This document shows positions 1-64,000 of a stretch of 64,000 nucleotides of DNA, piece after piece; the stretch's first letter is position 1; each line of letters opens with the position of its first letter. The notes under the pieces were generated by a model that worked only from the letters and a program-made list of their open reading frames with translations, searched no databases and was not told the origin of the DNA. The stretch comes from an uncultured Lachnospiraceae bacterium. GTDB lineage: Bacteria; Bacillota; Clostridia; Oscillospirales; CAG-272. The translations under genes and the position numbers were made by a program. The stretch covers positions 2,046 to 66,045 of the forward strand of contig CAZVPD010000003.1 of NCBI GenBank assembly GCA_964628455.1. The letters are read 5' to 3'.

Positions 1-295
1 TCGAAACGGTCACTTCAAGGCCGAATTCTTCGATGAAATAGACCATAGAAAGCATATTTCCTTCGCGGGCAATCCCCCCGCATTTCGCCTGCAGCGGCAG
101 AACCGACGCTCCGGCAATGATGTTGCTGAACCCGCCGTAATCGGCGTCTGTCAGTGCGATATGAAAGCAGGGAACCGGCATTTCGCCGGCTCTGCCGCTG
201 CAGTTTTCCCCCGCGGACATACGGCTCATGCCGTAACTACCGTGTATTTTATCGAAAACAAGTTCGATCTGACCGTGGCGTATCGTTGTGCTCAT
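1..295 (-). CDS. hypothetical protein, N-terminal part only (gene runs off the left edge)
   Basis: Minus-strand frame is open from ATG at 295 (MSTTIRHGQIELVFDKIHGSYGM...) to position 1. GGGAGAA RBS lies 5 nt upstream. It is absent from the ORF track because it is truncated. No family recognised. Confidence 0.4.
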   Translation of the reverse strand, partial: MSTTIRHGQIELVFDKIHGSYGMSRMSAGENCSGRAGEMPVPCFHIALTDADYGGFSNIIAGASVLPLQAKCGGIAREGNMLSMVYFIEEFGLEVTVS

Positions 296-411
296 ATTGT
301 TCTCCCGTTGTTTTTTCATGATGGATGCGGCTGATCTATTATAAGCATTATTTTTCTCCTTGTCAACAAAACGAAAAAAAGGACCGCCCGCGGCAGTCCC
401 TTTTATAAAAT

Positions 412-1908
412 TCAGGATTCTTCGGCGAGTTTTTCGAAGTCCGCAATAAACTTTTCCATCGCGGTCTCGGCGGCAGGTCCGCGCTTTGCCATAAACGATC
501 CGAAATCGGCATTGTTTTTCATCGTCATGGAATATAATTCCCATGAAAGACCGCCGATATCATAAAGCTCTCCCGTATCGTAAACGCGGTTCTGCATGAT
601 GATATCAAGCATCAGGGTCGATTCGGGATCTCGTGCGATTTTTGTGCCGAGGTTGGTTTCGTAATAGGCCGGCAGCAGCGAATAACGCGATTCGGCCGAC
701 ATGGCTTCTATGATGACGCCGGCTGTCTGAGGATCAAATGCGCTTGTGTTGGGCACAGCGACCGCGGCTCCCGTATAGCGGTTGACGGTATGGTAGAAAG
801 ACTCCTGCTTCTCATCGAATTTGGGAATCGGTATGATGCCGAAGTCGGTCACCATATTGCGAAGCGTTTCGACAACGCGCATTCTGATCCACATCATAAG
901 CGCCCGGTCTTCGGAGAACATCTTTGTCTGAAGCTGATAAATATCCTGTTTGCCTTCGAGATGGTGCAGGTTGATAACCATGTCGTCCCGGTACATGATT
1001 TCGAAGATCTTCGTGAGGATCTGATAATTTTTTTCTTCTCCGAGCGTCAGTTCGGGCATGCCCTCGCTGTTTATCGTCACGATCCGTCCGCCGCCCGCGT
1101 GCAGATAGGATACGATCGCGTCACGCTGCCAAAGCAGGCCGTACTGGTCCTCAAGGTCCGCTGCGCCGTCGCCGTTAAGATCTTTCGAGGCTGCGGTAAT
1201 CATCTCGTTCATTTTGTCAAAAGTCCATTTGTTGTTGAAGACAAGGTCATAGGGCAGCTCCATGTTATAATCGGTGACCATCTTCTTATTGAAGACCATG
1301 GCCGAAGTGGAGTCGTCGTCAAGGATGATCATATCCCCCGTGACATAGTAAAGCTGACCGAGGATGGTGGCGTTGTCTATCATCATCGGGTCATACCAGG
1401 GTTTGGTCAGATCCACATATTCAAGGTTATAAAGATTGACAAAATAACCGCCGCGGACGGTCGATTTTATGCTTTCGATACGGGGGGTGACGATATGGAA
1501 ATCGTCCGTTCCCGCTTTGACCTGTTTCTGTACGGCAAGGTTGATGTCCTTGTTTTCTATTCCCGTAATGACGACGTCGAATCTTTCCTCGACGGCAAGG
1601 TTGCGGGCATATACCGCGTCATTGATCACTTCGCCGTTGGGAGATTCGGTATCGATATCGCGGGACAGCCAGTCCTGCCAGTCTGTTCCGCCGACGGGAT
1701 GCATCGCTATTCTGATCTCCATGCCTTCATAGGTGTCGGAAGGCAGTTCGGGTTCGATCCGGGGTTCTTCGGTTTCTTCGGGTTCGGTGCTTTCGGCGGT
1801 CGCGGTTGTTTCGTTCTGAACGGCTGCAGGTTCCGCGCAGGCGGGAATCACAGTCATGGCAAGAAAAGCAAGTGCGGCAAAGAAAACCAGCTTAGATTTG
1901 GCAAACAT
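412..1908 (-). CDS. extracellular solute-binding lipoprotein (ABC family-1 SBP type), orphan
   Basis: 505-aa ORF trimmed to ATG 1908 (AGGAG 8 nt upstream). This gives the lipoprotein signal MFAKSKLVFFAALAFLAMTVIPAC followed by a T/E/P linker. Conserved blocks: VINDAVYARN, KPWYD, DLNGDG, IPIPKFDE, LPAYYE, MLDII. Paralog of four other ORFs in the window. Confidence 0.8.
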   Translation of the reverse strand: MFAKSKLVFFAALAFLAMTVIPACAEPAAVQNETTATAESTEPEETEEPRIEPELPSDTYEGMEIRIAMHPVGGTDWQDWLSRDIDTESPNGEVINDAVYARNLAVEERFDVVITGIENKDINLAVQKQVKAGTDDFHIVTPRIESIKSTVRGGYFVNLYNLEYVDLTKPWYDPMMIDNATILGQLYYVTGDMIILDDDSTSAMVFNKKMVTDYNMELPYDLVFNNKWTFDKMNEMITAASKDLNGDGAADLEDQYGLLWQRDAIVSYLHAGGGRIVTINSEGMPELTLGEEKNYQILTKIFEIMYRDDMVINLHHLEGKQDIYQLQTKMFSEDRALMMWIRMRVVETLRNMVTDFGIIPIPKFDEKQESFYHTVNRYTGAAVAVPNTSAFDPQTAGVIIEAMSAESRYSLLPAYYETNLGTKIARDPESTLMLDIIMQNRVYDTGELYDIGGLSWELYSMTMKNNADFGSFMAKRGPAAETAMEKFIADFEKLAEES

Positions 1909-2062
1909 TCGGGTTACTCCTAAGGTCATTATATTTTTGTGATACTCTTCATTTTAACACATTATTCTTAAAAAAACAACATCGAACATCAATCGTTTAC
2001 CGATTATTTACAATGAGTGCGCCGTATGGATTAAATAAATTTACCGTTTTTTCATAATACTC

Positions 2063-2091
2063 TTTATTTTTTAAAAATTACATGCTATAAT
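2063..2091 (+). promoter_or_regulatory. candidate promoter of hpf (extended -10)
   Basis: TGcTATAAT at 2083-2091, weak -35 TTTATT at 2063-2068 with a 17-nt spacer, about 50 nt upstream of the hpf start. Confidence 0.4.
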
Positions 2092-2141
2092 AGAATCGTA
2101 TCCAGCATAACCAAACTACAAACGAAAGGTGGAGTTGAGCT

Positions 2142-2669
2142 GTGAAAATAACAACTATCGGGAGGCAGATGGAGGTTCCGGAGGATTTAAAGGATCTTTT
2201 TGAAAAAAAGCTCCGCAAATTCAACAAATTCTTCCGTGATGATACAAACGCCTTCATTACGTTGTCAAAAAAGCGCACTATGGAAGTACTTGAGCTCACC
2301 ATCTCAAGCGGCGGAACCCTGTATCGCAGCGAAAAAGAAAGCGCAACCTTCAACAACGCACTCGATGAAGTGATCGAGGCGATCGAGCGCCAGATACGTA
2401 AAAACAAAACCCGTCTTGAGAAAAGACTGCGTGAAGGAGCCTTCGTCAGGGAGACCGGAGAACCGGCTTATATGGCTGTGGATGAAGAACCCGAGTTCAA
2501 CATTCGCGTCAAATCCTTTTCGATCAAACCGATGACACCTGAAGAGGCTATTCTGCAGATGAATCTTCTGGGACACACGTTCTTTCTTTTTAAAAATGCC
2601 GAATCCGGTGAAGTCAATGTCGTTTACAAGAGATACGACAATGACTATGGAATGATCGTTCCGATGTGA
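2142..2669 (+). CDS. hpf: ribosome hibernation promoting factor, long form (RaiA/HPF family)
   Basis: 175 aa, GTG start with GGTGGAG RBS. N-terminal MKITTIGRQMEVPEDLKDLFEKKL is typical of the sigma-54 modulation/HPF family, and a C-terminal dimerisation domain is present. A strong terminator follows. Confidence 0.9.
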   Translation: MKITTIGRQMEVPEDLKDLFEKKLRKFNKFFRDDTNAFITLSKKRTMEVLELTISSGGTLYRSEKESATFNNALDEVIEAIERQIRKNKTRLEKRLREGAFVRETGEPAYMAVDEEPEFNIRVKSFSIKPMTPEEAILQMNLLGHTFFLFKNAESGEVNVVYKRYDNDYGMIVPM

Positions 2670-2702
2670 TCGGTTTTAATGATTCTGAAATAAGGTTAAA
2701 AC

Positions 2703-2735
2703 GGGAGGCGGAAATCCGCCTCCCGTTTGTTTTTT
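2703..2735. terminator. bidirectional rho-independent terminator (hpf / cinA convergent)
   Basis: Perfect 9-bp GC stem GGGAGGCGG-AAAT-CCGCCTCCC, with a T-run after it on the + strand and an A-run before it (a T-run on the - strand). Confidence 0.75.
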
Positions 2736-2737
2736 AT

Positions 2738-4003
2738 TTACGGGATTGATTTTAACGTTTCCATTGCCATCGCAAACGCGGTCACGGCGGAAAGCGAGCG
2801 TATCCGCTCCCGGCTGCCGGTAAACCGGCAGCGGCGGACGGAAGTCCCCTCTTTTGTGCCGGCTGCGATATACACAAGCCCTACGGGTTTTTCATCGGTT
2901 CCTCCTCCGGGACCGGCGATGCCCGTCACGGCAAGAGCGAGTTCCGCACCCGTCAGAGCCCTCGCACCGGCTTCCATTTCCCGCGCGGTCTCTTCGGATA
3001 CCGCCCCGTAAAATGCGAGAGTTTCTCTCCCGACACCCAGCAGAGAGGATTTGAAAGCATTGGAATAAGTCACTGCGCCTCCGTCAAAAACATCGGACGC
3101 GCCGCTGACGGAGGTAAGCATTTCGGCGATCATACCGCCCGTGCAGGATTCGGCCGTCGTGATTTTCATTCTTTTTTCCCGCAGCAGGTCGATAAGCGCA
3201 GAGGGCAGGTTTGTGTCGATCCCGTATATATAGGGCGCAGCCGGGGACTGCCTGATCCGGTCGATCATGGCATTGCATAAAGCCAGACCTTCCGCCTCGT
3301 TTTCGGCGCGTGCCGTGACGCGCAGCCTGACTTCGCCCTCCTTGCAATACGGGGCAACGGTCGGATTTTCCGCCGCCTTCATAAGAGATGCGAGAATTTC
3401 CTCAAGCGAGGACTCGCCTATCCCGACAAAATTGATATTGCGGCTGACCAGGGTCACCGCCGAAAACCCGCGGAGGTACGGCTCGACGGCATCGCGGAAC
3501 ATGGGTACCATTTCACTCGGCGGTCCGGGGAGCATAATGATGATTTTACCGCGCTGTTCGTCTTCGACGGCCAGCCCCGGGGCTGTTCCGTTGTTGTTGT
3601 CGAATATGACCGATCCTTCGGGCATCATGGCCTGCTTGATGTTGGTTTCGGCCATTGCCGCGCCCCGGTGGATGAAATAGGCTTTCATGCGTTCCAGTGA
3701 ACGCTCATGCAGATATAGCTTTCGGTTCATCAGCCGGGCCGCCGTTTCCTTTGTCAGGTCGTCATAGGTAGGACCCAGTCCTCCCGTCATGATGATCAGG
3801 TCGCACCGCTCCAGAGACGCGGCAATGCACCTCTCGAGGCGCGCCGGATTATCGCCGACCACCCCCTGATAATACTGGTTGATCCCCATAGCGGCCAGCC
3901 GCCCCGAAATATAGGCGGCGTTTGTATTGACGATTTCCCCCATCAGCAGTTCGGTCCCGACGCACAGGATTTCCGCGGAATTTATCCTGATCAAGTTTTT
4001 CAC
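2738..4003 (-). CDS. cinA: CinA family competence/damage-inducible protein (nicotinamide-nucleotide amidase domain)
   Basis: 421 aa. N-terminal MoCF-like domain (AEILCVGTELLMGEIVNTNAAYI) and C-terminal CinA/PncC domain (TAESCTGGMIAEML). The true start may be TTG 3994 (GAGGTG RBS 6 nt upstream) rather than GTG 4003. Confidence 0.85.
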   Translation of the reverse strand: MKNLIRINSAEILCVGTELLMGEIVNTNAAYISGRLAAMGINQYYQGVVGDNPARLERCIAASLERCDLIIMTGGLGPTYDDLTKETAARLMNRKLYLHERSLERMKAYFIHRGAAMAETNIKQAMMPEGSVIFDNNNGTAPGLAVEDEQRGKIIIMLPGPPSEMVPMFRDAVEPYLRGFSAVTLVSRNINFVGIGESSLEEILASLMKAAENPTVAPYCKEGEVRLRVTARAENEAEGLALCNAMIDRIRQSPAAPYIYGIDTNLPSALIDLLREKRMKITTAESCTGGMIAEMLTSVSGASDVFDGGAVTYSNAFKSSLLGVGRETLAFYGAVSEETAREMEAGARALTGAELALAVTGIAGPGGGTDEKPVGLVYIAAGTKEGTSVRRCRFTGSRERIRSLSAVTAFAMAMETLKSIP

Positions 4004-4073
4004 CTCTTCATGCGATTCTTTGGCAGTATTTTACCACGCGCAACGTTCAAAGTCAAGCGGAGCCCGATTTCAG

Positions 4074-4102
4074 TTGACAAAACAACAGGCCGTTGCTATA
4101 AT
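4074..4102 (+). promoter_or_regulatory. consensus sigma-A type promoter of the URO-D/NH/GH95 operon
   Basis: TTGACA (4074-4079), 17-nt spacer, TATAAT (4097-4102), 47 nt upstream of ATG 4150. Confidence 0.6.
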
Positions 4103-4149
4103 GGTATCAGGTTCCGGCTGAAATTTTAAGAATTAAGGGCGGTGTTTTC

Positions 4150-5229
4150 ATGTACAAACCCGAATACAGCGACATATCCTATCTGAAATCCATACCCAAA
4201 AAACCGGATTTTGACGGCTTGCTGAAAATACTCCGCAAAGGCAAAGCGGACAGGGCGCGGCTGTTCGAATTTTTTCTGAATGAAACGCTTTACAATCAGT
4301 TTGCGGACGAATCCGATTACGGGGATATAGCCGATCCGTACCTGCGTTACTGCGTCCGGAACACCTCCGCTTACAGGAATGCGGGTTACGATTATATGGT
4401 CATCGGCGGACAGGGATTCGGCTTTCCCCGAAAAGAGAATCCTCACAGCGACCGCACTTATTCGCTGAATGAAGTGGTTACGATCACGGACCGCGAAAGC
4501 TTTGAAGCATATCGCTTTTCAGACCCTTCGGATGATTCTTTTTATAAAATATACGATGATATTCTGCCCTATATCCCCGACGGTATGCGGGCGGTGGGAC
4601 AGCAGCCGGGCGGGGTGCTTGAGAATGTCATGGCTTTGTGCGGCTATGACAGCCTCTGCCTGAATATGTACGATGATCCCGGACTTGTCCGCGATATTTT
4701 TGAAGCGGTGGGCGGCCGGCTTGCCGACTATACCCGCCGCGTCGTTTCGCATGAAAGCGTCGGCGCCATGATCATCAACGACGACTGGGGCTTTAACACG
4801 CAGACCATGATCAGTCATGCGGACATGCGCCTTTATGTTCTTCCCTATATTGCCGAAATGATCGGCGCGTGCCATGAGGCAGGCAAACCCGCGATCCTGC
4901 ACTCCTGCGGCAACTTCGGCGCCGGCAGGGACAGCCTTTATGAAGATGTTATCGCGATGGGACTGGACGCGAAGCATTCTTTTGAGGACGTCATCTGTCC
5001 GATCGAACAGGTTTACGAGACCTATAAAGGACGCCTTGCTTTAATGGGGGGAATCGACGTCAATTTTATCTGTACAAGCTCTCCGGAAGCGGTTTATAAC
5101 CGGTCGGCTGCGATGCTCGCGCGAAGCTTTGCTGACGGAGGCTACGCGCTCGGTACCGGAAATTCGGTGCCCTATTATGTGCCGTCCGAAGGATATGCCG
5201 CAATGATCGCCGCTGTGCTGATCGGATAA
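4150..5229 (+). CDS. uroporphyrinogen decarboxylase (URO-D) superfamily protein, MtaA-like
   Basis: 359 aa with URO-D-fold length and layout. Has an ILHSCGN block and a later FICTS. Paralog of 8534-9547 and 9665-10762. Confidence 0.7.
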   Translation: MYKPEYSDISYLKSIPKKPDFDGLLKILRKGKADRARLFEFFLNETLYNQFADESDYGDIADPYLRYCVRNTSAYRNAGYDYMVIGGQGFGFPRKENPHSDRTYSLNEVVTITDRESFEAYRFSDPSDDSFYKIYDDILPYIPDGMRAVGQQPGGVLENVMALCGYDSLCLNMYDDPGLVRDIFEAVGGRLADYTRRVVSHESVGAMIINDDWGFNTQTMISHADMRLYVLPYIAEMIGACHEAGKPAILHSCGNFGAGRDSLYEDVIAMGLDAKHSFEDVICPIEQVYETYKGRLALMGGIDVNFICTSSPEAVYNRSAAMLARSFADGGYALGTGNSVPYYVPSEGYAAMIAAVLIG

Positions 5230-5244
5230 AAAAAGGAGAACTGT

Positions 5245-6132
5245 ATGAAACAAATTCTTGACGCCGTCTTGCGTGAAAAACCCAAAAAACTGATTCTCGA
5301 CACCGATACCTATAACGAAGTGGACGACCAGTTCGCCGTGGCTTATGCCATGCTGTCGCCCGAACTCAGGCTGCTTTCGCTGAATGCCGCTCCCTTTCTA
5401 AACGACCGCTCGGTCTCGGCCGGGGACGGCATGGAAAAAAGCTTTGAGGAACTGAAGAGGATCACCGCCCTCACAAGACCGGGACACAGCATACCGATCT
5501 TCCGCGGTTCGCTCAGTTTCATGACCGAACGGGACAAACCGGTCGATTCACCAGCCGCGCGCAATATCATCGATACCGTGAAGAACCTTCCGGACGGCGA
5601 ACGGCTGTATATCGCCGTCATCGGAGCGGCGACCAACGTAGCCTCAGCGATTCTTGCCGCTCCCGAAATCATGGACCGCATCGTCATCGTATGGCTTGCG
5701 GGAAACTCGTATATGTCTCCCCATCCGCGCGAGTTCAATATGCACGGAGATCTCCCGGCCGCACAGGTGCTTTTCGACTGCGGCGCGCCGCTTCTGCAGA
5801 TACCGTGCGACGGTGTCTGCACCGAACTCGCCACCACTATTCCGGAACTCGATTTCTATCTCAAAGGAAAAAACGATCTCTGCGATTATCTTTGCGATAT
5901 CGTCCGGGGGTATACGCATGACGCTTACGCCTGGTCCAAGGTCATATGGGATGTCTCCGCCATAGCCTGCCTTATTCTTCCGGATTCCATGAGCCGGGTT
6001 ATCCTCCCCGCCCCGATGGTGCTGGACCGTTTTTATTCGTTCGACGCGGGGCGTCATCCGTATATCTATATCCGTAAACTTTACAGGGACGAAATTTTCC
6101 GGGATCTGTTCCGCAAGCTTGCCGACAAATAA
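5245..6132 (+). CDS. inosine-uridine preferring nucleoside hydrolase family protein (variant Asp motif)
   Basis: 295 aa, AGGAG RBS. The N-terminal LILDTDTYNEVDDQFAVAYAM resembles the IUNH DxDxxxDD fingerprint but with a longer spacer. Confidence 0.7.
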   Translation: MKQILDAVLREKPKKLILDTDTYNEVDDQFAVAYAMLSPELRLLSLNAAPFLNDRSVSAGDGMEKSFEELKRITALTRPGHSIPIFRGSLSFMTERDKPVDSPAARNIIDTVKNLPDGERLYIAVIGAATNVASAILAAPEIMDRIVIVWLAGNSYMSPHPREFNMHGDLPAAQVLFDCGAPLLQIPCDGVCTELATTIPELDFYLKGKNDLCDYLCDIVRGYTHDAYAWSKVIWDVSAIACLILPDSMSRVILPAPMVLDRFYSFDAGRHPYIYIRKLYRDEIFRDLFRKLADK

Positions 6133-6182
6133 CCCGCGGCGCTTCGGTTCCGTTTTAAATCATAGAATTTGCGGGGAATACT

Positions 6183-8537
6183 ATGCAGAACAAACTTACA
6201 ATGAGATATCCTTCGTCCTGGCAGGGTGACATGTGGCGCGAAGGCGCCCCCTGCGGGAACGGTCTTGTCGGAGCGCTGGTATACGGCGGTATTTATAAAG
6301 AGAACATCCTTCTGAATCACGCGTATTTATGGCGCGGCGGCCGGAATGAACCGCTGCCCGACGTCAGCGGAAAACTGCCTGAGATCAGAAGACTGCTCGA
6401 TGAAAACAATCCTTTCGATGCGGACGGGATACTGGCCGGCGCTCTGCGGGAACGCGGTTACGGCGGCGACACCTGCAATCCTCTTCCCCTTTGCGACATT
6501 CGGATCAACACGCCCGTAAAAGACGTCTTTTCGCATTACAGGCGCGAGATCGATATGGAAAAAGCCGAGGTGACCGTCAGCTGGACCGAAAAAGCGGTAC
6601 ATTTCACACGTTCCGTATTCGTTTCCCGCCTGAATCATCTGATATTCACCCGCTATGCCTGCGACAGGACCGGAGCTCTCGATACGGCGGTAACCGTTTG
6701 CGTCCACGACACGGAGACACTGGGCGCGGTCGTCATCGAAAACGCCGAAACCCGTGTCTCGGGAAATATGATCTGTTTCGCCGCCTATAATCAGTCGGTG
6801 TTTTACGGCGGTGATTACGGCGCGGTAAGCCGTGTTGTCACCGACGGAGAAACCGAGGCGGACGGCCCTTACCTGAAAATAAAAAAAGCGTCTGAAATAT
6901 TGATCGCAACAAAAGTATTTGCCGGAAGCGGACGGGAAAGGGAATTCGCGCAGGCCCGAGAGGATCTCTCCCGTGTTTTTGATTATAACGAAGAGTTGTC
7001 GGCGCATACTGCCCTGCACAAACCTCTCTTCCGTGGCGTAAACTTTGAAATATCGGAAACGCACACTTCAAACGAGGAACTTTTGCTGCAGGCGTTCGAG
7101 GATGAATGCCCGAACGAACTGACCGAAAAGCTGTATGCCTACGGCAGGTATCTGTTTGTCTGCTCCTCTTCGGATAAAGATACGCTGCCCTGTCATCTGG
7201 TCGGTTTATGGAACGGCACATACAACTGCTTCTGGGCGATCTATATGTACAACATCAATTTCGAAATGATCTACTGGCAGGCGCTCAGCGGGAATTTGCC
7301 CTCTTATCTGCGCCTTGCGCTCGATTATACGGAAAAATTTACCGATGACTTCAGGGAGAATGCGCGCAGGCTTTTCGGCTGCCGGGGCATCTACATCAAC
7401 TCCGTAAACACTCCGGAATCGGGCATTTCGAAATGCGGCGCTTCCCATATACTGAACTGGACCGGAGGAGCCGCCTGGTTTGCCCAGCATTTCTGGGACT
7501 ATTACCGCTATACGGAGGACACCGAATATTTAAAAAAGCACGCGCTTCCCTTTATGTATGAAGCCGCTCTGTTTTATGAGGACTTCGCCGTCCCGGGGGA
7601 AAACGGATATTATGTGCTGTACCCCTCGACCTCTCCGGAAAACTGCGCGCAGAATATAAAGGACATGTCCCCCTCCGGCCATGAAGCGCAGATTTCGGTG
7701 AACGCGACGCTCGAAACGGCGCTGATGAAGGAACTGCTGGTGAATTTGATCAGCGGCAGCATAATCACCGGCATGTATGCGGAAAAACGCGATAAATGGC
7801 GTGACATGCTGGCGCATATCGCCCCTTACCGGATAAACACCGACGGTGCCGTTAAGGAATGGCAGCATGATTTCTACGGAGAAAACTACAGGCACCGCCA
7901 CCAGAGCCATCTGTATCCGGTTTTTCCGGGCTGCGAGATCGCCGAAAAAGATGAGATCTATCCGGCATTCGTCCGGGCTGAAGAACTCAGAATGGAGCAC
8001 GGCCTTCAGGATCAGAGCAGCTGGTCCATGGTTTTCATGTCCTGCGTCATGGCCCGCATGCAGCGCGGCGAAGAGGCTTTAAAGGCCGTCGGTACGATCG
8101 CACGTACCTGCCTGATGAATAATTTCTTTACTGTTCACAACGACTGGCGCAGAATGGGACCTGCGGCATGCGATGATTTCAGAGTCGCGCCCTTTCAGAT
8201 AGACGGCAACACGGGAATACCCGCCGCGATCAACGAAATGCTGCTCCAGTCTCAGCATGATGAGATTTTTCTGCTTCCCGCTTTGCCGGGAAAATGGGCA
8301 CAGGGAAAAATCGAAGGACTTCTCGCGCGCGGCAACATCCTTTGCGATATTTACTGGAAGGACGGCAGCGCAAGGGCTGTTCTGACCCCCCGGGGAGGAG
8401 TCAGACACAAGACGGTCCGCCTCGGAAGCGGATATGTCTTTGCCGACGGAAGCACCCTGGCGGACCATACATTCAGCCTTCCATTGGAACTTGAATTTTT
8501 CGAAGCAAAAAAGGCAGACGGAAGGAGCGCTTTATGA
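6183..8537 (+). CDS. glycoside hydrolase family 95 (alpha-L-fucosidase/alpha-L-galactosidase type)
   Basis: 784 aa. The N-terminal WREGAPCGNGLVGALVYGGIYKENILLNHAYLWRGG matches the GH95 N-terminal domain pattern. Size and (alpha/alpha)6-type middle region are consistent. Confidence 0.8.
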   Translation: MQNKLTMRYPSSWQGDMWREGAPCGNGLVGALVYGGIYKENILLNHAYLWRGGRNEPLPDVSGKLPEIRRLLDENNPFDADGILAGALRERGYGGDTCNPLPLCDIRINTPVKDVFSHYRREIDMEKAEVTVSWTEKAVHFTRSVFVSRLNHLIFTRYACDRTGALDTAVTVCVHDTETLGAVVIENAETRVSGNMICFAAYNQSVFYGGDYGAVSRVVTDGETEADGPYLKIKKASEILIATKVFAGSGREREFAQAREDLSRVFDYNEELSAHTALHKPLFRGVNFEISETHTSNEELLLQAFEDECPNELTEKLYAYGRYLFVCSSSDKDTLPCHLVGLWNGTYNCFWAIYMYNINFEMIYWQALSGNLPSYLRLALDYTEKFTDDFRENARRLFGCRGIYINSVNTPESGISKCGASHILNWTGGAAWFAQHFWDYYRYTEDTEYLKKHALPFMYEAALFYEDFAVPGENGYYVLYPSTSPENCAQNIKDMSPSGHEAQISVNATLETALMKELLVNLISGSIITGMYAEKRDKWRDMLAHIAPYRINTDGAVKEWQHDFYGENYRHRHQSHLYPVFPGCEIAEKDEIYPAFVRAEELRMEHGLQDQSSWSMVFMSCVMARMQRGEEALKAVGTIARTCLMNNFFTVHNDWRRMGPAACDDFRVAPFQIDGNTGIPAAINEMLLQSQHDEIFLLPALPGKWAQGKIEGLLARGNILCDIYWKDGSARAVLTPRGGVRHKTVRLGSGYVFADGSTLADHTFSLPLELEFFEAKKADGRSAL

Positions 8538-9547
8538 CCAAAAGAGACTATGTGCTTTCGGCAGTAAAGCATAAGAGCGCCGATAAAGTCCCGTATTGCA
8601 TCCGCCTGACCGGTGAAGCGTATAATCTATACGGGGAAAGACTGCTCAAAGACTATTACAGTAAGGAAGTTTCGGACGATCTGAAAGAAGGCAGGATCAG
8701 TTTCACACAGGCAGTGGAACTTTCGATGGGAAATTTCATGATAGAACCGGGATTTCCGTGGTGGAACTGGGATTACGCGAATACGGATCCCGTCTATTCG
8801 AGACCGGAAGAAGAACCCCCGGTGATGCCCGCGGTCGTCCGTTATGACACCGAAGAGAACTTCCGTTCCTTTTATTCGAAAGCCGAATTTTTCGCCGATA
8901 AATATCAGGTTTATACGACGGCTCTGATATGGGGCAGTCACTGGGAAAAAGCCTATTTTACAAGGGGGATCGAAAATTTCCTCGCGGACCTTGCGGGCTT
9001 TCCGGACTTCGCGCAGAAGCTTCTCGATTATATCGTCCATACAAACATGCAGATCCTGCCGAATATCGCAACCTGCCCTCATCTTGACGGGATACTGCTC
9101 GGAAGCGACTGGGGCACGCAGAACGACCTGATCATGTCTCCGGCAACCTGGAAAACCATGATCAGAAAAGGTGAAAAAATACAGTATGACCTGATAAAAT
9201 CCTTTAACAAGGACGTGATGGTTCACTCCTGCGGCAACGTCACCAAACTCATCGGAGAACTGGTGCTTCTGGGCGTCGATATCCTGAATCCCGTACAGCC
9301 CGAATGTATGGATCTGAAGGAACTGAAGCAAAAATACGGTGACAGGCTTACTTTCTGGGGAGGTATCAGCACGCAGAAAACACTGCCATACGGCACACCC
9401 GAAGAAGTGAAAAAAGAAACGGAACAGACGATACGGCTGATGAGCGAAAACGGCGGCTATATCACCTGCGCCTCGCAGGAGATTCAATGCGACGTGCCCT
9501 ATGAAAATTTGACCGCGATGATAAACACAGCCAGGTCTTTTGCCTGA
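8534..9547 (+). CDS. URO-D superfamily protein, MtaA-like
   Basis: 337 aa. The start overlaps the GH95 stop (ATGA). AGGAG RBS. MVHSCGN block and a later ITCASQEIQC. Confidence 0.7.
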   Translation: MTKRDYVLSAVKHKSADKVPYCIRLTGEAYNLYGERLLKDYYSKEVSDDLKEGRISFTQAVELSMGNFMIEPGFPWWNWDYANTDPVYSRPEEEPPVMPAVVRYDTEENFRSFYSKAEFFADKYQVYTTALIWGSHWEKAYFTRGIENFLADLAGFPDFAQKLLDYIVHTNMQILPNIATCPHLDGILLGSDWGTQNDLIMSPATWKTMIRKGEKIQYDLIKSFNKDVMVHSCGNVTKLIGELVLLGVDILNPVQPECMDLKELKQKYGDRLTFWGGISTQKTLPYGTPEEVKKETEQTIRLMSENGGYITCASQEIQCDVPYENLTAMINTARSFA

Positions 9548-9664
9548 AACCGCGGGGTCCAAACGGATAAAACAAAAAAAGCAGGCGATTCTCCGGAATT
9601 TATCTGCCGGAATGTCTGCTTTTTCATATTTTATGTCTTTACGGATAACGATAAGGCGCCGCCG

Positions 9665-10762
9665 TTAATTATAGCTGCCCAGAGCCAGTCCTTTTTCGAT
9701 AAAATATTTGTATGTTTCGTAACGGACCGTTTTCGGAATAGAATGGTCGGAGTGCAGGACATAAGCGTGTCCCTGTTTGACCACGGGTATTTTAGCCTCC
9801 AGTTCCGCGTCGATGATCGCCCTGTCATTCGAATAAAGGCAGCGGACGTCTATCCCCCCGATGAGAGCGATTTTATCCCCGTGGTTTTTAAATATGCGCA
9901 GCAGGTCCATGCCGGCTTTGACTTCGATAACCTGAAGCCCGTCGATCCCCGCGCGGATCATGCCGGGGAGCAGCGGCTCCACAAAACCGCAGGAGTGCAT
10001 GACCACGGGAAGTCCGATGCCGTGCGCATAGTCACAGGTGAGTTTATGTGCGGGATATATAAACTCGTCATACATTTCGGGAGACATGAACGGAGCGTTT
10101 TTAAAGCCCATATCCTCATAATACCAGACTCCGTCGGGTTTCCCCTCTTCCTCAAAAAGGATTTTCTGAAGACTTACCGTCAGTTCCGCGAAGGTGTTCG
10201 TCATATCGGACACCCATTCGGGGTCGTCCAGCATACCCATCAGCATCCCGACATGACCGCATACCGGATGCATGCATTCAAACACATTGACACCGCTCCA
10301 GAAAAAGAAGCGTTCTTTGGATGCCGCGTATGCTTTGGCACCCCTGTAAGCCTCAAAGTTGATGCGCCGACGGTAGTTTGCCGGATCGAGAAGCCGGGGT
10401 TTTATGAGTTCATCCCATTTTTCACGGCAGTCTATATCAAAAGCGATGTGTTCAGGGGTGGAATCGTGTTTTTTATGACGGCGGAGGGTGGCATAGTTGC
10501 CGTCCTTCGCGGTTACCGTATCTTCATCTTCGGCAACGACAAACGGAACAAAATCAAGGTCCGCGCACAGATTGAAAGGCCAGCAGGTTGTCAGATCATA
10601 ATTAAAATGGTCTTCGAAACCTTCGCCCGGTTTTATTTCGGAGGTGGTGTCCTCGCCCGAAGTCCACGCGCGGTGGGTATCGCCCCAAAAATGTTCATAC
10701 AGGCCGATCCTGTCGGTAGGCTTATGCCGAAGTATGCACGATATGCGTTCTTTGCCTGTCAT
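9665..10762 (-). CDS. URO-D superfamily protein, MtaA-like
   Basis: 399-aa ORF trimmed to ATG 10762 (MTGKERISCILRHKPTDRIG; AAGGA upstream). The longer form would overlap the upstream capA-like gene. VMHSCGF block. Confidence 0.7.
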   Translation of the reverse strand: MTGKERISCILRHKPTDRIGLYEHFWGDTHRAWTSGEDTTSEIKPGEGFEDHFNYDLTTCWPFNLCADLDFVPFVVAEDEDTVTAKDGNYATLRRHKKHDSTPEHIAFDIDCREKWDELIKPRLLDPANYRRRINFEAYRGAKAYAASKERFFFWSGVNVFECMHPVCGHVGMLMGMLDDPEWVSDMTNTFAELTVSLQKILFEEEGKPDGVWYYEDMGFKNAPFMSPEMYDEFIYPAHKLTCDYAHGIGLPVVMHSCGFVEPLLPGMIRAGIDGLQVIEVKAGMDLLRIFKNHGDKIALIGGIDVRCLYSNDRAIIDAELEAKIPVVKQGHAYVLHSDHSIPKTVRYETYKYFIEKGLALGSYN

Positions 10763-10826
10763 AATCGTTACCATCCTTATTTTTATAGAATAAATTTGGA
10801 ATATTCGAATAACGGGAGACTTTAGA

Positions 10827-12218
10827 TCACCGGCCGGGAGCGGCTGTAACCCGTCCGCTGTCATCGATGTCGATCTCGGAGGAAAGACTTTCGATTGTTC
10901 CGAGTATGCGCATTCCGTCTTCCGTACCGGCTGCCGAGGAGGTTACTCCTCCCGTCTGAAGACAGGGTATGACCTTTACGGCGAGACCTTTTCCGTCGGC
11001 GGTTATTTCGAGAAGTGCGGTCTCTCCGTCCTCATGGTTAAACCAGAAATTGCCGAGACTGTATACGATAGGCCTGCCTTTATAAAATTCGATCTCCTGC
11101 AGGCAGTGGGGATGCGAACCGACCACGGCATCGGCTCCCGCGTCGATATACTGTTTCGCCTGTTCTGTCTGGGCTTTCTCAAGAGCATCCGTATTTTCTG
11201 TTCCCCAGTGCGGATATGCTATGACATAATCGGCGTTCGCCTTTGCTTCGGAAATAACCGCAAGAAACCGGTCCGGTTTATACGTGCGCAGCACCCCGCT
11301 CCTGTATTCGCCGGCTTCGGGGGTAAAGGGCATTTTTTCCGCTCTGGTAGCGGCAACAAAGGCTATTTTTATTCCGTTTACTATATAATAGCGCGGAGAC
11401 GAGGCATCGGCAATAGTCCGTCCGCCTCCGGTATATTCGATTCCGGCGCCTTCAAGCGTTTCGATCGTATCGATAAACGCTTCGGACCCGTAGTCGTAAA
11501 CGTGGTTGTTAGCCAGTGAAACAATGTCGACGCCCATTTCGGCGAGAAGGGACACATTCGAAGGCGAGGACCGGAAGGTGTAGTATTTGTTTTCCAGCGG
11601 TTCTCCCCTGTCGGAAAAAACGAACTCATTGTTGACCAGCGTCAGGTCCGCGGCATTCATGCGTTCAAGCAGCCCGCCTGAGATGCATTCGGAAAGAACT
11701 CCGCCTTTCTCCGCAAGAACAGCCATCGTTTCCCAGTCATCCGCAAGGCATACATCGCCTGTCATAACTATTTTAACCGGTTTGCCGTTTTCGCTTCCCG
11801 AAGGGACAGCCGTTCCCGTATACAGGTCTTTTAATGTGTGGAGCGTCATACCGCTGATTTCATACCAGAACATGCTGTCCGCCAGATCCGCAGCGGACGC
11901 TTTATGCATAAGCTGTCTGTATACGTCGCTTCCGGCTGTTTTTTCAAGCCACAGGACAAAGCCATAATCCATAAATGACGGAAGCTCTGCACCGGCACTG
12001 AGAACCGCGAAAACTTCATCGGGGGTAACGGGAGGCTCCGTGAGGTTTTCATCCGGCTCGAGCCCCGCGTCGCGGGTCTCCTCCCCGGGTATCCGATCTC
12101 CGGAGATATCCGACGCGTGAATCTTTCCGCCGCTGTCTGCGGATATCCAGACGGCAAGGCAGACGGGAGTGAGTATAATCATGACCGAGACAAAAAATAT
12201 TGTCAGGCGCTGTTTCAT
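10827..12218 (-). CDS. CapA family protein (PGA_cap metallophosphoesterase-like), membrane anchored
   Basis: 463 aa. N-terminal TM (LTIFFVSVMIILTPVCLAVWI). Motifs VKIVMTGDVCLAD, LVNNEFVFS, SLANNHVYDYG and YPHWGTE are typical of the CapA/YwtB family. Confidence 0.75.
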   Translation of the reverse strand: MKQRLTIFFVSVMIILTPVCLAVWISADSGGKIHASDISGDRIPGEETRDAGLEPDENLTEPPVTPDEVFAVLSAGAELPSFMDYGFVLWLEKTAGSDVYRQLMHKASAADLADSMFWYEISGMTLHTLKDLYTGTAVPSGSENGKPVKIVMTGDVCLADDWETMAVLAEKGGVLSECISGGLLERMNAADLTLVNNEFVFSDRGEPLENKYYTFRSSPSNVSLLAEMGVDIVSLANNHVYDYGSEAFIDTIETLEGAGIEYTGGGRTIADASSPRYYIVNGIKIAFVAATRAEKMPFTPEAGEYRSGVLRTYKPDRFLAVISEAKANADYVIAYPHWGTENTDALEKAQTEQAKQYIDAGADAVVGSHPHCLQEIEFYKGRPIVYSLGNFWFNHEDGETALLEITADGKGLAVKVIPCLQTGGVTSSAAGTEDGMRILGTIESLSSEIDIDDSGRVTAAPGR

Positions 12219-12429
12219 AAAAAGGTTTCCTCGGGATATTTATTTTAATTTTACGGTTTAATATATTTAACGGGCAGAAAAGCATTTAAACATACTAAAC
12301 ATACTATACCACAGGATCATGGAATATTCAAGCGGAATTTTTTTTACGCATATAACAGCCGGCTGCCGGATCCAAAGCGTTTTTCGTTCTTATCCGACGC
12401 GGGCAGAAAGGAGTTTTACTTTTTCGCTT

Positions 12430-13584
12430 TTACCGGATCAGCATTTCTTTAACCTCCCCGGCGTTTTTTATCAGGGGGATTTCCGGACAGCGGCAGAATT
12501 TCTGATGAACATCGTTTAAAACAAGATGCTCAATCACAACATTCCGGTCAATCTGTATCGTTGGCGCCTCGGTTTCCGCTTCTTCATTCCTGTAAACACC
12601 GGAAATCGAAACATTTCCGCATCTGATGCCTTCCGCAAACCATATGACGGGATTGTATTTTATCGATTTTTCATGTGTTCCCTTCCCGTAAGGGATATCC
12701 ACGCTGTCGATAAAGCGTCTGTCGGCGTCAGGCTGCTGCGGATGCTTCGAACAGAATACATTCTCAATTGAAATGCCGTCAAACAGGGACGGAGCTCCCG
12801 GAACGATGTTGTGATGCGTGAAAGAAATTCCGTAAAAACGATAGGTGCCGAAGATATTGCGGACAGAAACGTTTTTCATGGGGCTGCCGCAGGAAAGCAG
12901 CCGGACCGCTGTATACCCGTTATCCGCATAAAGGCTGTCGACTGAAATATTTTCTATGATTCCCTGCTTTACATTGAGGTTGTTTCCGTCGTCATAAGCA
13001 TCGTCACAGTTCAGAGCTACCAGGTCGTCGTTTGTCGCTCCTTTGATATTACGGATAAAACCGTTTCGGGCCCGCCCCTGTATATGAACCCCGTCCATAT
13101 TCGGACGCAGCATATTATAATCGAAGGTGATGTTTTCAACCGTGAATCTGTCGGCGCCTGTAATCTGCATCGCATAACTTTCCGGATCCTTCACGGTTAA
13201 ATTTCTGATATTCAGATCCTCGATGTTCTCAAAGCGCATGACAGGCCCCATGAAATACGGCTTGCCCGGATGGTTTTTCCCGCGTTTTTGCGCCCTGTTG
13301 TTGCCATTCCATACACCGCCCTCCACCGTAATGCGCCGGTTCGTTTTTTCTTTTCCGCAGCATTCGTTTTTCAGCATAAAGCAGCAGGCTCCGTCGGCAA
13401 GAAAGATCTCTGCTCCGAACGACAGGACCAGCGCGGTGTCGTCCCCGATAACAAGCGAATCTGAAATACGGTATTTCCCTTCGGGTATCGCTACCTCTCC
13501 CCGGCGGTCCAGTCCGGCCTGTATTCCCGCGGTATCGTCATGCTCTCCGTCTCCGTAAAGCTTCATATCGTTATTGATCGTCAT
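12430..13584 (-). CDS. right-handed beta-helix glycosidase, GH28-like / pectate-lyase superfamily
   Basis: 447-aa ORF trimmed to ATG 13584 (AGGAG 6 nt upstream; MTINNDMKLYGDG). Contains DDTAGIQAGLD...IPEGKYRISDSLVI and NDDLVALNCDD. The upstream 63 codons are AT-rich intergenic read-through. Confidence 0.65.
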   Translation of the reverse strand: MTINNDMKLYGDGEHDDTAGIQAGLDRRGEVAIPEGKYRISDSLVIGDDTALVLSFGAEIFLADGACCFMLKNECCGKEKTNRRITVEGGVWNGNNRAQKRGKNHPGKPYFMGPVMRFENIEDLNIRNLTVKDPESYAMQITGADRFTVENITFDYNMLRPNMDGVHIQGRARNGFIRNIKGATNDDLVALNCDDAYDDGNNLNVKQGIIENISVDSLYADNGYTAVRLLSCGSPMKNVSVRNIFGTYRFYGISFTHHNIVPGAPSLFDGISIENVFCSKHPQQPDADRRFIDSVDIPYGKGTHEKSIKYNPVIWFAEGIRCGNVSISGVYRNEEAETEAPTIQIDRNVVIEHLVLNDVHQKFCRCPEIPLIKNAGEVKEMLIR

Positions 13585-13719
13585 ACACAGCTCCTGTGGC
13601 TGCATTGACCGCGGCAGCCGGATACGCGGCCTGTAAAAGATTTTAAGGCATAAATAACCGGTTTCCGCCTCATGATTATTAAAATAAAAATAAAACAAAA
13701 ACGTAAAGAAAGGCAAAAA

Positions 13720-14742
13720 ATGAAAATCAAACTGGGAATAGTCGGCCTCGGAAGAGCCGGAAGAGGTATGCATCTCGATGAACTGGAGGGCTCACGCGAT
13801 CTTTTTGAAATTTCGGCTGTATGTGACTCGATAAAAGAACGCGCCGACGAGGTTGCGGCCAGATACGGCTGCCGGGCTTATTATAATATCACGGACTTTC
13901 TTGCGGATGACGGTTTTGAAATGGCCGATATCGCGACCCGCTCGTGCGACCACTGCCGTCATGCTGTCATGAGCATGGAAGCCGGAAAACATGTTCTGCT
14001 GGAAAAACCGATGGCGGCCGACTTAAGCGAAGCCCTGCTGATTTTCGAAACAAGCGCGAAACTCGGAAGGAAGCTGTATATCCGGCACAACCGGCGCTGG
14101 GAGGGACCGTTTAATCAGGCTCTGGCGATCATTAATTCCGGAGTCATCGGCGATGTATTCGAAGTCAGGCTTACGCGCAGCGGGTTTGAAACACGCAACG
14201 ACTGGCAGACATTAAGAAAATACGGGGGAGGGCAGCTGCTCAACTGGGGACCGCACATCATCGACCAGGCGCTCGTGTTCGGCGAAGGCTATACCGATTT
14301 ATTTTATAATATAAAGCAGATCAACGCCAGCGGAGACTGCGAAGATCATATAAAAACCGTCTTTACCGGAAAAAACAAAAGGATTATCGATCTGGAGATA
14401 AGCGGAGGGTGCGCGCTCAGTCTGCCGCTTTATACGGCATACGGTTCGAGGGGTTCGTTCGAAATGTATGACGACCGCACCGAACTGAAATATGTGAACC
14501 GTGACTTCAGCATCATCAAGTTTGAGGCGAATGAGGGGACACCCGGCGAATATTTCGCCAACAGCGGTGATATATCCTGGACAACCGAAACGATTCCGAC
14601 CGAACACGTGAGGCTCGATCAGGTTTGGAAAGCTGTCTATGAAGATTATAACGGAATAAAACCCTACCGCATCACAAAGGAACAGGCGCTTGCGGTCATG
14701 GAAGTGATCGCAAAGGTAAAACAGGGACGCGTTGCATTATAA
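13720..14742 (+). CDS. Gfo/Idh/MocA family oxidoreductase
   Basis: ORF trimmed to ATG 13720. MKIKLGIVGLGRAGRGMH Rossmann GxGxxG. LLEKPMAADL motif. Confidence 0.85.
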   Translation: MKIKLGIVGLGRAGRGMHLDELEGSRDLFEISAVCDSIKERADEVAARYGCRAYYNITDFLADDGFEMADIATRSCDHCRHAVMSMEAGKHVLLEKPMAADLSEALLIFETSAKLGRKLYIRHNRRWEGPFNQALAIINSGVIGDVFEVRLTRSGFETRNDWQTLRKYGGGQLLNWGPHIIDQALVFGEGYTDLFYNIKQINASGDCEDHIKTVFTGKNKRIIDLEISGGCALSLPLYTAYGSRGSFEMYDDRTELKYVNRDFSIIKFEANEGTPGEYFANSGDISWTTETIPTEHVRLDQVWKAVYEDYNGIKPYRITKEQALAVMEVIAKVKQGRVAL

Positions 14743-14782
14743 ATTACACGTTATATATTATTAATGAGAAGGAATTATTTCT

Positions 14783-15526
14783 ATGATCAGAACAGGTGTG
14801 GCCGACTACGGCATGAATTGTTATTACGGCGGATTTTATGACTATTCCGCGCGTATGGACGCGCTCGCAAAGATCGGATACGACGGCATCGAAAGGATGT
14901 CTCCGCGGAATTACACGGATGCCTGTCAAAAGCTGATCGTTCTCGCCGAACGCAGAATGAGTTTTTCTACGGTTGAAGCCGAAGACACCGAACAATCGAT
15001 CAAACTGACGGCAGCATTCGGGAAAAAATACATCTGGGCGGATAAATCTCCCTTCGTGTCCTCCTTTGACGATTACTGCCGAACAGTGAGTTATCTCGAA
15101 GAGGCCTGCGCCCGATACGGCATTTGCCCTGCGGTCCACAACCATCTGGGCTCGCTTGTCGAAAGTCAGGAGCAGCTGGAAGAATTTCTTGCACGCTGTC
15201 CGGGAACCGGCCTTATCCTTGATACAGCGCATCTCGCGGTTGCCGGCGGAGATATCCTGTATATCCTTGCGAAATATTTCGAGCGGGTAAAAGCCGTTCA
15301 TATAAAAGAATGGCATATAAACGATCCGTTGACGAAAAACATACGGGAAGGACGATTCTGCGGTTTGCGTCAGGGCAATTATGATATAGACAATGAAGGC
15401 TTCGTAAAGGAATTGCTCAGACGCGGTTACGGCGAATGGATATTTATCGAACAGGATACGCATCTGCGAGAACCGCTTGAGGATCTGAAGGAAAGCCGTC
15501 AGATCCTGCGAAGCTGGGGTATATGA
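14783..15526 (+). CDS. sugar phosphate isomerase/epimerase (xylose isomerase-like TIM barrel)
   Basis: 247 aa. Contains GYDGIERMS, ILDTAHLAVAGGD and VHIKEW, as in AP-endonuclease-2/xylose-isomerase-like barrels. Lies 40 nt after the oxidoreductase. Confidence 0.8.
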   Translation: MIRTGVADYGMNCYYGGFYDYSARMDALAKIGYDGIERMSPRNYTDACQKLIVLAERRMSFSTVEAEDTEQSIKLTAAFGKKYIWADKSPFVSSFDDYCRTVSYLEEACARYGICPAVHNHLGSLVESQEQLEEFLARCPGTGLILDTAHLAVAGGDILYILAKYFERVKAVHIKEWHINDPLTKNIREGRFCGLRQGNYDIDNEGFVKELLRRGYGEWIFIEQDTHLREPLEDLKESRQILRSWGI

Positions 15527-15591
15527 GCTGTTCCCCGGACTGAGACGATAAAATCCCGAATCTGACAGGATGGGATACCTAAACAGAATCA

Positions 15592-15636
15592 TTCTCCGGT
15601 TTCTTCCATAAAACCGGAGAATGACTTTCTTTTTTA
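15592..15636. terminator. rho-independent terminator (strong for + strand, weaker for - strand)
   Basis: TTCTCCGGTTT-cttccat-AAACCGGAGAA 11-bp stem, followed by a T-rich run (ctttctttttt) on the + strand. Confidence 0.65.
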
Positions 15637-15640
15637 TGTA

Positions 15641-16654
15641 TTATCTGCCCCTGGAGGTTTCTTCGACGGCAACGGCAACGGCAACGGTAGCGCCGACCAT
15701 CGGATTGTTTCCCATACCGATCAGCCCCATCATTTCGACATGAGCGGGAACTGAGGACGATCCGGCAAACTGAGCGTCGCCGTGCATCCTGCCCATCGAG
15801 TCGGTAAGACCGTAGGACGCGGGTCCGGCAGCCATATTGTCGGGATGAAGCGTGCGTCCGGTTCCGCCTCCCGAGGCTACGGAAAAGTATTTCTTGCCGG
15901 ATTCATAGGACCATTTCTTATAGGTTCCGGCGACCAGGTGCTGGAAACGGGTCGGATTCGTGGAGTTTCCGGTTATGGAGACATCCACATCTTCGGCTTT
16001 CATAATGGCAACGCCCTCAAGCACATCGTTTGCGCCGTAAACGCGGACTTTGCTTTTTTCACCGGTCGAATAAGCTTTCTCGCGGACAATGTTCAGGGTG
16101 TCGGTATAAAAGTCATATTCGGTTTCAACATAGGTGAATCCGTTGATGCGCGAAATGATAAATGCGGCGTCTTTGCCCAGCCCGTTGAGTATGACGCGAA
16201 GGGGTGCGGTTCTGACTTTATTCGCGCTGCGCGCAATCCCTATGGCGCCCTCAGCCGCTGCAAAGGATTCGTGTCCCGCGAGGAAACAGAAGCATTTTGT
16301 CTCTTCTCGAAGCAGCATCGCCGCCAGATTTCCGTGACCGATGCCGACTTTTCGGCTCTCCGCCACCGATCCGGGAATACAGAAAGCCTGAAGACCGATC
16401 CCTATGGCTTCGGCCGCGTCCGCAGCGTTCCGGATCCCTTTTTTCAGCGCGACGGCACAGCCCAGCGTATAAGCCCACCCTGCATTCTCAAATGCGATAG
16501 GCTGCACGCTTTTAACTATTTCGTCAACATGGATGCCGGCTTCCTGACACATGGTCCGCGCGGCCTCAAGATCGGCGATACCGTATTCGGCAAGGCATTT
16601 TTCGATGCCCGCCATTCTTCTCGCTTTACCTTCGAATTGTACGTTGTTCGACAT
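15641..16654 (-). CDS. GGGtGRT family protein (function unknown)
   Basis: 337 aa, AGGAGG RBS. Contains the family-defining SVASGGGTGRTLHPD. Lies 20 nt downstream of the IscU-like gene. Confidence 0.8.
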   Translation of the reverse strand: MSNNVQFEGKARRMAGIEKCLAEYGIADLEAARTMCQEAGIHVDEIVKSVQPIAFENAGWAYTLGCAVALKKGIRNAADAAEAIGIGLQAFCIPGSVAESRKVGIGHGNLAAMLLREETKCFCFLAGHESFAAAEGAIGIARSANKVRTAPLRVILNGLGKDAAFIISRINGFTYVETEYDFYTDTLNIVREKAYSTGEKSKVRVYGANDVLEGVAIMKAEDVDVSITGNSTNPTRFQHLVAGTYKKWSYESGKKYFSVASGGGTGRTLHPDNMAAGPASYGLTDSMGRMHGDAQFAGSSSVPAHVEMMGLIGMGNNPMVGATVAVAVAVEETSRGR

Positions 16655-16674
16655 AAAATACGGATCCTCCTTTC

Positions 16675-17388
16675 TTATTGTTTGCGCGGGTCGATGTATC
16701 TGACCGCGTCGGCATATCTGCCGTATGTTTTGATATTGTTCTTATATGCAGCGGCGGGTTCGGTTCCGGATTTGATGTCGTCCATCATCTTGCCGAGGTG
16801 TATGAATTTATATCCGATTACTTCATCGTTTTCGTCAAGACCGGTTTCGAGAATATAGCCTTCCGCAATTTCCAGGTAGCGGACGCCTTTGGCCAGCGTA
16901 GCGAAAATAGTGCCGACCTGAGAGCGCAGGCCTTTGCCGAGGTCCTCAAGCGAAGCACCGATGGGTAGTCCTCCTTCGGAGAACGCCGTCTGCGTGCGTC
17001 CGTATACCAGCTGTTTGAAAATTTCGCGCATGGCAACGTTTATGGCATCGCAAACCAGGTCGGTGTTCAGAGCTTCGAGGATTGTTTTTCCCTGCAGAAT
17101 TTCTCCCGCCATAGCTGCCGAGTGCGTCATACCGGAACAGCCCAAAGTTTCAACAAGCGCCTCGTGAATAATGCCTTCTTTTACATTGAGCGTAAGTTTA
17201 CAGCAGCCCTGCTGCGGCGCGCACCAGCCGATGCCGTGAGAAAGGCCGGATATGTCTTTGATTTCATAGGGTTTTACCCATCTGCCCTCTTCGGGTATGG
17301 GAGCAGGTCCGTGATGCGGACCCTTGGCGACGGTGCACATGCTCTCGACTTCGTGCGACAGAGCATATGCACTTTCGTTTTTTGACAT
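16675..17388 (-). CDS. IscU/NifU N-terminal-like iron-sulfur scaffold-like protein with extensions
   Basis: 237 aa. Three-Cys layout resembles IscU: GWCAPQQGCCKLTLNV, ETLGCSGMTHSAAMAGE..GKTILEAL, DLVCDAINVAMREI. It also has N- and C-terminal extensions. Confidence 0.65.
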   Translation of the reverse strand: MSKNESAYALSHEVESMCTVAKGPHHGPAPIPEEGRWVKPYEIKDISGLSHGIGWCAPQQGCCKLTLNVKEGIIHEALVETLGCSGMTHSAAMAGEILQGKTILEALNTDLVCDAINVAMREIFKQLVYGRTQTAFSEGGLPIGASLEDLGKGLRSQVGTIFATLAKGVRYLEIAEGYILETGLDENDEVIGYKFIHLGKMMDDIKSGTEPAAAYKNNIKTYGRYADAVRYIDPRKQ

Positions 17389-17419
17389 ATATTTCTCCTA
17401 TCTTTGTATTGTTTTTATT

Positions 17420-17448
17420 ATTATAAGCTTTTTTACGGTTAAAATCAA
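17420..17448 (-). promoter_or_regulatory. promoter of the IscU-like/GGGtGRT pair
   Basis: On the minus strand: TTGATT (17448-17443), 17-nt spacer, TATAAT (17425-17420). About 30 nt upstream of ATG 17388. Confidence 0.55.
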
Positions 17449-17487
17449 TATGGATTCGACAACTTTTTTGTTAACAGTACATATCCG

Positions 17488-17519
17488 AAAAAAAGCCGGA
17501 CGCTTTATGGCATCCGGCT
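17488..17519 (-). terminator. rho-independent terminator of the rlmN-prpC-prkC operon
   Basis: Minus strand AGCCGGA-tgccataaagcg-TCCGGCT followed by TTTTTTT, 20 nt after the prkC stop. Confidence 0.7.
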
Positions 17520-17538
17520 CTGCAGGTTACGGGCTGCG

Positions 17539-19230
17539 TCAGCCGCTGCCCGAACTGACTACAAAATCGATTTTGGTCGAATGTGACGGAACCTCCGAAT
17601 AAGGGGTGCGGCTCTGTGAAATTATTTTACCCTTTTCGACCGTATCCGAGGGTTCATAAGTCACCTGCCCGAGTATCAGATCGTTTGAGGTGAGTACCGA
17701 CATTGCTTTTTCCTCGGTCATTCCGGTAAAATCGGGGACCGAAATGTATTTGATATCCGGACCTTTGCTTACAAACAGTGTAACCGGATCTCCGGCAACA
17801 AGTTCGGTTCCCGCAGCGGGTTCTGTTTTGATCACATAACCGAGCTGCACGGTATCGTTGAATTCATGTGTGGTTATGGGTTTGAGATTGAGTCCGCGGA
17901 GTTCGTTCTGAACCATCCGGTATTCCAGAATCGTAAAATCGGGAAGAATAACCTTCTGCACTCCGCGGCTGACCGTAAACTTAAGGTCGCAATACTGACG
18001 GCCTGCCAGTACTTTTCGCTTTTCACCCGGTGAGGGATCCTGCTCTATGATCGTATTTTCACCGTGTTCGGAACTGTATACATATTCCGTCTCAATACGG
18101 TAATAATCAGCGCGGTCAAACTCGGCTTTGAGCTCTTCACCGTATATTTCCCCTATATAGGATTTTATTTCTATCGTTTGCGCGGTAAGGCTGCTGTCGG
18201 CATTAAACAGCATATTAAAAACATAAAAGCCGCTGATGCCTATCACAATGATAAAAGCAGCCGTAACCCCCGCAATAATGGGAAGCATGGACCGGCTTTG
18301 ATGACGGCGCTGCGTATTCTGAACCGGACGGCCGGTCTTTGGCTCCTGAGTTCCGTTTTCCGCTTCCGGCCGGCGTATCCTGAAGATATACTCCGGATTG
18401 GATTTGATCTGCGCAATATGCCGCAGCATCAGAGACGCCGACTGAAACCGCCGGTCGGGTGATTTTTCCATTGCCGAGAGTATAATTTGTTCAAGCCCCG
18501 CCGGTATAGAAGGATTTAAGTCCCGCGGACGTTTCGGAAGCGTACTTACCTGCATCAGAGCAACCGAAACAGGACTGTCCGCCGTAAACGGAAGTTTTCC
18601 CGTGGCCATTTCATACATCACTACGCCAAGCGAATACAGATCACTGCGGGGATCGATGGGTTTTCCCGACGCCTGTTCGGGGCTTATATAAAACACGGTT
18701 CCTATCGCTTTGTCGGTCATTGTTACGGTCTCGGCGTTCGGCAGTTTGGCAATTCCGAAATCCGCGACCTTTATGCGTCCGTTTTTTAAAAGCATAATAT
18801 TCTGCGGCTTGATATCGCGGTGAATGATCCCCTTTTGATGCGCATGTTCGAGTGCTTTTAATATCTGTTCCGTATAACTGATTATTTCTTTAAAATTCAG
18901 AGCGCCTTTTTTATTCATGTAATTCTTTAAAGTGATACCCTCGACCCGTTCCATGACGATATACTTTAAATTTTCTTTGACCGAAACGTCGTAAATACTC
19001 ACAATATTCGGATGAGAAAGCATTGATACCGCTTTTGACTCGTTTATAAAACGCTTAACGGACTGAACGTCATTTGCGATCTCGTCTTTCAGCATTTTTA
19101 CGGCAACAGTTCGCTTCATCACCGTATCGACCGCTTCAAAAACGACCGCCATTCCGCCTACTCCGATTATTTTGACAATTTTATAGCGCCGGTCAAAGAT
19201 CTGACCGATGTATTTGTCAAATGTGTCCAT
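17539..19230 (-). CDS. prkC: Ser/Thr protein kinase with PASTA domains
   Basis: 563 aa. Hanks kinase motifs GVGGMAVVFEA, HRDIKPQNIM, DFGIAK. One TM segment (IIAGVTAAFIIVIGISGFYVF). Three PASTA-like repeats in the C-terminal part. Confidence 0.9.
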   Translation of the reverse strand: MDTFDKYIGQIFDRRYKIVKIIGVGGMAVVFEAVDTVMKRTVAVKMLKDEIANDVQSVKRFINESKAVSMLSHPNIVSIYDVSVKENLKYIVMERVEGITLKNYMNKKGALNFKEIISYTEQILKALEHAHQKGIIHRDIKPQNIMLLKNGRIKVADFGIAKLPNAETVTMTDKAIGTVFYISPEQASGKPIDPRSDLYSLGVVMYEMATGKLPFTADSPVSVALMQVSTLPKRPRDLNPSIPAGLEQIILSAMEKSPDRRFQSASLMLRHIAQIKSNPEYIFRIRRPEAENGTQEPKTGRPVQNTQRRHQSRSMLPIIAGVTAAFIIVIGISGFYVFNMLFNADSSLTAQTIEIKSYIGEIYGEELKAEFDRADYYRIETEYVYSSEHGENTIIEQDPSPGEKRKVLAGRQYCDLKFTVSRGVQKVILPDFTILEYRMVQNELRGLNLKPITTHEFNDTVQLGYVIKTEPAAGTELVAGDPVTLFVSKGPDIKYISVPDFTGMTEEKAMSVLTSNDLILGQVTYEPSDTVEKGKIISQSRTPYSEVPSHSTKIDFVVSSGSG

Positions 19231-19281
19231 ATCAAGCTCCCTTTGCGGTATATTGAAAATCGGAAAATATACCGGTTCTAT

Positions 19282-20058
19282 TTATGCTTTAACAACAAGC
19301 GCGGTGATGTTGTCACCGCCCCCGGCCTTGTTTGCAAGGCCGATAAGTTCAGTCACTTTCGCTTCGAGCGACGCTCTGTCCTCTTCCCGTCTGTCCCGTG
19401 ACATAACGGCGTGTATCTCTTTCTCGGTTACATAATTTGTAAGTCCGTCCGAACAGAGCAGAATGTACCGGATATTTTCTGCCGACAGTTCCGCCGTGTA
19501 GACATCTGCTTCCACCGAACTATCGCTTCCTATTGCACGGGTGATGATGTTGCGGTGAGGGCTTTTCGCCGCTTCTTCGGCTGTCAGCTGTCCCATATCG
19601 ACAAGATACTGCACATAAGAATGATCGTGTGTGACTTTTTTGATTTCGGTATCGGTCAGCGTATAAAGCCGGCTGTCTCCGATGTTGACAATATATGCCT
19701 TTTTACCGAATACCAGCGCAGAGATAAGCGTGGTTCCCATCCCGGTAAGTTCGGGGTTCTCCTTCGCCATGGCGAAGACGGCGGAATTCGCCTCGGAAGC
19801 GGCTTCGGTCATAGCGGATTTTATACCGCATGCGATGTTTTCGCCGGAAAGGTCCTGCAGGAGGCCCGGGATGCTGCGGGTTATGCTCTCGGAAAAAACC
19901 TTGCTTGCGGTTTGGGCTGCGATATTACCGCCGGCGGCTCCGCCCATACCGTCGCAAACGACCGTCAGCAGAATATCCTCTCTCAGTTCGATAACGGTAA
20001 AGCAGTCCTGATTTGCGGAACGCTTTCTGCCCGTATCGCTTTTACCGAAGTATAACAT
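19282..20058 (-). CDS. prpC: PP2C-family Ser/Thr phosphatase (Stp/PrpC)
   Basis: 258 aa. Contains GKSDTGRKRSANQD, VCDGMGG, LLCSDGL, GGGDNITA. Conserved position between rlmN and prkC. Confidence 0.9.
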   Translation of the reverse strand: MLYFGKSDTGRKRSANQDCFTVIELREDILLTVVCDGMGGAAGGNIAAQTASKVFSESITRSIPGLLQDLSGENIACGIKSAMTEAASEANSAVFAMAKENPELTGMGTTLISALVFGKKAYIVNIGDSRLYTLTDTEIKKVTHDHSYVQYLVDMGQLTAEEAAKSPHRNIITRAIGSDSSVEADVYTAELSAENIRYILLCSDGLTNYVTEKEIHAVMSRDRREEDRASLEAKVTELIGLANKAGGGDNITALVVKA

Positions 20059-20134
20059 GAATGCTTACCCCCTGAAATACCGTTTTATAATAAAGCGGTG
20101 GAAAGGTGTTTGTAGCTTTATATCTGTTTATTGT

Positions 20135-21199
20135 TTACTGTTGTCCGGGCTGATCCTGATCGGTTCTTCTTTCGGCGGTTCGGGCACGCAGCTGTCCGCA
20201 GGAAGCACTTATATCGGGACCGAGGTTCCTGCGGATCGTGGCATTGACCCGAAGGCCTTCAAGTTCCCTTGCAAAACGGGCTGCCGCATCGCTTCTGACA
20301 TAACTGCGCCCTTCAACTTCATTCAGCGAAATAAGATTGACATGAAAAGGAGCGGTCCTTCCGAAAAAGCCGTGAAGCAGGGATGCCAGCCGTTTGGCAT
20401 GAACCGGCGTGTCATTTAACCCGGCAATCAGTGTATATTCAAAAGAAATCCGCCGTCCGGTTTTATCGAAATACGTCCGGCAGGCTCTGAGCAGCGCTTC
20501 GAGATTCCACTTGTTGTTGACCGGCATCAGCGCGCTGCGCTCTTCATCGGAAGAAGCATGAAGCGACACCGAAAGCGTTATCTGTAAATCCTCTTCGGCA
20601 AGCCTGTATATTTTATCTGCCAGCCCGCATGTGGAAAGCGAGATACGCCGGCAGCTGATGTTTAAACCGTCTTCCGCCGAAACAGATCTGATAAAACGCA
20701 CTACATTGTCATAATTATCAAGAGGTTCGCCGATCCCCATCAGAACGATCCCGTCGATACGTTCTCCCGTATCTTTTTGCGCCGCGATTACCTGTCCGAG
20801 CATCTCGGACACTTCCAGATTGCGCGCGGTCCCGCCTGTGTTTGAAGCACAAAAACGGCAGCCCATACGACAGCCCGCCTGACTTGATACACATATCGTA
20901 TTACCGTGACGATAGCGCATGACTACGCTTTCTATCATCTCGCCGTCTGCCAGACGAAAGAGATATTTTACGGTGCCGTCAACCGATGAAACCAGTTTCA
21001 ATTCGGTTTGAGGCAGGTTCAATGTTGCGCGTTCGCTTAATTTCTCACGCAGATTCAAAGGCAGGTTTGTCATTCCGTCAAAATCCGTGCCGCGCCACGC
21101 CCATTCGATGATTTGGCCGGCACGCCACGCGGGCTCGCCGAGTTCCGCGAGCAGTTCGGTGACGGCGTTCCTGCCCATGCTTAAAATATCCGTTTTCAT
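20135..21199 (-). CDS. rlmN: 23S rRNA/tRNA (adenine-C2)-methyltransferase RlmN (radical SAM)
   Basis: 354 aa. Radical-SAM CRMGCRFCAS, GIGEPLDN and SASCGQL near the C terminus. Confidence 0.9.
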   Translation of the reverse strand: MKTDILSMGRNAVTELLAELGEPAWRAGQIIEWAWRGTDFDGMTNLPLNLREKLSERATLNLPQTELKLVSSVDGTVKYLFRLADGEMIESVVMRYRHGNTICVSSQAGCRMGCRFCASNTGGTARNLEVSEMLGQVIAAQKDTGERIDGIVLMGIGEPLDNYDNVVRFIRSVSAEDGLNISCRRISLSTCGLADKIYRLAEEDLQITLSVSLHASSDEERSALMPVNNKWNLEALLRACRTYFDKTGRRISFEYTLIAGLNDTPVHAKRLASLLHGFFGRTAPFHVNLISLNEVEGRSYVRSDAAARFARELEGLRVNATIRRNLGPDISASCGQLRARTAERRTDQDQPGQQ

Positions 21200-21278
21200 A
21201 TAAAAAGATTATATCATAAAACAAATTAAATTGCAACGATATAGATTGTTACGCTTATGTAAATTTAATAAGCGTTTT

Positions 21279-21833
21279 TCAACTGTCCAGGATCACCTTT
21301 TGCGCCTTATGTCCGGTGTGTCGGAGAAAAACATCCAGCAGGTCGGCGGTTTTGATTTTAAGACTGGTGGTGTTGGCACACGGATGACATCCGATATATG
21401 CACCTGCATAAAGTTCGGAATCGATGCATAGTGTAACGCGGCGTCCGGTATCGAAGGCGAGTCCGAGCACGGATAGCGATCCCGGACCGACCCCGAGCAA
21501 ACGATTCATATCTTCGCCGCCGGCAAACGAAAGTCTCGCCAAACCAAGCTGAGAGGACAGGTTCTTTGTGCTGAAGCGCTTGTTGCCGGGCAGCATCAAA
21601 AAATAGAATCCGGTCTGTTGTCTGTTGCATAAAAACAGGTTTTTGCACATCCGGACGCCGAGGAACGCGTCCACTTCTTCGCAGTCACCGATTGTCATTG
21701 CGGCGCCGTGGTCGATCCTCACATATTCGATTTTTAATTTCCCGAGTAAATCGTAGGTCTTGTTTTCGGCGGGAGAACGGATTTCATCGGGCCTGTCGGT
21801 AAACAGGACAGGGTTGATATAGATAGAACCCAT
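21279..21833 (-). CDS. YbaK/ProX-type aminoacyl-tRNA editing domain protein
   Basis: 184 aa, GAGGAA RBS. CKNLFLCNRQQTGFYFLMLPGNKRFSTKNLSSQLG...LSFA and GSLSVLGL are typical of prolyl-tRNA synthetase-associated domain proteins. Confidence 0.65.
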   Translation of the reverse strand: MGSIYINPVLFTDRPDEIRSPAENKTYDLLGKLKIEYVRIDHGAAMTIGDCEEVDAFLGVRMCKNLFLCNRQQTGFYFLMLPGNKRFSTKNLSSQLGLARLSFAGGEDMNRLLGVGPGSLSVLGLAFDTGRRVTLCIDSELYAGAYIGCHPCANTTSLKIKTADLLDVFLRHTGHKAQKVILDS

Positions 21834-22366
21834 AAAAAAAATTCCTCAAGATGTTTTTTGTTTTTCGGTTTCATTTTTTTTATACCTGTGTTATAATTGA
21901 CGCAGTCTGAAAAACAAGGGAATCGATATCCATGAAATCAGGAACTTAAAAGAGGATTTATACGGTTTGGTTATTCCGATTATGAATGCCGCGGCGGGTT
22001 CCGGTCTGAAATATTTCGGACTCAATGGCCGCAATCTGCCGACTGACAGACATACGGAACCGCTTCGGGAAGATGCCGCTCCTCTTTTTAATTGATTGCA
22101 TTCCATCAGCCCGATCCGATAAAAAAGCGGAGCGGAAACTCCGTAAGCAGGAGAGGAAACGGCAGAGTCCGCAAACTCTTTCTGCCTATGTCGGACAATC
22201 CGCGCTACGCGGTTTTCAGGGATTCGGATGGTTTTGAATACAGCAAAGCGAATGACGAAATAACCGTATACTATGAGGATCATTTCGGCTCCGCGGTTTT
22301 TGTCTGTCCGTGAAAATATGATCCGTTGGGTATAAATCAACAGAAAGAAATGTAAACAAACGATTT

Positions 22367-23278
22367 ATGAAAAAACTTGCTGGAACTTTCTTCGTCCTTG
22401 CAGCCGGGTGCCTCTGGGGTACGGTAGGCATCTTTGTCCGCAGACTTTCCGAAACCGGCATGACCTCCATACAGATCGCGGCTGTGCGGATTTTTGTCAC
22501 GGCGATTGTTTTGTCTTCGGGGCTCCTGCTTTTTAACAGGAGGCTTCTTCGTATCCGCTTTCGTCATATCTGGTGCTTTCTCGGAACAGGACTGGTCAGC
22601 ATCGTGGTTTTTACATACTGCTATTTCCGGACGATAGAAGAGGTATCTCTTTCCGCAGCTGCGGTTCTGCTTTATATGGCTCCGGCCATGGTCATGCTGA
22701 TGAGTGCGCTTTTGTTCCGCGAAAAAATTACATTGATTAAAACAGCCGCCTGCCTTCTGGCACTGGGTGGCTGTGTTCTCGTCACCGGAATCATAGGCAG
22801 CGGAGACAGAATACCTGCCGCCGCCATCATCAGCGGACTGTTATCGGCTCTGGGTTACGCTCTGTACAGCATTTTCGGACGATACGCTATAAATTACGGA
22901 TATCACCCGCTCACTATTGCCTCTTATACTTTTATCTTTGCCTGTTTGGGAATACTGCCGCTGTTCGGACTGCGGGATTTTACAACAAAAATCGTTTCAG
23001 GTGACCTTTTGCCCGATATCTCCCGGATATTGTACGGTATACTGTTCGGTCTGATTACCGCGGCCCTGCCGTATGTGCTCTATACGGCAGGCCTTGCAAA
23101 AACAGAATCGGGCAGGGCTTCTGTCATGGCTTCGGTGGAACCTGTAGTCGCAACCCTTGCAGGCGCTGCGGTTTTCGGTGAAAAACTCACACCGGAGGGT
23201 GTGGCCGGCATAATGCTTGTAGTTTTCGCGGTGATCCTGATGAACGTCAAAAACAAAGCACGCAATAAAAAACTATAA
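22367..23278 (+). CDS. EamA/DMT superfamily transporter
   Basis: 303 aa, about 10 predicted TM segments in two EamA halves. Weak RBS. Confidence 0.8.
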   Translation: MKKLAGTFFVLAAGCLWGTVGIFVRRLSETGMTSIQIAAVRIFVTAIVLSSGLLLFNRRLLRIRFRHIWCFLGTGLVSIVVFTYCYFRTIEEVSLSAAAVLLYMAPAMVMLMSALLFREKITLIKTAACLLALGGCVLVTGIIGSGDRIPAAAIISGLLSALGYALYSIFGRYAINYGYHPLTIASYTFIFACLGILPLFGLRDFTTKIVSGDLLPDISRILYGILFGLITAALPYVLYTAGLAKTESGRASVMASVEPVVATLAGAAVFGEKLTPEGVAGIMLVVFAVILMNVKNKARNKKL

Positions 23279-23300
23279 TAAAAAAAGCGGGGAATCGCAT

Positions 23301-24353
23301 ATGATCATGTTTAACTGCGACTATAACGAAGGCGCCCATCCGGATATACTCTCCCGGCTTTCCGAAACCAATTACGAACAGACTCCCGGTTACGGAGAAG
23401 ACGTGCACTGTGAACTCGCGCGCTCCTATATAAAAAGGGAATGCGGACGGGAAGACATCGACATACATTTTCTTGTGGGGGGAACTCAGGTCAATCTGAC
23501 CGTTATATCAGCCGCTCTGCGCCCCCATCAGGGAGTCCTTTGCGCCGCGACAGGCCATATCAATGTTCACGAAAGCGGAGCCGTCGAGGCGACAGGCCAC
23601 AAAGTGTTGTCCCTTCCGACATATGACGGCAAAATAACCGCAGGTCAGATAAAAAAAGCCTGTGAAGCTCATCGGAAAGACGAGGCGAGAGAACATATCG
23701 TCCTGCCGAAAATGGTTTATATTTCTTTTCCGACCGAACTGGGCACAATCTATTCAAAAGCGGAACTTAACGCAATAAGCGAGGTCTGCCGGAACTTCGG
23801 GTTGTATCTTTATCTGGACGGCGCCCGTCTGGGCTACGGACTAGCTTCCTCCGAAAACGACCTTACTCTTTCCGATATTGCACGGCTTTGCGATGTTTTT
23901 ACGATCGGCGGCACCAAGGTCGGGGCGCTTTTCGGTGAAGCGGCAGTCATAACCGTTCCGTTTTTAAAAGAGGATTTCCGTTACATCATAAAACAGAAGG
24001 GGGGACTGCTCGCTAAAGGACGGCTGCTGGGCATACAGTTTGAAACACTGTTTGAAAACGGATTATATAAAAGCATATCCGCACATGCGGTCCGCCTGTC
24101 GGATATGATCCGCAATACCCTCCGCAGCCTCGGGATACGTTTTTTAGCAGACTCTCCGACAAACCAGCTTTTCCCTGTATTTCCCGACGACATCCTGAGC
24201 AGCCTGAACAAAAAATATATTTTCAGCCATATTGAATCGCTGGACGGAGAAACGGCGGTCCGCATCTGTACAAGCTGGGCTACGCGCCGTGATGACGCCG
24301 AAGCGCTTATTTCGGACATCCGCGCCGCATACGGCGAAAAAAGCGTCCTTTGA
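23301..24353 (+). CDS. threonine aldolase-like PLP enzyme (beta-eliminating lyase family)
   Basis: 350 aa. Contains FNCDYNEGAHPDIL, VGGTQVNL, LDGARL and GGTKVGALFGEA (PLP Lys region). Confidence 0.7.
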   Translation: MIMFNCDYNEGAHPDILSRLSETNYEQTPGYGEDVHCELARSYIKRECGREDIDIHFLVGGTQVNLTVISAALRPHQGVLCAATGHINVHESGAVEATGHKVLSLPTYDGKITAGQIKKACEAHRKDEAREHIVLPKMVYISFPTELGTIYSKAELNAISEVCRNFGLYLYLDGARLGYGLASSENDLTLSDIARLCDVFTIGGTKVGALFGEAAVITVPFLKEDFRYIIKQKGGLLAKGRLLGIQFETLFENGLYKSISAHAVRLSDMIRNTLRSLGIRFLADSPTNQLFPVFPDDILSSLNKKYIFSHIESLDGETAVRICTSWATRRDDAEALISDIRAAYGEKSVL

Positions 24354-24367
24354 TTTTTATGACTATT

Positions 24368-24411
24368 AAAAAAGACGGCGACGAACGCAGCCCGTTCTCC
24401 GCCGTCTTTTT
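24368..24411. terminator. bidirectional rho-independent terminator
   Basis: AGACGGCG...CGCCGTCT outer stem with additional inner pairing. Flanked by an A-run (24368-24372) and a T-run (24407-24411), between convergent genes. Confidence 0.7.
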
Positions 24412-24425
24412 ATATGCCGCTTATT

Positions 24426-25178
24426 TCAAGGGCGTTTCGCAAATCTGTAGATAAAAAGCAGGGCCGTTACAACAGCCGAACCGGCGCCGATAACCACGGC
24501 GCTGCGTGCGGTAAGTTCCGGTCCGGAACCTGCCGCTGAACCGGCCGTCTCTTCCGTTACGGTGACAGCCGTTTCGGCAGATGAGGTTTCGGGTTCGGCA
24601 GTGCCGGCCGTATCAGCCCCGGTTTCGGCAGCCGTCGCGGCAAATGCCGCCGTCGTGACCGCGTTTGCCGCAGACGTCTGCGCCGGAACCGCAGCCGGAG
24701 CCGCTTTTTGGGGCTTAATGGTTTCGGGTGGGTTTAGTGCTACGGTCACCCTCGCCACACCCTTATCCTGAGGTTCTCTCAGGATGATCAAAGGCGCACG
24801 GGTTTCCTGCCAGATGGTTTCGGGAGGCGGAACGGTTTCACGAGCGGTCTCCGGTTCGGTAACTCCGGCTGTCGTTTCGGCCGGAACCGGTACGGTCGTT
24901 TCGGCCGGAGGAACGGTCACCGGTTCGGTTTCCGCCGTTTCTCCGGTGGTTTCCTCAACGGGCGGCAGCAGAGTCGTTTCCGGCTCCGTTTCGGTTTCCG
25001 TTTCGGTTTCCTGTTCTGTCGTTGTCTCGGGTTTCGGTATGTCAATGACCTTGACCGTTGTTTCCGGTTCGGTTTCGGCCGGCGGAGGGACGTCCTGCTC
25101 GGCGCTTATGCGAACATAGGACATTGTATAAAGCACAATCAGGATAGAAAGCAAAAATACTGAGGCTGTTTTTTTCAT
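24426..25178 (-). CDS. secreted/anchored T-E-P-rich low-complexity protein
   Basis: 250 aa. N-terminal signal-like MKKTASVFLLSILIVLYTM. A long ETEPETT/PAETT-rich region. C-terminal hydrophobic segment plus basic tail (VVTALLFIYRFAKRP). Confidence 0.6.
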   Translation of the reverse strand: MKKTASVFLLSILIVLYTMSYVRISAEQDVPPPAETEPETTVKVIDIPKPETTTEQETETETETEPETTLLPPVEETTGETAETEPVTVPPAETTVPVPAETTAGVTEPETARETVPPPETIWQETRAPLIILREPQDKGVARVTVALNPPETIKPQKAAPAAVPAQTSAANAVTTAAFAATAAETGADTAGTAEPETSSAETAVTVTEETAGSAAGSGPELTARSAVVIGAGSAVVTALLFIYRFAKRP

Positions 25179-25260
25179 AATATGAGTTTCATTCCTGTCG
25201 GATATTCGTTGTGATTGAACCGCGTATTATAAATACCGACAAAAACCGCTGCTCTGTCGG

Positions 25261-26322
25261 TTATATTTCGTATATGCGCGGGTCATCTATACGGACGCGC
25301 TTTCCTTCTCTTGCAGAGAGGTAACAGGCGAGAACCATACGGAGCGAGTCGCGGCCTTCATATACGGAACAGATCGGGCCTCTTCTGCCGAACAGAAAAT
25401 CCGCAAAAGGCTGTGCCTGGGCACCAAGCCGCTCGCCGTGACCCGCAGGACTCGGTATACCGCTGTCCGTCCATATGCTGTTTCCCTCAACGAACCATTT
25501 AAGTCCTGCCTGCCCTTCGGCGCGGGGGAGGCGCGTGCCGGGACCGTCGCCGTAATACTGTTGAATCGAGCCTTTGCCTCCGTATACTTCGGTGGTTATC
25601 TCGGAAGCGGAACAGGAAAACGGGCAGGATATTTCGGCAATCATGCCGTTTGCGTATTTGTACAGGGCGATACCGTTGTCATTGGGAACGTCGGGTGAGT
25701 GCATAGTTGAAAGCTCCGCGCTGACGGTTTCCGGAACTCCGAAAATCCAGTTAAGCATATCTATCGGATGTGACGAATCGTCGGCGAAAATATCACGGTT
25801 ATATTTCGGATTGTTGTGCCATGTGTCTTTGAAACCGCCCCATGTATGCGTCGAAAGCCCGTGACGGCGGCGATACATATAGATACCGCCGATTTCCCCG
25901 GAACCGATGAGTTCTTTTATTTTGATATTCTGAGGGTCGACTCTCATCTGAAAGCCCATTGTAAAAGGAACCTTGTATTTTTCGACCGCAGCTACGATTC
26001 TGTCGGCCTGCGCTAAAGTCAGCGCCATCGGTTTATAACAGATGATGGCTTTTCCTGCCGCTGCCGCAGCTTCCGCGAGTTCGGCATGAAAAAGAGTTTC
26101 GGATGAAATAACGACCGCATCGATGTCCATCGAGAGCAGCTCTTCGGCCGACGCCGCCTTTGCTATTCCTCCCAGCTGCGCCGCGCAGTTTGTAAGTCTT
26201 GCTTCGTCATGATCCCAGCCGGCGGCTATCCTGACGCCCATTTCCGGATTGCGAACCCATGCTCCGCCGTATGCCATGACATGACCGTGCGCGAAGCCCA
26301 GAACACCTACATTTTTAGTCAT
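25261..26322 (-). CDS. Gfo/Idh/MocA family oxidoreductase
   Basis: 353 aa. Contains MTKNVGVLGFAHGH and ICYKPMALTL. AGAGG RBS. Confidence 0.85.
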   Translation of the reverse strand: MTKNVGVLGFAHGHVMAYGGAWVRNPEMGVRIAAGWDHDEARLTNCAAQLGGIAKAASAEELLSMDIDAVVISSETLFHAELAEAAAAAGKAIICYKPMALTLAQADRIVAAVEKYKVPFTMGFQMRVDPQNIKIKELIGSGEIGGIYMYRRRHGLSTHTWGGFKDTWHNNPKYNRDIFADDSSHPIDMLNWIFGVPETVSAELSTMHSPDVPNDNGIALYKYANGMIAEISCPFSCSASEITTEVYGGKGSIQQYYGDGPGTRLPRAEGQAGLKWFVEGNSIWTDSGIPSPAGHGERLGAQAQPFADFLFGRRGPICSVYEGRDSLRMVLACYLSAREGKRVRIDDPRIYEI

Positions 26323-26617
26323 TTCAAATACCTCTTTTAGTTTTTTTATATGGAAGGATATACTTTACTTCATCGGATATTTCCTCTTCCGAATAAACAT
26401 TATACATTATATATGCGGATGTTGTTTACCAAAATGTTAATTTATATTGAATTCGGTTTTTTTAGCGGTAAACGCCGTTTATATAATCCGATATTAATAT
26501 TATTCCCTTGATATTTAAAAAAACCGGTGATATAATCGTATATTATATATTATATATCAAAAATCCGATATCAGGATATCCCCAAAGAAATTTATATGAC
26601 GGAAGGTATTCGCTTTC

Positions 26618-27457
26618 ATGGAAACCGAAACAAAAAAGTCTGCTGCTCCAAAGCTGTTTTTCATCCTGACTTTATTGGCATCAGCGGCGGCGGCGCTGAT
26701 ACAGGCATTTCTTTTTACCTCGAATTATGACGAAAAGCTCAATCTTTATCATACAGGCACTTTTTTACCCTTGGTTTTTTATATTGCCGTATTTGCTGCT
26801 GCGCTTTTCTGCGCCTCTTCCTATTTTATAACGAAAAACAACACCGTCATGAAAATACTGCCCGCTCCCGGCCGTTTTGTTGTCTTCACTGCGATATTGG
26901 GCGGATTACAACTCGGTGCAGCTGTTCTGTTTAATATATACTACTATGTGACGGGAGTATATTCCGGTATGACATCTCTGCGCGCCGCTGTTTTTATAAC
27001 CGCCGTTCCGGCAGCCGTTTATTTTATAATCACGGCGCTGACCGGAAATCCGAAAAAAAACATACTTATAATATGCGGATTTTTTACCGTGATCTGGGCG
27101 GCGCTTTACCTCATGTGTATTTATTTCGACATGTCGTCTCCCTTAAACAGCCCTGTGCGTATCCTGAATCAGCTTTCGCTGATTACGGTTATGCTTTATT
27201 TTATATTTGAATTGCGATATCTGCTCGATAAGCCCCGGCCGCGCTTTTATCTGCCGGCATCGCTGCTCGCAATCCTTTTCATCTCGCTGTCTTCCGTTTC
27301 CGACCTGATCCTGACTTTTACCGGATTCCGTTCTTCCACGCAGGACACCGTATTCCGTATAGCCGAAGCTGCCATCATGCTTTATATCACCGCCCGGCTC
27401 AGCAGCGTTTTGATGAACCGGAAAACACCTCCGGCGGAGCAGCGCCTGGAAGAATGA
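26618..27457 (+). CDS. hypothetical multi-pass membrane protein
   Basis: 279 aa, GGAAGG RBS, about 7 hydrophobic segments. No family motif recognised, including no ABC permease EAA loop. Confidence 0.55.
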   Translation: METETKKSAAPKLFFILTLLASAAAALIQAFLFTSNYDEKLNLYHTGTFLPLVFYIAVFAAALFCASSYFITKNNTVMKILPAPGRFVVFTAILGGLQLGAAVLFNIYYYVTGVYSGMTSLRAAVFITAVPAAVYFIITALTGNPKKNILIICGFFTVIWAALYLMCIYFDMSSPLNSPVRILNQLSLITVMLYFIFELRYLLDKPRPRFYLPASLLAILFISLSSVSDLILTFTGFRSSTQDTVFRIAEAAIMLYITARLSSVLMNRKTPPAEQRLEE

Positions 27458-27507
27458 CCGGAACGTCCGGACCCGGAATACATATCACCCGCTTTATATA
27501 GAATAAC

Positions 27508-27547
27508 AAAAAACCGACTGCAGTGCTCTTTTCGCAGTCGGCTTTTT
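27508..27547. terminator. bidirectional rho-independent terminator
   Basis: CCGACTGC-agtgctcttttc-GCAGTCGG 8-bp stem flanked by an A-run and a T-run, between convergent genes. Confidence 0.7.
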
Positions 27548-27625
27548 ATCATATTTCATCGTGCATGCCGACGGTTTTCTGCTCCCGGATCCCGGCAGAT
27601 CACGCGAATCCGTTTTACTCAATCT

Positions 27626-28393
27626 TTATACCGCCACAACCGTCACACCCGCCCCGCGAAGATCCGAAAGATGGTCGGGCGAAGCGCTCGAATTTGTCAC
27701 GATACAATCGGCACAGGTTACGGGAGCTATGTCGGCAAACGCGACGCGTCCGATTTTCGAGTAGTCGGCGGCAATAATAACCGAAGCGGACTGCGCTATC
27801 ATGCGCCTCGATATTTCGGTTTCATTGGCATAATACAGGGTCAGACCGCATTCGCGGTCGATTCCGTCCACCGAAAGCACCAGTTTGTCCGCATGATAGC
27901 AGGACAGCTGACGAAGTGCGTCGTCTCCGTAAGTGAAAAGGAATTTGGGATTGATGAGACCTCCCAGAAGCATGACATTAAAACTTTTATAGGTGGAGGC
28001 TTCCGCTGCGATGGGAAGAGAATTTGTAACCAGAGTCAGATTATGCCTGTTGCGGAGGGCACGCAGCACATAGGTCATGGTGGTTCCCGAATTAAGCATG
28101 ATACTGTCGTTGTCGTGTATCATGGAGGCGACCCTTTCGGCGATAATCTTTTTTTCGGTTTCGTTTGCCGAAAGACGCTCTTTCAGGTCCATCTCATGGT
28201 ATAGCTTGGACGAACTGACGGCACCGCCGTGCACCCTTGACAGCAGTCCCTGAAGGGACAGAAATTCCAGATCTCCCCTCACCGTCACCTCGGAAATACC
28301 GAAGAGGGCACTGAGACTGCTCACCCTGACTTCTCCTTTTTCCCCGAGAAGTTCCAGTATTTTTTCCCGCCGCTGGTCCGCGTTATATTCCAT
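27626..28393 (-). CDS. DeoR/GlpR family transcriptional regulator
   Basis: ORF trimmed to ATG 28393. MEYNADQRREKILELLGEKGEVRVSSLSALFGISEVTVRGDLEFL winged HTH plus a DeoR C-terminal effector domain. Confidence 0.85.
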   Translation of the reverse strand: MEYNADQRREKILELLGEKGEVRVSSLSALFGISEVTVRGDLEFLSLQGLLSRVHGGAVSSSKLYHEMDLKERLSANETEKKIIAERVASMIHDNDSIMLNSGTTMTYVLRALRNRHNLTLVTNSLPIAAEASTYKSFNVMLLGGLINPKFLFTYGDDALRQLSCYHADKLVLSVDGIDRECGLTLYYANETEISRRMIAQSASVIIAADYSKIGRVAFADIAPVTCADCIVTNSSASPDHLSDLRGAGVTVVAV

Positions 28394-28458
28394 CACCCAA
28401 TACCCCCGTGTTTTCAGAACGGATGCACTTAGCATAGCATAATCGCCTTATAATTCTG

Positions 28459-28487
28459 TTGACATTTTGTTAATTTTATGCTATAAT
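28459..28487 (+). promoter_or_regulatory. consensus sigma-A type promoter of the nine-gene operon
   Basis: TTGACA (28459-28464), 17-nt spacer, TATAAT (28482-28487). Divergent from the DeoR gene. Confidence 0.6.
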
Positions 28488-28569
28488 ATTATACGTAAAT
28501 TATCCGAAACCTATACGAAGGCAATATGAAAGAATCCATAAAAAAGATCAGATGTAAAGGGGATATGTT

Positions 28570-30090
28570 ATGTCACAGCTTCTAATCGGATGGGCTCAGC
28601 GCGATGTTTCCACAGAAAAACCGGTTAACATACCGGGACAGTTTCATATGCGGATCTCGCAGGGAATTATGGACCCGCTTTTCGTAAGCGCGCTTGCCGT
28701 CGATGACGGCAGGGACTCGGTCATTTTTTTATCCGCGGACCTTGTTGTCATCCGCTGCTTCCTGCTGGATGAAATCCGGGCGAAAGTAGCCGCGAAAAAT
28801 CCCGCGATCAAAACCGAAAAAATACTTATGAATGCCACGCATGCTCACACCGGAGCAAGCCATTATTCGGATACCGGATGGGTAGACAGCAAATCGAACG
28901 GCAGGTCCGGCGGCGCAATGCCCGATGTGGGTATTAAAATAGCTTCGGGTGATGAATACCGTGACTTTCTGTCAGGGCAGGCGGCGGACGCGGTCTGCGA
29001 AGCCTGGGAAAAAAGGGTTCCCGGCGGTATTGCGTACGGGTACGGCTATGCCGTTGTTTCACACAGCCGCCGCGTGCTTTACTTTGACGACACGTCAAAG
29101 CGTCCCGGAAGCATGGCAACCGGCTACATGGTGAACGGACACGGGGTCATGTACGGAAATACAAACGACGAAAATTTTTCGGGATATGAAGCCGGGTCGG
29201 ACCATTTTATCAATATATTATATACTTTCGATGCCGGCGGAAAACTGACGGGAGCCGTCATCAACGTTCCCAGCCCTTCGCAGAATTCGGAACACGAGCA
29301 TCGTCTGTCGGCCGACTTCTGGCATGACGTCCGCACCGCCATACGTGCCCGGCACGGAAACATCTTTATCCTCCCCCAATGCGCGGCGGGCGGGGATCTT
29401 TCCCCGCGTATTCTGCACTATAAAAAAGCGCAGGACAGAAGATTCCGTTTAAAATACGGAATGAATGAAACCGAACTGGCGGCAAGAAAAGACATCGCGG
29501 AGCGAATTTCCGCCGCTTTCGACGAGGTTTTATCCTGGGCAAAAAACGATATAAAAACCGACGTGAAGGTGAATCACCGGACGGAAACAGTCCTGCTGTC
29601 CAAGCGCCCCATATCGGACGAGGAACTGGCTTTCTGTACGGACGCTTTAAAGAAGCTGAAAGAAGTTCCGTTTAAAACAGAAGGGGCTTCACCCACGGAA
29701 CTGCTGACTTTTAACTCCTCGCTCGAGGCTCAGCGAAACAGATTCGAACGGATTATCCAGCGATACAACGAGTTTGATAAGGAGCCGAAGCTTCCGATGG
29801 AACTTCATGTGCTTCATATCGGCGATATCGCCTTTGCATCCAACCGTTTTGAACTGTATATGGACTTCATGCACCGCATACAGGCGCGTTCTCCTTTCGA
29901 GCAGACTTTTATTGTGCAGCTTGCAGGCGTTCCCGGACCCGACGGCGGATCCTATCTCGCCACCGAACGCGGTGCGGAAAACAAAGGATACAGCGCCTGT
30001 CTTTTCTGCAATGTTGTGTCACCGGAGGGCGGTCAGGAACTTGTTGAGGAAACACTTAAGCTTCTTAATGAAATAAAAAAAATATCCTGA
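28570..30090 (+). CDS. hypothetical protein with neutral/alkaline ceramidase N-terminal-like domain
   Basis: 506 aa. The N-terminal pattern IGWAQRDVS...DPLFVSALAVDDGRDSVIFLSADLVVI and NATHAHTGASHY resembles the Ceramidase_alk family. No signal peptide. Confidence 0.5.
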   Translation: MSQLLIGWAQRDVSTEKPVNIPGQFHMRISQGIMDPLFVSALAVDDGRDSVIFLSADLVVIRCFLLDEIRAKVAAKNPAIKTEKILMNATHAHTGASHYSDTGWVDSKSNGRSGGAMPDVGIKIASGDEYRDFLSGQAADAVCEAWEKRVPGGIAYGYGYAVVSHSRRVLYFDDTSKRPGSMATGYMVNGHGVMYGNTNDENFSGYEAGSDHFINILYTFDAGGKLTGAVINVPSPSQNSEHEHRLSADFWHDVRTAIRARHGNIFILPQCAAGGDLSPRILHYKKAQDRRFRLKYGMNETELAARKDIAERISAAFDEVLSWAKNDIKTDVKVNHRTETVLLSKRPISDEELAFCTDALKKLKEVPFKTEGASPTELLTFNSSLEAQRNRFERIIQRYNEFDKEPKLPMELHVLHIGDIAFASNRFELYMDFMHRIQARSPFEQTFIVQLAGVPGPDGGSYLATERGAENKGYSACLFCNVVSPEGGQELVEETLKLLNEIKKIS

Positions 30091-30141
30091 TTATCATCCG
30101 GCCTGAAACAACACCCGGACTCAGCAAGGAGAAGAACCGAC

Positions 30142-31497
30142 ATGATAAAATCACCTTCCGTCGCTTTTGCCGGATTCGGCGAAATCAATACGCCGCGCGA
30201 TATTCTCGTCCGAAAGTGCTCCAAAGCCGCGCAAAACCTTCTGGATCTTGGACTTGAACTGCGCACCGTATACCCGATCACCGACGATCCCGATGAAAAA
30301 GATATAAAAAATGCAGTTGCGGAATTTAAAACTTTTGATTTTGACGTGCTTATACTGTGTATTGCCGGATGGATCCCCTCTCACGCCGTTATAAAAGTTG
30401 CCGAAGAATTCAGGCATCTGCCGATGGTGCTGTGGGGGCTTTGCGGCTGGGAAGAAGACGGACGCCTGATAACAACGGCGGACCAGGCGGGAACGACGGC
30501 GCTGCGCAAAACAATGTCCGATATCGGTTATAGTTTCCGTTTTGTTTACGAGATCGCCGGACTTCCCTCCCGTGCTCCCCGTGTCGCCGATTACTGTGCC
30601 GCGGCTTCCGCCGCAAAAACGCTTCGCCGTACCAAAGCGGGGATGATGGGCTACCGTGATATGAATCTCTACGGCACATTGTATGACGGTCCATCGCTGA
30701 AACGCACGACAGGCGTAGAAATCGAAACTTTTGAGATGCTTGAAGTTGAGCAGCGATATCGGTCGGTTTCGGAAGAAGAGATCAGCGATATTATAAACGG
30801 TCATATTAAAAAATGGCGATTTCTGAAGGAAGCCGACCCTTCTTCTCTCCGCAAAGCCGCGGGATATTATATCGCCGTCCGCGATATCGCACGCATGCGC
30901 GGCTACAAGGCGGTTTCGCTGAAGGATGTCGACGGAATGAAAAAGCTGCTCGGATATCCGCCGGCCCCTGTTTTCATGCTGCTTGCGGATATCGACGGCA
31001 TCTGCGTCGTACCCGAAAATGATTCCCTGGGCTGCGTCACACAGCTGATTATAAAAGAACTGATCGGCCAGTGCGGCTGCTATCTGGAATTTTACGAGTT
31101 CTTCGCGGACAGGGTGCTTGCCGGAGTTCCCGACTTTATCCCCGCCGAGGTTACGGAAGGGGAAACAACCGTGATCCCCGCGGCTTTCGGCGAACTGTCG
31201 CAGGGTATCCTCAATGTATCGGAACTGAAGGAAGGCGAGCTGACCATGTGCCGTCTTTCCTATACAGGCGGTAAATATTCGATGCACATGCTTCTCTGCA
31301 GAGGCGTGCGCCCGCGCAGATGGGAAGAAGCCGGCTGGACGCAGCCGGCACCCCGCCTGCCGGCTCTTGAAATTCTTCTAGACGACGTCGGGGCATTTGC
31401 AGAGAAAGTCACGTCGCAGCATTATTTCATATGCTACGGGGACAACACGCGCCGTATCACGGATCTGTGCTCCATACTCGGAATCGATGTCTGCTGA
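30142..31497 (+). CDS. L-fucose/L-arabinose isomerase family-like protein
   Basis: 451 aa. N-terminal VAFAGFGEINTPRD..., an ILCIAGWIPSHAV region and C-terminal HYFICYGDNTRRITDLCSILGIDV resemble FucI/AraA-related (COG2407-type) proteins. Confidence 0.55.
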   Translation: MIKSPSVAFAGFGEINTPRDILVRKCSKAAQNLLDLGLELRTVYPITDDPDEKDIKNAVAEFKTFDFDVLILCIAGWIPSHAVIKVAEEFRHLPMVLWGLCGWEEDGRLITTADQAGTTALRKTMSDIGYSFRFVYEIAGLPSRAPRVADYCAAASAAKTLRRTKAGMMGYRDMNLYGTLYDGPSLKRTTGVEIETFEMLEVEQRYRSVSEEEISDIINGHIKKWRFLKEADPSSLRKAAGYYIAVRDIARMRGYKAVSLKDVDGMKKLLGYPPAPVFMLLADIDGICVVPENDSLGCVTQLIIKELIGQCGCYLEFYEFFADRVLAGVPDFIPAEVTEGETTVIPAAFGELSQGILNVSELKEGELTMCRLSYTGGKYSMHMLLCRGVRPRRWEEAGWTQPAPRLPALEILLDDVGAFAEKVTSQHYFICYGDNTRRITDLCSILGIDVC

Positions 31498-31530
31498 ATA
31501 AAAGAAATCCACCCGGACCGGAGGAAAATC

Positions 31531-33705
31531 ATGCTGCCGATTTATAAAAATCCGGAAGTATCGGAAACCGAACGTGCCGCCGACCTGCTGTCGAGGATGA
31601 CCACAGCCGAAAAACTCGCGCAGATGGTCATGAGGGGCAGCATTGCCGACCTGAGGCGAATGGCCGAAGCGGGAGAACTGCCCGAGACGGGCGTCAGCTG
31701 CGTTTATGTCTCCCAGCCTGTATCAACCGATACGCTCGATTATATACAGCGCTGTCTGGTCGAAAAAACCCGGCTGGGTATTCCCATGATCGTCATGGGC
31801 GAATCGCTGCACGGAGCCATGATTGCCGGAGCGACGGTTTTCCCGCAGGCTATCGGCATGGGGGCCACTTTCAGCAAGCCCCTCATGAGCGAAGCGGCCG
31901 CGCATATAGGCGCCGAAGTGCGCGCATCCGGGGTGCGTCAGACCTATGCGCCCAATCTTGACCTTTCACGCGACCCGAGGTGGGGCCGAACGGAGGAAAA
32001 CTTCGGTGAGGACCCGTATCTTACTTCGCGGATGGGCGTCGCTTATATAAAAGCCCTTCAGTCGAAGGGAGTCGCTTCTTCTCCGAAACACTATATCGCG
32101 CACGGTTCTCCCGAAGGGGGGATCAACATCGCTCCGGTTCACATCGGACTGCGTGAATTTTATGAAAATATGTTCGAACCGTTCTGCGCCGCATTCAAAG
32201 AAGCGGGTGCTATGTCTGTTATGCCGGCATACAGCGAATTTGACGGCATACCGGTCCACGCGTCGCGTTTTTTCCTGACCGACGTCCTCAGGGGGGAAAT
32301 GGGCTTTGACGGATTTACGGTATCTGATTTCGGTGCCGTTTATATGCTGATGAGCGCCCATCATACCGCCGCCGATGCCCTTGAAGCGGGGAAAGCGGTC
32401 CTTGACGCCGGCCTTGATCTCGAAGCGCCCGGCGCTTTCGGTTTCGGCGGGGATTTCGGGCGTGCCGTCGAAAACGGCGAGGTCGATATGGTGAAAATCG
32501 ATGAAGCGGTTCTGCGTATCCTGCGGATTAAAATCAGGCTGGGGCTTTTCGAAAATCCGTATACTGGCTCCGGAGCTCCTTTTCATACCGCCGAAGCAGC
32601 CTCCTGCGCCCTTCGCTGCGCGCATGAATCGATCGTATTGCTCGAAAACAACGGCATTTTACCCCTTAGCGGCAATATAAAAAAGATTGCTCTGGTCGGT
32701 CCGAACGCAGACAGCGCGCAGCTTGGGGACTACACCGCCCCCGAAGCGGCAAAACGGGCTGTGACGCTGCGTGCCGCGCTTGAATCGAGGCTGGGCAGCA
32801 GCCGGGTGCTCTACGAACGCGGCTGCAATATCGGTTCCGGAGATGAAGCCATGCTCGGCCGTGCCGTATCCGCCGCAAAAGAAGCGGGCATTTGCATTGC
32901 GGTTTTAGGCGACAACAGCAATTATTACGGCGGGGTCGGCTGGGGCAGTCCCGAAGACACGGGAACCGTGACCTGCGGCGAGGGGTTTGACCTGTCTTCT
33001 CTTTCCCTGCCCGAACCGCAGAAAAAGCTGATTCGCGCAATCCGCGGCGCGGGCGTTCCCGTTATATGCATACTGGTTACCGGACGGCCGTATGCCGTCG
33101 GAGAGGAGGCTTCCCTTTCGGACGCGCTGCTTGAAGCCTGGTATCCCGGAGAACACGGCGGGACGGCCATTGCGGACATCCTGTTCGGCGATGTCTGTCC
33201 GTCCGGGCGGCTTCCGATCTCTTTTCCCCGTTCCGCGGGTCATCTCCCCTGCTTTTACAATCACAAGGTTTCCGCGCGGGGTTTTTACAGGCAGCCGGGA
33301 TCACCGGAAAAAGCAGGCCGCGATTATGTTTTTGATACCCCCGAGGCTCTCTATCCATTCGGATACGGGCTTAGTTACACATCGTTTGCCTACGGCGGTC
33401 TGAAAGCCGAAGTAAACGGCACGGACGCCACCGTCTTCGTTGAGGTCAGAAATACGGGTTTGTGTGCGGGTGCCGAGGCAGTATTGCTTTTTCTACGCTG
33501 CCATAAAAGCCGTATAACGCCGTTTGTGCGCCGTCTGCGCGGTTTTGAAAAGGTGTTCCTCAAACCGGGAGAAAGCGCCGTGTTAACCTTTAAACTCGAT
33601 GCAGCGGATTTTTCGTTTATAAACGAAAAATACTGCCGTGAAACGGGTTACGGCAGATACACCGTTATGATAGGAGATAAAAACATTGAAATCGACATCG
33701 TATGA
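31531..33705 (+). CDS. glycoside hydrolase family 3 (beta-glucosidase/BglX-like)
   Basis: 724 aa. Contains KLAQMVM, GIPMIVMGESLHG, SRDPRWGRTEENFGEDPYL and FTVSDFGAV (nucleophile region), plus a C-terminal Fn3-like domain. Confidence 0.9.
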   Translation: MLPIYKNPEVSETERAADLLSRMTTAEKLAQMVMRGSIADLRRMAEAGELPETGVSCVYVSQPVSTDTLDYIQRCLVEKTRLGIPMIVMGESLHGAMIAGATVFPQAIGMGATFSKPLMSEAAAHIGAEVRASGVRQTYAPNLDLSRDPRWGRTEENFGEDPYLTSRMGVAYIKALQSKGVASSPKHYIAHGSPEGGINIAPVHIGLREFYENMFEPFCAAFKEAGAMSVMPAYSEFDGIPVHASRFFLTDVLRGEMGFDGFTVSDFGAVYMLMSAHHTAADALEAGKAVLDAGLDLEAPGAFGFGGDFGRAVENGEVDMVKIDEAVLRILRIKIRLGLFENPYTGSGAPFHTAEAASCALRCAHESIVLLENNGILPLSGNIKKIALVGPNADSAQLGDYTAPEAAKRAVTLRAALESRLGSSRVLYERGCNIGSGDEAMLGRAVSAAKEAGICIAVLGDNSNYYGGVGWGSPEDTGTVTCGEGFDLSSLSLPEPQKKLIRAIRGAGVPVICILVTGRPYAVGEEASLSDALLEAWYPGEHGGTAIADILFGDVCPSGRLPISFPRSAGHLPCFYNHKVSARGFYRQPGSPEKAGRDYVFDTPEALYPFGYGLSYTSFAYGGLKAEVNGTDATVFVEVRNTGLCAGAEAVLLFLRCHKSRITPFVRRLRGFEKVFLKPGESAVLTFKLDAADFSFINEKYCRETGYGRYTVMIGDKNIEIDIV

Positions 33706-34300
33706 AGCGGCTGTCGCTTCGGTTGCTATAGAAACCGAAGCTGTCGGTTCTGTTTTAAGCAGCGTGGACCGCACGTCTTTCGCGCGTGCGGTGGATGCCC
33801 TGGCTTTCTGTCCCAGAATTATGACCTGCGCGTCCGGTTCGTCCGGCATTGCGGCGAAAAAATTTTCACACTCGCTCTGCTGCATCGAAAGAGGAGCCAT
33901 GTTCATGCCGCCTTCCGAAGCGGTCCACGGAGGACTCGGGGGACTCAAGCGCGAAGACTGTCTCGTTATGGTATCCCGCGGGGGGAAAACGTCCGAACTC
34001 TTGCCGATTATCGACGTCTGCAAAAAAAAAGGCGCATTGCTGATTGCGGTAACCGAAAACACCGATTCTCCGCTGGCACAAAGCGCCGATATTCTCTTGA
34101 AACTTTCGGTCGCCAAAGAAAGCGACAAACTGGGAGTCATGGCGACCGCAAGCTTTATGGCGACCGTTGCGCTGTTTGACGCTCTGCTCTGTGCGCTGAT
34201 AGAGGAAACAGGTTATACGCGGGAACAGTTCGGCCTTATACATCCGGGCGGTGCCGTGGGCGAAATGCTCAGCCGCAAAGAAACTCCGCTGCCCAAATGA
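33686..34300 (+). CDS. SIS (sugar isomerase) domain protein
   Basis: 204 aa. TTG start with AGGAG 8 nt upstream, overlapping the GH3 stop by 20 nt. Contains CASGSSGIAAKKF, VMVSRGGKTSEL, LIAVTENTDSPLA. Confidence 0.75.
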   Translation: MKSTSYEAAVASVAIETEAVGSVLSSVDRTSFARAVDALAFCPRIMTCASGSSGIAAKKFSHSLCCIERGAMFMPPSEAVHGGLGGLKREDCLVMVSRGGKTSELLPIIDVCKKKGALLIAVTENTDSPLAQSADILLKLSVAKESDKLGVMATASFMATVALFDALLCALIEETGYTREQFGLIHPGGAVGEMLSRKETPLPK

Positions 34301-34316
34301 GCATTAAGGAGCATGT

Positions 34317-35042
34317 ATGTATAAAAATTATAAGATACGCCCCCCTTTCTTTGAAATAGGTCCGAAGGCCTATCTGTACGGCGAGAACATGCTGAAACTC
34401 GCGCTCGCCGTCGACGCCTCCGCCGGACGCTATGACGTCGATGTGATCGTCACACCTCAGTATACGGATATCCGGCTTCTGGCCGAACATACCCGGAGGA
34501 TACACGTATACGCCCAGCATATGGACTTTCTGCCCCCGGGCAGGGGTCTCGGTTCGGTGCTCCCGGAAGCCGTAAAAGCTGCGGGCGCCGTCGGCGTCAT
34601 GCTGAACCACGCCGAGAAAAAACTGACGCTTGAGGAAATCGAAAAAACAATCGCCCGGGCTGACGAAGTCGGGCTGGCTACCATCGTATGCGCGGATACG
34701 CTCGAAGAAATCGAAGCCGTCGCGCGCATGTCCCCCAATCTGATCGTCGCGGAACCGACAGCTCTTATAGGAACAGGCGTAACCAGCGATTCGGATTATG
34801 TAACAGGCACCATTGAGATCGTCAGGCGCATCAATCCCGAAATAATGGTGCTGCAGGGGGCCGGGATCAAAGACGGCAGCGACGTTTACCGGGTCATCGC
34901 CGCGGGAGCACAGGCCACGGGTTCAACCAGCGGTATCATCAAAGCGCCGGACCCTGCGGTCATGGCAGACGAAATGCTGGCTGCGCTGCGCCGCGCATGG
35001 GATGAGCGCACCGGCGGGAACCGGCGGAAAGCCGGCACCTAA
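34317..35042 (+). CDS. triose-phosphate isomerase family protein (short, archaeal-like paralog)
   Basis: 241 aa. Contains FEIGPKAYLYG (Lys), MLNHAEKK (His) and IVAEPTALIGTG (Glu plus phosphate loop). Confidence 0.7.
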   Translation: MYKNYKIRPPFFEIGPKAYLYGENMLKLALAVDASAGRYDVDVIVTPQYTDIRLLAEHTRRIHVYAQHMDFLPPGRGLGSVLPEAVKAAGAVGVMLNHAEKKLTLEEIEKTIARADEVGLATIVCADTLEEIEAVARMSPNLIVAEPTALIGTGVTSDSDYVTGTIEIVRRINPEIMVLQGAGIKDGSDVYRVIAAGAQATGSTSGIIKAPDPAVMADEMLAALRRAWDERTGGNRRKAGT

Positions 35043-35081
35043 AGGATATGCTTTTAATTTACGGATAAAGGAGTAGGCAGA

Positions 35082-35582
35082 ATGGCAGTTTACAGAGGAA
35101 CGGTAAAACTTCAGTCGCACGACCATATGCCCTGTTTTCACAATATAACCGGCGAAGTCAGAAAGATCGCGGCCGAATCGGGAATAAAAAACGGGATCTG
35201 CGTCGTTTATTCTCATCACACCACCTGTTCGGTGATGACGCAGGAATGTTCGCATGATCTGAATTTTTTCGGGCGTGAATACCTGCAGATGGACCTGATC
35301 GAAATTATGGAAAAACTTATCCCGACCTGCCGCACCGAAGGACAGTATCACCATCCCGGTCCGAAACACATCGATTTTGCGCTGACTTTTCCCGACGAGG
35401 AGCCGAAAGGCAGTTTAAACACAGACGCGCACCTGCGCTCCTGCTTTTTCGGCCGTTCGGAGACCATCGTTTTAAACGACGGCGTTCTGTCCCTCGGTGA
35501 TTTCGGATTTATTTATTTTATCGACTGGGATCAGGTCCGCGAACGCGAACGCGTATGCGAAATTCAGATCATCGGAGAATAA
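35082..35582 (+). CDS. YjbQ/UPF0047 family protein (secondary thiamine-phosphate synthase family)
   Basis: 166 aa, AAGGAG RBS. Contains CFHNITGEVRKI and GICVVYSHHTTCSVMTQE. Confidence 0.8.
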   Translation: MAVYRGTVKLQSHDHMPCFHNITGEVRKIAAESGIKNGICVVYSHHTTCSVMTQECSHDLNFFGREYLQMDLIEIMEKLIPTCRTEGQYHHPGPKHIDFALTFPDEEPKGSLNTDAHLRSCFFGRSETIVLNDGVLSLGDFGFIYFIDWDQVRERERVCEIQIIGE

Positions 35583-35622
35583 CCCTACGAGCCTTCTTAC
35601 ATTTAATACAGGGGGATTGATT

Positions 35623-37131
35623 ATGAAAAGGAGTATCCTGCAGCAGATCATTGTTCTGTTTCTTTGCCTTCTGACTGTCCTGCCCGCACTTTCCTGCGCG
35701 GAAAAAACCGGCACTGTTCCTTCGGATCTGTCAGACACAGCGGCGGCCGAAACGGAACCGCCGGAAGAAACCCGCGCTGTGGCCAATCTGCCGGAAACAG
35801 ATTTCGCGGGAAGAGCTTTCCGGATATTCGGGCGTGAAAATACAACCTATCCGCAATTTACAAACTTCGAATTTTATGCCGAAAGCGAAAACGGAGAGGT
35901 GGTCAACGATGCCGTTTTTGCCCGCAACCGGACAATAGAAGAGAAATATAATATTAAAGTCGAACAGAACCTGCTGGACGACACAACGGGGCATATCAAG
36001 AAAACCGTTACTTCCGCCGATGATGCCTACGATATTGCGGCACTGCATAATTTTACAAGCGTTTCCTCCCTGTCCATGGGCGGATATCTGACCGACTTCA
36101 ATGCAGTAAACAACATCGACTTTTCCATGCCCTGGTGGAATACCGATGTGAATGCCTCGCTTTCATTTGCCGGAAAGCTTTATTATACGACAAGCGACTA
36201 TCTGCTGCTCGATAAGCAGAGGACCTATATTCTGATCTTCAATAAAAAAATCATGGAGGATTATTCCCTGGGAAATTTGTATCAGCTGGCTTTCGACGGC
36301 AAATGGACGACGGACGCCATGCTTTCCATGATCACAAAGGTATCTACCGACCTGGACGGGGACGGCAAGATGACCGATCTTGACATGTACGGCCTCGGGA
36401 TGGATTCGTATCTTTCGTTTTACGTTTTCTATGCGGCGATGGGCGGTACGATGGTGGGCCGCGACGAAAATGACCTGCCGATTCTTGCTATGAACAACGA
36501 ACATAATATCTCCGTCATCGAAAAAGCGATGGCCCTGACCTGCAATACGGATATCGCGTTTTTCTGCAATGATTATAACGGCAAGGTGTCATATGATTTC
36601 TGGTCGGTCATGGGCAATATGTTCAACGCGGGACGCGAACTGTTCATGTCCGCGTTTCCTCATTCGTTAAAAACGATTTCCGCAAATACCGATGTGAATT
36701 TCGATTACGGCGTCATCCCCTTTCCGAAATTCGACGAAGCGCAGGAAAAATATCTCACGGTCCCCGACAACTACCACTCCATGGTACTGACGATCCCCAC
36801 AAGCAACCTCGACACGGACTTCGCTGGATTTATGCTCGAGGCGTTTTCGGCGGAATCCGCTTATACGACGCTGCCGGCCTATTATGAGGTTTCCACCAAA
36901 ACCAAATATACCTACGATGAGGAAAGCGCAAAAATGCTGGATATCATCTTTGACGGCATCACATACGACCTCGGCGCCATCTATGACTGGGGTGCGATCA
37001 ATACGCTGCTCAAGGACACCATCCCCAATAAGAAAGAGAATATTTTCGCATCGGAATACGCCAAACGCGAACCGAAGGCGCTGACTGCCCTGCAGAAAAC
37101 CATCGACGAGTATCTTTTGATCGCGGAATGA
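35623..37131 (+). CDS. extracellular solute-binding lipoprotein, orphan
   Basis: ORF trimmed to ATG 35623 (MKRSILQQIIVLFLCLLTVLPALSC lipobox). Blocks VVNDAVFARN, MPWWN, DLDGDG, IPFPKFDE, LPAYYE, MLDII. Confidence 0.8.
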   Translation: MKRSILQQIIVLFLCLLTVLPALSCAEKTGTVPSDLSDTAAAETEPPEETRAVANLPETDFAGRAFRIFGRENTTYPQFTNFEFYAESENGEVVNDAVFARNRTIEEKYNIKVEQNLLDDTTGHIKKTVTSADDAYDIAALHNFTSVSSLSMGGYLTDFNAVNNIDFSMPWWNTDVNASLSFAGKLYYTTSDYLLLDKQRTYILIFNKKIMEDYSLGNLYQLAFDGKWTTDAMLSMITKVSTDLDGDGKMTDLDMYGLGMDSYLSFYVFYAAMGGTMVGRDENDLPILAMNNEHNISVIEKAMALTCNTDIAFFCNDYNGKVSYDFWSVMGNMFNAGRELFMSAFPHSLKTISANTDVNFDYGVIPFPKFDEAQEKYLTVPDNYHSMVLTIPTSNLDTDFAGFMLEAFSAESAYTTLPAYYEVSTKTKYTYDEESAKMLDIIFDGITYDLGAIYDWGAINTLLKDTIPNKKENIFASEYAKREPKALTALQKTIDEYLLIAE

Positions 37132-37180
37132 CCGGATCTTTCCGGATATTTCAAAGTTCAATAACGAAAGGCTGCCGACT

Positions 37181-38647
37181 ATGAAATCTTCTGTTACCGT
37201 TCGTTTGATCTCTTTGCTTTGTCTGTCTGCCCTGCTGTTTCCGCTGCTTGCATCGTGTTCCGAAGGCGGGGCGGAAGCGACTGAAAGTCTGACCGAAGCC
37301 CTGACCGAGACGCCCGCCACGGAAAAGCCTTTTCTTGACGACCTTCCCTCAGACCTTGACTTTGAAGGCAGGACCATACGCATGGTCACCAACGACAAAG
37401 CTTCCTTCGATACGGTCGAGGATGCCGCCGATGTTGTCGATGTGGAGGTATACAAGAGAAACCGTAAAATCGAAGAGCGGCTTGACATCCTGCTCGAACC
37501 GGTCATTGACGAGAACTGGGGGGTCGCGGCCTCTCTTCTGACCGCAAGCGTGCTTGCCGGAAGCGATGATTACGATCTTTACGGCGGTTATTGCTACTGG
37601 TCAATCGCACTTGCCACTTCCGGCTATATGCTGAATCTGGCAAATATGGAACATCTGAATCTTGAAGCTCCGTATTGGGGAAAAAAGTTTATCGATGCGA
37701 TGGCTTATAAAGACTTCGTTTACTGGGTCACCGGAGACATCGTTTTAAATTATACCAACGGAATCTATGCGACTTATGTCAATCTCGAACAGTGGGACAA
37801 CTATATAGGAGGCATCGATATCTATGACCTGGTGCGCAGCGGCCAATGGACCCTTGACCGCGTAAAAGAATACGCGGAAGCCGCCTACACCGACCTCAAC
37901 GGCAACGGAAAAACGGACGCGGAAGATTTTGTAGGCTATGTTTATACAACGGAAGACCCGATCGACGGCATGGCGATGGCGGCCGGCGTTACTTTCACGG
38001 AATTCGACGAAGACGGCGTCCCCTATATCACGCTGCTCGGAAGCGACAGGGCGGTGACCTTCAATGAAAAACTGACCGCTTTATGCACCAGCCACGCGTC
38101 CCTTCTGACAGCGTCGGACGGCGGTTATTCCTCGGTAAAACTCTTCGGTTCTCTGCATGCCCTGTTTAATATCGGACGGCTGGCTCACGCGGTGACTTTT
38201 CTGCGTGATATGAAAGAAGATTTTGCAATCATCCCGCCGCCGAAACTTGATGAGGCGCAGGAAACCTACCTGACCACCCTCCATGACGGCACCACGATCC
38301 TCGGTATTCCGAAAACCGCGTCCGCCGAAGCGATTGAAGCCGTTTGCGCGACACTTGAAGCTCTTGCTTCGGAAAGCTATAAGTCGCTTACTCCCGTTTA
38401 CCTGGATGTGGCTTTGAAAAACAAATATACCCGGGACGAACAGTCGGCCGAAATGATCGACCTTATCCGTCAGAATATCGTTTCCGACTTCGGGTTTCAA
38501 TACACGGCTACCGGATTCAATAACTTTTTCCGGGCACAGACCAAAAAAGGAGCCGAAGTAGCGTCAACAATAGCTAAAAGCGAAAAGAGCTGGACTGCTG
38601 CGCTCGATAAAATACTGCTGGCACTCGAAGAGAATGCCGGACAATAA
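37181..38647 (+). CDS. extracellular solute-binding lipoprotein, orphan
   Basis: 488 aa. Signal MKSSVTVRLISLLCLSALLFPLLASC. Blocks DLNGNG, IIPPPKLDE, MIDLI. More diverged paralog. Confidence 0.8.
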   Translation: MKSSVTVRLISLLCLSALLFPLLASCSEGGAEATESLTEALTETPATEKPFLDDLPSDLDFEGRTIRMVTNDKASFDTVEDAADVVDVEVYKRNRKIEERLDILLEPVIDENWGVAASLLTASVLAGSDDYDLYGGYCYWSIALATSGYMLNLANMEHLNLEAPYWGKKFIDAMAYKDFVYWVTGDIVLNYTNGIYATYVNLEQWDNYIGGIDIYDLVRSGQWTLDRVKEYAEAAYTDLNGNGKTDAEDFVGYVYTTEDPIDGMAMAAGVTFTEFDEDGVPYITLLGSDRAVTFNEKLTALCTSHASLLTASDGGYSSVKLFGSLHALFNIGRLAHAVTFLRDMKEDFAIIPPPKLDEAQETYLTTLHDGTTILGIPKTASAEAIEAVCATLEALASESYKSLTPVYLDVALKNKYTRDEQSAEMIDLIRQNIVSDFGFQYTATGFNNFFRAQTKKGAEVASTIAKSEKSWTAALDKILLALEENAGQ

Positions 38648-38667
38648 ATCTGCAAGGAGAGAAAACC

Positions 38668-40620
38668 ATGTCAGCTTATATCCCTTTCCCGGCGTATTAC
38701 GATGACGCCCCGCTCGATCTTTCCTTTGTCTATAAAAATGAAAAGCCTGCCGGACGGCACGGCTTTCTGAAAGCGGAAGGGGCTTCGTTTGTCTTCGAGG
38801 ACGGAACTCCGGGGCGCTTCTGGGGAACGAATTTCAACGGCGGAGCCAATTTCCCCGAATTCGGCTGCTCCGAAAAAACAGCGCGGCGCTTGGCGAAAAT
38901 CGGCGTGAACATCGTAAGGTTTCATCAGCTGGATGCCGAGTGGGACACGCCGAATCTTTTCGCTTTCAGCAACGGAAAACGCTGCGGCAGCACAACCGAA
39001 CTCGACACGGAGAGCATGAAAAGGCTCGATTATCTTGTTTACTGCCTCAAAGAGCAGGGGATCTATGTATATATCGACATTTTTACCTACAGGAAGTTTA
39101 AAACAGGCGACGGTGTGGAAAATGCGGGTGCTCTTGCCGATGCCGCGAAACCTTATTCGGGGTATAACCGCCGTCTGATCGACCTTCAGAAAAAGCTGGC
39201 TTATGACCTATGGAACCATTATAACCCGTATACGGACCTGTATTACAAGGACGACCCGGTCTTTGTCCTGTGTGAAGTTGTCAACGAAAGCGACCTGTTC
39301 TCCCGCAGCATCAGCACCGAACCTTATTTACAGGAGTTCCGTCATCTTTTTAAAGTATGGCTTGAAGAAAAGGGCATTCGGTTTGATGCCGGCTCTTGTG
39401 ACGTAAACGGTTCGGAAGAACCTCTTATCCGTTTTAAAATCGAACTCCAGGAAAAATATTACACCGAAATGATCGGATTTATGAGGGAGATCGGGGTGAA
39501 GATCCCCCTGACCGGCACCAACTGGTCCATAAACAAAGCGTGCTCCAAAACTCAGCTGGTGACGGATTACACCGACAGCCATGTTTATTATTATGACTGG
39601 CGCTGGGGTGAATTTAAAAAATCATGCATGAATAAAGCGATCACCGAAACCCCCGACTGCGGGTTCGGCATGCTCTCCACCATGCGCGCAGCCGACAAGC
39701 CTTTCTTCGTCTCGGAATGGGATATGCCCTGGCCGAATGAATACCGTGCCGAAAGTCCGATTCTGTTTGCGGCAGTCGGTTCTTTTCAGGGCTGGTCGGG
39801 TTTTACGATCCATACATACGCATACAATGCGCGGCTTATGCATATGAATATTCTGGGCAAAGAATTTTCGTCCGACACAATAGGAAATGTTCCCTATCGC
39901 GAGGGTATTTTCTCCACATGGAACGATCCGGCGAAATTCGGTCTGTTCTATCACGCAGCCCTGATTACCCGGCGCGGAGACGTTCCCGTGTCCGAGAAGC
40001 TCATCGAAGTAAATACCGACCCCTTTAAAGGCGGCGGAAGGGCGGCTTTTACGGCATCAAGCGAGCAGAACCGCGTCGCCTGCAACTACAACGGCTCCGG
40101 TGTCGATGAAGACAATTCTCTCGTTGACCTGGATTCGGGTGAAGTCAGGTCGGATAACGGCTGCCTGTACCGAAGCTGGCGAAAGCGCTACGGTACGATT
40201 GACACTTTACGCACAAAATGCGCATACGGTTTCCTTGCCGAAAACGGTAAAATCGAACTGAACGGGATCACTTTCGAATGTTCGACCGATTTCGCCGTTC
40301 TGGCTTTGAGTTCCCTCACCGACATGCCCCTTTGCGAGACGGATAACATTTTATTCACCGCTGTCGGCCGGGCTAAAAATACGGACGCCGTCTTTGACGG
40401 TGAAGTCATGAAGGAATACGGCAGACCTCCGATTCTGATCGAAGTGATCGAAGCCGAAATCGCTTTAAAGACATCGCAGCCGAATCTCAGATGCAGGGCA
40501 GTCAACGCGGAGGGTTTTTATGTCGGCACACTTCCTTCATGGTATGACGGGGAAGGAGTGTTTCACGTGAAAACCGGCGGGACGATGAGGAGCATGTACT
40601 ATCTGATCGCCGCGGAATAA
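38668..40620 (+). CDS. clan GH-A TIM-barrel glycoside hydrolase, GH5-like
   Basis: 650 aa. Contains RFWGTNFNG, VNIVRFHQLD, CEVVNES (NE acid/base) and FFVSEWDMPW (candidate nucleophile Glu). No signal peptide. Confidence 0.6.
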   Translation: MSAYIPFPAYYDDAPLDLSFVYKNEKPAGRHGFLKAEGASFVFEDGTPGRFWGTNFNGGANFPEFGCSEKTARRLAKIGVNIVRFHQLDAEWDTPNLFAFSNGKRCGSTTELDTESMKRLDYLVYCLKEQGIYVYIDIFTYRKFKTGDGVENAGALADAAKPYSGYNRRLIDLQKKLAYDLWNHYNPYTDLYYKDDPVFVLCEVVNESDLFSRSISTEPYLQEFRHLFKVWLEEKGIRFDAGSCDVNGSEEPLIRFKIELQEKYYTEMIGFMREIGVKIPLTGTNWSINKACSKTQLVTDYTDSHVYYYDWRWGEFKKSCMNKAITETPDCGFGMLSTMRAADKPFFVSEWDMPWPNEYRAESPILFAAVGSFQGWSGFTIHTYAYNARLMHMNILGKEFSSDTIGNVPYREGIFSTWNDPAKFGLFYHAALITRRGDVPVSEKLIEVNTDPFKGGGRAAFTASSEQNRVACNYNGSGVDEDNSLVDLDSGEVRSDNGCLYRSWRKRYGTIDTLRTKCAYGFLAENGKIELNGITFECSTDFAVLALSSLTDMPLCETDNILFTAVGRAKNTDAVFDGEVMKEYGRPPILIEVIEAEIALKTSQPNLRCRAVNAEGFYVGTLPSWYDGEGVFHVKTGGTMRSMYYLIAAE

Positions 40621-40630
40621 GACAAACGTA

Positions 40631-40671
40631 AAAAAAGGGCTGCCTTCTGATTTTTAAGGCAGTCCTTTTTT
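40631..40671. terminator. bidirectional rho-independent terminator
   Basis: AAGGGCTGCCTT / AAGGCAGTCCTT 12-bp stem with one mismatch, flanked by an A-run and a T-run, between convergent genes. Confidence 0.7.
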
Positions 40672-40690
40672 GCGGATTCAGACCGCGTTT

Positions 40691-42157
40691 TTATTCCATA
40701 GACTGAATCGTTGTGATAAGTTTGTCGATTGCCGACTGCATCAGTTTTTCTTTTCCGGCAAACATACTCACAACATCGGTTTTCTTGTTCGGATGAAGCC
40801 GCAGAAAGGCTTCGTTAAATCCGCCGAACTGATAAAACTCGCCAAGATCATACACTCTGGTTGAAAATATGATATCCAGCATATCCACCGACTCTTCATC
40901 GCGTGAATATTTATCCCTGAGCACCGTGTCATAATAAGCCGGGATCAGCGTATACCGGGATTCCGCAGCCAGCGCTTCGAGTATAATTCCGGTTCGTTCC
41001 GTATCCGGTGCGGATTTTGGAACAACCATGATTCCCGAAGTGTGGATCGAAACGGAATGTCCGTAATTCTCCTGCGTTTCGCTGAACTTGGGCACGGGAA
41101 GGATTCCGAAATCGCTTTCGATTGACCGGAAGTTCTCTGTGACGGTGATTCTCTCGACATAAAACAGAAATCGGTCTGTTCCCATCATTGTAATCGGAGT
41201 GATGTTTTTATCCGTGATGTTGTCGGTATGCAGGAAGTAGGATGTGTCGTAGATCATCTCGATGATTTTTTCGGCTACGCCGATGGTATGCTCATCGTTG
41301 AAAGCGATGACGGGCAGGTCGTTTTCATCCTTTGAAGCATAGCGCCCCCCGCTGCCGTGCAGGATGATATACGTCCAGTCATCATAAGCCACAATTCCCC
41401 AGATATCCGCTTCATTCATCATTCCGTCGCCGTTGAGGTCCGATACCACGCTTTTCGCAAGTTCCTCCATTTTATCAAGCGTCCATTTGTTTTCATAAAC
41501 CAGGCTGTACAGATTCCCGGCCGAATAATTCTCAGCCACATTTTTGTTGTAATAGATGCACGCCGTGGCTCCCTTGTCCATCAGAGTGATATCGGATTCC
41601 ATCATGAAAAGTCTGCCGTCGATCGACAGTTCGGCCGCAGCCTGAGAGTCCCACCATGGTTTGTCCCAGTCGGCGAATTCAAGTTCATTCAGGTCAAGAA
41701 GCACACCCGCCGAAACAAGCTGCGTGCTTTCGTAAGTCCTGGGAAAGTAAACGTCAAAAGCGTTATCGCCGGCCTGAACGGCTTTTTTACAGACGGAGAT
41801 CAGCTGATTGATTTCGATATATTCACTGGCTATGCTTATTTTATACTTTTCCTCGATTGTCCGGTTGCGTGAATAGACAGCGTCGTTGATCACTTCTCCG
41901 TCCAGAACCTCGGCGTCAAGGTCGGTCAGAATCGTCCAGCCGTCGATGACCCAGTGTGCAATGTTAAACTGATAACCGTCATAATCCGAATCCGGAAGTT
42001 CGGGGTATACGCGGGTATCCTCAGGCTGTGTTTCGACGGCTTCAGACGTCGTCTCCGCAGTCGCTTCCGGAGACGCACCGCCCTCCCCGCAGGCAGCGGC
42101 AGAACAGATGAATGCAGTCAGAATCAGCAGGGCGGCAAAACGGGCGAATAAACTCAT
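40691..42157 (-). CDS. extracellular solute-binding lipoprotein, orphan
   Basis: 488 aa, GGAGGG RBS. Signal MSLFARFAALLILTAFICSAAAC. Blocks VINDAVYSRN, KPWWD, DLNGDG, ILPVPKFSE, IPAYYD, MLDII. Confidence 0.8.
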   Translation of the reverse strand: MSLFARFAALLILTAFICSAAACGEGGASPEATAETTSEAVETQPEDTRVYPELPDSDYDGYQFNIAHWVIDGWTILTDLDAEVLDGEVINDAVYSRNRTIEEKYKISIASEYIEINQLISVCKKAVQAGDNAFDVYFPRTYESTQLVSAGVLLDLNELEFADWDKPWWDSQAAAELSIDGRLFMMESDITLMDKGATACIYYNKNVAENYSAGNLYSLVYENKWTLDKMEELAKSVVSDLNGDGMMNEADIWGIVAYDDWTYIILHGSGGRYASKDENDLPVIAFNDEHTIGVAEKIIEMIYDTSYFLHTDNITDKNITPITMMGTDRFLFYVERITVTENFRSIESDFGILPVPKFSETQENYGHSVSIHTSGIMVVPKSAPDTERTGIILEALAAESRYTLIPAYYDTVLRDKYSRDEESVDMLDIIFSTRVYDLGEFYQFGGFNEAFLRLHPNKKTDVVSMFAGKEKLMQSAIDKLITTIQSME

Positions 42158-42307
42158 TACAATCCCTCCTCTATCATCTTATATAAATATATAATAGCAT
42201 ATTCCTGACGGACTGTCAATAATCAATACAAACTCGCGGACCATTGCCAAATAATTCTGAGGACGGCAGAATCTCCGTTATAATGATTCCGCCTTATAAA
42301 ATTGTCC

Positions 42308-42336
42308 TTGACATAAACAGAACTTTTATATATAAT
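42308..42336 (+). promoter_or_regulatory. consensus sigma-A type promoter
   Basis: TTGACA (42308-42313), 17-nt spacer, TATAAT (42331-42336), 63 nt upstream of ATG 42400. Confidence 0.6.
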
Positions 42337-42399
42337 AATACCGTAAACAGCCCGCAGGCAGGTTATTTTAAATTTATTATATATCTCGGAGGTTTTCAG

Positions 42400-43485
42400 A
42401 TGAAAAAGGTAAAAATCGGAATAATAGGATGCGGCGGTATTGCCAACGGAAAGCATATGCCCGCGCTCAAGCGCCTTAAAACAGCGGATATGGTGGCGTT
42501 CTGCGATATCGTGACAGAGCGCGCCGAAAAAGCCGCAAAGGAATACGGCGCTGCCGGAGCCAAGGTTTATTCGGATTATAAGGAACTCCTTGCCGATAAG
42601 ACCATTGATGTTGTTCATGTTCTGACGCCCAACCGCATGCACAGCCCCATTACCGTCGACGCTCTCGACGCCGGCAAACATGTCATGTGCGAGAAACCTA
42701 TGGCAATAAACACCGCCGAAGCTCAGAAAATGGTGGAAGCCGCAAAGCGCAACAAACGCAAACTCACCATCGGATATCAGAACCGCCAGCGTCCCGACTC
42801 GCTCTATCTTAAGAAAGAAGCGTCCGACGGAACTTTCGGCGAAATATATTATGCCAAAGCTACCGCAATACGCCGCCGCGCGGTTCCGACCTGGGGCGTG
42901 TTCTTAAATGAATTTGAACAGGGCGGCGGTCCGCTTATAGATATCGGAACGCACGCGCTTGACCTCACCCTCTGGATAATGGACAATTACAAACCCAAAT
43001 ACTGTCTGGGAACCACTTTCCACAAACTCAACGGACTTGCTCCCGATGCTCAGGGAAATGCCTGGGGCACCTGGGACCCCGCCAAATTTACTGTGGAGGA
43101 CTCCGCATTCGGCTTTGTCGTTATGGAAAACGGAGCGACCATCATTCTTGAGTCTTCATGGGCGCTGAATTCACTTGATGTACGCGAAGCGGTCACCACC
43201 GTCTGCGGTACGATAGCGGGAGGCGATATGGAAGGCGGCGTCCGCATCAACGGAATACGGAACGGCCGTCAGTATGTCCTCAAACCCGATCTCAGCGCGG
43301 GCGGAGCCGCTTTTTACGAGGGAGACGGAAACGAGGAAGCGCACCAGCGTGAAGCGCGCCTTTGGATCGATGCGGTTATCAACGATAAAACGCCTTTTGT
43401 TCTTCCCGAGCAGGCATTCTGCGTGACCCAGATACTCGAGGGCATTTACGAATCCGCAAAAACCGGAACGGTATTCAATTTCTGA
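42400..43485 (+). CDS. Gfo/Idh/MocA family oxidoreductase
   Basis: ORF trimmed to ATG 42400 (GGAGG RBS). Contains MKKVKIGIIGCGGIANGKH and MCEKPMAINT. Confidence 0.85.
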   Translation: MKKVKIGIIGCGGIANGKHMPALKRLKTADMVAFCDIVTERAEKAAKEYGAAGAKVYSDYKELLADKTIDVVHVLTPNRMHSPITVDALDAGKHVMCEKPMAINTAEAQKMVEAAKRNKRKLTIGYQNRQRPDSLYLKKEASDGTFGEIYYAKATAIRRRAVPTWGVFLNEFEQGGGPLIDIGTHALDLTLWIMDNYKPKYCLGTTFHKLNGLAPDAQGNAWGTWDPAKFTVEDSAFGFVVMENGATIILESSWALNSLDVREAVTTVCGTIAGGDMEGGVRINGIRNGRQYVLKPDLSAGGAAFYEGDGNEEAHQREARLWIDAVINDKTPFVLPEQAFCVTQILEGIYESAKTGTVFNF

Positions 43486-43511
43486 TCTTTTTTCGGTCTG
43501 AATAACAAACT

Positions 43512-43549
43512 GCGGGCAGAGACCGGAAGTTTTCTCTGCCCGCTTCTTG
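43512..43549 (+). terminator. hairpin, probable partial terminator between oxidoreductase and TIM-barrel genes
   Basis: Perfect 11-bp stem GCGGGCAGAGA / TCTCTGCCCGC followed by a weak T-tract (ttcttg). Confidence 0.55.
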
Positions 43550-43624
43550 CATGAAGACCTGTTTTCATTGGATCCGGATCATTGCATCCATAGAATAAAA
43601 TTAAATATTCAGGAGGATATTCAG

Positions 43625-44593
43625 ATGAAATTAAGCGTTTTCACCGCACTGTACGGCGGATTGCCGCTGGAAGAAGCACTCGGCAAATTAAATGCTCTCG
43701 GCGTTGATACCGTCGAAATCGGAGCAGGCGGTTATCCCGGAAAATCCCATTGCAATCCCGCCGAACTGCTCGCCGACGCCGATAAATTCTACGAATTCAA
43801 ATCGGTCCTGCGCCGTCATCAGACAGACATCTGTGCGCTTTCGGTACACGGAAATCCCGTTCATCCGAATGCCGCGACGGCACAGGCGTTTGACACCGAT
43901 TTCCGCAGCGCGGTTCTTCTGGCTGAAAAGCTGGATATCAAAACCGTCATAACCTTTTCCGGCTGTCCGGGAGATGCTCCCGGCGCTTCGTATCCGAACT
44001 GGGTCACATGTCCCTGGCCGGATGATTTTCTCACAGTCCTTGAATATCAATGGAATGAAGTATTGATCCCGTATTGGAAAGAAGCCGCTTCTTTTGCCGC
44101 GCAGCACGGCGTAAACCGTATAGCGCTCGAAATGCATCCCGGTTTCTGTGTATACAATCCGGCAACTCTTCTGCGCCTGCGTGAGGCGGTCGGCGATGTG
44201 ATCGGCGCAAACTTCGACCCGAGCCACCTGGTCTGGCAGGGTATGGATCCCGTTGCCGCGATCCGTAAATTAAAAGGCGCCGTTTATCACTTCCACGCCA
44301 AGGACACCAAGATCGATCCGTATAACACGGCTGCCGACGGCGTACTCGATACAAAGCATTACGGCGACGAAATTCACCGTTCCTGGGTCTTCCGTTCGGT
44401 GGGTTACGGAAACACGATGCAGTACTGGCGTGATATGATCAGCAATCTGCGCCTGATCGGATATGACGGTGTGCTTTCGATCGAACATGAAGACAGCCTT
44501 ATGTCGATTGACGAAGGACTGTCCAAAGCCGTGGACTTTTTAAATAAAGTGCTTATAAAAGAACCGAAGCCATCCTCCATGTCATGGGCCTGA
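43625..44593 (+). CDS. sugar phosphate isomerase/epimerase (xylose isomerase-like TIM barrel)
   Basis: ORF trimmed to ATG 43625 (GGAGG RBS). Contains MKLSVFTALYGG, IALEMHPG, HFHAKD, SIEHED. Confidence 0.8.
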   Translation: MKLSVFTALYGGLPLEEALGKLNALGVDTVEIGAGGYPGKSHCNPAELLADADKFYEFKSVLRRHQTDICALSVHGNPVHPNAATAQAFDTDFRSAVLLAEKLDIKTVITFSGCPGDAPGASYPNWVTCPWPDDFLTVLEYQWNEVLIPYWKEAASFAAQHGVNRIALEMHPGFCVYNPATLLRLREAVGDVIGANFDPSHLVWQGMDPVAAIRKLKGAVYHFHAKDTKIDPYNTAADGVLDTKHYGDEIHRSWVFRSVGYGNTMQYWRDMISNLRLIGYDGVLSIEHEDSLMSIDEGLSKAVDFLNKVLIKEPKPSSMSWA

Positions 44594-44601
44594 CCGGGAT
44601 T

Positions 44602-44640
44602 CAAAAAAGGGGAGACATTAAAAACGTCCTCCCTTTTTTT
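44602..44640. terminator. probable bidirectional terminator
   Basis: GGGGAGAC / GTCCTCCC imperfect 8-bp stem (one mismatch, one G-T), flanked by A6 and T7 runs, between convergent genes. Confidence 0.5.
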
Positions 44641-44670
44641 ATTATTCGGATCGGCCGGCGTATGCGGCAT

Positions 44671-45348
44671 TTATTTTTTAACGCAGAATTCATCGATATA
44701 TCTGTCCATCCGCATGAGCAGGCCGGTATCTGTCCTTCCGCTGATATAATCCCTGATTTCTCTTACCGTTACGATCGGAAAGACTTCGATTCCGAATTCG
44801 TTTTTCACCTCATCCGACGCTGTTATGCCCGCCGGCGTGCGTTCTTCGCGGTTCACCGAAATAAACATGGCGGGTATCTCCGCTTTTGCGGCTGCGCGGA
44901 GCAGCGGAACCGTTTCGCGTACCGCCGTCCCCGCGGTTATGACATCCTCGATAATGAGGATTTTGTCGCCGTCTTCCGGTGCCGAACCGATAAAAATTCC
45001 GCCTTCGCCGTGGTCTTTGACTTCTTTGCGGTTGAAGCAGTATTTCAGGTCCGCATTGTATTTCTGATACAGTGCGCAGGAAGCGGCTGCCGCAAGGGGG
45101 ATGCCTTTATAGGCGGGACCGAACAGCAGGAATCTGCCGTCGGGACGCCGCAGTTTGTCTTCTCCGACAGCCGCGGCTATACAGTCCGCATAGAACCCCC
45201 CCAGCCTTGAAAGCTGGCTGCCTGTTCTGTATTTGCCCGTATTGATGAAATACGGTGATTTGCGTCCGCTTTTTAAAGTAAAATCCCCGAAAACAAGCAC
45301 TTCGGACTCGAGCATCAGCTCAATAAAATCGGATTTGTATTTCTGCAT
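44671..45348 (-). CDS. pyrE: orotate phosphoribosyltransferase
   Basis: ORF trimmed to ATG 45348 (MQKYKSDFIELMLESEVLVFGDFTLKSGRKSPYFINTG). PRPP-binding loop ILIIEDVITAGTA. Confidence 0.85.
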   Translation of the reverse strand: MQKYKSDFIELMLESEVLVFGDFTLKSGRKSPYFINTGKYRTGSQLSRLGGFYADCIAAAVGEDKLRRPDGRFLLFGPAYKGIPLAAAASCALYQKYNADLKYCFNRKEVKDHGEGGIFIGSAPEDGDKILIIEDVITAGTAVRETVPLLRAAAKAEIPAMFISVNREERTPAGITASDEVKNEFGIEVFPIVTVREIRDYISGRTDTGLLMRMDRYIDEFCVKK

Positions 45349-45549
45349 GGCAATACCTCGCTGAATTGTTTTGATGATTCTTATAAACTGCGGAAAGCAG
45401 TCTTTGTCTGTTTCCGTTTGCCTTAACGGCATACGGATATAAACGCAGCCGCGGTATCCGTATAATCCGTAAACTTATAAAAATTTTTTTGAAACCGGTT
45501 TTCATCCCGGGATGCGGAACGGCGGGTTTTCCGAGTTGACCCGCGTCGA

Positions 45550-45565
45550 TGTTTCACGTGAAACA
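45550..45565. promoter_or_regulatory. parS (ParB/Spo0J binding site), perfect consensus
   Basis: TGTTTCACGTGAAACA is a perfect 16-bp palindrome matching the Firmicute parS consensus TGTTNCACGTGAAACA. Intergenic. Confidence 0.8.
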
Positions 45566-45585
45566 TTGACGCGGGATATCTGTTC

Positions 45586-47775
45586 TTATCGGGACAGCAG
45601 AGCGACGGCGGAGACCGGGTCCGACTGCGCTCTGACCCGAAGCTCACCGGTCTTTTTTTCGATGACGGAGCATATCTCGGCACGGCGGGCTGTGATCTCC
45701 GCAACCATGGAAACAAGCGCGTCTGCTTCGAACAAAGCCACGCCGATATGATACGGCAGACCGTATTCCGCAGCCATCGCGCTGATCTTCATGTCGTAAG
45801 CGAGTCCGATAAAAGGAACGCCGGCGGAAGCGGCATAAATCGCTGCGTGCAGCCGCATGGCTATGATAAAGTTCATATGGCCGAACAATCCCGTAAGTTC
45901 GGAAGCCGATAATCCGCAGATCACCTTTCCGCCCGTTGCCGCCGCAATGCGGTGGCATATGGGCAGGTCTTTTACCGCCTGCATGGGAATGAAAAGGGGA
46001 ATACCCCCGCCGTTCTCCGAAATTTTCAATACGGCTTCGGTCAGCTTCTCTTCAAAGTTCTGCGCCGCATCCTTCCAGTGACGCAGCGCCACCGCGAAAT
46101 AACGTTCGTTCTTCCGGATGTCCTCCCGGTTCATCAGATAATCGGTCCATTCGGAGGCAGCCGGTCTTATGCAGAAAGCCGGATCTGCGGTAACGGCAAT
46201 GTTATTGTTCGTAACTCCTATAGAACGCATTTCTGCAGCGGATCCGTTTTCACGAAGGGTAATCAGGTCGGTTTTATTCAGGATATCACGCGCCGCCCTC
46301 CTGTTTTTCTCTCCTTTCAGAGGACCGATTCCCGATGCGTACATCATAATGCGCAGACCGTATTTTTTTGCGAGCTTCATGATTCCGATATAATACATAA
46401 GGGAGCGTGTGCTCGTTATATTCTGAATAAGGTTTCCGCTTCCGTTGATCAGAAGTTTCGCGTGTTTCAGGGAACGAATGACTGCAAACGGATTAAATCT
46501 GTTGACAGCCCGGATACCGTATCTCTGCGCTGTTTTACGCGGTGATCTGGACAATACCGTTATTTTTATGTCCGGCTGCAGCTGCCGCAGTCCTTCGACG
46601 ATCACAGCCAGCAGCGAATCGTCCCCCGTGTTTCCGAAACCGTAATACCCGCTGATGACAACATCGCCGTATCTATAGAACTCATAGGGGGTAAGCGCTT
46701 CATAGACCGACTCTGCATCGTCCGCCATTTTTTCTATGGTAAAATAACTGTTGACGACAGAACGGTTGTATTCGCCCATTTCGGTTTTTTCCGTGTCGGT
46801 CTTTTCGAAGACCGACAGTATATCCGCCCTGATCAGCTCTTCGGAGGAAGGGATGCAGCCGCGGCAGCAGAAGTTTGTTTCAAGCGCCGTCTGCAGTTTA
46901 TCGGGTCCGAAAACGCCTATGTATCCCTGAGAACCGGCCAGCACTACGGGCAGACCGGCAGCCATGGCTTCGAGTGCGGAGCGCGAAACCCCCAAAAAGA
47001 TCCCGCCTGCGGAGAGCAGGGCATGCACATCGGTGATCGCACCGATCAGACGAACCGATTCCCTGCCGATTTTCCGGTTGATATGATCCGCGGACGCGCC
47101 GAGTTCGCCGATTGCCGTACCGCTGCCGGCGATGATGATTTCTATATCGGGATATCTCTGTGCCAGCGCCTCCGCCGTCTGCACCAGCTGAAAAGCGACA
47201 TGCGCGCTTTCCCGGTCGATTCTGCCGACATAAAGCACGCGGTGTCCGGAGAAAAGTCCCGTTTCCGCATTCCCTCCGCGAAAACGAACGGTATCGATTC
47301 CGTTGATGGTCAGCGTTATATTGTCGGAATTCATATTGTAATGCCGGATCAGATACTGCTTTATATCGCAGCTGACCGCAAGGGCACGCTCGCCCCAGTT
47401 TGAAAAATATCTCCAATACGGAGTGACATTATATACGCCGTGGCAGGTGGTCATAAAGCGGAACCTGAGTTTTTTTGCAAGCAGACCGCATATAAAACCC
47501 GGAATCCGGGCGTGCGCATGCACGATATCGAATTTTTCCCTTTTGATGCACCGATATAATCCCGTATAAGAACGCCATACCGCCGCCGGATTTTTGCTGT
47601 TGAGCGGAAGGGAGATATGACGGACCCCCGCGCTGATGATGTCCTGTACAAAAACACCCCCGTTGGAGGCGACAACGACATCCATACCGCGGCGAACAAG
47701 TTCTTTTGCCAGTTCTACGATATGCGTTTCCGCTCCGCCTATGCCGAGAGACATGGTGGTCATGAGAATTTTCAT
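45586..47775 (-). CDS. fusion protein: GT4-type glycosyltransferase + polysaccharide pyruvyl transferase CsaB
   Basis: 729 aa. N-terminal GT4 (MKILMTTMSLGIGGAETHIVELAKEL; ALEAMAAGLPVV). C-terminal half has VVISGYYGFGNTGDDSLL and NGSGNLIQNITSTRSLMYY, typical of CsaB pyruvyl transferases. Confidence 0.75.
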   Translation of the reverse strand: MKILMTTMSLGIGGAETHIVELAKELVRRGMDVVVASNGGVFVQDIISAGVRHISLPLNSKNPAAVWRSYTGLYRCIKREKFDIVHAHARIPGFICGLLAKKLRFRFMTTCHGVYNVTPYWRYFSNWGERALAVSCDIKQYLIRHYNMNSDNITLTINGIDTVRFRGGNAETGLFSGHRVLYVGRIDRESAHVAFQLVQTAEALAQRYPDIEIIIAGSGTAIGELGASADHINRKIGRESVRLIGAITDVHALLSAGGIFLGVSRSALEAMAAGLPVVLAGSQGYIGVFGPDKLQTALETNFCCRGCIPSSEELIRADILSVFEKTDTEKTEMGEYNRSVVNSYFTIEKMADDAESVYEALTPYEFYRYGDVVISGYYGFGNTGDDSLLAVIVEGLRQLQPDIKITVLSRSPRKTAQRYGIRAVNRFNPFAVIRSLKHAKLLINGSGNLIQNITSTRSLMYYIGIMKLAKKYGLRIMMYASGIGPLKGEKNRRAARDILNKTDLITLRENGSAAEMRSIGVTNNNIAVTADPAFCIRPAASEWTDYLMNREDIRKNERYFAVALRHWKDAAQNFEEKLTEAVLKISENGGGIPLFIPMQAVKDLPICHRIAAATGGKVICGLSASELTGLFGHMNFIIAMRLHAAIYAASAGVPFIGLAYDMKISAMAAEYGLPYHIGVALFEADALVSMVAEITARRAEICSVIEKKTGELRVRAQSDPVSAVALLSR

Positions 47776-47887
47776 CAGATCGATCCTCCTCCGGATGATT
47801 TATTAAAAAGCGGACGTGTTGCATGGCGCAATACGTCCGGTATTTTCAACATCCTTTCCCTCGTTAAATGCTGAATCGGCCGGTTTT

Positions 47888-48787
47888 TTATTGCGGTTCG
47901 GCCGTTTCGGCAGTCGTTTCGGCTGCGGGAGTTTCTGTTTCCGTTTCGGTTGCCGGTTCTGTTTCAACGCGCAGGATTTTGCCGTTTTCAAAATATCCCT
48001 CATATGTCCGTCCGGCAGGCCATTTATAAATTCCCCAGCCGTTCATTTTGTTGTCCGCAAATTCGCCTTCATATACTTCTCCGTTGGCCCATTTGTATAT
48101 TCCCCTGCCGGTGCGGATGTCATTCTGGAATTCTCCTTCGTAAATATCCCCGTTGGCAAAGGTATATACGCCTGTCCCGTGTTTGGTCTCTTCTGCGTAA
48201 GTCCCTTCATAGAACGAGCCGTCAGCCCACGTGTATTTCCCCTTTCCGTCCTTCATGTCGTTTTTAAACTCACCGATATATATCGAGCCGTCAATCCACG
48301 TGTATATTCCGAAACCTTCTTTTTTCCCGTTCAGCAGCTCGCCTTCATACACATCGCCGCTTGAAAAGGTAAATGTTCCCGAACCCGTTATTTCGTCCCG
48401 TACAAAATCTCCTTCATATACGTCTCCCGAAGAATAGGTGATTTTCCCTTTTCCGTGTTTGAGCAGATCTTCCAGTCCGCCTTCGTATATATCGCCGTTT
48501 GAATAGGTCACGGTACCGGCTTCGCTGTCAATCTCGGCGGTTCCCCCGCTTGAAAAATAGAGTCTTCCCGACAAAGGAGAACCCAGGTCGTCAACCCTCC
48601 CGAAAAACTTTACAAAACGGCCGTCTCCGACATCCACTTTCATATAGCGGATTCCGGAAAAATAAATCGCCAAAAAAACCGCTGCGACAAAGATAACCGC
48701 CAGGATAAATGTCACCAGAAGTATAAAAGCCGTGCTGCGGTGCTTTCTTTTACGGCGTACGGGCCGTTGATTTCTTTTGTTTTCCAT
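47888..48787 (-). CDS. membrane-anchored MORN-repeat protein
   Basis: 299 aa. Basic N terminus plus TM (STAFILLVTFILAVIFVAAVFLAIYF). About 8-9 MORN repeats (GDIYEGG, GDVYEGDF, GDVYEGELLNGKKEGFG, GSIYIGEFKNDMKDGKG, GSFYEGTY, GDIYEGEFQNDIRTGRG, GEVYEGEF, GRTYEGYF). T/E-rich tail. Confidence 0.8.
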   Translation of the reverse strand: MENKRNQRPVRRKRKHRSTAFILLVTFILAVIFVAAVFLAIYFSGIRYMKVDVGDGRFVKFFGRVDDLGSPLSGRLYFSSGGTAEIDSEAGTVTYSNGDIYEGGLEDLLKHGKGKITYSSGDVYEGDFVRDEITGSGTFTFSSGDVYEGELLNGKKEGFGIYTWIDGSIYIGEFKNDMKDGKGKYTWADGSFYEGTYAEETKHGTGVYTFANGDIYEGEFQNDIRTGRGIYKWANGEVYEGEFADNKMNGWGIYKWPAGRTYEGYFENGKILRVETEPATETETETPAAETTAETAEPQ

Positions 48788-48858
48788 ATAGACTCCATTA
48801 TATATATTCCTGTTGTAATATTCCGGTTTCGGAATATCCGCAACCGGTTCCTCCGTCT

Positions 48859-49425
48859 TTATTCCAGAGGAGAAACGAACTCAACAAAGTTTTTCAGCAT
48901 CTGAATAAGATCCGGAACAACCGTGAATGAAAGGATCGCCACGGTTAAAAACAAGGCTATCGTCATAACGACGACAAGCAGGCTCGTTCCGTTGTCGCTG
49001 TAAAGAGAATCGGCGCGCATCACCATCTCATGAGGGATGTAAAATTTCAGCTCGGACAGCAGGGGCTGCGCCCGACGGCTCTTTTTCCGGCGGATTTTGC
49101 CCGTGTTTTCCGGAAGAGCCGGTTCGGAACCAACCGCGTTTTCGCCCCCGGCCGGTGAGGCCTGAATGATTTTACGGTAGGTACTCCTGATCCGCAGCGA
49201 GAATTTTACAAAGACATTTTTTGAAAAGCCGGTTTCCTCAAGCGTTTTTGCGGTTTCAGGTGTATTGGACCCCGTTTCCAGCAGTTTGCGAACAAATGAG
49301 CCGAGAACGCTTTTATTATACAATATAACAAATGCGCCTAAAATGACGCCCAAAAACATCGACCATACAATAATCTCAAGTGTCATTCCTTTATAAGTCA
49401 GCCACGAATTGAGATCAAGTCCCAT
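48859..49425 (-). CDS. hypothetical membrane protein
   Basis: 188 aa. TM segments near the N terminus (IIVWSMFLGVILGAFVILY) and the C terminus (LLVVVMTIALFLTVAILSFTVV), with a basic central loop. No family recognised. Confidence 0.55.
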   Translation of the reverse strand: MGLDLNSWLTYKGMTLEIIVWSMFLGVILGAFVILYNKSVLGSFVRKLLETGSNTPETAKTLEETGFSKNVFVKFSLRIRSTYRKIIQASPAGGENAVGSEPALPENTGKIRRKKSRRAQPLLSELKFYIPHEMVMRADSLYSDNGTSLLVVVMTIALFLTVAILSFTVVPDLIQMLKNFVEFVSPLE

Positions 49426-49450
49426 CTGATAACCTCCGCTGAACCTTCAT

Positions 49451-50725
49451 TCATTTTTTTATCACGTCAAATCCGGTATATCTGCGCAATACCTCGGGTA
49501 TAGTTACGCTGCCGTCGGCATTCTGATAATTTTCCAAAATCGCGGCGACCGTTCTGCCTATCGCCACACCGGACCCGTTGAGCGTATGAACAAGACGGGC
49601 TTTGTCTTTTAAGTCCCGCTTGTATTTGATATTGGCACGGCGTGCCTGAAAGTCCTCGAAGTTCGAGCAGGAACTGATCTCGACGTAGCGCCCGTATGAC
49701 GGCATATATACTTCGATATCATAGGTTTTAGCCGATGAAAAGCCCATGTCTCCCGTGGACAGGCAGACAACCCGGTGAGCCAGCCCCAAACCCTGCAGAA
49801 CACGCTGAGCGTCGAGGGTGAGTGACTCGAGTTCGTCGTATGATGTTTCCGGTTCGGAAAATTTAACAAGCTCGACTTTGTTGAACTGGTGCTGCCGTAT
49901 CAGTCCGCGGGTATCTCTGCCCGCACTGCCGGCTTCCGCGCGGAAACAGGCTGAATACGCGCAGTATTTCAGGGGCAGAACCTCCGCCTGCATGATCTCG
50001 TCGCGGTGCATGTTTGTGACGGGAACCTCGGCTGTCGGTATTAAAAAATAATCGGAACCGGCAAGTTTGAATGCATCTTCTTCAAATTTCGGCAGCTGAC
50101 CCGTTCCCCGCATCGAATCCCTGTTCACCAGAAAAGGCGGAAATATTTCGGTATATCCGTGGTCCGAATGAGTGTCCAGATAGTAATTTACGACCGCCCG
50201 CTCGAGCTTTGCGCCGGCTCCGCGATAAAAATGGAAACGCGCGCCTGTAACCTTGGCCGCAGTTTCCGGATCGAGTATATGCAGCGAAGCGCCGAGGTCC
50301 CAGTGGGCAAGAGGCGTAAAATCAAACACCCGGGGCTCGCTCCAGCGCCTTACTTCCACATTGGCCGTATCGTCCGGTCCGGACGGCACCGATTCGTGCG
50401 GAAGATTGGGTATAAAAAGGAGGATCTGTTCGATTTCGGAGTCGAGTTCGGCTATTTTATCAAAATCGATTTTTACCCGGTCCGATAATTCTTTCATTTC
50501 GGCAAATATCTCCGAAGTATCTTTTCCTTCTTTTTTTAAGGCCGGTATCAGGCGGGAAACAGCGTTCTGCCTGGCCTTCTGTGCTTCCGCGTCCGCAATC
50601 AGAGAACGGCGGGAACTGTCGCATTCAAGCAGACGGTCGATTTCCGCACTGTAATTTTTATTGCGCGTCCCGAGGCGCTCTTTTACAAAAGCGGGATTCT
50701 CTTTGATTAATTTGATATCAAGCAT
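49451..50725 (-). CDS. serS: serine--tRNA ligase
   Basis: 424 aa. N-terminal coiled-coil [18 protein letters not shown]. Class II motifs [21 protein letters not shown] and GSGVAIGRT. Confidence 0.95.
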
Positions 50726-50761
50726 GAAGCAATACCTTCTTTAATTCATATAGTATTTAAA

Positions 50762-51667
50762 TCACTCTTCATCCGAAAGGCTGTCTCCGCATAGTTTATG
50801 CAGCAGGATTCCAAGATCGTCGTTGTCTTCGTATTCAATGATCAGAGTATTCGGCTTTTGGGGGTTTTTATTGGAAATCCGGATCCTGCGGCCCAGTATA
50901 TTTGTCACTTTCCGCTCCAGCTCGGCATTGTAGTCCACGGACGGCGGTTTTTCGTCTTCCTGTCCGACGACCCTTTTTTTCTCTTCCGTCCGGTTCACAG
51001 ACCGTACCGCTTCTTCGGCAGCGCGTACCGAAAGCCCTTTTTTTAGTATGCTGCCTGCAAGCGTTTCCATATCCTCCCTGTTTTTCAGTCCCAGAAGCGC
51101 CCGTGCATGTCCGGCCGTCAGCTTGTCTTCCGCAACCATATTCAAAACTTTTTCCGGAAGGTCGAAAAGCCGCAGGGAATTGGCAACCGCACTTCGGCTG
51201 CGCCCGATCCGCCTGGATACTTCCTCCTGCGTGAGTCCGTATTCGTCTATTAAAGCACGGTATCCGCCCGCTTCCTCGACCGCATTGAGATTTTCACGCT
51301 GGATGTTTTCGATCAGTGCAAGTTCGGATGCACGCCTGTCGTCGGTATCCATGATGATAACCGGTATTTCGCTCAAACCCGCCATTTTTGCCGCCCGCCA
51401 GCGGCGCTCTCCGGCGATAATCTGGTAAAAGCCGTTCTCGCCTGCTCTCACCGCAATGGGTTGAATGATCCCGTTAGCCGCTATCGAATCGGCAAGCTGC
51501 GAAAGGCTTTCCATGTCGAAATTTTTCCGCGGCTGTCCGGAACGCGGTTCTATGTCGGATATACGAAGCATCGATGTGGTGCCCCGTTCATCTGCGGTAT
51601 TGTCGAGAAAGATGGCGTCAAGTCCGCGTCCGAGTCCGCCGGCTCTCGGTTTCTTTTCGTTTGCCAT
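50762..51667 (-). CDS. parB: ParB/Spo0J chromosome partitioning protein
   Basis: 301 aa. Contains GLGRGLDAIF, ParB box IIQPIAVR..YQIIAGERRWRAAKMAG, and HTH LTQEEVSRRIGRSRSAVANSLRLF. Confidence 0.9.
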   Translation of the reverse strand: MANEKKPRAGGLGRGLDAIFLDNTADERGTTSMLRISDIEPRSGQPRKNFDMESLSQLADSIAANGIIQPIAVRAGENGFYQIIAGERRWRAAKMAGLSEIPVIIMDTDDRRASELALIENIQRENLNAVEEAGGYRALIDEYGLTQEEVSRRIGRSRSAVANSLRLFDLPEKVLNMVAEDKLTAGHARALLGLKNREDMETLAGSILKKGLSVRAAEEAVRSVNRTEEKKRVVGQEDEKPPSVDYNAELERKVTNILGRRIRISNKNPQKPNTLIIEYEDNDDLGILLHKLCGDSLSDEE

Positions 51668-51814
51668 TTTTCCGCTCCTTTATAGGTCAACTGTACCTTC
51701 TGTCCCTTGTATGGAAAGTATAAAAAGCAGCGCTTGCGTTATAGTTTGCGGGGTTCATAACGCTGACCGCCCGGATATATGCCGATTCCCGGTTTTATTT
51801 CATTTAAGAAGGGG

Positions 51815-52576
51815 TCAGATCCGCTCCATGATTTCATCGGCAACGCTGTTGTATGCCTCTGTCCCCTTTGAATGGCGGTCAAAATACTGTATCGGCATAC
51901 CGAATCCCGGCGCTTCACTGAGCCTGACATTGCGCAGTATGGTTGTGGCGAAGAGTTTGCCGGCATAATATTTTTTAAGCTCATCCATCACCTGCAGCGA
52001 CAGATTAAGCCGTCCGTTGTACATGGTAATAAGGATTCCGGTTATGTCAAGAGCCGGATTATATAATTTTTTTACTTGCTTTATCGTAATTAAAAGCTGC
52101 GACAGTCCTTCCAGTGCGTAATATTCGCACTGCATGGGGACAATGACCCCGTCCGCAGCGGTAAGGGCATTTACCGTAAGAATTCCGAGAGAAGGCGGGC
52201 AGTCGATAAAAATATAATCAAATCTGTTTTTTATCGGAGCCAGCGCATTTCTGAGCCTGGTCTCCCTTGCTTCGGAAGAAACCAGTTCGAATTCCGCTCC
52301 GGCAAGCGATATATTAGCCGGCATAATCCATAAGTTTTTATAGCCGGTTTCTACGATAACGCTTTCTGCTCCGGCTCTGTTGATAAGCACGTCATAGGTA
52401 GACAAACGCATGTTTTTTTTGTTGATGCCGACTCCGCTTGAGGTGTTTCCCTGCGGGTCCGAATCGATAAGCAATACGCGCTTTTCTTTTACGCCGATAG
52501 CGGCGGCTATATTCACTGCCGACGTAGTCTTGCCGACGCCGCCTTTCTGATTCGCCAACGCTATGATTTTTGCCAA
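51815..52576 (-). CDS. parA: ParA/Soj chromosome partitioning ATPase
   Basis: TTG start 52576 (GAGAGG RBS 8 nt upstream) gives (M)AKIIALANQKGGVGKTT deviant Walker A and a 253-aa product. The 422-aa ORF in the track is an unsupported upstream extension overlapping rsmG. Confidence 0.9.
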   Translation of the reverse strand: MAKIIALANQKGGVGKTTSAVNIAAAIGVKEKRVLLIDSDPQGNTSSGVGINKKNMRLSTYDVLINRAGAESVIVETGYKNLWIMPANISLAGAEFELVSSEARETRLRNALAPIKNRFDYIFIDCPPSLGILTVNALTAADGVIVPMQCEYYALEGLSQLLITIKQVKKLYNPALDITGILITMYNGRLNLSLQVMDELKKYYAGKLFATTILRNVRLSEAPGFGMPIQYFDRHSKGTEAYNSVADEIMERI

Positions 52577-52679
52577 ATCCGCCGCCTCTCTTCCGTGTTT
52601 TCTGTTTGTTTCACCGGTATCTCGCCGGTATATTAAGGACAGCGTTTTTATTCCCGCACCGCCGTTTATAGTAAAACCA

Positions 52680-52708
52680 ATTATATCAATTATATAGCCT
52701 GTTGTCAA
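52680..52708 (-). promoter_or_regulatory. consensus sigma-A type promoter of parA-parB
   Basis: Minus strand TTGACA (52708-52703), 17-nt spacer, TATAAT (52685-52680), about 100 nt upstream of the TTG start. Confidence 0.6.
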
Positions 52709-52793
52709 CGGTTCGGTGACCGAATTTACGTAATTTTCAAACAAACCGGAGATACTGTCTTTGGTATGCCGCGAAAACGTTTTCCCGCCGGAT

Positions 52794-52809
52794 TGTTTCA
52801 CGTGAAACA
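52794..52809. promoter_or_regulatory. parS (ParB/Spo0J binding site), perfect consensus
   Basis: TGTTTCACGTGAAACA, identical to the copy at 45550-45565. Lies in the rsmG-parA spacer, 85 bp upstream of the parA -35 box. Confidence 0.8.
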
Positions 52810-52868
52810 ACAGATCTGTAAATTTACCGGAAGAGGGAGGGAACTGTTTGTCCAGGGGTTCAGGACAT

Positions 52869-52895
52869 AAAAAAATCCCGCTTTTCAGTCGGAAT
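52869..52895 (-). terminator. probable terminator of rsmG
   Basis: Minus strand ATTCCG-actgaaaag-CGGGAT 6-bp stem (one G-U) followed by TTTTTT, starting 3 nt after the rsmG stop. Confidence 0.5.
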
Positions 52896-52898
52896 TTT

Positions 52899-53660
52899 TC
52901 AGAGCGGCTTTTTGTTGATTTGCGAAAATTGACGCGGGTAGTTTTTCGGAGTTGTCCCGGTTTTACGTATGATGACCGTGCATCTTTTTTGTTTTTGTCC
53001 GTCTGCAATGAGAAATCCCTCGCTTTTTTCGATCCGGGTCCCTCCCAGTATCCGGACCGCGTTTTCCGCTTCCCTGATTTCAAGAATGCCTTCCGCGCCC
53101 TTCATGGCAATAAAAACACCGCCGACTGCCGTAAACGGCAGACAAAGTTCGCTGAGAACATTCAGACGCGCGACCGCTCTTGCTGTAACGATTGTAAATC
53201 GTTCTCTGAAAGCCGCTTCATGCGCAGCGCTTTCAGCCCGCCGGTTCAATGTGGTGATATTTGCGATCTGCAGCGAAGATGCTGCCTCATCAATAAACGC
53301 AAGCTTTTTTAAGGTGCTGTCAAGCGCCGTAACCGATACATCGGGACGTGCCGCGGCAATGGGAAGAGAAGGAAATCCCGCGCCGGCGCCCACATCGAGT
53401 ACCGACGCATTCATCGGGATCAGCCTGCAGACAGCCAGGCTGTCTGCAAGATGCTTCGCGATTATATCGGCCGGACGGCGTATGGCCGTCAGGTTTGTAT
53501 GGGCGTTATATTGCAGCAGCAGTTCCGTGAGTAAATACATCCGGCCGGATAAACCGGTATATTCGGCAAGTCCGTTTTCTTTCAGACACGACGTGAAAGC
53601 TTCATTGAACTCGGTTTGACTCATCATGGGGAGATCCCTGCTTTTTGTGTTTTTGGTCAT
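52899..53660 (-). CDS. rsmG: 16S rRNA (guanine527-N7)-methyltransferase RsmG (GidB)
   Basis: 253 aa. Contains HTNLTAIR and SAM-binding LDVGAGAGFPSLPIA. Start uncertain (ATG 53660, 53627 or 53624). Confidence 0.9.
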   Translation of the reverse strand: MTKNTKSRDLPMMSQTEFNEAFTSCLKENGLAEYTGLSGRMYLLTELLLQYNAHTNLTAIRRPADIIAKHLADSLAVCRLIPMNASVLDVGAGAGFPSLPIAAARPDVSVTALDSTLKKLAFIDEAASSLQIANITTLNRRAESAAHEAAFRERFTIVTARAVARLNVLSELCLPFTAVGGVFIAMKGAEGILEIREAENAVRILGGTRIEKSEGFLIADGQKQKRCTVIIRKTGTTPKNYPRQFSQINKKPL

Positions 53661-53666
53661 TCTTTC

Positions 53667-55097
53667 TCAGTGACGGAGTTGAATATGGGTAAGGATTTTA
53701 TATTCCTCGTAGTCTATTCCCCGCAGAATATTTTCAAGCTCCTCGTCACCCATGACCGTATTTCGCCCCGCGGCATATTCGGTATCGACCGCTTCCTTCA
53801 TTTTTATCACTATTTCGGAACGCTTATCGATAGCCTCTTCTCCGACAAGCCTGAAAAAGCTGTTTATCCAGTGTGCGATCCCGGCAAGACCGCTGTGTGA
53901 GTCGACGGCAACCGAAGCCGGCCGGTTGAGAATTTTTGCGGTATTGAAAATATTATAAATCTCTTCGTCTTTAAGCAGTCCGTCGGCATGAATTCCCGCC
54001 CGTGTGACATTGAAATTGCGTCCGACAAAAGGAGTGCGGGCCGGAATCTCATAACCTATTTCATCTTCGAAATAACGTGCGATTTCGGTAATGACCGAAA
54101 GGTCCATCCCGTCGGTCGTCCCGCGCAGTGAGGCGTATTCGATCGCCATTGCCTCAAGCGGGCAGTTGCCCGTTCTTTCGCCGATACCGAGCATAGAGCA
54201 GTTCACGCTCGATGCGCCGTACAGCCATGCTGTGGAAGCATTGGTAACCACTTTGTAGAAGTCATTGTGTCCGTGCCATTCAAGCATTTCGGAAGGAACT
54301 CCGGCATAATGCATGATGCCGTAAATTATCCCCTGAACAGAACGCGGAAGCGCGGTGCCGGGATATGAAACCCCGAAACCCATCGTGTCGCATGCCCTTA
54401 TTTTTATCGGAATACCGCTTTCGCGAGATAGGTCGTTGAGAGCTGCCGCAAGCGGGACCACAAAGCCGTAAAAATCCGCACGTGTGATGTCTTCAAAGTG
54501 GCAGCGGGGGCGTATGCCGTGTTCAAGAACATTTCTGACAATCCCGATATATTTTTCCATGGCTTCCGCGCGGGTAAGCTTCATCTTATTGTAAATATGA
54601 TAATCGGAACAGGAGACGAGTATGCCCGTTTCTTTTATACCGAGCTGCTTGACAAGTTCGAAATCTTTTTCGTTAGCCCGTATCCAGCTCGTTATTTCGG
54701 GAAACCGGTATCCCCGATCCATGCATTCGCGCAGCGCTTCCCGGTCTTTTTCCGTATAGACAAAAAACTCGCTCTGACGGATGATTCCCTTTTCTCCGCC
54801 GAGTTTATGGAGAAGGGTATATAGGTCGACAATCTGCTTCACCGTAAACGGTGAAGTTGACTGCTGACCGTCGCGGAAGGTTGTATCGGTTATCCATATG
54901 TTTTCGGGCATGTTGATCGGTACCGAACGGTGATTGAAAGACACTTTGGGTATACTGTCGTAATCAAACAAATGACGGTACAGATTGGGCGTTTCCCGAT
55001 CCTGCAGCTGGTAGCGGTAAGCGGATTGTTCAAGCAGTTTGGTTGTCTCCGAATAATAGAGAACGGTCGCCGGATTCTTCTCGTTTTCGTTATGCAT
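53667..55097 (-). CDS. HMGL-like (DRE-TIM) isopropylmalate/homocitrate/Re-citrate synthase family protein
   Basis: 476 aa. Contains WITDTTFRDGQQS and HGHNDFYKVVTNAS. About 75-aa N-terminal extension before the catalytic barrel. Confidence 0.75.
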   Translation of the reverse strand: MHNENEKNPATVLYYSETTKLLEQSAYRYQLQDRETPNLYRHLFDYDSIPKVSFNHRSVPINMPENIWITDTTFRDGQQSTSPFTVKQIVDLYTLLHKLGGEKGIIRQSEFFVYTEKDREALRECMDRGYRFPEITSWIRANEKDFELVKQLGIKETGILVSCSDYHIYNKMKLTRAEAMEKYIGIVRNVLEHGIRPRCHFEDITRADFYGFVVPLAAALNDLSRESGIPIKIRACDTMGFGVSYPGTALPRSVQGIIYGIMHYAGVPSEMLEWHGHNDFYKVVTNASTAWLYGASSVNCSMLGIGERTGNCPLEAMAIEYASLRGTTDGMDLSVITEIARYFEDEIGYEIPARTPFVGRNFNVTRAGIHADGLLKDEEIYNIFNTAKILNRPASVAVDSHSGLAGIAHWINSFFRLVGEEAIDKRSEIVIKMKEAVDTEYAAGRNTVMGDEELENILRGIDYEEYKILTHIQLRH

Positions 55098-55563
55098 AAT
55101 TTTTTATACTCACTTTCATTTGCAGGCTTCGGCTGCGGCTTTTTTTATTGTTATATACCCGCATTTATATAACAATTATCCTTTATTATAATTGCTATAC
55201 GGCTGGTTGTCCGTGTTTCCGTTTACAGCGTAACAGTATTATTATACACAGGTATATGAAATTTTGCAATAGCATTTCCTTCATTTTTAGATTGAATTTA
55301 TTAAAATAATTGTTAATTTTATAAAACCTCTTTACTTATAACTATATTCTGATATAATTTAGGTGTTGAGCCGAAACCGAAAAGCGATTATTTCATATTG
55401 TTTTTTTATCATCGGAGCGGTATTTGAACGTGCTTCCGCTGTTTTTGATTTTAATATTCTTCTTCGGTCCCGATGCCGTGCCGGGTTTCTTTTATACCGG
55501 AACATCATAAAACAATCCTATTTGTTTTTTTCCGTTATAATTTCAAACAAACATAAAAATACA

Positions 55564-55592
55564 TTGTCTTTTCCGTGACGATGTACTATAAT
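55564..55592 (+). promoter_or_regulatory. candidate promoter of the TIM-barrel/oxidoreductase operon
   Basis: TTGTCT (55564-55569), 17-nt spacer, TATAAT (55587-55592), 92 nt upstream of ATG 55685. Confidence 0.5.
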
Positions 55593-55684
55593 GCAGTTAG
55601 ATATGTGCGATAAAACGCGCTTCTATAAATATATTCGCTCTATTTCCGGAAACAAATACTTTTTATATCAAAGGAGAAACCAAC

Positions 55685-56503
55685 ATGATCAAATTAGGCG
55701 TAAACAGCGTTCTTTTCAAAACCGTTGATTTTGCGACCGCGGCAAGAGCCATACGCAAATGCGGTTTTGACGGAGTTGAAATATCCGGCATACAGGGCAT
55801 GTGCGAACATCTGAATTTAGCTTCCTGGAAACAGGACAAACTGACCCTGCGCGCCATATCCGATGAAAACGAACTCCCCTTCCTTTCAACGGAACTGGCT
55901 ACCCTTGACCGGGAAAGACTTCTCCTCGCTTTTGAAGCCTGTGCCGAGATCGGGATCCCGATCGTGAATGTGGGACCGGGCGGCAAGTCGGGCGATGAGG
56001 AATCCTTAAAAGTGTCTGTCGAAACAATAGCCGCAAGGGCAGAAGACGCCGCTCAGTTCGGTATCATTCTGTGCTGCAAGGCGCATGTCGGATCTTCCGT
56101 ATACAATACGCCTACCACTCTGGCTTTGACGGAAGCTGTAAATCACCCGAACTTCGGCGTCGATATGGATCCGTCGCATATTTTCCGCGCGGGCGAAAAT
56201 CCTGCCGAGGCTCTTCCCGCTGTTATTTCCCGCGTGAAGCATATTCACATCCGCGACTGCAAAGGCCCCGGCCCGAGTCCGGGAACTCCTCAGCTGCAGG
56301 CATGCGGACGTGGCGACATCGACCTCGCCGGATATTTCCGTGCCATGGTGGAAGCCGATTATGACGGACCGGTAAGTCTTGAGGTGATAGGTCCGGACCA
56401 GGATTTACAGGCCGCTTCCATCATCGCCGCAGAAAGTTACGGTTATATGAACGCGATCCTCAAATCTCTCGGAAGAACGGCAAAACTCGTCAGAGGCAGA
56501 TAA
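55685..56503 (+). CDS. sugar phosphate isomerase/epimerase (xylose isomerase-like TIM barrel)
   Basis: 272 aa, AAGGAG RBS. Contains GFDGVEISG, VDMDPSHIFRAGE, HIHIRDCKG, SLEVIG. Confidence 0.8.
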   Translation: MIKLGVNSVLFKTVDFATAARAIRKCGFDGVEISGIQGMCEHLNLASWKQDKLTLRAISDENELPFLSTELATLDRERLLLAFEACAEIGIPIVNVGPGGKSGDEESLKVSVETIAARAEDAAQFGIILCCKAHVGSSVYNTPTTLALTEAVNHPNFGVDMDPSHIFRAGENPAEALPAVISRVKHIHIRDCKGPGPSPGTPQLQACGRGDIDLAGYFRAMVEADYDGPVSLEVIGPDQDLQAASIIAAESYGYMNAILKSLGRTAKLVRGR

Positions 56504-56564
56504 GGCGGATTCATACGGCTTATAATCCGGCATGTCTTGAAATTTATTATAAGGAGTATTGAAA

Positions 56565-57653
56565 ATGGCAAAGAAATTAAGGATCGGTATCATCGGAACA
56601 GGCGGAATAGCGCATGCCCATGCCGGCGCTTACAAGCGTTTTGAGGATGTTGAGGTTGTTGCGGGCGCGGACATCATTCCCGATAAGGCAAGGAAATTTC
56701 TTGACGAATTCGGCTGGGAGAAAGCCGATGCTTATGAGACCCACGAAGAACTCTGCGCACGCAAAGACATCGATGCCGTATCCGTGTGTACCTATAACTC
56801 GACGCATTCGGTCTGCGCCGTAGCGGCACTCGAATCGGGAAAACATGTATTGCTTGAGAAACCCATGGCGATCACGATAGAACAGGGCCTTGACATTGTC
56901 CGCGCCGAAAAAAAGAGCGGTAAAATCGTCACGATCGGATTTCAGCCCCGTTACGGCCAGAACTATAAACGCGTGAAAGAAATCATCTCATCGGGAGCCC
57001 TGGGAGATATTTATTATGTTCAGACCGGCGGCGGCCGCCGCCGCGGTATTCCCGGAGGAACATTTATAGATAAAACCAAAGCAGGCGTGGGTGCTCTTGC
57101 CGACATCGGCTGTTATGCTCTTGATTTTGCGTTGAATTCCATCGGCTATCCCCGCCCGCTGACGGTTTCCGCGGTAGCACTTGACCATTTCGGAAAAAAC
57201 CCGAAATATTACGGCAATCCCGACGCCTTTTCGGTCGATGACTTCTCCGCAGCCTTTATCCGTCTCGAAGGCGGGATCACACTGGACTTCCGCATGACCT
57301 GGGCAATGCATATGGACACGACCGGAGATTTCATCTTCCTCGGCAAGGAAGCGGGACTCAAAGTCAAACAGCCTAACCTCGAACTCTGGGGAGGCGCGTG
57401 GGACGGCACCGTCGGCGATATCACGCTGTATCACGATGTCCTCGGCTATCCCACCAGTACTCCGATCCCGATCAACCGCGATGAAAAAGGCGATCTTTTC
57501 GGCTCCAAGGTGCGTGCTTTCGTCGATGCGGTCAAAACAAAAGGTCCGGCGCCCATTCCGACAAGCCAGATTATCTATAACCAGGCTATTATCGACGGCA
57601 TCATCCGTTCGGCAGCCTGCGGTCATGAAGTTGACGTGACTTTTAAAATTTAA
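56565..57653 (+). CDS. Gfo/Idh/MocA family oxidoreductase (tandem paralog A)
   Basis: ATG 56565 (AAGGAG 8 nt upstream). Contains MAKKLRIGIIGTGGIAHAHA and LLEKPMAITI. Confidence 0.85.
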   Translation: MAKKLRIGIIGTGGIAHAHAGAYKRFEDVEVVAGADIIPDKARKFLDEFGWEKADAYETHEELCARKDIDAVSVCTYNSTHSVCAVAALESGKHVLLEKPMAITIEQGLDIVRAEKKSGKIVTIGFQPRYGQNYKRVKEIISSGALGDIYYVQTGGGRRRGIPGGTFIDKTKAGVGALADIGCYALDFALNSIGYPRPLTVSAVALDHFGKNPKYYGNPDAFSVDDFSAAFIRLEGGITLDFRMTWAMHMDTTGDFIFLGKEAGLKVKQPNLELWGGAWDGTVGDITLYHDVLGYPTSTPIPINRDEKGDLFGSKVRAFVDAVKTKGPAPIPTSQIIYNQAIIDGIIRSAACGHEVDVTFKI

Positions 57654-57749
57654 AGCAAAAATATACGTCTTTGCTCTCCGAATCGCCAAGATGTCGGTGT
57701 ATTTCGATTGAAACCGTCTCCCTCTTATTTCAATAAGGAGCAACCCAAC

Positions 57750-58841
57750 ATGGATAAACTCAGAATCGGCATTATAGGCACGGGCGGTATAGCCGGCTCT
57801 CATGCAAAAGTATACAAAAGCTTTAAGGATATCGAACTTGTCGCCGGCGCTGACATCATACCCGGTAAAGCGAGAGCTTTCCTCGACAGTTACGGGTTCC
57901 CGGACGCTGATGCCTATGAAACCTGTGAAGAGCTCTGCAGCCGCGATGACATAGATGCGGTTTCCGTCTGCACGTATAACTCGGCTCATGCGGTCTGCGC
58001 CATTGCCGCGCTTGAGTCCGGTAAATATGTCCTGCTTGAAAAGCCGATGTGCGTCACGCTTGCCGAAGGACTCGAAATCATGCGGGCTGAAAAATCGTCC
58101 GGTAAATTTGTTACGGTCGGCTTTCAGCCTCGTTATAATGAAAATTTCAAAACGATCAAGCGTATAGTGGATGCCGGAACCCTCGGAAAAATATATTATG
58201 TTCAGGTCGGCGGTTCACGCCGACGCGGTATCCCCGGAGGCACTTTCATCGATAAAGAAAAAGCAGTGTTCGGCGCGATCGGAGACCTCGGCTGTTATTC
58301 CCTGGACCTGTCTCTGAATTCCATCGGATATCCGAAGCCTTTGACTGTATCGGCCTACACTTCCGATTACTTCGGGACAAATCCGAAATACTACTCCGAA
58401 GCCTCCCGGTTCACAGTGGATGATTTTTCCGCAGCGTTTATACGTCTCGAAGGCGACATCATCCTTGACTACCGCATGGCATGGGCCATGCATATGGATA
58501 TATGCAGCGAATTTGTCATACTCGGCACAGACGCCGGTCTTAAGACAAAAGCACCCGAGCCAAACCCGCTCTGGGGTTCAATCATCGGCGGCGACATTGC
58601 CGGACTTTACCTCATGCACGACGACGAAAAAGGTTCGCCCGTTTCAACGAAGATAGAACTTCCCCCTACGCCGTATGACCAGTTCGCGATGAAGATCCGG
58701 GATTTTTGCGATGCTGTCGTGAACAAACGGGAAGCCCCGATCCCCACCTCTCAGATCATACGCAATCAGGCGATCATCGACGCCATGCTCATCTCCGCGA
58801 GGGAGCGCTGTGAGGTCAAAGTAGAGATCCCCGAAATATAA
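57750..58841 (+). CDS. Gfo/Idh/MocA family oxidoreductase (tandem paralog B)
   Basis: ORF trimmed to ATG 57750 (AAGGAG RBS). Contains MDKLRIGIIGTGGIAGSHA and LLEKPMCVTL. Collinear with paralog A over its full length. Confidence 0.85.
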   Translation: MDKLRIGIIGTGGIAGSHAKVYKSFKDIELVAGADIIPGKARAFLDSYGFPDADAYETCEELCSRDDIDAVSVCTYNSAHAVCAIAALESGKYVLLEKPMCVTLAEGLEIMRAEKSSGKFVTVGFQPRYNENFKTIKRIVDAGTLGKIYYVQVGGSRRRGIPGGTFIDKEKAVFGAIGDLGCYSLDLSLNSIGYPKPLTVSAYTSDYFGTNPKYYSEASRFTVDDFSAAFIRLEGDIILDYRMAWAMHMDICSEFVILGTDAGLKTKAPEPNPLWGSIIGGDIAGLYLMHDDEKGSPVSTKIELPPTPYDQFAMKIRDFCDAVVNKREAPIPTSQIIRNQAIIDAMLISARERCEVKVEIPEI

Positions 58842-58888
58842 AATCCTGTTTTAAAAAATCATAAAAAAAACAAAAGGAGAAATAAACA

Positions 58889-60280
58889 ATGCCAAAAAAA
58901 CCGAATATTCTCTTCTTCGGAATAGACAGTCTTCGCAGCGATTTGACCAGTTTATACGGTTATAAAAAGAAGACGACCCCTCATATCGAAAAATTCCTGG
59001 AAAAAGACTCTGTCGTATTTGACAAAATGTTCAGTCCTTCGATCCCCACCACGCCGGGTTACGCCTCCATGCTCTCGGGCATGGACTGCTTCGGCACCGA
59101 TGTCGTAGCTCTCCGCCATCAGGGCGGCATCAGGGAGGACCTTGTTTCTCTTCCCGATGTTCTGGCCGCCAACGGATATAATACCACAAACATAGGATAC
59201 GGATTCAAAGGATTCCAGACAAACCTGAATTATCCCATCAGCTGGGGTGCCTGGGAATCCGGACGCTCGGCAAAAGCCGAAAGCATGAATACCGTGGCGG
59301 TGCCCGAACTTGAAAGACTCGCCAAAGAAGACAAACCCTTCTTCCTGTTTTTGCGCCATATGGACCCGCATTCGCCCTATCTTCCCCCTCAGCCTTTCGA
59401 GAGAATGTTCTACTCCGGAAATGAATTCGATCCGGAAAACAAGTCGCTTGAACCGGTCTACAATTTCGTTCCGTTCAGAGACTACTTCTATACCTGGTTC
59501 CCGCCGGGATGTACGGATGCCGAATACATCAACGCCCAATACGAAGGCGCCGTGGCATATATGGATTCCTGCATATCCATCATTTTGAACAAACTTGAAT
59601 ATCTGGGAATAGCAGACAACACCATTGTCGTTTTTACCTCCGATCACGGCGAAACGTTATATGACCACGACTGCTATTTTGACCATCACTCCATGTATGA
59701 CAACTGCCTTACCGTTCCGCTTGCGATAAAATATCCGAACGGCAGCAGAAAATACTTCCGCAACTGCGACCACCGCAAAGAATATGCGCAGACCAAGGAC
59801 ATCATGCCTACGGTGCTTGCACTTGCCGGAATCGAAACCGACATCCGTTTCGACGGGCGGAACCTGTTTGACGTCATAGACGGCAAAGCACCTCAGGAAC
59901 CGGAGTTCTATATAACTGAGGCGACCTGGATGCGCAAGCACGGCTGGCGTACTCCCGAATGGAAGCTTATGGTCGCGCTTGAACCCGACTTCCACTTCAA
60001 ACCTCCGGTTGAGCTTTACAACCTTGTGAAGGACCCGAAAGAATACAATAACCTTGCCGATAAAGAACCGGAAATCGTGAAGCTTCTCACCGACCGCATG
60101 CTGGCTCATATCGCAAAACGCGAAGCCGAAACCGGCAGAACAGCCCCTATCTATACCAACCTGAACTGGAACGGATTCGGCCGTCCGTTCGCTTCTTCGG
60201 AAGAAGCGTACAATACCCTTCATATCGGCGATCCGGAAGCGGCGAAGAAACTTCAGGAAGTACTCAACAAGAAAAAGTAA
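58889..60280 (+). CDS. sulfatase-fold (alkaline phosphatase superfamily) protein lacking the formylglycine motif
   Basis: 463 aa. KPNILFFGIDSLRSD metal-binding N terminus. At the position of C/S-x-P-x-R it reads SIPTTPGYASMLSG. Later contains TSDHGE. No signal peptide. Confidence 0.8.
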   Translation: MPKKPNILFFGIDSLRSDLTSLYGYKKKTTPHIEKFLEKDSVVFDKMFSPSIPTTPGYASMLSGMDCFGTDVVALRHQGGIREDLVSLPDVLAANGYNTTNIGYGFKGFQTNLNYPISWGAWESGRSAKAESMNTVAVPELERLAKEDKPFFLFLRHMDPHSPYLPPQPFERMFYSGNEFDPENKSLEPVYNFVPFRDYFYTWFPPGCTDAEYINAQYEGAVAYMDSCISIILNKLEYLGIADNTIVVFTSDHGETLYDHDCYFDHHSMYDNCLTVPLAIKYPNGSRKYFRNCDHRKEYAQTKDIMPTVLALAGIETDIRFDGRNLFDVIDGKAPQEPEFYITEATWMRKHGWRTPEWKLMVALEPDFHFKPPVELYNLVKDPKEYNNLADKEPEIVKLLTDRMLAHIAKREAETGRTAPIYTNLNWNGFGRPFASSEEAYNTLHIGDPEAAKKLQEVLNKKK

Positions 60281-60315
60281 AATCACAGGATTCCGGACAG
60301 TTCCGGAAAAGTTCG

Positions 60316-60378
60316 GCATACCGGACGCGCTGAATTTATTTCTTCGGGAAATACCTGCGTCCGGCCCGTCCGGTATGC
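60316..60378 (+). terminator. long hairpin, candidate terminator/attenuator
   Basis: GCATACCGGACG (60316-60327) pairs perfectly with CGTCCGGTATGC (60367-78), followed by tgATTTTAtatt. Alternative 8-bp pairing: CCGGACGC (60321-28) with GCGTCCGG (60357-64). Confidence 0.35.
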
Positions 60379-60407
60379 TGATTTTATATTAAGGAAGGCA
60401 AAAAATC

Positions 60408-61418
60408 ATGCAACGAATATGCGTCATCGGCATGGGTCCTATCGGCAATACGCACGCGCGCGCTTACCGCGACTGCCCCGGAGCGGAACTGGTCGGAGTA
60501 TGCGACCTGATCCCGGAACGCGCCGAAACCGCTTCGAAGACATACGGCGTGCCGTATTACCTCGACGCCGTGAAAATGCTCGCAGAACTGAAACCCGATA
60601 TCGTCAGCGTCACCACCGGCGGAAAAGAATATTCATCCGACCACTATCTGCCGACCATTCAGGCGCTGGAAGCGGGATGTCATGTCCTCGGGGAAAAGCC
60701 GATATCCGATGATCTGCGTCACGCCCGGGAAATGGTCGATACCGCAAAACGTCTCGGACGCTGTTACGGCATCGACATGAATCACAGGTTCACACCTCCC
60801 GCGCGCCAGGCCGAAAAATGGATGGCAGACGGACGGATAGGAGAACTCCTGTTCTGCAATATGGCTCTCTGGATCGGAAAATTCATGCCGCTCGATTCGG
60901 AATATTACCACCTGAAGGCTTTAAATCCGCACAGCGTCAATATCATGCAGCACTTCTGCGGCCCGGTCGACGAGGTTTCCTGCTTTGCCTATAAGGCGAA
61001 GGGACGCGACATCTGGTCAACAGCCTCCATCAATATGCGTTTCAGGTGCGGCGCAGTCGGTCATCTGACCTCCTCTTACGATATCCGCCGCGGTCATCCT
61101 ATGGAACGCTGCGAAGTGGCGGGTACGGAAGGACGTTTCGTATTTGAAGACATGTGGAGGCAGGCGACTTTATATCCCTCCGAAACCTATCTGAAAGAAG
61201 TTTACACCAATCCTGTTTTTGACGGCTACCGTGATTTCGAAGATACCTTCCGCTGCCGTATTCATACTTTCGTGCAGCAGATCGAAAACGGCGCAAAGCC
61301 GGATGAAATCGACGGTTCGGGCGTCGAAGGACTGGAAGCGCAGCGTGTCATTCACGCGGCAATCGCATCCATAAAGAACAACGGCGCCGTAATAAAGGTA
61401 GCCGATGTCACGGAATAA
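60408..61418 (+). CDS. Gfo/Idh/MocA family oxidoreductase
   Basis: 336 aa. Contains MQRICVIGMGPIGNTHA and VLGEKPISDDL. AAGGAAGG RBS. Confidence 0.85.
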   Translation: MQRICVIGMGPIGNTHARAYRDCPGAELVGVCDLIPERAETASKTYGVPYYLDAVKMLAELKPDIVSVTTGGKEYSSDHYLPTIQALEAGCHVLGEKPISDDLRHAREMVDTAKRLGRCYGIDMNHRFTPPARQAEKWMADGRIGELLFCNMALWIGKFMPLDSEYYHLKALNPHSVNIMQHFCGPVDEVSCFAYKAKGRDIWSTASINMRFRCGAVGHLTSSYDIRRGHPMERCEVAGTEGRFVFEDMWRQATLYPSETYLKEVYTNPVFDGYRDFEDTFRCRIHTFVQQIENGAKPDEIDGSGVEGLEAQRVIHAAIASIKNNGAVIKVADVTE

Positions 61419-61453
61419 CCCGCTTTCCCCTCCCCGCCAGAAGGAGACACCCT

Positions 61454-62317
61454 ATGTCAACCCCCGGATTTCTCGACGACAGTCTTTTTGACGCCGGCAG
61501 CGTAAAAATACGGGTCATGTCCGCCGAACACAACGGCAAAACATGGCTTCACCGCCATGCGTTTTACGAATTTGTATACATCGATACCGGGTTTACGCTG
61601 CACTCGCATGACGGAAGAACCTCCGTGCTTACTGCGGGAGACCTGTTCGCGATCTGTCCGAATGAAGCGCATTCCTACAGCAGTTCCTACCACACCAATC
61701 TGTATAACTGCCTGTTTTACCTTGAAGAACTGTCGGGATTAAGCGATGAGATCCTTTCCCTGCCCGGAATGGGCGAACTTCTCCACAGCGGCGGAACGCC
61801 TTTTCCCGTACTGCATGTGGGACTTCCCGAACGCCGGGACCTGGTGCTGATACTCGAGAAGATGAAGTGGGAAAATCAAACCCGGGCTGCCGGCTGGCAG
61901 CTGAGTTTAAAAAGCCTGCTGATATCTTTTCTTATCTACTATTCGAGACTGTACTGCACCGAGCAAACTGTCCGCAAAAGTCAGGACGGGGGCGGATATT
62001 ACAGTTATATTTACCGTGCGCTCGAATACATCGAGCAGAATTATAAAAACGACATAGGCGGCCGCGAAATTGCGGAATGCACCGGGTTATCACATGATTA
62101 TGTTGCCAAACAGTTCAAGAATATCCTGTCTATGACTCCGAGTGAGTATATCCGCCGTTTCCGTGTCGCAAAATCGATGGAGCTGCTTAAAACGACGTCT
62201 ATGACTGCCGCGGAAATATCCGCGGATGTCGGATTCGGTGATATAAGCCTGTATTCACGGGTTTTTAAGCAGCTGATAGGCATTACACCCACGGCGTTCC
62301 GCAAAAGCGGTGAGTAA
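61454..62317 (+). CDS. AraC family transcriptional regulator
   Basis: 287 aa. N-terminal cupin-like sensor (HAFYEFVYIDTGFTLHSH). C-terminal double HTH (IAECTGLSHDYVAKQFK; GFGDISLYSRVFKQLIGITPTAFR). Confidence 0.85.
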   Translation: MSTPGFLDDSLFDAGSVKIRVMSAEHNGKTWLHRHAFYEFVYIDTGFTLHSHDGRTSVLTAGDLFAICPNEAHSYSSSYHTNLYNCLFYLEELSGLSDEILSLPGMGELLHSGGTPFPVLHVGLPERRDLVLILEKMKWENQTRAAGWQLSLKSLLISFLIYYSRLYCTEQTVRKSQDGGGYYSYIYRALEYIEQNYKNDIGGREIAECTGLSHDYVAKQFKNILSMTPSEYIRRFRVAKSMELLKTTSMTAAEISADVGFGDISLYSRVFKQLIGITPTAFRKSGE

Positions 62318-62350
62318 AAATCATATGCTCTGCAAAAAAAGGAGGGATAC

Positions 62351-63811
62351 ATGAACAAAAGACGGCATATGCTATTGATTCTGTCTGTTTTATTTATTCT
62401 TTCCTCTCTATCCTCTCTTTCGGCCTGCGCGCAGAACACCGGTGTCGATACCGCCGGAACTTCCGGGGCGGTTGTCACACAGCCCGCAGAAAAAGACAAA
62501 CTGGGCTACCTGCCCGAGGCGGATTATGAGGGTTACGAATTCCGTATGCTCATACGCAACGCCGAACGCTGGATAAATGACATGGTTGTCGAAACCGAAA
62601 CAGGGGATGTGGTGGACGATGCGCTGTACCGCCGCAATCAGACAGTCTCCGAACGGTACAATGTCCTTTTTAAACTGATAAAGAGTTCGAATGATAACTA
62701 CGAAACCGATGCGGTAGAAACCATTATCGCAAACGACGACGCATACGATTTAATCGTTCCTCATCCCCGTGCGTCGTTTGTATATGCAAACCAGGGCCTT
62801 TTCATGGACTGGAATACCGATCTGCCGAACATTAATCTTGATAATCCCTGGTGGGACCGGGATGCCCGCGCTAATTTCTCCATAAACCGCCGCTTATATG
62901 TGATGGTGGGTGACATCAGTTATCAATGTATGGGCGCGTGTGACGTTATGCTGTTCAACAAAGCCCTCTTTGACAAATATAACCTCCCCTATCCTTATGA
63001 AAGCGTAAACTCAAACACATGGACTTTCGATACGTTTGAGAAGTATCTCCTGCTTGCCTCAAGTGATCTGAACGGAGACGGCGAATATTCCGAAAGCGAC
63101 GATCAGTTCGGATATGTCACCCAATACTGGGTCGGGCCGATCGAGGCGCTTTATGTTGCAGGTCAGCGGATTCTGCAAAAGGACGAAAACGATATCCCTT
63201 ATATCAGCCTGTATAACGAAACAACGCTGAACGTTTTTAACTGGTATTACGGAATTCTCGACAGCGACGCCGGTTATGTCCAGACCACCGGTCATTCATG
63301 GGACGGCGGATTCCTTTCGATATTCAGCGAAGGGCGCTCTATGTTCATTGACATGAATATGGACGATGTCATCACCATGCGCACCATGGACGCCGATTTC
63401 GGGATCATTCCATGGCCTAAATACGACGAAAGTTCGGAATTCTGCACCAATGTAGACGCCGGAACCAACTTATTCGGTGTTCCCGTAACAAATCCGGATC
63501 CGTCCCGCACCGGTCATATACTCGAATCCCTGTGTGTGCTGGGCAGCGAAACGGTCATACCCGCCTATTATGAAATTGCGCTGCAAACCAAATTCGCCCG
63601 TGATGAGGACTCTGCCGCGATGCTGGACATCATTAAGCAAAGCCGTGTGTTTGATCTCGGTTACTATAACAACAATCTGGTCGGGGTATTTGCCAACCAG
63701 TTTGCGGCTTTCGCCGCCACCGACGACCGTGATTTTACCTCGTGGTACGAAAAAAATCTTAAATCCGCGCAGGCAAGCCTTGATGAATTAATCGCAGTGT
63801 ATACGCAATGA
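62351..63811 (+). CDS. extracellular solute-binding lipoprotein, orphan
   Basis: 486 aa, AGGAGGG RBS. Signal MNKRRHMLLILSVLFILSSLSSLSAC. Blocks VVDDALYRRN, NPWWD, DLNGDG, IIPWPKYDE, IPAYYE, MLDII. Confidence 0.8.
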   Translation: MNKRRHMLLILSVLFILSSLSSLSACAQNTGVDTAGTSGAVVTQPAEKDKLGYLPEADYEGYEFRMLIRNAERWINDMVVETETGDVVDDALYRRNQTVSERYNVLFKLIKSSNDNYETDAVETIIANDDAYDLIVPHPRASFVYANQGLFMDWNTDLPNINLDNPWWDRDARANFSINRRLYVMVGDISYQCMGACDVMLFNKALFDKYNLPYPYESVNSNTWTFDTFEKYLLLASSDLNGDGEYSESDDQFGYVTQYWVGPIEALYVAGQRILQKDENDIPYISLYNETTLNVFNWYYGILDSDAGYVQTTGHSWDGGFLSIFSEGRSMFIDMNMDDVITMRTMDADFGIIPWPKYDESSEFCTNVDAGTNLFGVPVTNPDPSRTGHILESLCVLGSETVIPAYYEIALQTKFARDEDSAAMLDIIKQSRVFDLGYYNNNLVGVFANQFAAFAATDDRDFTSWYEKNLKSAQASLDELIAVYTQ

Positions 63812-63858
63812 ATTTATACCGGACAAATAATTTTTATATAAATATAAAGGAGAACCAC

Positions 63859-64000
63859 AATGAATAAACCATTAAAAGTCGGCGTCGTCGGAATGGGCGG
63901 AATCGGCAATACACATGCGGCCTGTCATCAGAGCGATGAACTGGCGCAGCTTGTTGCGGTATGCGACTGGGTCAAAGAAAAAGCCGACGCTGCCGCGGAA
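63859..64000 (+). CDS. Gfo/Idh/MocA family oxidoreductase, N-terminal part (runs off the right edge)
   Basis: ATG 63859 with AAGGAG RBS. MNKPLKVGVVGMGGIGNTHAACHQSDE Rossmann motif. Frame is open to the window end. Confidence 0.7.

Follow-up and report, generated by a model that had tools for sequence, protein, structure and literature searches.

Gfo1, a Gfo/Idh/MocA oxidoreductase, and TIM1, a xylose-isomerase-like TIM barrel, are encoded by a two-gene operon in the window, that is, the whole 64-kb stretch of DNA analysed here, and their sequences indicate a distinct, very tightly conserved clade with what appears to be an eliminase-type metal site. The reading that we favour, tentatively, is a cytoplasmic oxidise-then-eliminate unit, in which a substrate derived from carbohydrate would be oxidised by one protein and then undergo elimination by the other. 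Glycoside cleavage by oxidation followed by elimination has been recognised only recently, in Agrobacterium, in Bacteroides/Alistipes and in C-glycoside-degrading gut bacteria, and our literature search found no publication on the TIM1/Gfo1 clade. If the pair cleaves glycosides or strips decorations from sugars, glycan degraders of the Oscillospirales, Paenibacillus and the PVC group would also carry out this chemistry, in their cytoplasm, and the automatic names 'inosose dehydratase' and 'scyllo-inositol dehydrogenase' would need correcting; if it is a cyclitol or epimerase module, it would be ordinary.

The operon, its conservation and its neighbours

The ORF list and Pfam verify the positions and families predicted for the dehydrogenase and barrel reading frames, as sequence reading and a terminator scan do for the gap between them, the AT-rich divergent spacer and the terminator following the barrel gene (Table 1). 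A GAAAGG ribosome-binding site precedes the Gfo1 ATG at 13720 and a GAAGGA site is read ∼10 nt 5' of the TIM1 ATG. The alternative upstream Gfo1 ATG at 13672 would add nothing but a Lys/Ile-rich low-complexity extension; both starts have been chosen by gene callers in close relatives, where the product is 356 aa long in L001 and 340 aa long in L090. Both divergent promoters are presumably located in the spacer, in which a promoter scan found no sigma-70 consensus site. The terminator, a strong one situated between convergent genes, consists of a 14-pair stem at 15589-15624 with an 8-nt loop followed by the T-rich tail CTTTCTTTTTT.

Table 1. Features at and upstream of the Gfo1-TIM1 operon (window coordinates).
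Feature	Position	Strand	Basis
URO-D-like protein, H-S-C-G motif	4150-5229	+	Pfam
Nucleoside-hydrolase-like protein	5245-6132	+	Pfam
GH95	6183-8537	+	Pfam
URO-D-like protein, H-S-C-G motif	8534-9547	+	Pfam
URO-D-like protein, H-S-C-G motif	9665-10762	-	Pfam
PGA_cap (CapA-like) protein, N-terminal membrane or signal segment	10827-12218	-	Pfam
GH28-like right-handed beta-helix protein, 384 aa	12430-13584	-	PF00295, 40 bits, partial coverage
Divergent spacer between Gfo1 and GH28-like gene, 135 bp, AT-rich	13585-13719	.	Scan and sequence read
Gfo1, Gfo/Idh/MocA oxidoreductase, 340 aa	13720-14742	+	Pfam, NCBIfam, PDB sequence searches, alignment A3
Gfo1-TIM1 intergenic gap, 40 nt	14743-14782	+	Sequence read
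TIM1, xylose-isomerase-like TIM barrel, 247 aa	14783-15526	+	Pfam, alignment A1, AlphaFold2, Foldseek
Intrinsic terminator, 3' end of operon	15589-15634	+	Terminator scan and sequence read

In 48 of 80 genome loci, orthologues of Gfo1 and TIM1 lie side by side in the same orientation, and two more loci are cut by contig ends. The pair loci span at least eight phyla, coming from Clostridia, Paenibacillus, Planctomycetota, Verrucomicrobiota, Lentisphaerota, Chloroflexota, Armatimonadota and Spirochaetes; Bianquea renquensis NSJ-32 and Paenibacillus tarimensis are among the carriers of the pair. The Gfo partner in these 48 loci is a member of the same orthologous clade (37-53% identity, >230 bits), the ends of the Gfo and TIM BLAST matches lie no more than ∼110 nt apart in all but one paired locus, and the ORFs abut or overlap at the junction in several Clostridia loci (e.g. 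L027, L030 and L048). When four Gfo1 orthologues were sampled blindly, two also adjoined TIM1. Adjacency over this phylogenetic range indicates that Gfo1 and TIM1 are functionally linked, and the pairing can be regarded, as first proposed, as a true conserved functional unit rather than a product of chance. The partnership is frequent and not obligatory, as ∼17 loci with ample flanking DNA carry TIM1 without a Gfo1 orthologue and some Gfo1 orthologues occur without TIM1. Members of the clade from Firmicutes are 44-59% identical to those from Planctomycetota or Chloroflexota, and a library-wide search detected the clade in ∼250 of 185,579 species representatives.

Six Gfo/Idh/MocA genes are present in the window, and the two Pfam families of the operon also occur together at 42283-44593 and 55685-58841. 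The two-family module therefore does recur, as the original prediction held, but the kinship of the further copies to the first is at the superfamily level only: similarity of TIM1 to TIM2 is not significant by BLASTP, TIM1 and TIM3 are 22.5% identical, and Gfo1 shares 23-31% identity with the other dehydrogenases of the window. TIM2, 28 kb from TIM1, is an AtHYD-like barrel. The argument that three copies favour deglycosylation consequently fails, since the three modules belong to different subfamilies.

The GH28-like protein carries NMDG and TNDD motifs and lacks a signal peptide. Its gene is found beside the pair only in the close relatives L001, L002, L090 and L091 and in none of the 80 genome loci; it is a lineage-specific neighbour outside the conserved unit, and the support for a deglycosylation role that had been drawn from it is lost. 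Window proteins used as probes in the 80 loci gave a similar picture, the nucleoside-hydrolase-like and GH28 proteins never being conserved and GH95, URO-D and PGA_cap being sporadic. A PGA_cap gene is found close to the pair in 7 of the 80 loci, and an association of this family with the pair is possible. Genes for URO-D-like proteins and GH95 are encountered repeatedly next to TIM1/Gfo1 orthologues elsewhere, and the genes at 4150-10762 form a possible glycan cluster associated with the pair.

Elsewhere, the neighbours of the pair include AraC regulators, ABC sugar transporters, GH2, GH38, GH42, GH95, CE15-like and GDSL esterases and a heparinase-like protein. The contexts are heterogeneous, many pairs standing alone with just an AraC regulator, and a Paenibacillus operon comprises genes for a transporter, TIM and two Gfo proteins, the four genes upstream and the one downstream including no glycoside hydrolase. 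In some loci a second, divergent XI-type barrel lies beside the pair, for which no informative PDB relatives were found. No hydratase gene (AtHYD or DUF1080) adjoins the pair in the window. The IolB, C, D, J and A families are absent from the scanned ORFs of the window (11 mostly housekeeping-looking ORFs being left out), and the 127 immediate neighbours at 38 other loci include no iol family within their 25 most frequent families; over this range, the earlier statement that no other iol genes are present holds. The genomic contexts suggest decorated glycans of plant or host origin, not inositol, as substrates.

The TIM1 barrel and its putative metal site

TIM1 reaches PF01261 AP_endonuc_2 with 66.2 bits against a cut-off of 31.1, its AlphaFold2 model (pLDDT 93) has a (beta/alpha)8 layout, and all of the top 50 Foldseek matches of the model are barrels of the xylose-isomerase-like family. 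A DNA-repair role (Nfo/AP endonuclease), for which PF01261 is named, was rejected, there being no nfo-type match and the pairing with a sugar dehydrogenase being conserved. The nearest characterised relative in the PDB profile search and Foldseek is IolE (E=8e-25, TM 0.79, about 20% identity), other solved barrels giving E values of 1e-7 (AtHYD), 1.7e-4 (AL1), 3.7e-4 (IolI) and 5e-4 (AtOGE, 22.9 bits). TIM1 nevertheless fails the IolE equivalog TIGR04379 (65.4 against 290 bits), in which residues 94-243 are matched to profile positions 127-287, and its alignment to IolE spans the C-terminal 150 residues only, TIM1 being ∼50 aa shorter. TIM1 is a member of a small, compact, tightly conserved IolE-related clade, separate from AtOGE/AL1. 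The fold cannot decide the reaction type because matches to isomerases, dehydratases, hydratases, lyases and epimerases score alike, Foldseek E values of 1e-13 to 1e-9 being returned for IolE, the isomerase Art22, the dehydratase AsbF, the hydratase AtHYD, the lyase AL1, and the UlaE and ketose epimerases.

The residues H119-N-H121, D147, H150, H173, K175, E223, D225 and H227 are invariant in the TIM1 clade (alignment A1). H119, H121, D147, H173 and E223 align residue for residue with H132, H134, D163, H189 and E233 of AtOGE, whose sequence was taken from a machine-read supplement with a few OCR errors, the alignment recovering the published numbering of H132 and H134. In AtOGE these residues are the Mn ligands, H132 among them, and the essential catalytic H134, the H134A variant being dead. 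The TIM1 site also has the pattern H178/H180/D211/H237/E272 seen in the 3-keto-glucoside lyases AL1/BT1, and its AVHNH, LDTAH, VHIK and IEQD segments align with AYHHH, YDTGH, VHFK and VEAEQD of IolE 3cny. The invariant His150 (D-T-x-H) is found in IolE as well, in contrast to the substrate-stacking Trp of the lyases, a sugar-contacting residue located three residues past the Asp ligand (W214 in AL1; D-V-A-W in AtOGE). At 247 aa, TIM1 is short, like the open-site AtOGE at 259 aa.

Such a barrel could alternatively take part in a redox-neutral sugar or cyclitol interconversion, in which Gfo1 would oxidise the substrate, TIM1 would epimerise or isomerise the keto intermediate and Gfo1 would re-reduce it. 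For channelling a rare sugar into central metabolism two genes would suffice, the unit is often self-contained, with an AraC regulator only and no downstream catabolic genes, and the epimerases UlaE, D-tagatose and D-allulose 3-epimerases and YcjR (6wn6, rank 35 with the TIM1 model) have similar Foldseek scores. The E. coli pair YcjS/YcjR works in this way, YcjR being a 3-keto-D-glucoside 4-epimerase; YcjR presumably has Glu ligands that act as bases, the first metal ligand included, Glu being the residue which epimerases use where TIM1 has the first His of HxH. In B. subtilis, IolG/IolI convert myo- to D-chiro-inositol (PMC3878828). We consider an interconversion unlikely, as the PDB profile search gave no sequence-level match of TIM1 to YcjR or ketose 3-epimerases, with IolI at E=3.7e-4, and the first-ligand HxH pattern is that of the eliminases IolE, AtOGE and AL1/BT1, the one isomerase aligned, Art22, carrying E-N-Y at this position.

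The Gfo1 dehydrogenase and the inositol alternative

Gfo1 matches GFO_IDH_MocA PF01408 with 79.1 bits (cut-off 24) and two further domains with 53.2 against 27 and 30.3 against 22.9 bits (GFO_IDH_MocA_C3 / GFO_IDH_MocA_C; PF22725, PF02894), and its location is the cytoplasm. It contains the motifs GLGRAG, EKP, RHNRR, DWQT and GGGQLLNWGPHIID, of which GLGRAG and EKP are invariant in the family alignment A3, as is C35-D36. The invariance of Asp36, situated at the end of beta2, suggests that the cofactor is probably NAD+ and not NADP+. The closest solved relatives, 3e18, YvaA, YhhX and YdgJ, align over the full length at E=2e-45 to 2.5e-32, with YvaA second-best (1e-40) behind the uncharacterised 3e18. 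DgpA1, DgpA2 and DgpA are matched at E=1e-19 to 1e-36, DgpA2 over its full length at 1e-36, and by sequence Gfo1 belongs to the YvaA/YhhX/DgpA clade. Scores against the glycoside 3-dehydrogenase equivalogs were 30.6 against 750 bits for BT_2158 and 31.6 against 650 bits for BT_2159. Levoglucosan dehydrogenase was rejected as an identity (LGDH equivalog NF052479, 52 against 650 bits), as were UDP-GlcNAc 3-dehydrogenase and xylose dehydrogenase, whose NCBIfam equivalog cut-offs were nowhere near reached.

The same relatives raise the alternative of an inositol or cyclitol branch, in which Gfo1 would be an IolW/IolX-like dehydrogenase and TIM1 a short IolE-type inosose dehydratase. In both sequence and fold, no solved protein matches TIM1 better than IolE, whose HxH, DTxH, HxK and E motifs are all retained in TIM1; YvaA, which we take to be IolW, a scyllo-inositol dehydrogenase, ranks second among the solved matches of the Gfo1 profile; and some homologues at JGI are named 'inosose dehydratase' and 'scyllo-inositol 2-dehydrogenase (NADP+)'. 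The equivalog scores speak against this branch, Gfo1 missing the inositol dehydrogenase models TIGR04380 (IolG; 74 against 355 bits) and NF052679 (48.6 against 540 bits) and aligning to the IolG/IolW HMMs over its N-terminal 150-160 residues only, while TIM1, at 65 against 290 bits for TIGR04379, is shorter than IolE and aligns over its C-terminal part. IolW uses NADP+ and accordingly lacks an acidic residue at the end of beta2; the profile alignment shows a gap in YvaA at the position of Asp36, and the invariance of this residue in the Gfo1 family speaks against NADP+ use. IolB, C, D, J and A were not encountered in the scanned window ORFs or the commonest neighbour families, and the pair has glycoside hydrolases, esterases and ABC systems of the oligosaccharide type as neighbours. 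Combined, these results make an inositol branch rather improbable. Phylogenetic closeness itself favours glycosides no more than cyclitols, as IolE (8e-25) and YvaA (1e-40, above DgpA2 at 1e-36) are nearest. Placement by HMM and profile gave a divided answer, both proteins lying below the inositol equivalog cut-offs while their closest relatives are still IolE and YvaA. The preference of the original prediction for redox-assisted deglycosylation over inositol use is retained in part: the eliminase-type site, the DgpA clade and the lack of iol genes among the scanned ORFs and commonest neighbour families agree with it, and the identity of the closest relatives does not.

It is very improbable that the two genes are adjacent yet mechanistically uncoupled, simply reflecting the abundance of Gfo/Idh/MocA genes. 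Six such genes do occur in the 64-kb window and about one third of TIM1 loci lack a Gfo1 orthologue, but the same orthologous Gfo clade adjoins TIM1 in the 48 paired loci, always co-oriented. A deglycosidase of the DgpA plus DgpB/DgpC (CarA/B/C) type acting on flavonoid C-glycosides, which had been offered as a model for the pair, is excluded for practical purposes: Gfo1 does match the DgpA proteins (E=1e-19 to 1e-36) and TIM1 keeps the catalytic His two residues past the first metal ligand, but CGDs require a beta-sandwich subunit encoded beside the barrel, with the active site at the subunit interface (PMC8563793), and no beta-subunit ORF is present in 13585-15640 or beside the pair in mapped related loci, the TIM1 profile finds no PDB CGD alpha chain at E<=1, and TIM1 has no lid domain (247 against ∼350 aa) and His rather than Glu as first ligand.

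Candidate route and comparison with known systems

In the oxidise-then-eliminate reading, Gfo1, probably with NAD+, would convert a secondary hydroxyl on the ring of a pyranoside or related polyol to a ketone. TIM1, by homology of its active site, would then hold Mn2+ or Co2+ through H119, D147, H173 and E223 and bind the keto-sugar through this metal, H121 and/or E223 would take the proton alpha to the ketone, and the group on the beta-carbon would leave without hydrolysis. Most attractively, the leaving group would be the aglycone or sugar of a glycosidic bond, as with AtOGE and AL1/BT1, although water or an ether or ester substituent may leave instead. More speculatively, the enone or keto-sugar product would be hydrated and re-reduced, possibly by Gfo1, which would render the cycle redox-neutral.

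This reading is favoured by the families of the two proteins, their operon, the adjacency in 48 of 80 loci, the match of the TIM1 site to AtOGE, AL1/BT1 and IolE, and the DgpA clade of Gfo1, and also by the sugar-type neighbours, the E-N-Y contrast of Art22, the short barrel and the lack of iol genes among those seen. Weighing against it are the greater closeness of IolE by sequence, His150 in place of Trp, the undecided fold, the non-obligatory partnership, the absence of an adjacent hydratase in the window and the heterogeneous contexts. Deglycosylation by Gfo1-TIM1 is put forward as a plausible hypothesis and not as a finding. Broader still, and in our view possible but doubtful, would be an unrecognised cytoplasmic, hydrolase-independent route, with TIM1/Gfo1 as its core, in which oxidation and beta-elimination would free decorated sugars of plant or host origin from glycosidic or ether (e.g. 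O-methyl) substituents. Its frequent partners would be URO-D-like H-S-C-G proteins, CE15-like esterases and cytoplasmic PGA_cap proteins, and horizontal transfer would have carried it into at least eight bacterial phyla.

Among known systems, the myo-inosose-2 dehydratase IolE (3cny, 9zmu; TIGR04379) is the best match of TIM1 in sequence and fold, has the HxH, DTxH, HxK and E motifs in common with it, and performs a beta-elimination beside a ketone produced by a Gfo/Idh/MocA dehydrogenase; TIM1 differs in being ∼50 aa shorter and in having no iol gene context. AtOGE (8bvk) and AL1/BT1 (8tcd, 8tcr) share with TIM1 the H(b5)-x-H, D(b6), H(b7), E(b8) constellation and a short lidless barrel, and likewise act after a Gfo-type or other 3-dehydrogenase. 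In contrast to these enzymes, TIM1 has marginal sequence similarity to them, His150 for the conserved Trp and no adjacent hydratase, and it is cytoplasmic, whereas AL1-3 have secretion signals and are hence predicted to be periplasmic. DgpA with DgpB/DgpC (PuCGD), DfgA/B and CarB/CarC have in common with Gfo1-TIM1 the dehydrogenase clade and the oxidise-then-eliminate logic, but the latter pair has no beta subunit, no lid, and His rather than the Glu (E-x-H) of CGDs as first metal ligand. YvaA, YhhX, YdgJ and 3e18 (PRK11579-type) share the GxHIIDQ and EKP motifs with Gfo1, which lies below the cut-off of that subfamily (94 against 330 bits), and to our knowledge none of them works with a TIM barrel partner. 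In YcjS/YcjR and IolG/IolI, too, a Gfo dehydrogenase is combined with a barrel of the xylose-isomerase-like fold, and the substrate is a keto-sugar or inosose; unlike the reaction proposed for TIM1, however, YcjR and IolI epimerise or isomerise rather than eliminate, and the likeness is at the level of the fold only.

Organisation and conservation of the Gfo1-TIM1 operon

Gfo1, a Gfo/Idh/MocA oxidoreductase, and TIM1, a xylose-isomerase-like barrel, are encoded in tandem, and all the features that the original prediction described for this region are present, namely the two open reading frames, a 40-nt gap between them, a terminator and a GH28-like gene starting 135 bp from Gfo1 on the opposite strand. 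A GAAAGG motif lies upstream of the Gfo1 ATG at 13720 and a GAAGGA site precedes TIM1. An alternative in-frame ATG at 13672 would extend Gfo1 by MIIKIKIKQKRKERQK, a Lys/Ile-rich, low-complexity segment (13672-13719) within the AT-rich divergent promoter region, and the Gfo1 start is inconsistent in public gene calls, with a 356-aa product in one contig and a 340-aa product elsewhere. Direct inspection of the sequences revealed no signal peptide in Gfo1 or TIM1. Convergent on the operon are genes for a GGGtGRT-family protein (PF14057, 634 bits) and a NifU-like 237-aa protein, a pair approximately 75% identical in two other loci (L048 and L064), conservation far above that of neighbouring genes.

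Coordinates of the features discussed (window positions, or locus:positions for other genomes)
Feature	Location	Strand	Remarks
URO-D-like protein	4150-5229	+
URO-D-like protein	8534-9547	+
URO-D-like protein	9665-10762	-
GH28-like protein, 384 aa	12430-13584	-	PF00295, 40 bits, part of model covered
Gfo1	13720-14742	+	All three Pfam Gfo/Idh/MocA models passed
TIM1, 247 aa	14783-15526	+	PF01261 (xylose-isomerase-like TIM barrel) passed
Terminator, 14-pair hairpin	15589-15624		Followed by CTTTCTTTTTT; operon end
GGGtGRT and NifU-like genes	15641-17388	-
DeoR-regulated cluster	27626-35582
GH5-like gene	38668-40620
Solute-binding lipoprotein gene	40691-42157
Module 2	42283-44593
GT4-pyruvyl transferase fusion	45586-47775	-
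Module 3, barrel and Gfo genes	55685-58841
Module 3, whole	55685-63811
Sulfatase	58889-60280
CE15-like operons	L022:278-4487; L023:3397-7436; L030:8001-10866
URO-D-like, other loci	L072:8668-9708; L078:5902-6924; L092:6756-8916; L096:3306-7008
Gfo1 orthologue without TIM1	L096:1877-8053

Scanning a single genome for each species recovered 246 loci with a TIM1 relative, the best 80 of which (41-59% identity) were examined and derive from Acutalibacteraceae, Oscillospiraceae, other Clostridia, Paenibacillus, Planctomycetota, Verrucomicrobiota, Lentisphaerota, Chloroflexota, Armatimonadota and Spirochaetes. In 48 of these 80, tblastn places a Gfo1 orthologue (37-53% identity, >230 bits) beside TIM1 in the same orientation, two further loci being interrupted by contig ends. 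TIM1 precedes Gfo1 in 45 loci, the order seen in the window occurring in three, and the called reading frames abut or overlap at the junction in several Clostridia. A Gfo1 orthologue is missing from approximately 17 loci whose flanks extend 8 kb or more, and two of four Gfo1 orthologues picked regardless of TIM1 adjoin it while two do not. The partnership is strong, not obligatory. The GH28-like neighbour, advanced originally as an argument for deglycosylation, occurs beside the pair in near-identical contigs alone, the 80 loci offering no instance, and is lineage-specific.

In a search of 1.84 billion cluster representatives, the clade of TIM1 itself amounts to about a dozen full-length clusters (50% identity) with scores >225 bits; full-length sequences next in rank reach ~155 bits and IolE-length proteins ~100 bits. 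The clade is thus compact and well separated. Its members nevertheless come from eight phyla or more, with identities of 44-59%, and this compactness combined with wide phylum range is suggestive of strong constraint together with horizontal transfer.

The same two Pfam families do recur in the window as modules 2 and 3 (barrels TIM2 and TIM3), but the argument drawn from three copies fails, the modules being different subfamilies by BLASTP identity, solved relatives and metal motifs. TIM1 has no significant BLASTP match to TIM2 and is 22.5% identical to TIM3, and Gfo1 is 23-31% identical to the window's five other Gfo/Idh/MocA proteins. The nearest solved relatives of TIM2 (322 aa) are SCO6571 (2zds, E=6e-20) and AtHYD, a 2-hydroxy-3-keto-glucal hydratase (E=4e-10), those of TIM3 are 3tva and AsbF, and the first metal-ligand motif is H-N-H in TIM1, E-M-H in TIM2 and K-A-H in TIM3. 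Given this divergence, the recurrence tells only of a genome rich in both superfamilies, not of amplification of one module. The TIM2 gene is divergent from a solute-binding lipoprotein gene, with a GH5-like gene just past it. Module 3 opens with an XI-type barrel and two Gfo/Idh/MocA paralogues (64% identical); a sulfatase and a fifth Gfo gene come next, then genes for an AraC/cupin regulator and for a lipoprotein-like solute-binding protein. The arrangement has the look of a sulfated-glycan locus that employs redox enzymes.

Family placement and active site

Neither protein approaches an NCBIfam equivalog cut-off, Gfo1 scoring 74 bits against 355 for IolG, 52 against 650 for levoglucosan dehydrogenase, 31 against 750 for BT_2158 and 32 against 650 for BT_2159, and TIM1 scoring 65 against 290 for IolE. 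A profile of 21 Gfo1 orthologues, run against solved structures, matched uncharacterised 3e18 (E=2e-45), B. subtilis YvaA (E=1e-40), DgpA2 (E=1e-36), DgpA (E=1e-32), YhhX (E=2.5e-32) and IolG-type enzymes (E=1e-22 to 1e-24). As YvaA, which we take to be IolW, the NADP-dependent scyllo-inositol dehydrogenase, shares this clade with C- and O-glycoside 3-oxidases, placement alone is indecisive. Cys35-Asp36 at the end of beta2 is invariant among Gfo1 orthologues and aligns with a gap in YvaA, a feature that, under the standard rule for Rossmann folds, suggests NAD+ in preference to NADP+ as cofactor.

The corresponding profile of 22 TIM1 homologues matched IolE (3cny, E=8e-25), a Brucella 'IolE protein' (9zmu, E=9e-22), 4kw2 (E=8e-11), Art22 isomerase (E=1e-8), AtHYD (E=1e-7), the 3-keto-glucoside lyase AL1 (E=1.7e-4) and the 3-keto-O-glycoside eliminase AtOGE (E=5e-4). 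IolE is also the top Foldseek match (TM 0.79) of the AlphaFold2 model (pLDDT 93.3); however, Art22, AsbF, AtHYD, AL1, UlaE and ketose epimerases lie within three orders of magnitude, so the fold is non-discriminating.

Alignment and model place invariant residues at the C-terminal ends of b5-b8: H119-N-H121, D147 and H150, H173-x-K175 and E223-x-D225-T-H227. In the profile alignment H119, H121, D147, H173 and E223 correspond to AtOGE H132, H134, D163, H189 and E233, respectively. AtOGE binds Mn2+ through H132, D163, H189 and, weakly, E233; H134 is its proposed base, H134A being inactive and H189A nearly so. The AL1 and BT1 lyases have the matching set H178, H180, D211, H237 and E272, the last acting as base, and also use W214. 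TIM1 is short and lidless, as is AtOGE. IolE has HHH, DTGH, HxK and E at equivalent positions, and 4kw2 shares HNH at the first-ligand position, where Art22 differs in having E-N-Y. His150 is IolE-like, the lyases carrying Trp. These residues give TIM1 the constellation of enzymes in which a ketone is enolised and a beta substituent leaves.

Genomic context

The commonest families among the 127 genes directly flanking the pair across 38 loci are represented by 10 AraC regulators, six PGA_cap proteins, six CE15-like glucuronyl esterases, four URO-D-like proteins, four GH42, three ABC permeases, two GH95 and two GH2; individual loci also hold GH38, GDSL esterases, a heparinase-like protein and CBM/SLH proteins. 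In the Paenibacillus operon, an AraC/Cache regulator, two permeases and a large solute-binding protein come ahead of TIM, Gfo and a second Gfo, and none of these genes encodes a glycoside hydrolase. Several Clostridia combine TIM, Gfo, a CE15-like esterase and PGA_cap in one operon with a divergent AraC gene upstream. The CE15-like alpha/beta hydrolase is co-operonic with the pair in several Clostridia, the isolate Bianquea renquensis included; L022 and L023 add a cytoplasmic PGA_cap/CapA-like metallophosphoesterase-fold protein, and the divergent regulator is found in L023 and L030. These contexts favour glycans over inositol.

In four loci, URO-D-like proteins lie between the paired genes or are fused to their ends, and three occur, with GH95 and PGA_cap, within 10 kb upstream of the pair in the window. 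They recur between TIM1 and Gfo1 orthologues, or overlap them, in distant phyla, and conserve DDxG and H-S-C-G, motifs reminiscent of the MtaA-type methyltransferase zinc motif; nearby genes included none for a corrinoid protein. They may be a third module partner, for example on O-methyl sugars. In L096, a Gfo1 orthologue without TIM1 overlaps a URO-D-like gene beside an enolase-superfamily (MR_MLE) protein and GH4, an NAD-dependent redox glycosidase, a hint that the Gfo1 clade acts in non-hydrolytic sugar chemistry.

Elsewhere in the window, a DeoR-regulated cluster encodes GH3, a SIS-domain protein, a triosephosphate-isomerase-family protein, a UPF0047 protein and two proteins with weak Pfam matches (ceramidase-like; L-fucose-isomerase-C-like), and may represent an unusual sugar-phosphate pathway. 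A 729-aa protein fuses a GT4 glycosyltransferase to a polysaccharide pyruvyl transferase domain.

Proposed reaction and alternatives

We tentatively favour Gfo1 and TIM1 as a unit that oxidises and then eliminates on a carbohydrate. By family membership, Gfo1 would form a ketone from a hydroxyl on the ring of a carbohydrate-type substrate; TIM1, with Mn2+ or Co2+, would, from its aligned catalytic residues, take the alpha proton so that the beta substituent leaves. The leaving group could be the glycosidic partner, water or another substituent, between which sequence cannot tell, and true deglycosylation, though plausible, is less probable than this wider reading. DgpA and the AL/BT system offer an analogy by which the product might, speculatively, be hydrated and re-reduced. 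The redox-deglycosylation reading originally proposed is partly supported but loses its three-copies and GH28 arguments; the better ones are the orthologous pair conserved across phyla and the eliminase-type active site.

A redox-neutral epimerisation or isomerisation module, YcjS/YcjR- or IolG/IolI-like, is unlikely; among solved structures the TIM1 profile matches IolI only at E=3.7e-4 and YcjR not at all. Somewhat less probable again is a cyclitol dehydrogenase and dehydratase pair. Membership of inositol clades, which would have told against deglycosylation, proved two-sided: IolE is the nearest characterised relative of the barrel and YvaA stands second for Gfo1 behind 3e18, but both proteins fall below curated family cut-offs and the remaining inositol pathway was not seen, the IolB, C, D, J and A families being absent from the window ORFs scanned and from the common neighbours. 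Loci holding one partner alone would fit uncoupled neighbours, a very improbable explanation beside the same-strand pairings. A C-glycoside deglycosidase of the DgpBC type is effectively excluded, since neither a beta subunit nor a lid is present and alpha-subunit similarity is lacking, the alpha subunits being unmatched by the TIM1 profile among solved structures.

The Gfo1-TIM1 pair is best regarded as an uncharacterised addition to a known type of system, worthwhile for biochemistry and unsurprising to specialists.

Follow-up and report, generated by a model that had tools for sequence, protein, structure and literature searches.

The window analyzed here is a 64-kb stretch of DNA in which nine genes on the plus strand (g1 to g9) lie between a promoter and a terminator hairpin, next to a divergent regulator gene. 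The features of the locus are:

27626..28435, minus strand: DeoR-family repressor gene, divergent from the operon (HTH_DeoR and DeoRC)
28459..28487, plus strand: sigma-70-type promoter TTGACA-17-TATAAT with TG extension (12/12 match)
28493..28531, plus strand: putative DeoR operator array, four 11-nt-phased repeats directly 3' of the −10 box
28570..30090, plus strand: g1, ceramidase-fold protein, predicted cytoplasmic, 506 aa
30142..31497, plus strand: g2, FucI/AraA-superfamily aldose-ketose isomerase (ISO), anchor of the conserved module
31531..33705, plus strand: g3, GH3 exo-β-glycosidase, predicted cytoplasmic (three GH3 domains above Pfam thresholds)
33686..34300, plus strand: g4, single-domain SIS phosphosugar isomerase, KpsF/GutQ-like (SIS 71.1 bits)
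34317..35042, plus strand: g5, archaeal-type triosephosphate isomerase (TIM) paralog (NF003302)
35082..35582, plus strand: g6, YjbQ/UPF0047 protein (UPF0047, TIGR00149)
35620..37131, plus strand: g7, solute-binding lipoprotein (N-terminal signal with Cys26, paralog identity)
37181..38647, plus strand: g8, second solute-binding lipoprotein (LASC lipobox, paralog identity)
38668..40620, plus strand: g9, clan GH-A (β/α)8 glycosidase with C-terminal β-sandwich, predicted cytoplasmic
40631..40671, strand not given: intrinsic terminator hairpin flanked by A and T tracts
40691..42157, minus strand: third binding-lipoprotein paralog, convergent (SBP_bac_1 30.2 bits, cutoff 26)

The nine genes are probably co-transcribed as a DeoR-linked sugar operon. 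The perfect promoter divergent from the DeoR gene, already described in the earlier note, is one of two 12/12 sites in 16 kb, and its letters are near-identical in the close relative L001. Recomputing the intergenic gaps from g1 to g9 gave the same values as before, −20 to 51 nt (in order 51, 33, −20, 16, 39, 37, 49, and 20 nt), and the terminator also held up, with ΔG = −27.7 kcal/mol, z = −4.76, and 0/200 shuffles equaling it. Because an A tract and a T tract flank the hairpin, it is possibly bidirectional and common to the convergent gene. Further promoter-like and terminator-like matches within the operon are at chance level. The earlier domain calls for the operon genes were borne out by Pfam and NCBIfam profile matches, and inspection of the N-termini by eye agreed that the enzymes lack signal peptides.

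The isomerase g2 gives weak matches to Fucose_iso_C and AraA_central in Pfam, and its top NCBIfam match, also weak, is the sulfoquinovose isomerase SftI (6.7e-11, 41.6 bits, where the cutoff is 700). Species-representative genomes contain at least 583 confirmed relatives, and all 84 sequences compared share E316, E319, H382, and H427. The closest solved structures to g3 are the β-xylosidases 7ZB3 and 8C7F, together with isoprimeverose-producing enzyme. The SIS protein g4 has no CBS domains and scores 116 bits for the KpsF subfamily, under its cutoff; its structure matches include PDB 3FXA (at 1.4e-51) and the single-domain phosphosugar isomerase 5UQI, and none of the 32 sequences compared departs from G51, S53, G54, E78, H81, or H186. 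For g5, NF003302 scores 197 bits (cutoff 132) and the Pyrococcus woesei TIM 1HG3 is matched with E = 2e-46, while all 29 sequences compared keep K17, H98, E146, and the phosphate loops unchanged. The proposal that the SIS and TIM proteins act on phosphosugars thus fits the phosphosugar-type catalytic and phosphate-binding residues they have kept. Like the TIM, SIS, and ISO families, the YjbQ family of the module keeps invariant active-site residues; g6 itself scores 93 bits for UPF0047 and 74.4 bits for TIGR00149 (cutoff 67.75).

The N-terminal Ceramidase_alk match of g1 (E = 4e-4) falls under the Pfam threshold, but neutral ceramidases are the sole confident fold matches of its AF2 model (pLDDT 81.6, pTM 0.87; E ~1e-22). 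Residues 88–99 read NATHAHTGASHY, and H91/H93 align with the H97/H99 motif of Pseudomonas ceramidase. H204 of that enzyme, the second zinc-ligand histidine, aligns to a proline in g1, so the hydrolase role is only putative. The g1 family is 63–87% identical across Eubacteriales, Lentisphaeria, and Kiritimatiellia. Neighbors of g1-family genes are frequently DegT aminotransferase, Gfo/Idh/MocA, and Amidohydro_2 genes, a hint of amino-sugar chemistry. The GH5 match of g9 (19.2 bits, cutoff 23.5) is likewise below threshold, and its AF2 model (pLDDT 91) matches GH5 mannanases/mannosidases, GH35, GH164, and GH140 at 9–15% identity, which places g9, as modeled, in the clan GH-A fold outside every defined GH family. 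N206-E207 and E350 are invariant. As g9 recurs adjoining g1-family genes in other loci, the two appear, from gene neighborhoods, to form a second recurrent pair distinct from the isomerase module.

The lipoproteins g7 and g8 had no Pfam match in the profile search, but they are 27–36% identical to the SBP_bac_1-positive paralog at 40691–42157 (g7: 34%, E = 1e-77; g8: ~30%, E = 9e-45). This paralog has its own 11/12 promoter at 42219–42191 and may serve the same uptake system. Among the scanned ORFs of ≥200 aa across the window (shorter ORFs were covered in part) we found no kinase, aldolase, ABC permease/ATPase, or MFS transporter, and tblastn of the window with relatives' FGGY, FSA, MFS, and CUT1 permease sequences gave no match and no pseudogene remnants. 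The local absence of a kinase and a membrane transporter, as previously noted, is therefore confirmed. A caveat to this absence is the gene at 26618–27457, whose product is a membrane protein of no assigned class with several hydrophobic segments (~eight by eye). With five orphan SBP paralogs and zero permeases detected in the window, shared permeases encoded elsewhere are plausible. An ABC importer also seems to be the normal partner of these genes, since in relatives g9 is linked to one SBP and two permeases (L091) and g1 lies near CUT1-type permeases (L105, L124, and L141, with g9 adjoining only in L105).

The isomerase neighborhood was compared across 37 related loci in which ≥6 kb of sequence flanks the isomerase gene on each side. 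Its partners there are a g1-like gene (31), an FGGY kinase (25), SIS (20), TIM (18), YjbQ (18), DeoR (17), FSA (13), and an OPA-like MFS transporter (9). YjbQ usually accompanies SIS and TIM, all three occurring together in 16/37 loci. A core of FucI-like isomerase, SIS, archaeal-type TIM, YjbQ, and DeoR belongs to a module that hundreds of Clostridia genomes carry. The versions in relatives usually include an FGGY kinase, and often a ceramidase-fold paralog, an aldolase of the FSA type, and an MFS transporter of the organophosphate/anion (OPA) type. The kinase directly adjoins the isomerase and is closest to XylB (327 bits, under the cutoff of 380), the aldolase is of the class I FSA type (FSA/TAL family), and a minority of relatives have a linked MATE efflux gene. 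A literature search found no paper on the isomerase-SIS-TIM-YjbQ module.

Compared with these loci the window copy is incomplete, because relatives commonly hold FGGY, FSA, and MFS genes near the isomerase. The earlier description of a complete-looking pathway does not survive this comparison, although the DeoR-linked sugar operon and the lack of a local kinase and transporter do. The gene order closest to that of the window is DeoR, g1-like, FGGY, ISO, SIS, TIM, YjbQ, SBP (L009), from which the window differs in having no FGGY, a GH3 gene inserted between ISO and SIS, and another ceramidase-fold subfamily. The operon therefore looks like a cut-down mosaic copy of the Clostridia module: in the window's lineage it lacks kinase, aldolase, and MFS, and has GH3, two orphan binding lipoproteins, and the g1+g9 pair instead. 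The synteny survey suggested earlier found the nine-gene block intact in L001 alone, with separate recurrent sub-modules elsewhere.

Such a pattern could also mean that functionally separate modules (g1+g9 with or without GH3; the isomerase; SIS-TIM-YjbQ), serving different substrates or processes, were bundled into one transcript by chance rearrangement. Each sub-module does occur alone, in nine loci a g1-like gene is the sole partner of the isomerase, and elsewhere g1 lies without the isomerase beside GH106, AraC/NAGidase genes, or DegT/Gfo-Idh-MocA/AP_endonuc_2 blocks. Yet all nine genes share a single promoter, operator array, and terminator, and no gap between them exceeds 51 nt. Roughly half of the well-flanked loci combine the isomerase with SIS/TIM/YjbQ, 31/37 combine it with a g1-family gene, and L011, an independent relative, likewise has GH3 placed between ISO and SIS. 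We therefore consider a chance bundle unlikely.

The regulatory region ties the operon to the same module. Both domains of the DeoR protein exceed their Pfam thresholds (HTH_DeoR 61.9 bits, DeoRC 150.6 bits), the top NCBIfam match is AgaR (196.5 bits, under the cutoff of 260), and L001 has an 87% identical copy of this gene as well as a conserved operator array. The putative repeats (ACGTAA / CCGAAA / ACGAAG / ATGAAA) form the single place in 64 kb, on both strands, with three phased CG[AT]A[AG] matches (chance expectation 0.028). Across 23 intergenic regions linked to DeoR genes in related loci, ACGAA[AG] occurs 29 times against ~5 expected, an enrichment of about six-fold, often with 11- or 22-nt phasing. 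Since kinase-containing relatives share the motif, the regulator type should be the same and its phosphorylated effector would be too.

We propose, with about even confidence, that a DeoR-repressed operon here joins three recurrent gene sets for oligosaccharide breakdown, the steps and their order being suggested as follows. At the transcription start, DeoR would occupy the phased ACGAA(A/G) array until a phosphorylated intermediate releases it. The lipoproteins g7 and g8 would pass a probably β-linked glycan fragment to an ABC permease/ATPase whose genes lie elsewhere, the imported oligosaccharide would be trimmed in the cytoplasm by g3 and g9, and g1 may take off a substituent, possibly an N-acyl group. 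The isomerase g2 would turn the released free aldose into a ketose, an unlinked FGGY-type kinase would phosphorylate it, and g4, g5, and g6 would channel the ketose phosphate to central metabolism. Against this pathway, a relative 79–85% identical (L010) carries g1-ISO-GH3 without DeoR. Supply in trans is most likely for both the kinase and the ABC membrane components. FGGY is missing from 12/37 well-flanked loci, and the recurrence of kinase-less versions, namely L001 and L019, which keep SIS-TIM-YjbQ, and the nine isomerase-plus-g1-like loci, indicates that an unlinked kinase is common.

The proposed pathway resembles several known systems in part. Isomerase/FGGY kinase/aldolase pathways degrade L-fucose and D-arabinose (FucI-FucK-FucA), L-arabinose (AraA-AraB-AraD), and L-rhamnose. 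They share with the module the isomerase superfamily, a sugar-responsive repressor, and, in relatives, an adjoining FGGY kinase and often an aldolase. However, g2 is distant from FucI, AraA, and SftI, every score lying under the family cutoff; the relatives' aldolase is class I FSA type rather than class II; SIS, archaeal-type TIM, YjbQ, and the ceramidase-fold protein have no counterpart; and the window copy lacks kinase and aldolase. The Aga pathway for N-acetylgalactosamine/galactosamine comprises AgaR (DeoR family), the AgaA deacetylase, AgaS (a SIS deaminase/isomerase), a kinase, and tagatose-bisphosphate aldolase. Its regulator is the one matched best here, and its logic of amidase-like enzyme, kinase, SIS enzyme, and aldolase leading to triose phosphates is similar, but no operon protein is orthologous to Aga enzymes, the SIS protein is KpsF/GutQ-like rather than AgaS-like, and the Aga route has no FucI-like isomerase. 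TIM-family and pentose-phosphate-isomerase-type paralogs also serve tetrose-phosphate routes (Brucella erythritol EryH/EryI, Mycobacterium threitol/erythritol). The TIM paralog, second phosphosugar isomerase, relatives' FGGY, and sugar-phosphate repressor make these a lead only, and overexpressed E. coli YjbQ feeds a C4 phospho-acid pool, 2-oxo-3-hydroxy-4-phosphobutanoate (PMC3010111). In contrast to these routes, the window TIM is of archaeal type and its active site is fully canonical, SIS takes the place of RpiB as second isomerase, and the operon has no dehydrogenase. The D-apiose transketolase pathway (ApsI, AplK, AptAB; PMC13001218) likewise pairs an isomerase with an FGGY kinase for plant cell-wall sugars in gut anaerobes, and the GH140 apiosidase BT_1012 ranks 39th among the fold matches of g9; however, the module's FGGY kinases are 23–25% identical to E. 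coli AplK and transketolase genes are absent.

The sulfo-SFT/TAL pathway of Firmicutes, with SftI isomerase and SftT transaldolase (PMC11968277), is a precedent for a kinase-independent route, in which an unlinked transaldolase or FSA-type enzyme would split the ketose with glyceraldehyde-3-phosphate as acceptor while SIS and TIM balance the pools. The weak SftI match of g2, the FSA/TAL-family gene beside the isomerase of relatives (13/37 loci), and the frequency of loci without a kinase would suit such a route. Both systems also occur in gut Firmicutes, and relatives have an anion-type transporter. Nevertheless, FGGY accompanies FSA in every well-flanked FSA locus, although a kinase is unneeded in sulfo-SFT/TAL; the window lacks an FSA/TAL gene as well, and the operon has no sulfoquinovosidase, sulfolactaldehyde reductase, or sulfo-SFT exporter. 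We therefore judge this route to be quite improbable.

A kinase would also be unneeded if the substrate were imported already phosphorylated, the other way out in the earlier note, or were anionic in another way; it might be a sugar phosphate, an acidic sugar, or a fragment of a phosphoglycan. The relatives' module-linked MFS comes nearest to the organophosphate antiporters PgtP/UhpC/UhpT and the D-galactonate transporter (96 bits, far under cutoff), hence a poor fit with a plain neutral sugar, and DeoR, SIS, and TIM indicate phosphosugars. Relatives bearing this MFS nonetheless have the FGGY kinase too, adjoining the isomerase; the window has family-1-type binding lipoproteins, typical for neutral oligosaccharide import, and FucI/AraA-family isomerases, where characterized, act on free sugars. 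Such a substrate thus appears very improbable, and supply of the kinase in trans is favored. The core module is common in gut and rumen Clostridia, and its main value is that it puts YjbQ in a testable metabolic context.

The operon is of a familiar kind, a repressor-controlled unit for sugar utilisation, and nothing in it contradicts established principles; it is the set of enzymes that is unusual. The features of the locus are as follows (g1 to g9 denote the nine genes in order):

27626-28435, - strand: DeoR regulator gene
28459-28487, + strand: promoter TTGACA-17-TATAAT with TG extension (12/12), divergent from the DeoR gene
28493-28531, + strand: four repeats (ACGTAA, CCGAAA, ACGAAG, ATGAAA), spaced by exactly 11 nt and starting six bases past the -10 box
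28570-30090, + strand: g1, predicted ceramidase-fold protein
30142-31497, + strand: g2, predicted sugar isomerase (ISO)
31531-33705, + strand: g3, GH3 glycosidase
33686-34300, + strand: g4, SIS-domain protein
34317-35042, + strand: g5, TIM-family protein
35082-35582, + strand: g6, YjbQ/UPF0047 protein
35620-37131, + strand: g7, solute-binding lipoprotein (SBP)
37181-38647, + strand: g8, second SBP
38668-40620, + strand: g9, predicted clan GH-A glycosidase
40631-40671: terminator hairpin, -27.7 kcal/mol, z = -4.76 against shuffled sequences

The gaps between successive reading frames are 51, 33, -20, 16, 39, 37, 49, and 20 nt, and within it promoter-like and terminator-like matches occur no more often than shuffled sequence would give. 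The architecture described in an earlier note, with a perfect promoter, nine + strand genes separated by -20 to 51 nt, and one terminator, is thus borne out by the sequence, by folding, and by the shuffles.

Scanning species-representative genomes with an alignment of g2 yielded at least 583 confirmed isomerase relatives, the best 80 of which all come from Clostridia MAGs (human, chicken, and ruminant gut or rumen, and digester samples). Using tblastn and de novo clustering of reading frames, we counted the partner genes in the 37 loci where the sequence extends 6 kb or more in both directions from the isomerase:

Genes near the isomerase in well-flanked related loci
ceramidase-fold paralog, ~30% identical to g1: 31/37
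FGGY kinase: 25/37
SIS: 20/37
TIM: 18/37
YjbQ: 18/37
DeoR: 17/37
FSA-type aldolase: 13/37
MFS transporter: 9/37

The commonest full order in this canonical module is DeoR / TIM-SIS-YjbQ-FGGY-ISO-FSA-ceramidase-fold, sometimes followed by MFS (e.g., L005, L026, L046, and L089; L numbers denote related loci in other genomes). The kinase of the relatives is closest to xylulokinase, below its cutoff, and their aldolase passes an FSA model. The window holds ISO, SIS, TIM, YjbQ, and DeoR together with the putative operator motif that it shares with these loci, and hence the core of the module. Its proteins are 64-68% (ISO), 43-76% (SIS), 69-79% (TIM; 54-57% in four loci), and 49-87% (YjbQ) identical to module members. 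The order closest to that of the window, DeoR, ceramidase-fold, FGGY, ISO, SIS, TIM, YjbQ, SBP, is found in L008 and L009, from which the window differs in having no kinase, a GH3 gene after the isomerase, a ceramidase-fold protein of another subfamily, and, in addition, a second SBP and g9.

The regulator exceeds the profile cutoffs for both the HTH_DeoR and the DeoRC domain. TATACG repeats, our initial candidate for its operator, were dropped as lineage-specific in favor of phased ACGAA(A/G) repeats. Three phased matches to CG[AT]A[AG] occur at only one site in the window, both strands considered, against 0.028 such sites expected by chance. In related loci, 23 intergenic regions linked to DeoR contain ACGAA[AG] 29 times against ~5 expected, often in 11- or 22-nt phase. 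The uniqueness of the phased array, together with the enrichment of the motif in relatives, suggests that the window's DeoR is the module's own regulator, which appears to act through this putative operator. The window and a close relative, L001, are almost identical over the promoter and ~50 nt of leader that follow it, with proteins that are 7-17% different. The array also provides a clean predicted operator motif for locating the rest of the regulon.

We propose a mechanism to which, taken as a whole, we assign an even chance. The binding lipoproteins g7 and g8 would deliver an oligosaccharide, probably β-linked, to a permease/ATPase encoded elsewhere, and GH3, g9, and g1 would release and unmask a monosaccharide, which g2 would turn into a ketose. 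The ketose would then be phosphorylated by an unlinked FGGY-type kinase, SIS, TIM, and YjbQ would channel the product into central metabolism, and the phosphosugar would release DeoR.

Every domain call of the earlier note was upheld by profile searches, with g1, g2, and g9 scoring below threshold and g7 and g8 assigned via a paralog. The isomerase g2 gives 20.8 bits for Fucose_iso_C (cutoff 29.3) and 19.6 bits for AraA_central (cutoff 24), and many of its homologs at 64-68% identity have a precomputed PF02952 match. A search of the PDB with its sequence gave faint matches only. E316, E319, H382, and H427 are invariant acidic and histidine residues, and isomerase activity on a free sugar is predicted from sequence. 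Among NCBIfam-type profiles, g2 also weakly matches sulfoquinovose isomerase (SftI); sulfoglycolysis was rejected for the operon, the likeness being only weak and the accessory genes absent. The GH3 protein g3 has three domains, all above cutoff (N-terminal 219.8, C-terminal 173, and Fn3-like 56.7 bits); it reaches none of the NCBIfam equivalog cutoffs for specificity, and its closest solved structures are β-xylosidases and an isoprimeverose-producing enzyme. The lone SIS domain of g4 is closest to KpsF/GutQ (116 bits, cutoff 203.7), but at 204 aa it lacks the tandem CBS domains of those arabinose-5-phosphate isomerases. It matches a single-domain SIS protein from Listeria (3FXA, 1.4e-51), resembles the single-domain phosphosugar isomerase 5UQI, and has invariant E78, H81, and H186.

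The TIM-family protein g5 scores 197.4 bits against the archaeal-type model NF003302 (cutoff 132) and aligns with the Pyrococcus woesei enzyme 1HG3 (E = 2e-46), with the phosphate loops kept and K17, H98, and E146 invariant in 29/29 sequences; its substrate assignment is a prediction. A housekeeping TIM is unlikely because of the DeoR-controlled accessory context. g6 belongs to the YjbQ/UPF0047 family (93 bits, cutoff 27; TIGR00149 74.4 bits, cutoff 67.75) and has the conserved histidine-rich motifs SHHTTCSV, YxHPG, and NTDxHLR. Only promiscuous activities have so far been reported for YjbQ, and overexpression of the E. coli protein supplies a C4 phospho-acid pool (PMC3010111). Sequence and profile searches with g7 and g8 gave no direct Pfam or PDB match; both have lipobox-like N-termini and share 27-36% identity with a paralog that passes SBP_bac_1 and is encoded convergently at 40691-42157.

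Since sequence searches of the PDB gave nothing useful for g1, g2, g9, or the SBP profile, folds were predicted instead. g9 falls below the cutoff for GH5 (19.2 bits, cutoff 23.5) and has a best PDB sequence match of E = 0.22, which leaves it outside that family. Its AF2 model (pLDDT 91) is a clan GH-A (β/α)8 barrel with a β-sandwich, nearest to GH5 mannanases/mannosidases, GH35, GH164, and GH140 (E = 1e-13 to 1e-9, 9-15% identity). Across 48 sequences the pair N206-E207 and residue E350 do not vary, and we infer for them the roles of acid/base and nucleophile, respectively.

For g1, the match to Ceramidase_alk (PF04734) reaches 19.6 bits, below the cutoff of 32.1, and covers only N-terminal residues 29-108, among them NATHAHTGASHY (88-99); with a profile built from 44 homologs, PDB ceramidases are found at E = 4e-5. 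The AF2 model (pLDDT 81.6, pTM 0.87) has the fold of the catalytic domain of the neutral ceramidases 2ZWS, 2ZXC, and 4WGK (E ~1e-22, TM ~0.62), and no confident fold match was found outside neutral ceramidases. Ceramidases have a zinc site of two histidines, one glutamate, and one tyrosine, and a catalytic histidine in the THTHSG motif. H91 and H93 in the THxHxG motif of g1 align with H97 and H99, the zinc-ligand and catalytic histidines of the Pseudomonas enzyme, and a conserved proline takes the place of its second zinc ligand, H204. E411 and Y462 are invariant in the g1 family and are candidates for the counterparts of the ceramidase Glu and Tyr. At 506 aa, compared to 630-690 aa in solved ceramidases, g1 lacks their C-terminal β-sandwich domain. 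No signal peptide was apparent on inspection, and the genes around g1 encode cytoplasmic sugar enzymes. As modeled, g1 therefore has a ceramidase fold yet departs from ceramidases on several counts. Breakdown of glycosphingolipids by g1 and g9, as ceramidase and GH5-like endoglycoceramidase, was set aside because both proteins are cytoplasmic, only remote homologs, and placed amid sugar-phosphate enzymes.

The g1 family is 63-87% identical across Eubacteriales, Lentisphaeria, and Kiritimatiellia MAGs. A metagenome scan with a g1 alignment gave 79 loci (L092-L170), encoding proteins 57-71% identical to g1, where g9-type glycosidases (13 loci), the isomerase (7), GH3 (5), and tandem g1 paralogs recur as neighbors. 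A further recurrent block (e.g., L111, L114, L117, and L125) comprises DegT-type aminotransferases, Gfo/Idh/MocA, AP_endonuc_2, and Amidohydro_2, which hints at amino-sugar catabolism. From the aminotransferase context and the fold, our best guess for g1, and it is only a guess, is a de-N-acylase. Elsewhere, an SBP and two permeases directly precede g9 (L091), as does a ceramidase-like gene (L090), and permeases of the CUT1 type occur close to g1 in L105, L124, and L141, with g9 adjoining only in L105.

Taken together, the recurrent neighborhoods around g1, g9, and the isomerase mark the operon, at the level of gene order, as a mosaic of at least three sets: g1 with g9 (sometimes with GH3), ISO, and SIS-TIM-YjbQ. 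The nine-gene block that the earlier note treated as a unit is intact, DeoR included, in L001 alone among the matches listed (proteins 83-93% identical); elsewhere among these matches it is split into the recurrent sets. L010 (79-85% identical) keeps g1-ISO-GH3 and the upstream synteny, but lacks DeoR and has a different promoter; L011 has the order ISO-GH3-SIS-X-TIM-YjbQ, and in nine loci the isomerase occurs with the ceramidase-fold gene alone. That unrelated modules are merely co-transcribed here is a reading that we consider unlikely.

The proposed mechanism relies on components encoded elsewhere. No kinase, aldolase, ABC permease/ATPase, or MFS is present among the scanned reading frames of at least 200 aa across the 64 kb, and tblastn with the relatives' FGGY, FSA, MFS, and CUT1 permeases recovered neither genes nor remnants from the window, in line with the earlier report that kinase and transporter are missing locally. 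The same report's description of a complete-looking pathway does not hold: the locus is an incomplete mosaic, and the FGGY kinase present in most related loci is absent from both the operon and the window. Kinase-less versions are frequent, and in L019, on a 584-kb contig, SIS-TIM-YjbQ-ceramidase-fold-ISO has no kinase within 10 kb. A kinase-independent, transaldolase-style route would accommodate such loci; we consider it improbable. The effector of DeoR-family regulators is typically a phosphorylated intermediate, and by analogy that of the window's DeoR is probably one too, which speaks for continued formation of such an intermediate in this lineage.

Five paralogous SBPs (~490-505 aa, 27-36% identical) are encoded in the window:

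412-1929, - strand
35620-37131, + strand (g7)
37181-38647, + strand (g8)
40691-42157, - strand
62351-63811, + strand

Their number in 64 kb lacking a permease/ATPase suggests that many binding proteins share few permeases encoded elsewhere. A 279-aa membrane protein, in which ~8 hydrophobic stretches were counted by eye, is encoded at 26618-27457 (+) and matches nothing in Pfam or NCBIfam. Its gene is preceded by a separate promoter (11/12, 26508-26536) and keeps its place upstream of the operon in both L001 and L010; the product could conceivably be an unclassified transporter. The MFS of the canonical module (L005, L054, and others) has the PgtP/UhpC/UhpT organophosphate antiporters as its nearest match, at 96 bits and far below cutoff, and 12 loci carry a gene for MATE efflux; the substrate may be anionic, or a product may be exported. 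The organophosphate/anion-type MFS keeps alive the reading that the substrate is already anionic or phosphorylated, which we nevertheless regard as very improbable.

The sugar cannot be named from sequence. The known D-apiose pathway was rejected, since transketolase is absent and identity between E. coli AplK and the FGGY kinases of the module is no more than 23-25%; this sequence comparison argues against orthology with the known pathway, not against a new apiose route. Tetrose-phosphate chemistry, or arabinose-5-phosphate/glycolaldehyde chemistry (FSA with a KpsF-like SIS), are possible leads. The sole extra hint is the link of YjbQ to the C4 phospho-acid pool (PMC3010111).

Elsewhere in the window, three URO-D-like paralogs, at 4150-5229 (+), 8534-9547 (+), and 9665-10864 (-), flank a GH95 glycosidase and a nucleoside-hydrolase-like gene (5245-6132, 6183-8537). 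Near them lie a PGA_cap gene (10827-12218) and a GH28-like gene (12430-13773), both of which are found repeatedly next to the isomerase in other genomes as well. Gfo/Idh/MocA genes are numerous (42244-44593, 55685-58841, 60408-61418, 13672-14742, and 25261-26322), several being paired with xylose-isomerase-like TIM-barrel genes, and the window also has a sulfatase (58889-60280) and an AraC regulator. These genes give the impression that the source organism is specialised for unusual glycan chemistry. The single 729-aa protein encoded at 45586-47775 (-) is a fusion of GT4 glycosyltransferase and polysaccharide pyruvyl transferase, next to a MORN-repeat protein (47888-48787). The gene at 24426-25178 (-), syntenic in L001 and L010, encodes a 250-aa low-complexity protein rich in Thr, Glu, Pro, and Ala, with an N-terminal signal-like segment, a C-terminal hydrophobic anchor, and no family match. 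At 15641-17388 (-), a GGGtGRT-family protein (634 bits) adjoins a NifU-like protein, upstream of a cluster of PASTA Ser/Thr kinase, PP2C phosphatase, and RlmN. SerRS, ParB, ParA, and GidB genes are grouped at 49451-55097, and the window may therefore lie near the chromosome origin; the ParA reading frame is listed with a TTG start and 422 aa, which makes it overlap gidB, and its true start is probably later.

FucI-family and FGGY neighborhoods of unknown function have been noted as common (PMC11968277), and we found no description of the module in the literature on YjbQ/UPF0047, FGGY, PF04734, fucose isomerase-like proteins, or apulose. The wider module (FucI-like ISO, ceramidase-fold protein, FGGY, single-domain SIS, archaeal-type TIM, YjbQ, FSA, and DeoR with its putative ACGAAA-repeat operator) may represent a route, so far undescribed, by which a rare or modified sugar (perhaps an N-acylated or anionic one) is broken down, a tentative reading to which we give somewhat less than an even chance. 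If true, it would provide the first physiological role for YjbQ/UPF0047 and the first role of a ceramidase fold outside lipid metabolism, and the window would show the route running with kinase, aldolase, and transporter unlinked. The window is a natural "deletion series", which shows the parts of the module that can be unlinked. The module provides a testable pathway context for three poorly understood proteins, namely YjbQ, the cytoplasmic ceramidase-fold protein of the g1 type (about 65% identical across phyla), and a clan GH-A glycosidase without a family, and is well suited to pathway discovery and to the assignment of a function to YjbQ. Knowing its substrate would show which nutrient niche many uncultured Clostridia of gut and rumen occupy.

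Follow-up and report, generated by a model that had tools for sequence, protein, structure and literature searches.

Orphan lipoproteins resembling family-1 solute-binding proteins in catabolic loci of uncultured Clostridia: possible receptors for a shared ABC translocator

The family-1 (cluster D, or CUT1) solute-binding proteins (SBPs) include AbnE of Geobacillus (6RJY), CbpB of C. thermocellum (7X0I), and MalE1/2 of Thermotoga, as well as UspC of M. tuberculosis and Lmo0181 of Listeria. Their genes typically adjoin those of their two permeases. Some receptors instead borrow a translocator, as HisJ and ArgT do with HisQMP, and AliA and AliB of S. pneumoniae with AmiCDEF. Orphan SBPs whose membrane components are encoded at a distance are likewise accepted, e.g., MppA with OppBCDF in E. 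coli and the LT-SBP homologues of Bifidobacterium (PMC3173086, PMC8110962). The Bug/TctC receptors of Bordetella represent a massive receptor expansion with no partner nearby, for which a shared distant partner has been proposed, and they often adjoin regulators or catabolic genes (PMC11452294). Among Firmicute sugar importers, shared ATPases are the rule (PMC13068155).

We analyzed a 64-kb stretch of DNA (hereafter the window) for which a preliminary description had listed five paralogous SBP-like lipoproteins and no ABC permease or ATPase. All five reading frames were present in the ORF list at the coordinates and on the strands originally given, and we refer to them as copies 1 to 5. They and the loci around them are as follows:

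412..1908, minus strand: copy 1, a 498-aa SBP-like lipoprotein with a VIPAC lipobox (ORF and alignment)
27626..28435, minus strand: DeoR-family repressor (HTH_DeoR and DeoRC), divergent from the nine-gene operon; syntenic in relative locus L091
28570..40620, plus strand: nine-gene operon with copies 2 and 3 (Pfam; order kept in L091)
35623..37131, plus strand: copy 2, a 502-aa SBP-like lipoprotein with an ALSC lipobox (ORF, alignment, and AF2 model)
37181..38647, plus strand: copy 3, a 488-aa SBP-like lipoprotein with a LASC lipobox (ORF and alignment)
40691..42157, minus strand: copy 4, a 488-aa SBP-like lipoprotein with an AAAC lipobox (ORF, alignment, and SBP_bac_1)
42394..44593, plus strand: two genes divergent from copy 4, for a Gfo/Idh/MocA oxidoreductase and a xylose-isomerase-like TIM barrel
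55685..61418, plus strand: cytoplasmic enzyme set 5' of copy 5, without signal peptides
61454..62317, plus strand: AraC-family regulator (AraC_binding, HTH_18, HTH_AraC) whose sensor domain is a cupin, directly 5' of copy 5
62351..63811, plus strand: copy 5, a 486-aa SBP-like lipoprotein with an LSAC lipobox (ORF and alignment)

The five paralogs aligned over their full length with pairwise identities of 29–36%, and 46 columns of the alignment were invariant, the lipobox Cys among them. A signal peptide, the lipobox Cys, and an acidic linker were found in 5/5 copies, together with the common blocks V[IV]NDAVYxRN, PWW, DLNGDG, IPxPK[FY]DE, PAYYE, and MLDII, much as the preliminary description had it; copy 3 was the most divergent paralog (with PYWG and PVYLD variants), and its homologs form a subfamily of their own. 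The lipobox Cys was invariant in the alignment of the five paralogs (A1) and in alignments A2, A5, and A7, which identifies the proteins as lipoproteins. We placed the start of copy 1 at ATG 1908, with AGGAG 9 nt 5' of it (the longest ORF begins at 1929), and that of copy 2 at ATG 35623, after GGGGG (the longest ORF begins at 35497). Copy 1 is a lone transcription unit with cinA upstream. Copy 3 stands in tandem with copy 2 across a gap of 50 bp, an arrangement kept in L091, and copy 5 starts 34 bp 3' of the AraC regulator gene. Copy 4, which has more than 3,000 homologs, is convergent with the end of the nine-gene operon and has its own promoter, a promoter-like site at 42219-42191 matching at 11/12 positions plus TG. 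Internal stops were absent from the SBP-like genes, which are preceded by consensus promoters and ribosome-binding sites, and dN/dS was 0.048 for copy 2 (against its L091 ortholog), 0.045 for copy 3, 0.029 for copy 4, and 0.073 for copy 5 (against relative locus L092). These values (0.03–0.07) are those of the adjoining enzymes; all five genes are genuine paralogs, intact and under purifying selection, not the pseudogenes that the preliminary description had allowed for.

The nine-gene operon encodes, in order, a ceramidase-like protein (506 aa), a FucI-like protein (451 aa), GH3, SIS, and TIM proteins, UPF0047/YjbQ, the two SBPs, and a GH5-like protein (650 aa). A perfect TTGACA-17-TATAAT site lies ahead of it (28459-28487) and a terminator-like hairpin 3' of it (40671-40687), and its enzymes are all without signal peptides. 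The two genes divergent from copy 4 have a perfect consensus promoter (42308-42336) and are syntenic in loci L001 and L091. The set 5' of copy 5 consists of a xylose-isomerase-like TIM barrel, two Gfo/Idh/MocA proteins, a sulfatase, and a further Gfo/Idh/MocA protein. Signal peptides were lacking from the adjoining enzymes generally (GH3, GH95, GH5-like, sulfatase, Gfo/Idh/MocA, and TIM barrels), and no transporter of whatever kind was encoded in the SBP-enzyme loci.

Among 45 window proteins scanned against Pfam, none matched BPD_transp_1/2, FecCD, or ABC_tran, and a scan of all window ORFs of at least 120 aa found none with Walker-A and LSGGQ motifs, confirming the earlier claim that ABC permeases and ATPases are missing from the window. 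Just two polytopic membrane proteins are encoded there, one an EamA transporter (22367-23278) and the other an 8-TM protein (26618-27457) that had no Pfam match and was syntenic in L091. The 8-TM protein was rejected as a general permease partner, having 0 homologs in 79 genome loci, and EamA, MFS, and YfhO proteins were rejected as recurrent membrane partners, being too rare and inconsistent in position. The same picture might arise if the window edge had simply split an ordinary ABC operon, leaving its cognate permeases just outside the 64 kb, and copy 1 does lie only 411 bp from the left edge. However, the gene to the left of copy 1, of which ~100 aa fall within the window, begins as a soluble-looking protein, and copies 2-4 lie mid-window, where the nearest 20 kb to the left and to the right encode no permease. 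To the right of copy 5, close relatives (L092 and L093) had no permease over 9.6 kb; permease pairs immediately beyond the window for most copies were what the preliminary description had named as a refutation. With the family-wide survey described below also speaking against it, we regard a cut operon as extremely unlikely.

The assignment to family-1 SBPs made in the preliminary description stood by fold and, for most copies, failed by profile. Copy 4 alone passed Pfam SBP_bac_1 (30.2 bits vs a cutoff of 26), whereas copies 1, 2, 3, and 5 had no match to SBP_bac_1 (PF01547) or SBP_bac_8 (PF13416) at E ≤ 1 and no Pfam or NCBIfam match, and precomputed PF01547 or PF13416 matches were found for a minority of homologs only. 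In contrast, the AlphaFold (AF2) model of copy 2 (pLDDT 88, pTM 0.85) matched 895 PDB chains at E ≤ 1e-3 by Foldseek, and the top 50 were carbohydrate SBPs, one dinucleotide-binding SBP, or MBP fusions (TM 0.45–0.55). The top matches (Tlet_1705, UspC, Lmo0181, AbnE, CbpB, MalE, and RafE) had E-values of ~1e-14, and identity to solved SBPs was 13–16%; the best sequence-level PDB match (5.7e-5) was AbnE, an arabino-oligosaccharide binder. Judged by the model, the five proteins are predicted to have the two-lobe family-1 (MalE-like) SBP fold. Many invariant polar residues are kept across the family, and these could reflect a conserved partner or a ligand of another kind. Family-invariant residues include, in the numbering of copy 2, R101, N102, W171, W172, D173, K369, E406, E411, R431, and D432. 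The large Firmicute sugar lipoproteins of the LplA/DUF3502 type are presumably alike to our paralogs in size and lifestyle. The paralogs had no DUF3502 match and no adjacent permeases of the LplB/LplC type, which places them outside that group.

A wider search at E ≤ 1e-30 recovered ~6,700 clusters (50% identity) of this unnamed family, all from uncultured Clostridia of gut, rumen, termite, and digester habitats and mostly annotated as hypothetical proteins or generic ABC substrate-binding proteins. Genomes carry at least 11–16 family copies, and a lipobox-like motif was found in 139/147 full-length relatives. RGIG1743 (JAFQEJ01), Lab288P3bin93 (WREN01), and GCA_054813225.1 are examples of family-rich MAGs. 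Using subfamily alignments A2 and A7 as queries, we surveyed ~165 loci (~2 Mb) for permeases, running phmmer from authentic permease sequences and scanning Pfam at looser settings; a filter for at least 4 TM segments misses small PAAT-type permeases (e.g., one in L016), and an EAA-loop regular expression, which was ~50% sensitive (it missed one of two L134 permeases), was not relied on. Among the ~290 family genes in these loci, which are the best 80 matches to each of two subfamilies, partly overlapping and not a random sample, none was in an operon with a permease or ATPase. Orphan status is a property of the whole family, a result that is new beyond the window, and we found nothing specific in the literature on this family or on large-scale permease sharing in Clostridia. 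The ~2 Mb contained one CUT1-type (sugar-type) permease pair, in locus L134, 4-7 kb from two family genes and with its own unrelated SBP of 1,043 aa. The L134 permease is highly conserved (the 120 best clusters are 75–99% identical), and its operon also holds a second permease pair without a recognizable SBP and without an ATPase. The conserved gene order, represented by L134 and L174, is SBP995-perm319-perm290-Yip1/NHL-DUF5696-perm327-perm357. A solo ATPase of the MalK/MsmX type (ABC_tran, OB_MalK, TOBE_2) was present in L097-L099.

Family genes, whether single or tandem, adjoin AraC, DeoR, or LacI regulators, with glycosidases and oxidoreductases lacking signal peptides and a sulfatase as neighbors. 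The commonest immediate neighbor family-wide was an AraC-type gene, the 114 immediate neighbors including six AraC-type and three LacI-type genes. This prevalence of regulator genes would suit extracellular sensors that signal via a membrane protein in the manner of ChvE-VirA or CuaD-CuaSR and feed no transporter; a second role as sensor is on record for SBPs (PMC8050422, PMC10384115). The adjoining regulators, however, are soluble one-component proteins (AraC-cupin, DeoR, or LacI-type), and histidine kinases, response regulators, and chemoreceptors (HisKA, HATPase_c, Response_reg, and MCP) were absent from the families seen at least twice among the 114 neighbors; beside the five window copies there was no sensor kinase or chemoreceptor. 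We therefore consider a sensor role, which the preliminary description had offered as an option, to be unsupported and very unlikely. We also noted that YfhO is encoded immediately downstream of the three closest copy 4 orthologs (L007-L009) and 1.3 kb from the L002 member, and DUF2079 8 kb from the L003 member, as might be expected of accessory factors of envelope glycosylation or another membrane machine, e.g., acting with GT-C enzymes like YfhO. Such an explanation would cover only ~4/167 members in two lineages, whereas 0/5 window copies have a neighbor of this kind and most members are in catabolic loci, and we give it a very small chance of being correct.

A further candidate role is that of surface glycan-binding lipoproteins unconnected with transport, a Gram-positive analogue of SusD-like proteins that would retain poly- or oligosaccharides at the cell surface, with uptake by an unrelated route. 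The family-wide absence of permeases in cis would agree with this, as would the four of five copies below SBP profile cutoffs and the long flexible acidic linker, which would push the domain away from the membrane. But the window enzymes are all cytoplasmic, and no secreted or cell-surface glycosidase lies beside the window copies to serve as a partner; no PTS, MFS, or SSS protein was consistently nearby (MFS in 3/114 neighbors); and the modeled fold is that of a closed-cleft ABC-importer receptor, not a lectin. Surface capture explains less of the data than a shared transporter does, and we think it unlikely.

Of the interpretations put forward in the preliminary description, we thus favor the shared transporter, with a probability of roughly 0.6: substrate-specific receptors would feed a shared CUT1 translocator encoded in trans. 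It is favored because the SBP genes are co-transcribed with or adjoin cytoplasmic glycosidases and oxidoreductases, and because the regulators are cytoplasmic one-component proteins. Since the adjoining enzymes lack signal peptides, their substrate would have to be imported, and since the regulators (DeoR, AraC, and LacI-type) are cytoplasmic, so would the inducer. In this scheme, where we infer sugar binding by the five proteins, their docking to a translocator, and its identity, the proteins would be membrane-anchored extracellular receptors for sugars or oligosaccharides with a CUT1-type fold, each co-induced with a cytoplasmic catabolic locus under DeoR or AraC control. Each receptor would capture the substrate of its own locus outside the cell and pass it to a CUT1-type ABC translocator (two permeases and an MsmX/MalK-like ATPase) encoded elsewhere in the genome and common to many paralogous receptors. 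Each catabolic locus would then bring its own specificity as a module and draw on common membrane machinery, which would extend the Firmicute habit of sharing ATPases to the permeases. The solo ATPase of L097-L099 and the L134 permease pair show that suitable components are available in trans in lineages with the family.

Several observations count against a shared hub. One might expect the hub to adjoin some family members, yet 0 of ~290 were in a permease operon; the L134 pair, although nearby, already has its own SBP; and the failure of four of five copies against curated SBP profiles, with the low identity to solved SBPs, weighs the same way. A broader statement is that the family is either a hitherto unrecognized group of surface lipoproteins in monoderms that use the SBP fold and take no part in ABC import, or a one-hub import system for dozens of specificities. 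The first version would entail stand-alone glycan capture or receptors for a non-ABC membrane partner, in either case with no translocator dedicated to them. In the second, one highly conserved set of permeases would serve dozens of specificities, a 'one engine, many adaptors' architecture not described for sugar ABC systems. Put this way, the proposal is doubtful, although with a real chance of being right.

The family belongs to abundant Clostridia that have not been cultured and whose uptake of carbohydrates is deduced from annotation. With many copies per genome, tied to glycosidase and oxidoreductase loci, the family is probably a major determinant of the glycans that they take up. If the shared translocator is true, counts of permease operons underestimate substrate range, prediction of Gram-positive 'PULs' must accept SBP-only loci, and the conserved translocator is a single control point.

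Compared with known family-1 SBPs, the paralogs appear from the model to have the same two-lobe MalE-like fold, and like those of monoderms they are lipoprotein-anchored and encoded in sugar-catabolic loci. They share the typical motif positions P-x-W-D ... G-K-L-Y and G-[IV]-x-P-x-P-K. In contrast, the orphan genes do not adjoin permeases, and the proteins exceed family-1 SBPs in length by ~100 aa, carry an insertion behind strand 1, and have a DLNGDG loop (EF-hand or dockerin-like) that those SBPs lack. As with MppA and the LT-SBPs, the receptor gene is apart from the membrane parts, and for those systems several receptors have been proposed or shown to act on one translocator (PMC3173086, PMC8110962). 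However, there the extra receptors number one to few and the closest paralog is in a full operon, whereas the orphan family comprises thousands of clusters with no member of the sample in a full operon. MsmX and MsmK resemble our proposal in that a common ABC component serves many sugar systems; in those cases the ATPase alone is shared and each SBP keeps its permease pair, whereas we propose that the permeases are shared too. ChvE-VirA and CuaD-CuaSR of Ruminiclostridium cellulolyticum likewise have an SBP beside regulatory genes and away from a transporter (PMC10384115, PMC8050422), although ChvE and CuaD adjoin membrane histidine kinases and the orphan family adjoins cytoplasmic one-component regulators. 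The Bug proteins differ in being of another fold subfamily and in working with a secondary TTT transporter rather than an ABC system; they are periplasmic carboxylate binders of Proteobacteria, while the orphan proteins are lipid-anchored and presumed to bind sugars. The orphan family offers a sugar-ABC counterpart to the long-unresolved orphan-receptor problem of the Bug/TTT systems.

At each of the five places where the preliminary description had put paralogous solute-binding protein (SBP)-like lipoproteins we found a full-length ORF, and the five, numbered left to right, aligned end to end with 29-36% identity to copy 1 and 46 invariant columns:

Copy 1: 412-1908, minus strand, full-length ORF, lipobox IPAC
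Copy 2: 35623-37131, plus strand, full-length ORF, lipobox ALSC
Copy 3: 37181-38647, plus strand, full-length ORF, lipobox LASC
Copy 4: 40691-42157, minus strand, full-length ORF, lipobox AAAC
Copy 5: 62351-63811, plus strand, full-length ORF, lipobox LSAC

The signal peptide, lipobox Cys, acidic linker and conserved blocks listed for these proteins were likewise present in the alignment: in all five, a hydrophobic signal peptide ends at the lipobox Cys and is followed by a T/E/P/A-rich linker of 30-35 residues and then by the conserved blocks. Ribosome-binding sites accompany the start codons of copy 1 (AGGAG, start at 1908) and copy 2 (GGGGG, start at 35623). A DLNGDGxxDxxD loop at ~residues 240-255 (e.g., 36340-36390 in copy 2) is invariant in the window copies and resembles an EF-hand or dockerin Ca2+-binding loop; a profile of the family (copies 1-5 and homologs, mostly from uncultured Clostridia) gave a weak, non-significant match of this region to a Ruminococcus dockerin, which would fit an EF-hand-like Ca2+ loop. 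Elsewhere in the window, 24426-25178 encodes a 250-residue secreted protein that is almost all T/E/P/A-rich low-complexity sequence, with a C-terminal hydrophobic anchor and zero Pfam matches.

In profile scans copy 4 was the sole copy to pass SBP_bac_1 (30.2 bits vs. a cutoff of 26), and copies 1, 2, 3 and 5 had zero Pfam or NCBIfam matches. Copy 2 was modelled with AlphaFold2 from 76 family sequences (pLDDT 88, pTM 0.85), and nearly all PDB structural neighbours of the model were family-1 (MalE-like) carbohydrate-binding proteins of ABC importers, including Thermotoga Tlet_1705 and MalE1/2, M. tuberculosis UspC, Listeria Lmo0181, Geobacillus AbnE, C. thermocellum CbpB, and RafE. These matches had E-values of ~1e-14 and TM values of 0.45-0.55, as expected from hinge differences; identity was just 13-16%. 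With the 76-sequence profile, AbnE was the sole significant sequence match among solved structures (5.7e-5). Because the confident model, its PDB neighbours and the AbnE match agree, we consider the predicted family-1 fold assignment sound, but copies 1-5 belong to a remote, distinct clade.

The genes are not pseudogenised, a possibility the preliminary description had raised: there are no internal stops, and dN/dS was 0.029-0.073 against orthologs in two relatives (L091 at 85-88% identity and L092 at 96%), on a level with or below the values of neighbouring genes (GH3, 0.086; GH5-like, 0.051). That each copy sits inside or beside an enzyme locus was confirmed by the neighbouring genes. Copies 2 and 3 are genes 7 and 8 of a nine-gene operon, and copy 4 is divergent from a pair encoding a Gfo/Idh/MocA oxidoreductase (Gfo) and a TIM-barrel enzyme (TIM):

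28459-28487: promoter, TTGACA-17-TATAAT (12/12), 5' of the nine-gene operon and divergent from the DeoR repressor
Nine-gene operon, plus strand: ceramidase-like, FucI-like, GH3, SIS, TIM, YjbQ, SBP, SBP, GH5-like
40671-40687: terminator-like hairpin of the nine-gene operon
42191-42219: copy 4's own promoter, near-consensus (11/12 + TG)
42308-42336: promoter (12/12) of the divergent Gfo/TIM pair

These three perfect or near-perfect sigma-70 consensus sites fall exactly in the intergenic regions 5' of the operon, copy 4 and the Gfo/TIM pair, and in L091 the whole stretch that starts at DeoR, runs past the tandem SBPs, the GH5-like gene and the convergent SBP and ends at the Gfo/TIM pair is conserved. 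Near copy 1 are Gfo/TIM genes, a GH28-like gene, and GH95 (6183-8537) and nucleoside-hydrolase-like (5245-6132) genes clustered with three URO-D-like (uroporphyrinogen decarboxylase or methyltransferase-like) paralogs (4150-5229, 8534-9547, 9665-10864), a type that recurs near family members in other loci. Genes 5' of copy 5 encode a TIM-barrel enzyme, three Gfo/Idh/MocA proteins, a signal-peptide-less sulfatase and an AraC regulator; this locus (55685-63811) continues in the close relative L093 (3941-8262), where relatives add a further Gfo gene and a glycyl-radical enzyme with its activase; it may encode a sulfated-sugar pathway. None of the enzymes neighbouring copies 1-5 has a signal peptide. 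The window also holds an uncharacterised conserved pair, a GGGtGRT protein (15641-16654; PF14057, E 4e-191) adjoining a 237-residue protein with a weak NifU-like match (16675-17388), and a 729-residue GT4 glycosyltransferase-polysaccharide pyruvyl transferase fusion (45586-47775) adjoining a membrane-anchored MORN-repeat protein (47888-48787). Since parB, parA and rsmG (gidB) lie at 50762-53660 and jag just beyond the right end in relatives (L093:12080-12859), the region is close to the chromosomal replication origin.

The claim that these 64 kb encode no ABC permease or ATPase held up: BPD_transp_1/2, FecCD and ABC_tran were absent from the 45 window proteins in Pfam scans, and a motif scan found no Walker-A plus signature motif in any window ORF of ≥120 residues. 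The window has only two polytopic membrane proteins:

22367-23278: EamA transporter
26618-27457: ~8-TM protein of 279 residues, without a Pfam hit

The latter gene lies beside that of DeoR, with synteny kept in L091; homologs of the protein were absent from the 79 genome loci described below. Cognate permeases just outside the window had also been considered, and on the right none occurs in the 9.6 kb 3' of copy 5 in close relatives, where the genes encode Gfo/Idh/MocA, a radical-SAM activase, a glycyl-radical enzyme, a GtaA-like hydrolase, an LRR protein, a flavin reductase and Jag; on the left the initial ~100 residues of the gene beside copy 1 look soluble. An ordinary ABC operon cut off by the window edge could apply to copy 1 at most, and we regard it as extremely improbable.

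Our survey combined 79 loci from GTDB species representatives (seeded by the copy-4 subfamily), 80 metagenome loci (seeded by the copy-3 subfamily) and a few individual contigs, in total ~2.0 Mb, partly overlapping, with ~290 family genes. It used hydropathy screening, Pfam on all candidate membrane proteins, phmmer with genuine permease and ATPase queries, and motif scans. No ABC permease or ATPase was in one operon with any of the ~290 family genes. A CUT1-like (sugar-type) permease pair occurred in one locus only (L134), 7.1 kb from the nearest family gene with unrelated genes between, and preceded by its own, unrelated binding protein of 1,043 residues. The remaining BPD_transp_1 matches were single-permease plus ATPase modules of amino-acid-type size (207-255 residues), at least 5 kb from family genes (L016, L089/90/94/96, L127, L160), and there was one Liv-type BPD_transp_2 operon (L014). 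As the phmmer queries picked up a second, divergent permease pair (1e-9 to 1e-11), their sensitivity was adequate, and since EamA, MFS, MatE, ECF, FecCD and ABC exporters were readily detected in these loci, the absence is no detection failure. In a lipoproteome survey of a typical Firmicute, 2 of 45 SBPs were orphans (PMC13068155).

Among 167 family genes there were 41 adjacent family-family pairs. The 114 non-family genes within 300 bp of family genes were led by AraC-type regulators (6), followed by class-II tRNA-synthetases (4, reflecting shared synteny), LacI-type and XRE regulators, GH43, SASA esterases, MFS and YfhO (3 each), and glycyl-radical enzymes and Gfo/Idh/MocA (2 each). Transmembrane sensing by these lipoproteins is very unlikely, as the kinases it would be expected to involve are absent: no kinase or receiver family was among those seen at least twice. 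To a role in envelope glycosylation we give slightly less credence still; its sole hint is the adjacency, in two lineages only, of YfhO, a GT-C glycosyltransferase. YfhO lies directly 3' of the three closest copy-4 orthologs (L007:11538-14285, L008:9623-12331, L009:11600-14281), with two large fused ABC exporters 5' in the same loci, and 1.3 kb from another family member (L002:5439-8627); the window has neither neighbour. Pure surface glycan capture, itself rather unlikely, explains less, given that the enzymes nearby are cytoplasmic and that transporters of other kinds show no consistent linkage.

On the most economical reading, the copies probably serve an ABC importer as its substrate receptors, with the genes for the membrane and ATPase subunits lying at another place and these translocator subunits being common to many receptors. 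Several indirect points fit together coherently here: a fold specialised to bind substrate in a cleft and hand it to ABC translocators, membrane-surface anchoring of the proteins, co-regulated cytoplasmic enzymes and cytoplasmic ligand-sensing regulators that both need substrate inside the cell, and the lack of any other uptake system in the loci. Trans components exist in family-carrying lineages:

L097:2709-3848, L098:12649-13788, L099:12296-13435: solo MalK/MsmX-type ATPase (ABC_tran, OB_MalK, TOBE_2), 379 residues
L134:783-5863, L174:6887-19135: permease operon of SBP (~1,000 residues), permease 319, permease 290, Yip1/NHL (709 residues), DUF5696 (1,016 residues), permease 327, permease 357

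The ATPase gene, without permeases, is convergent with a copy-3-like family gene 1.3 kb away, a closeness that is probably incidental. The permease operon, a conserved one to which the L134 CUT1-like pair belongs, has no ATPase gene; its SBP has an N-terminal CBM-like region, its first permease is 75-99% identical over full length across its 120 best database clusters, and its second permease pair has no recognisable SBP. As its sole tie to the family is neighbourhood in one contig, its candidacy as the shared translocator, or hub, is speculative.

A word-indexed search with copy 4 gave >3,000 matches; nearly all are 480-510 residues long, belong to uncultured Clostridia or Eubacteriales, and have either no name, the label 'hypothetical' or the generic title 'extracellular solute-binding protein'. 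When 1.84 billion cluster representatives were searched with a profile and without filters, 6,694 clusters reached E≤1e-30 and 14,890 reached E≤1e-3, and within the 80 best loci three MAGs carried at least 16, 14 and 11 copies. The orphan SBP and the shared translocator are both familiar ideas, so there is no categorical novelty here. A sugar-type SBP family that is this large, is systematically uncoupled from permeases and is spread among catabolic loci as specificity modules seems not to have been described; we found no account of one in the literature. The scale and consistency of this uncoupling should surprise specialists and make a concrete hypothesis testable. Permeases shared by a few SBPs are established for His/LAO and Ami/Ali. 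Opp/MppA is a further established case (PMC3173086) and the Bifidobacterium LT-SBP homologues are a proposed one (PMC8110962); ATPase sharing is established among Firmicute sugar importers (PMC13068155). In scale, the nearest parallel is the Bug/TctC expansion: B. pertussis has 76 paralogs, and most of them have no membrane partner nearby (PMC11452294).
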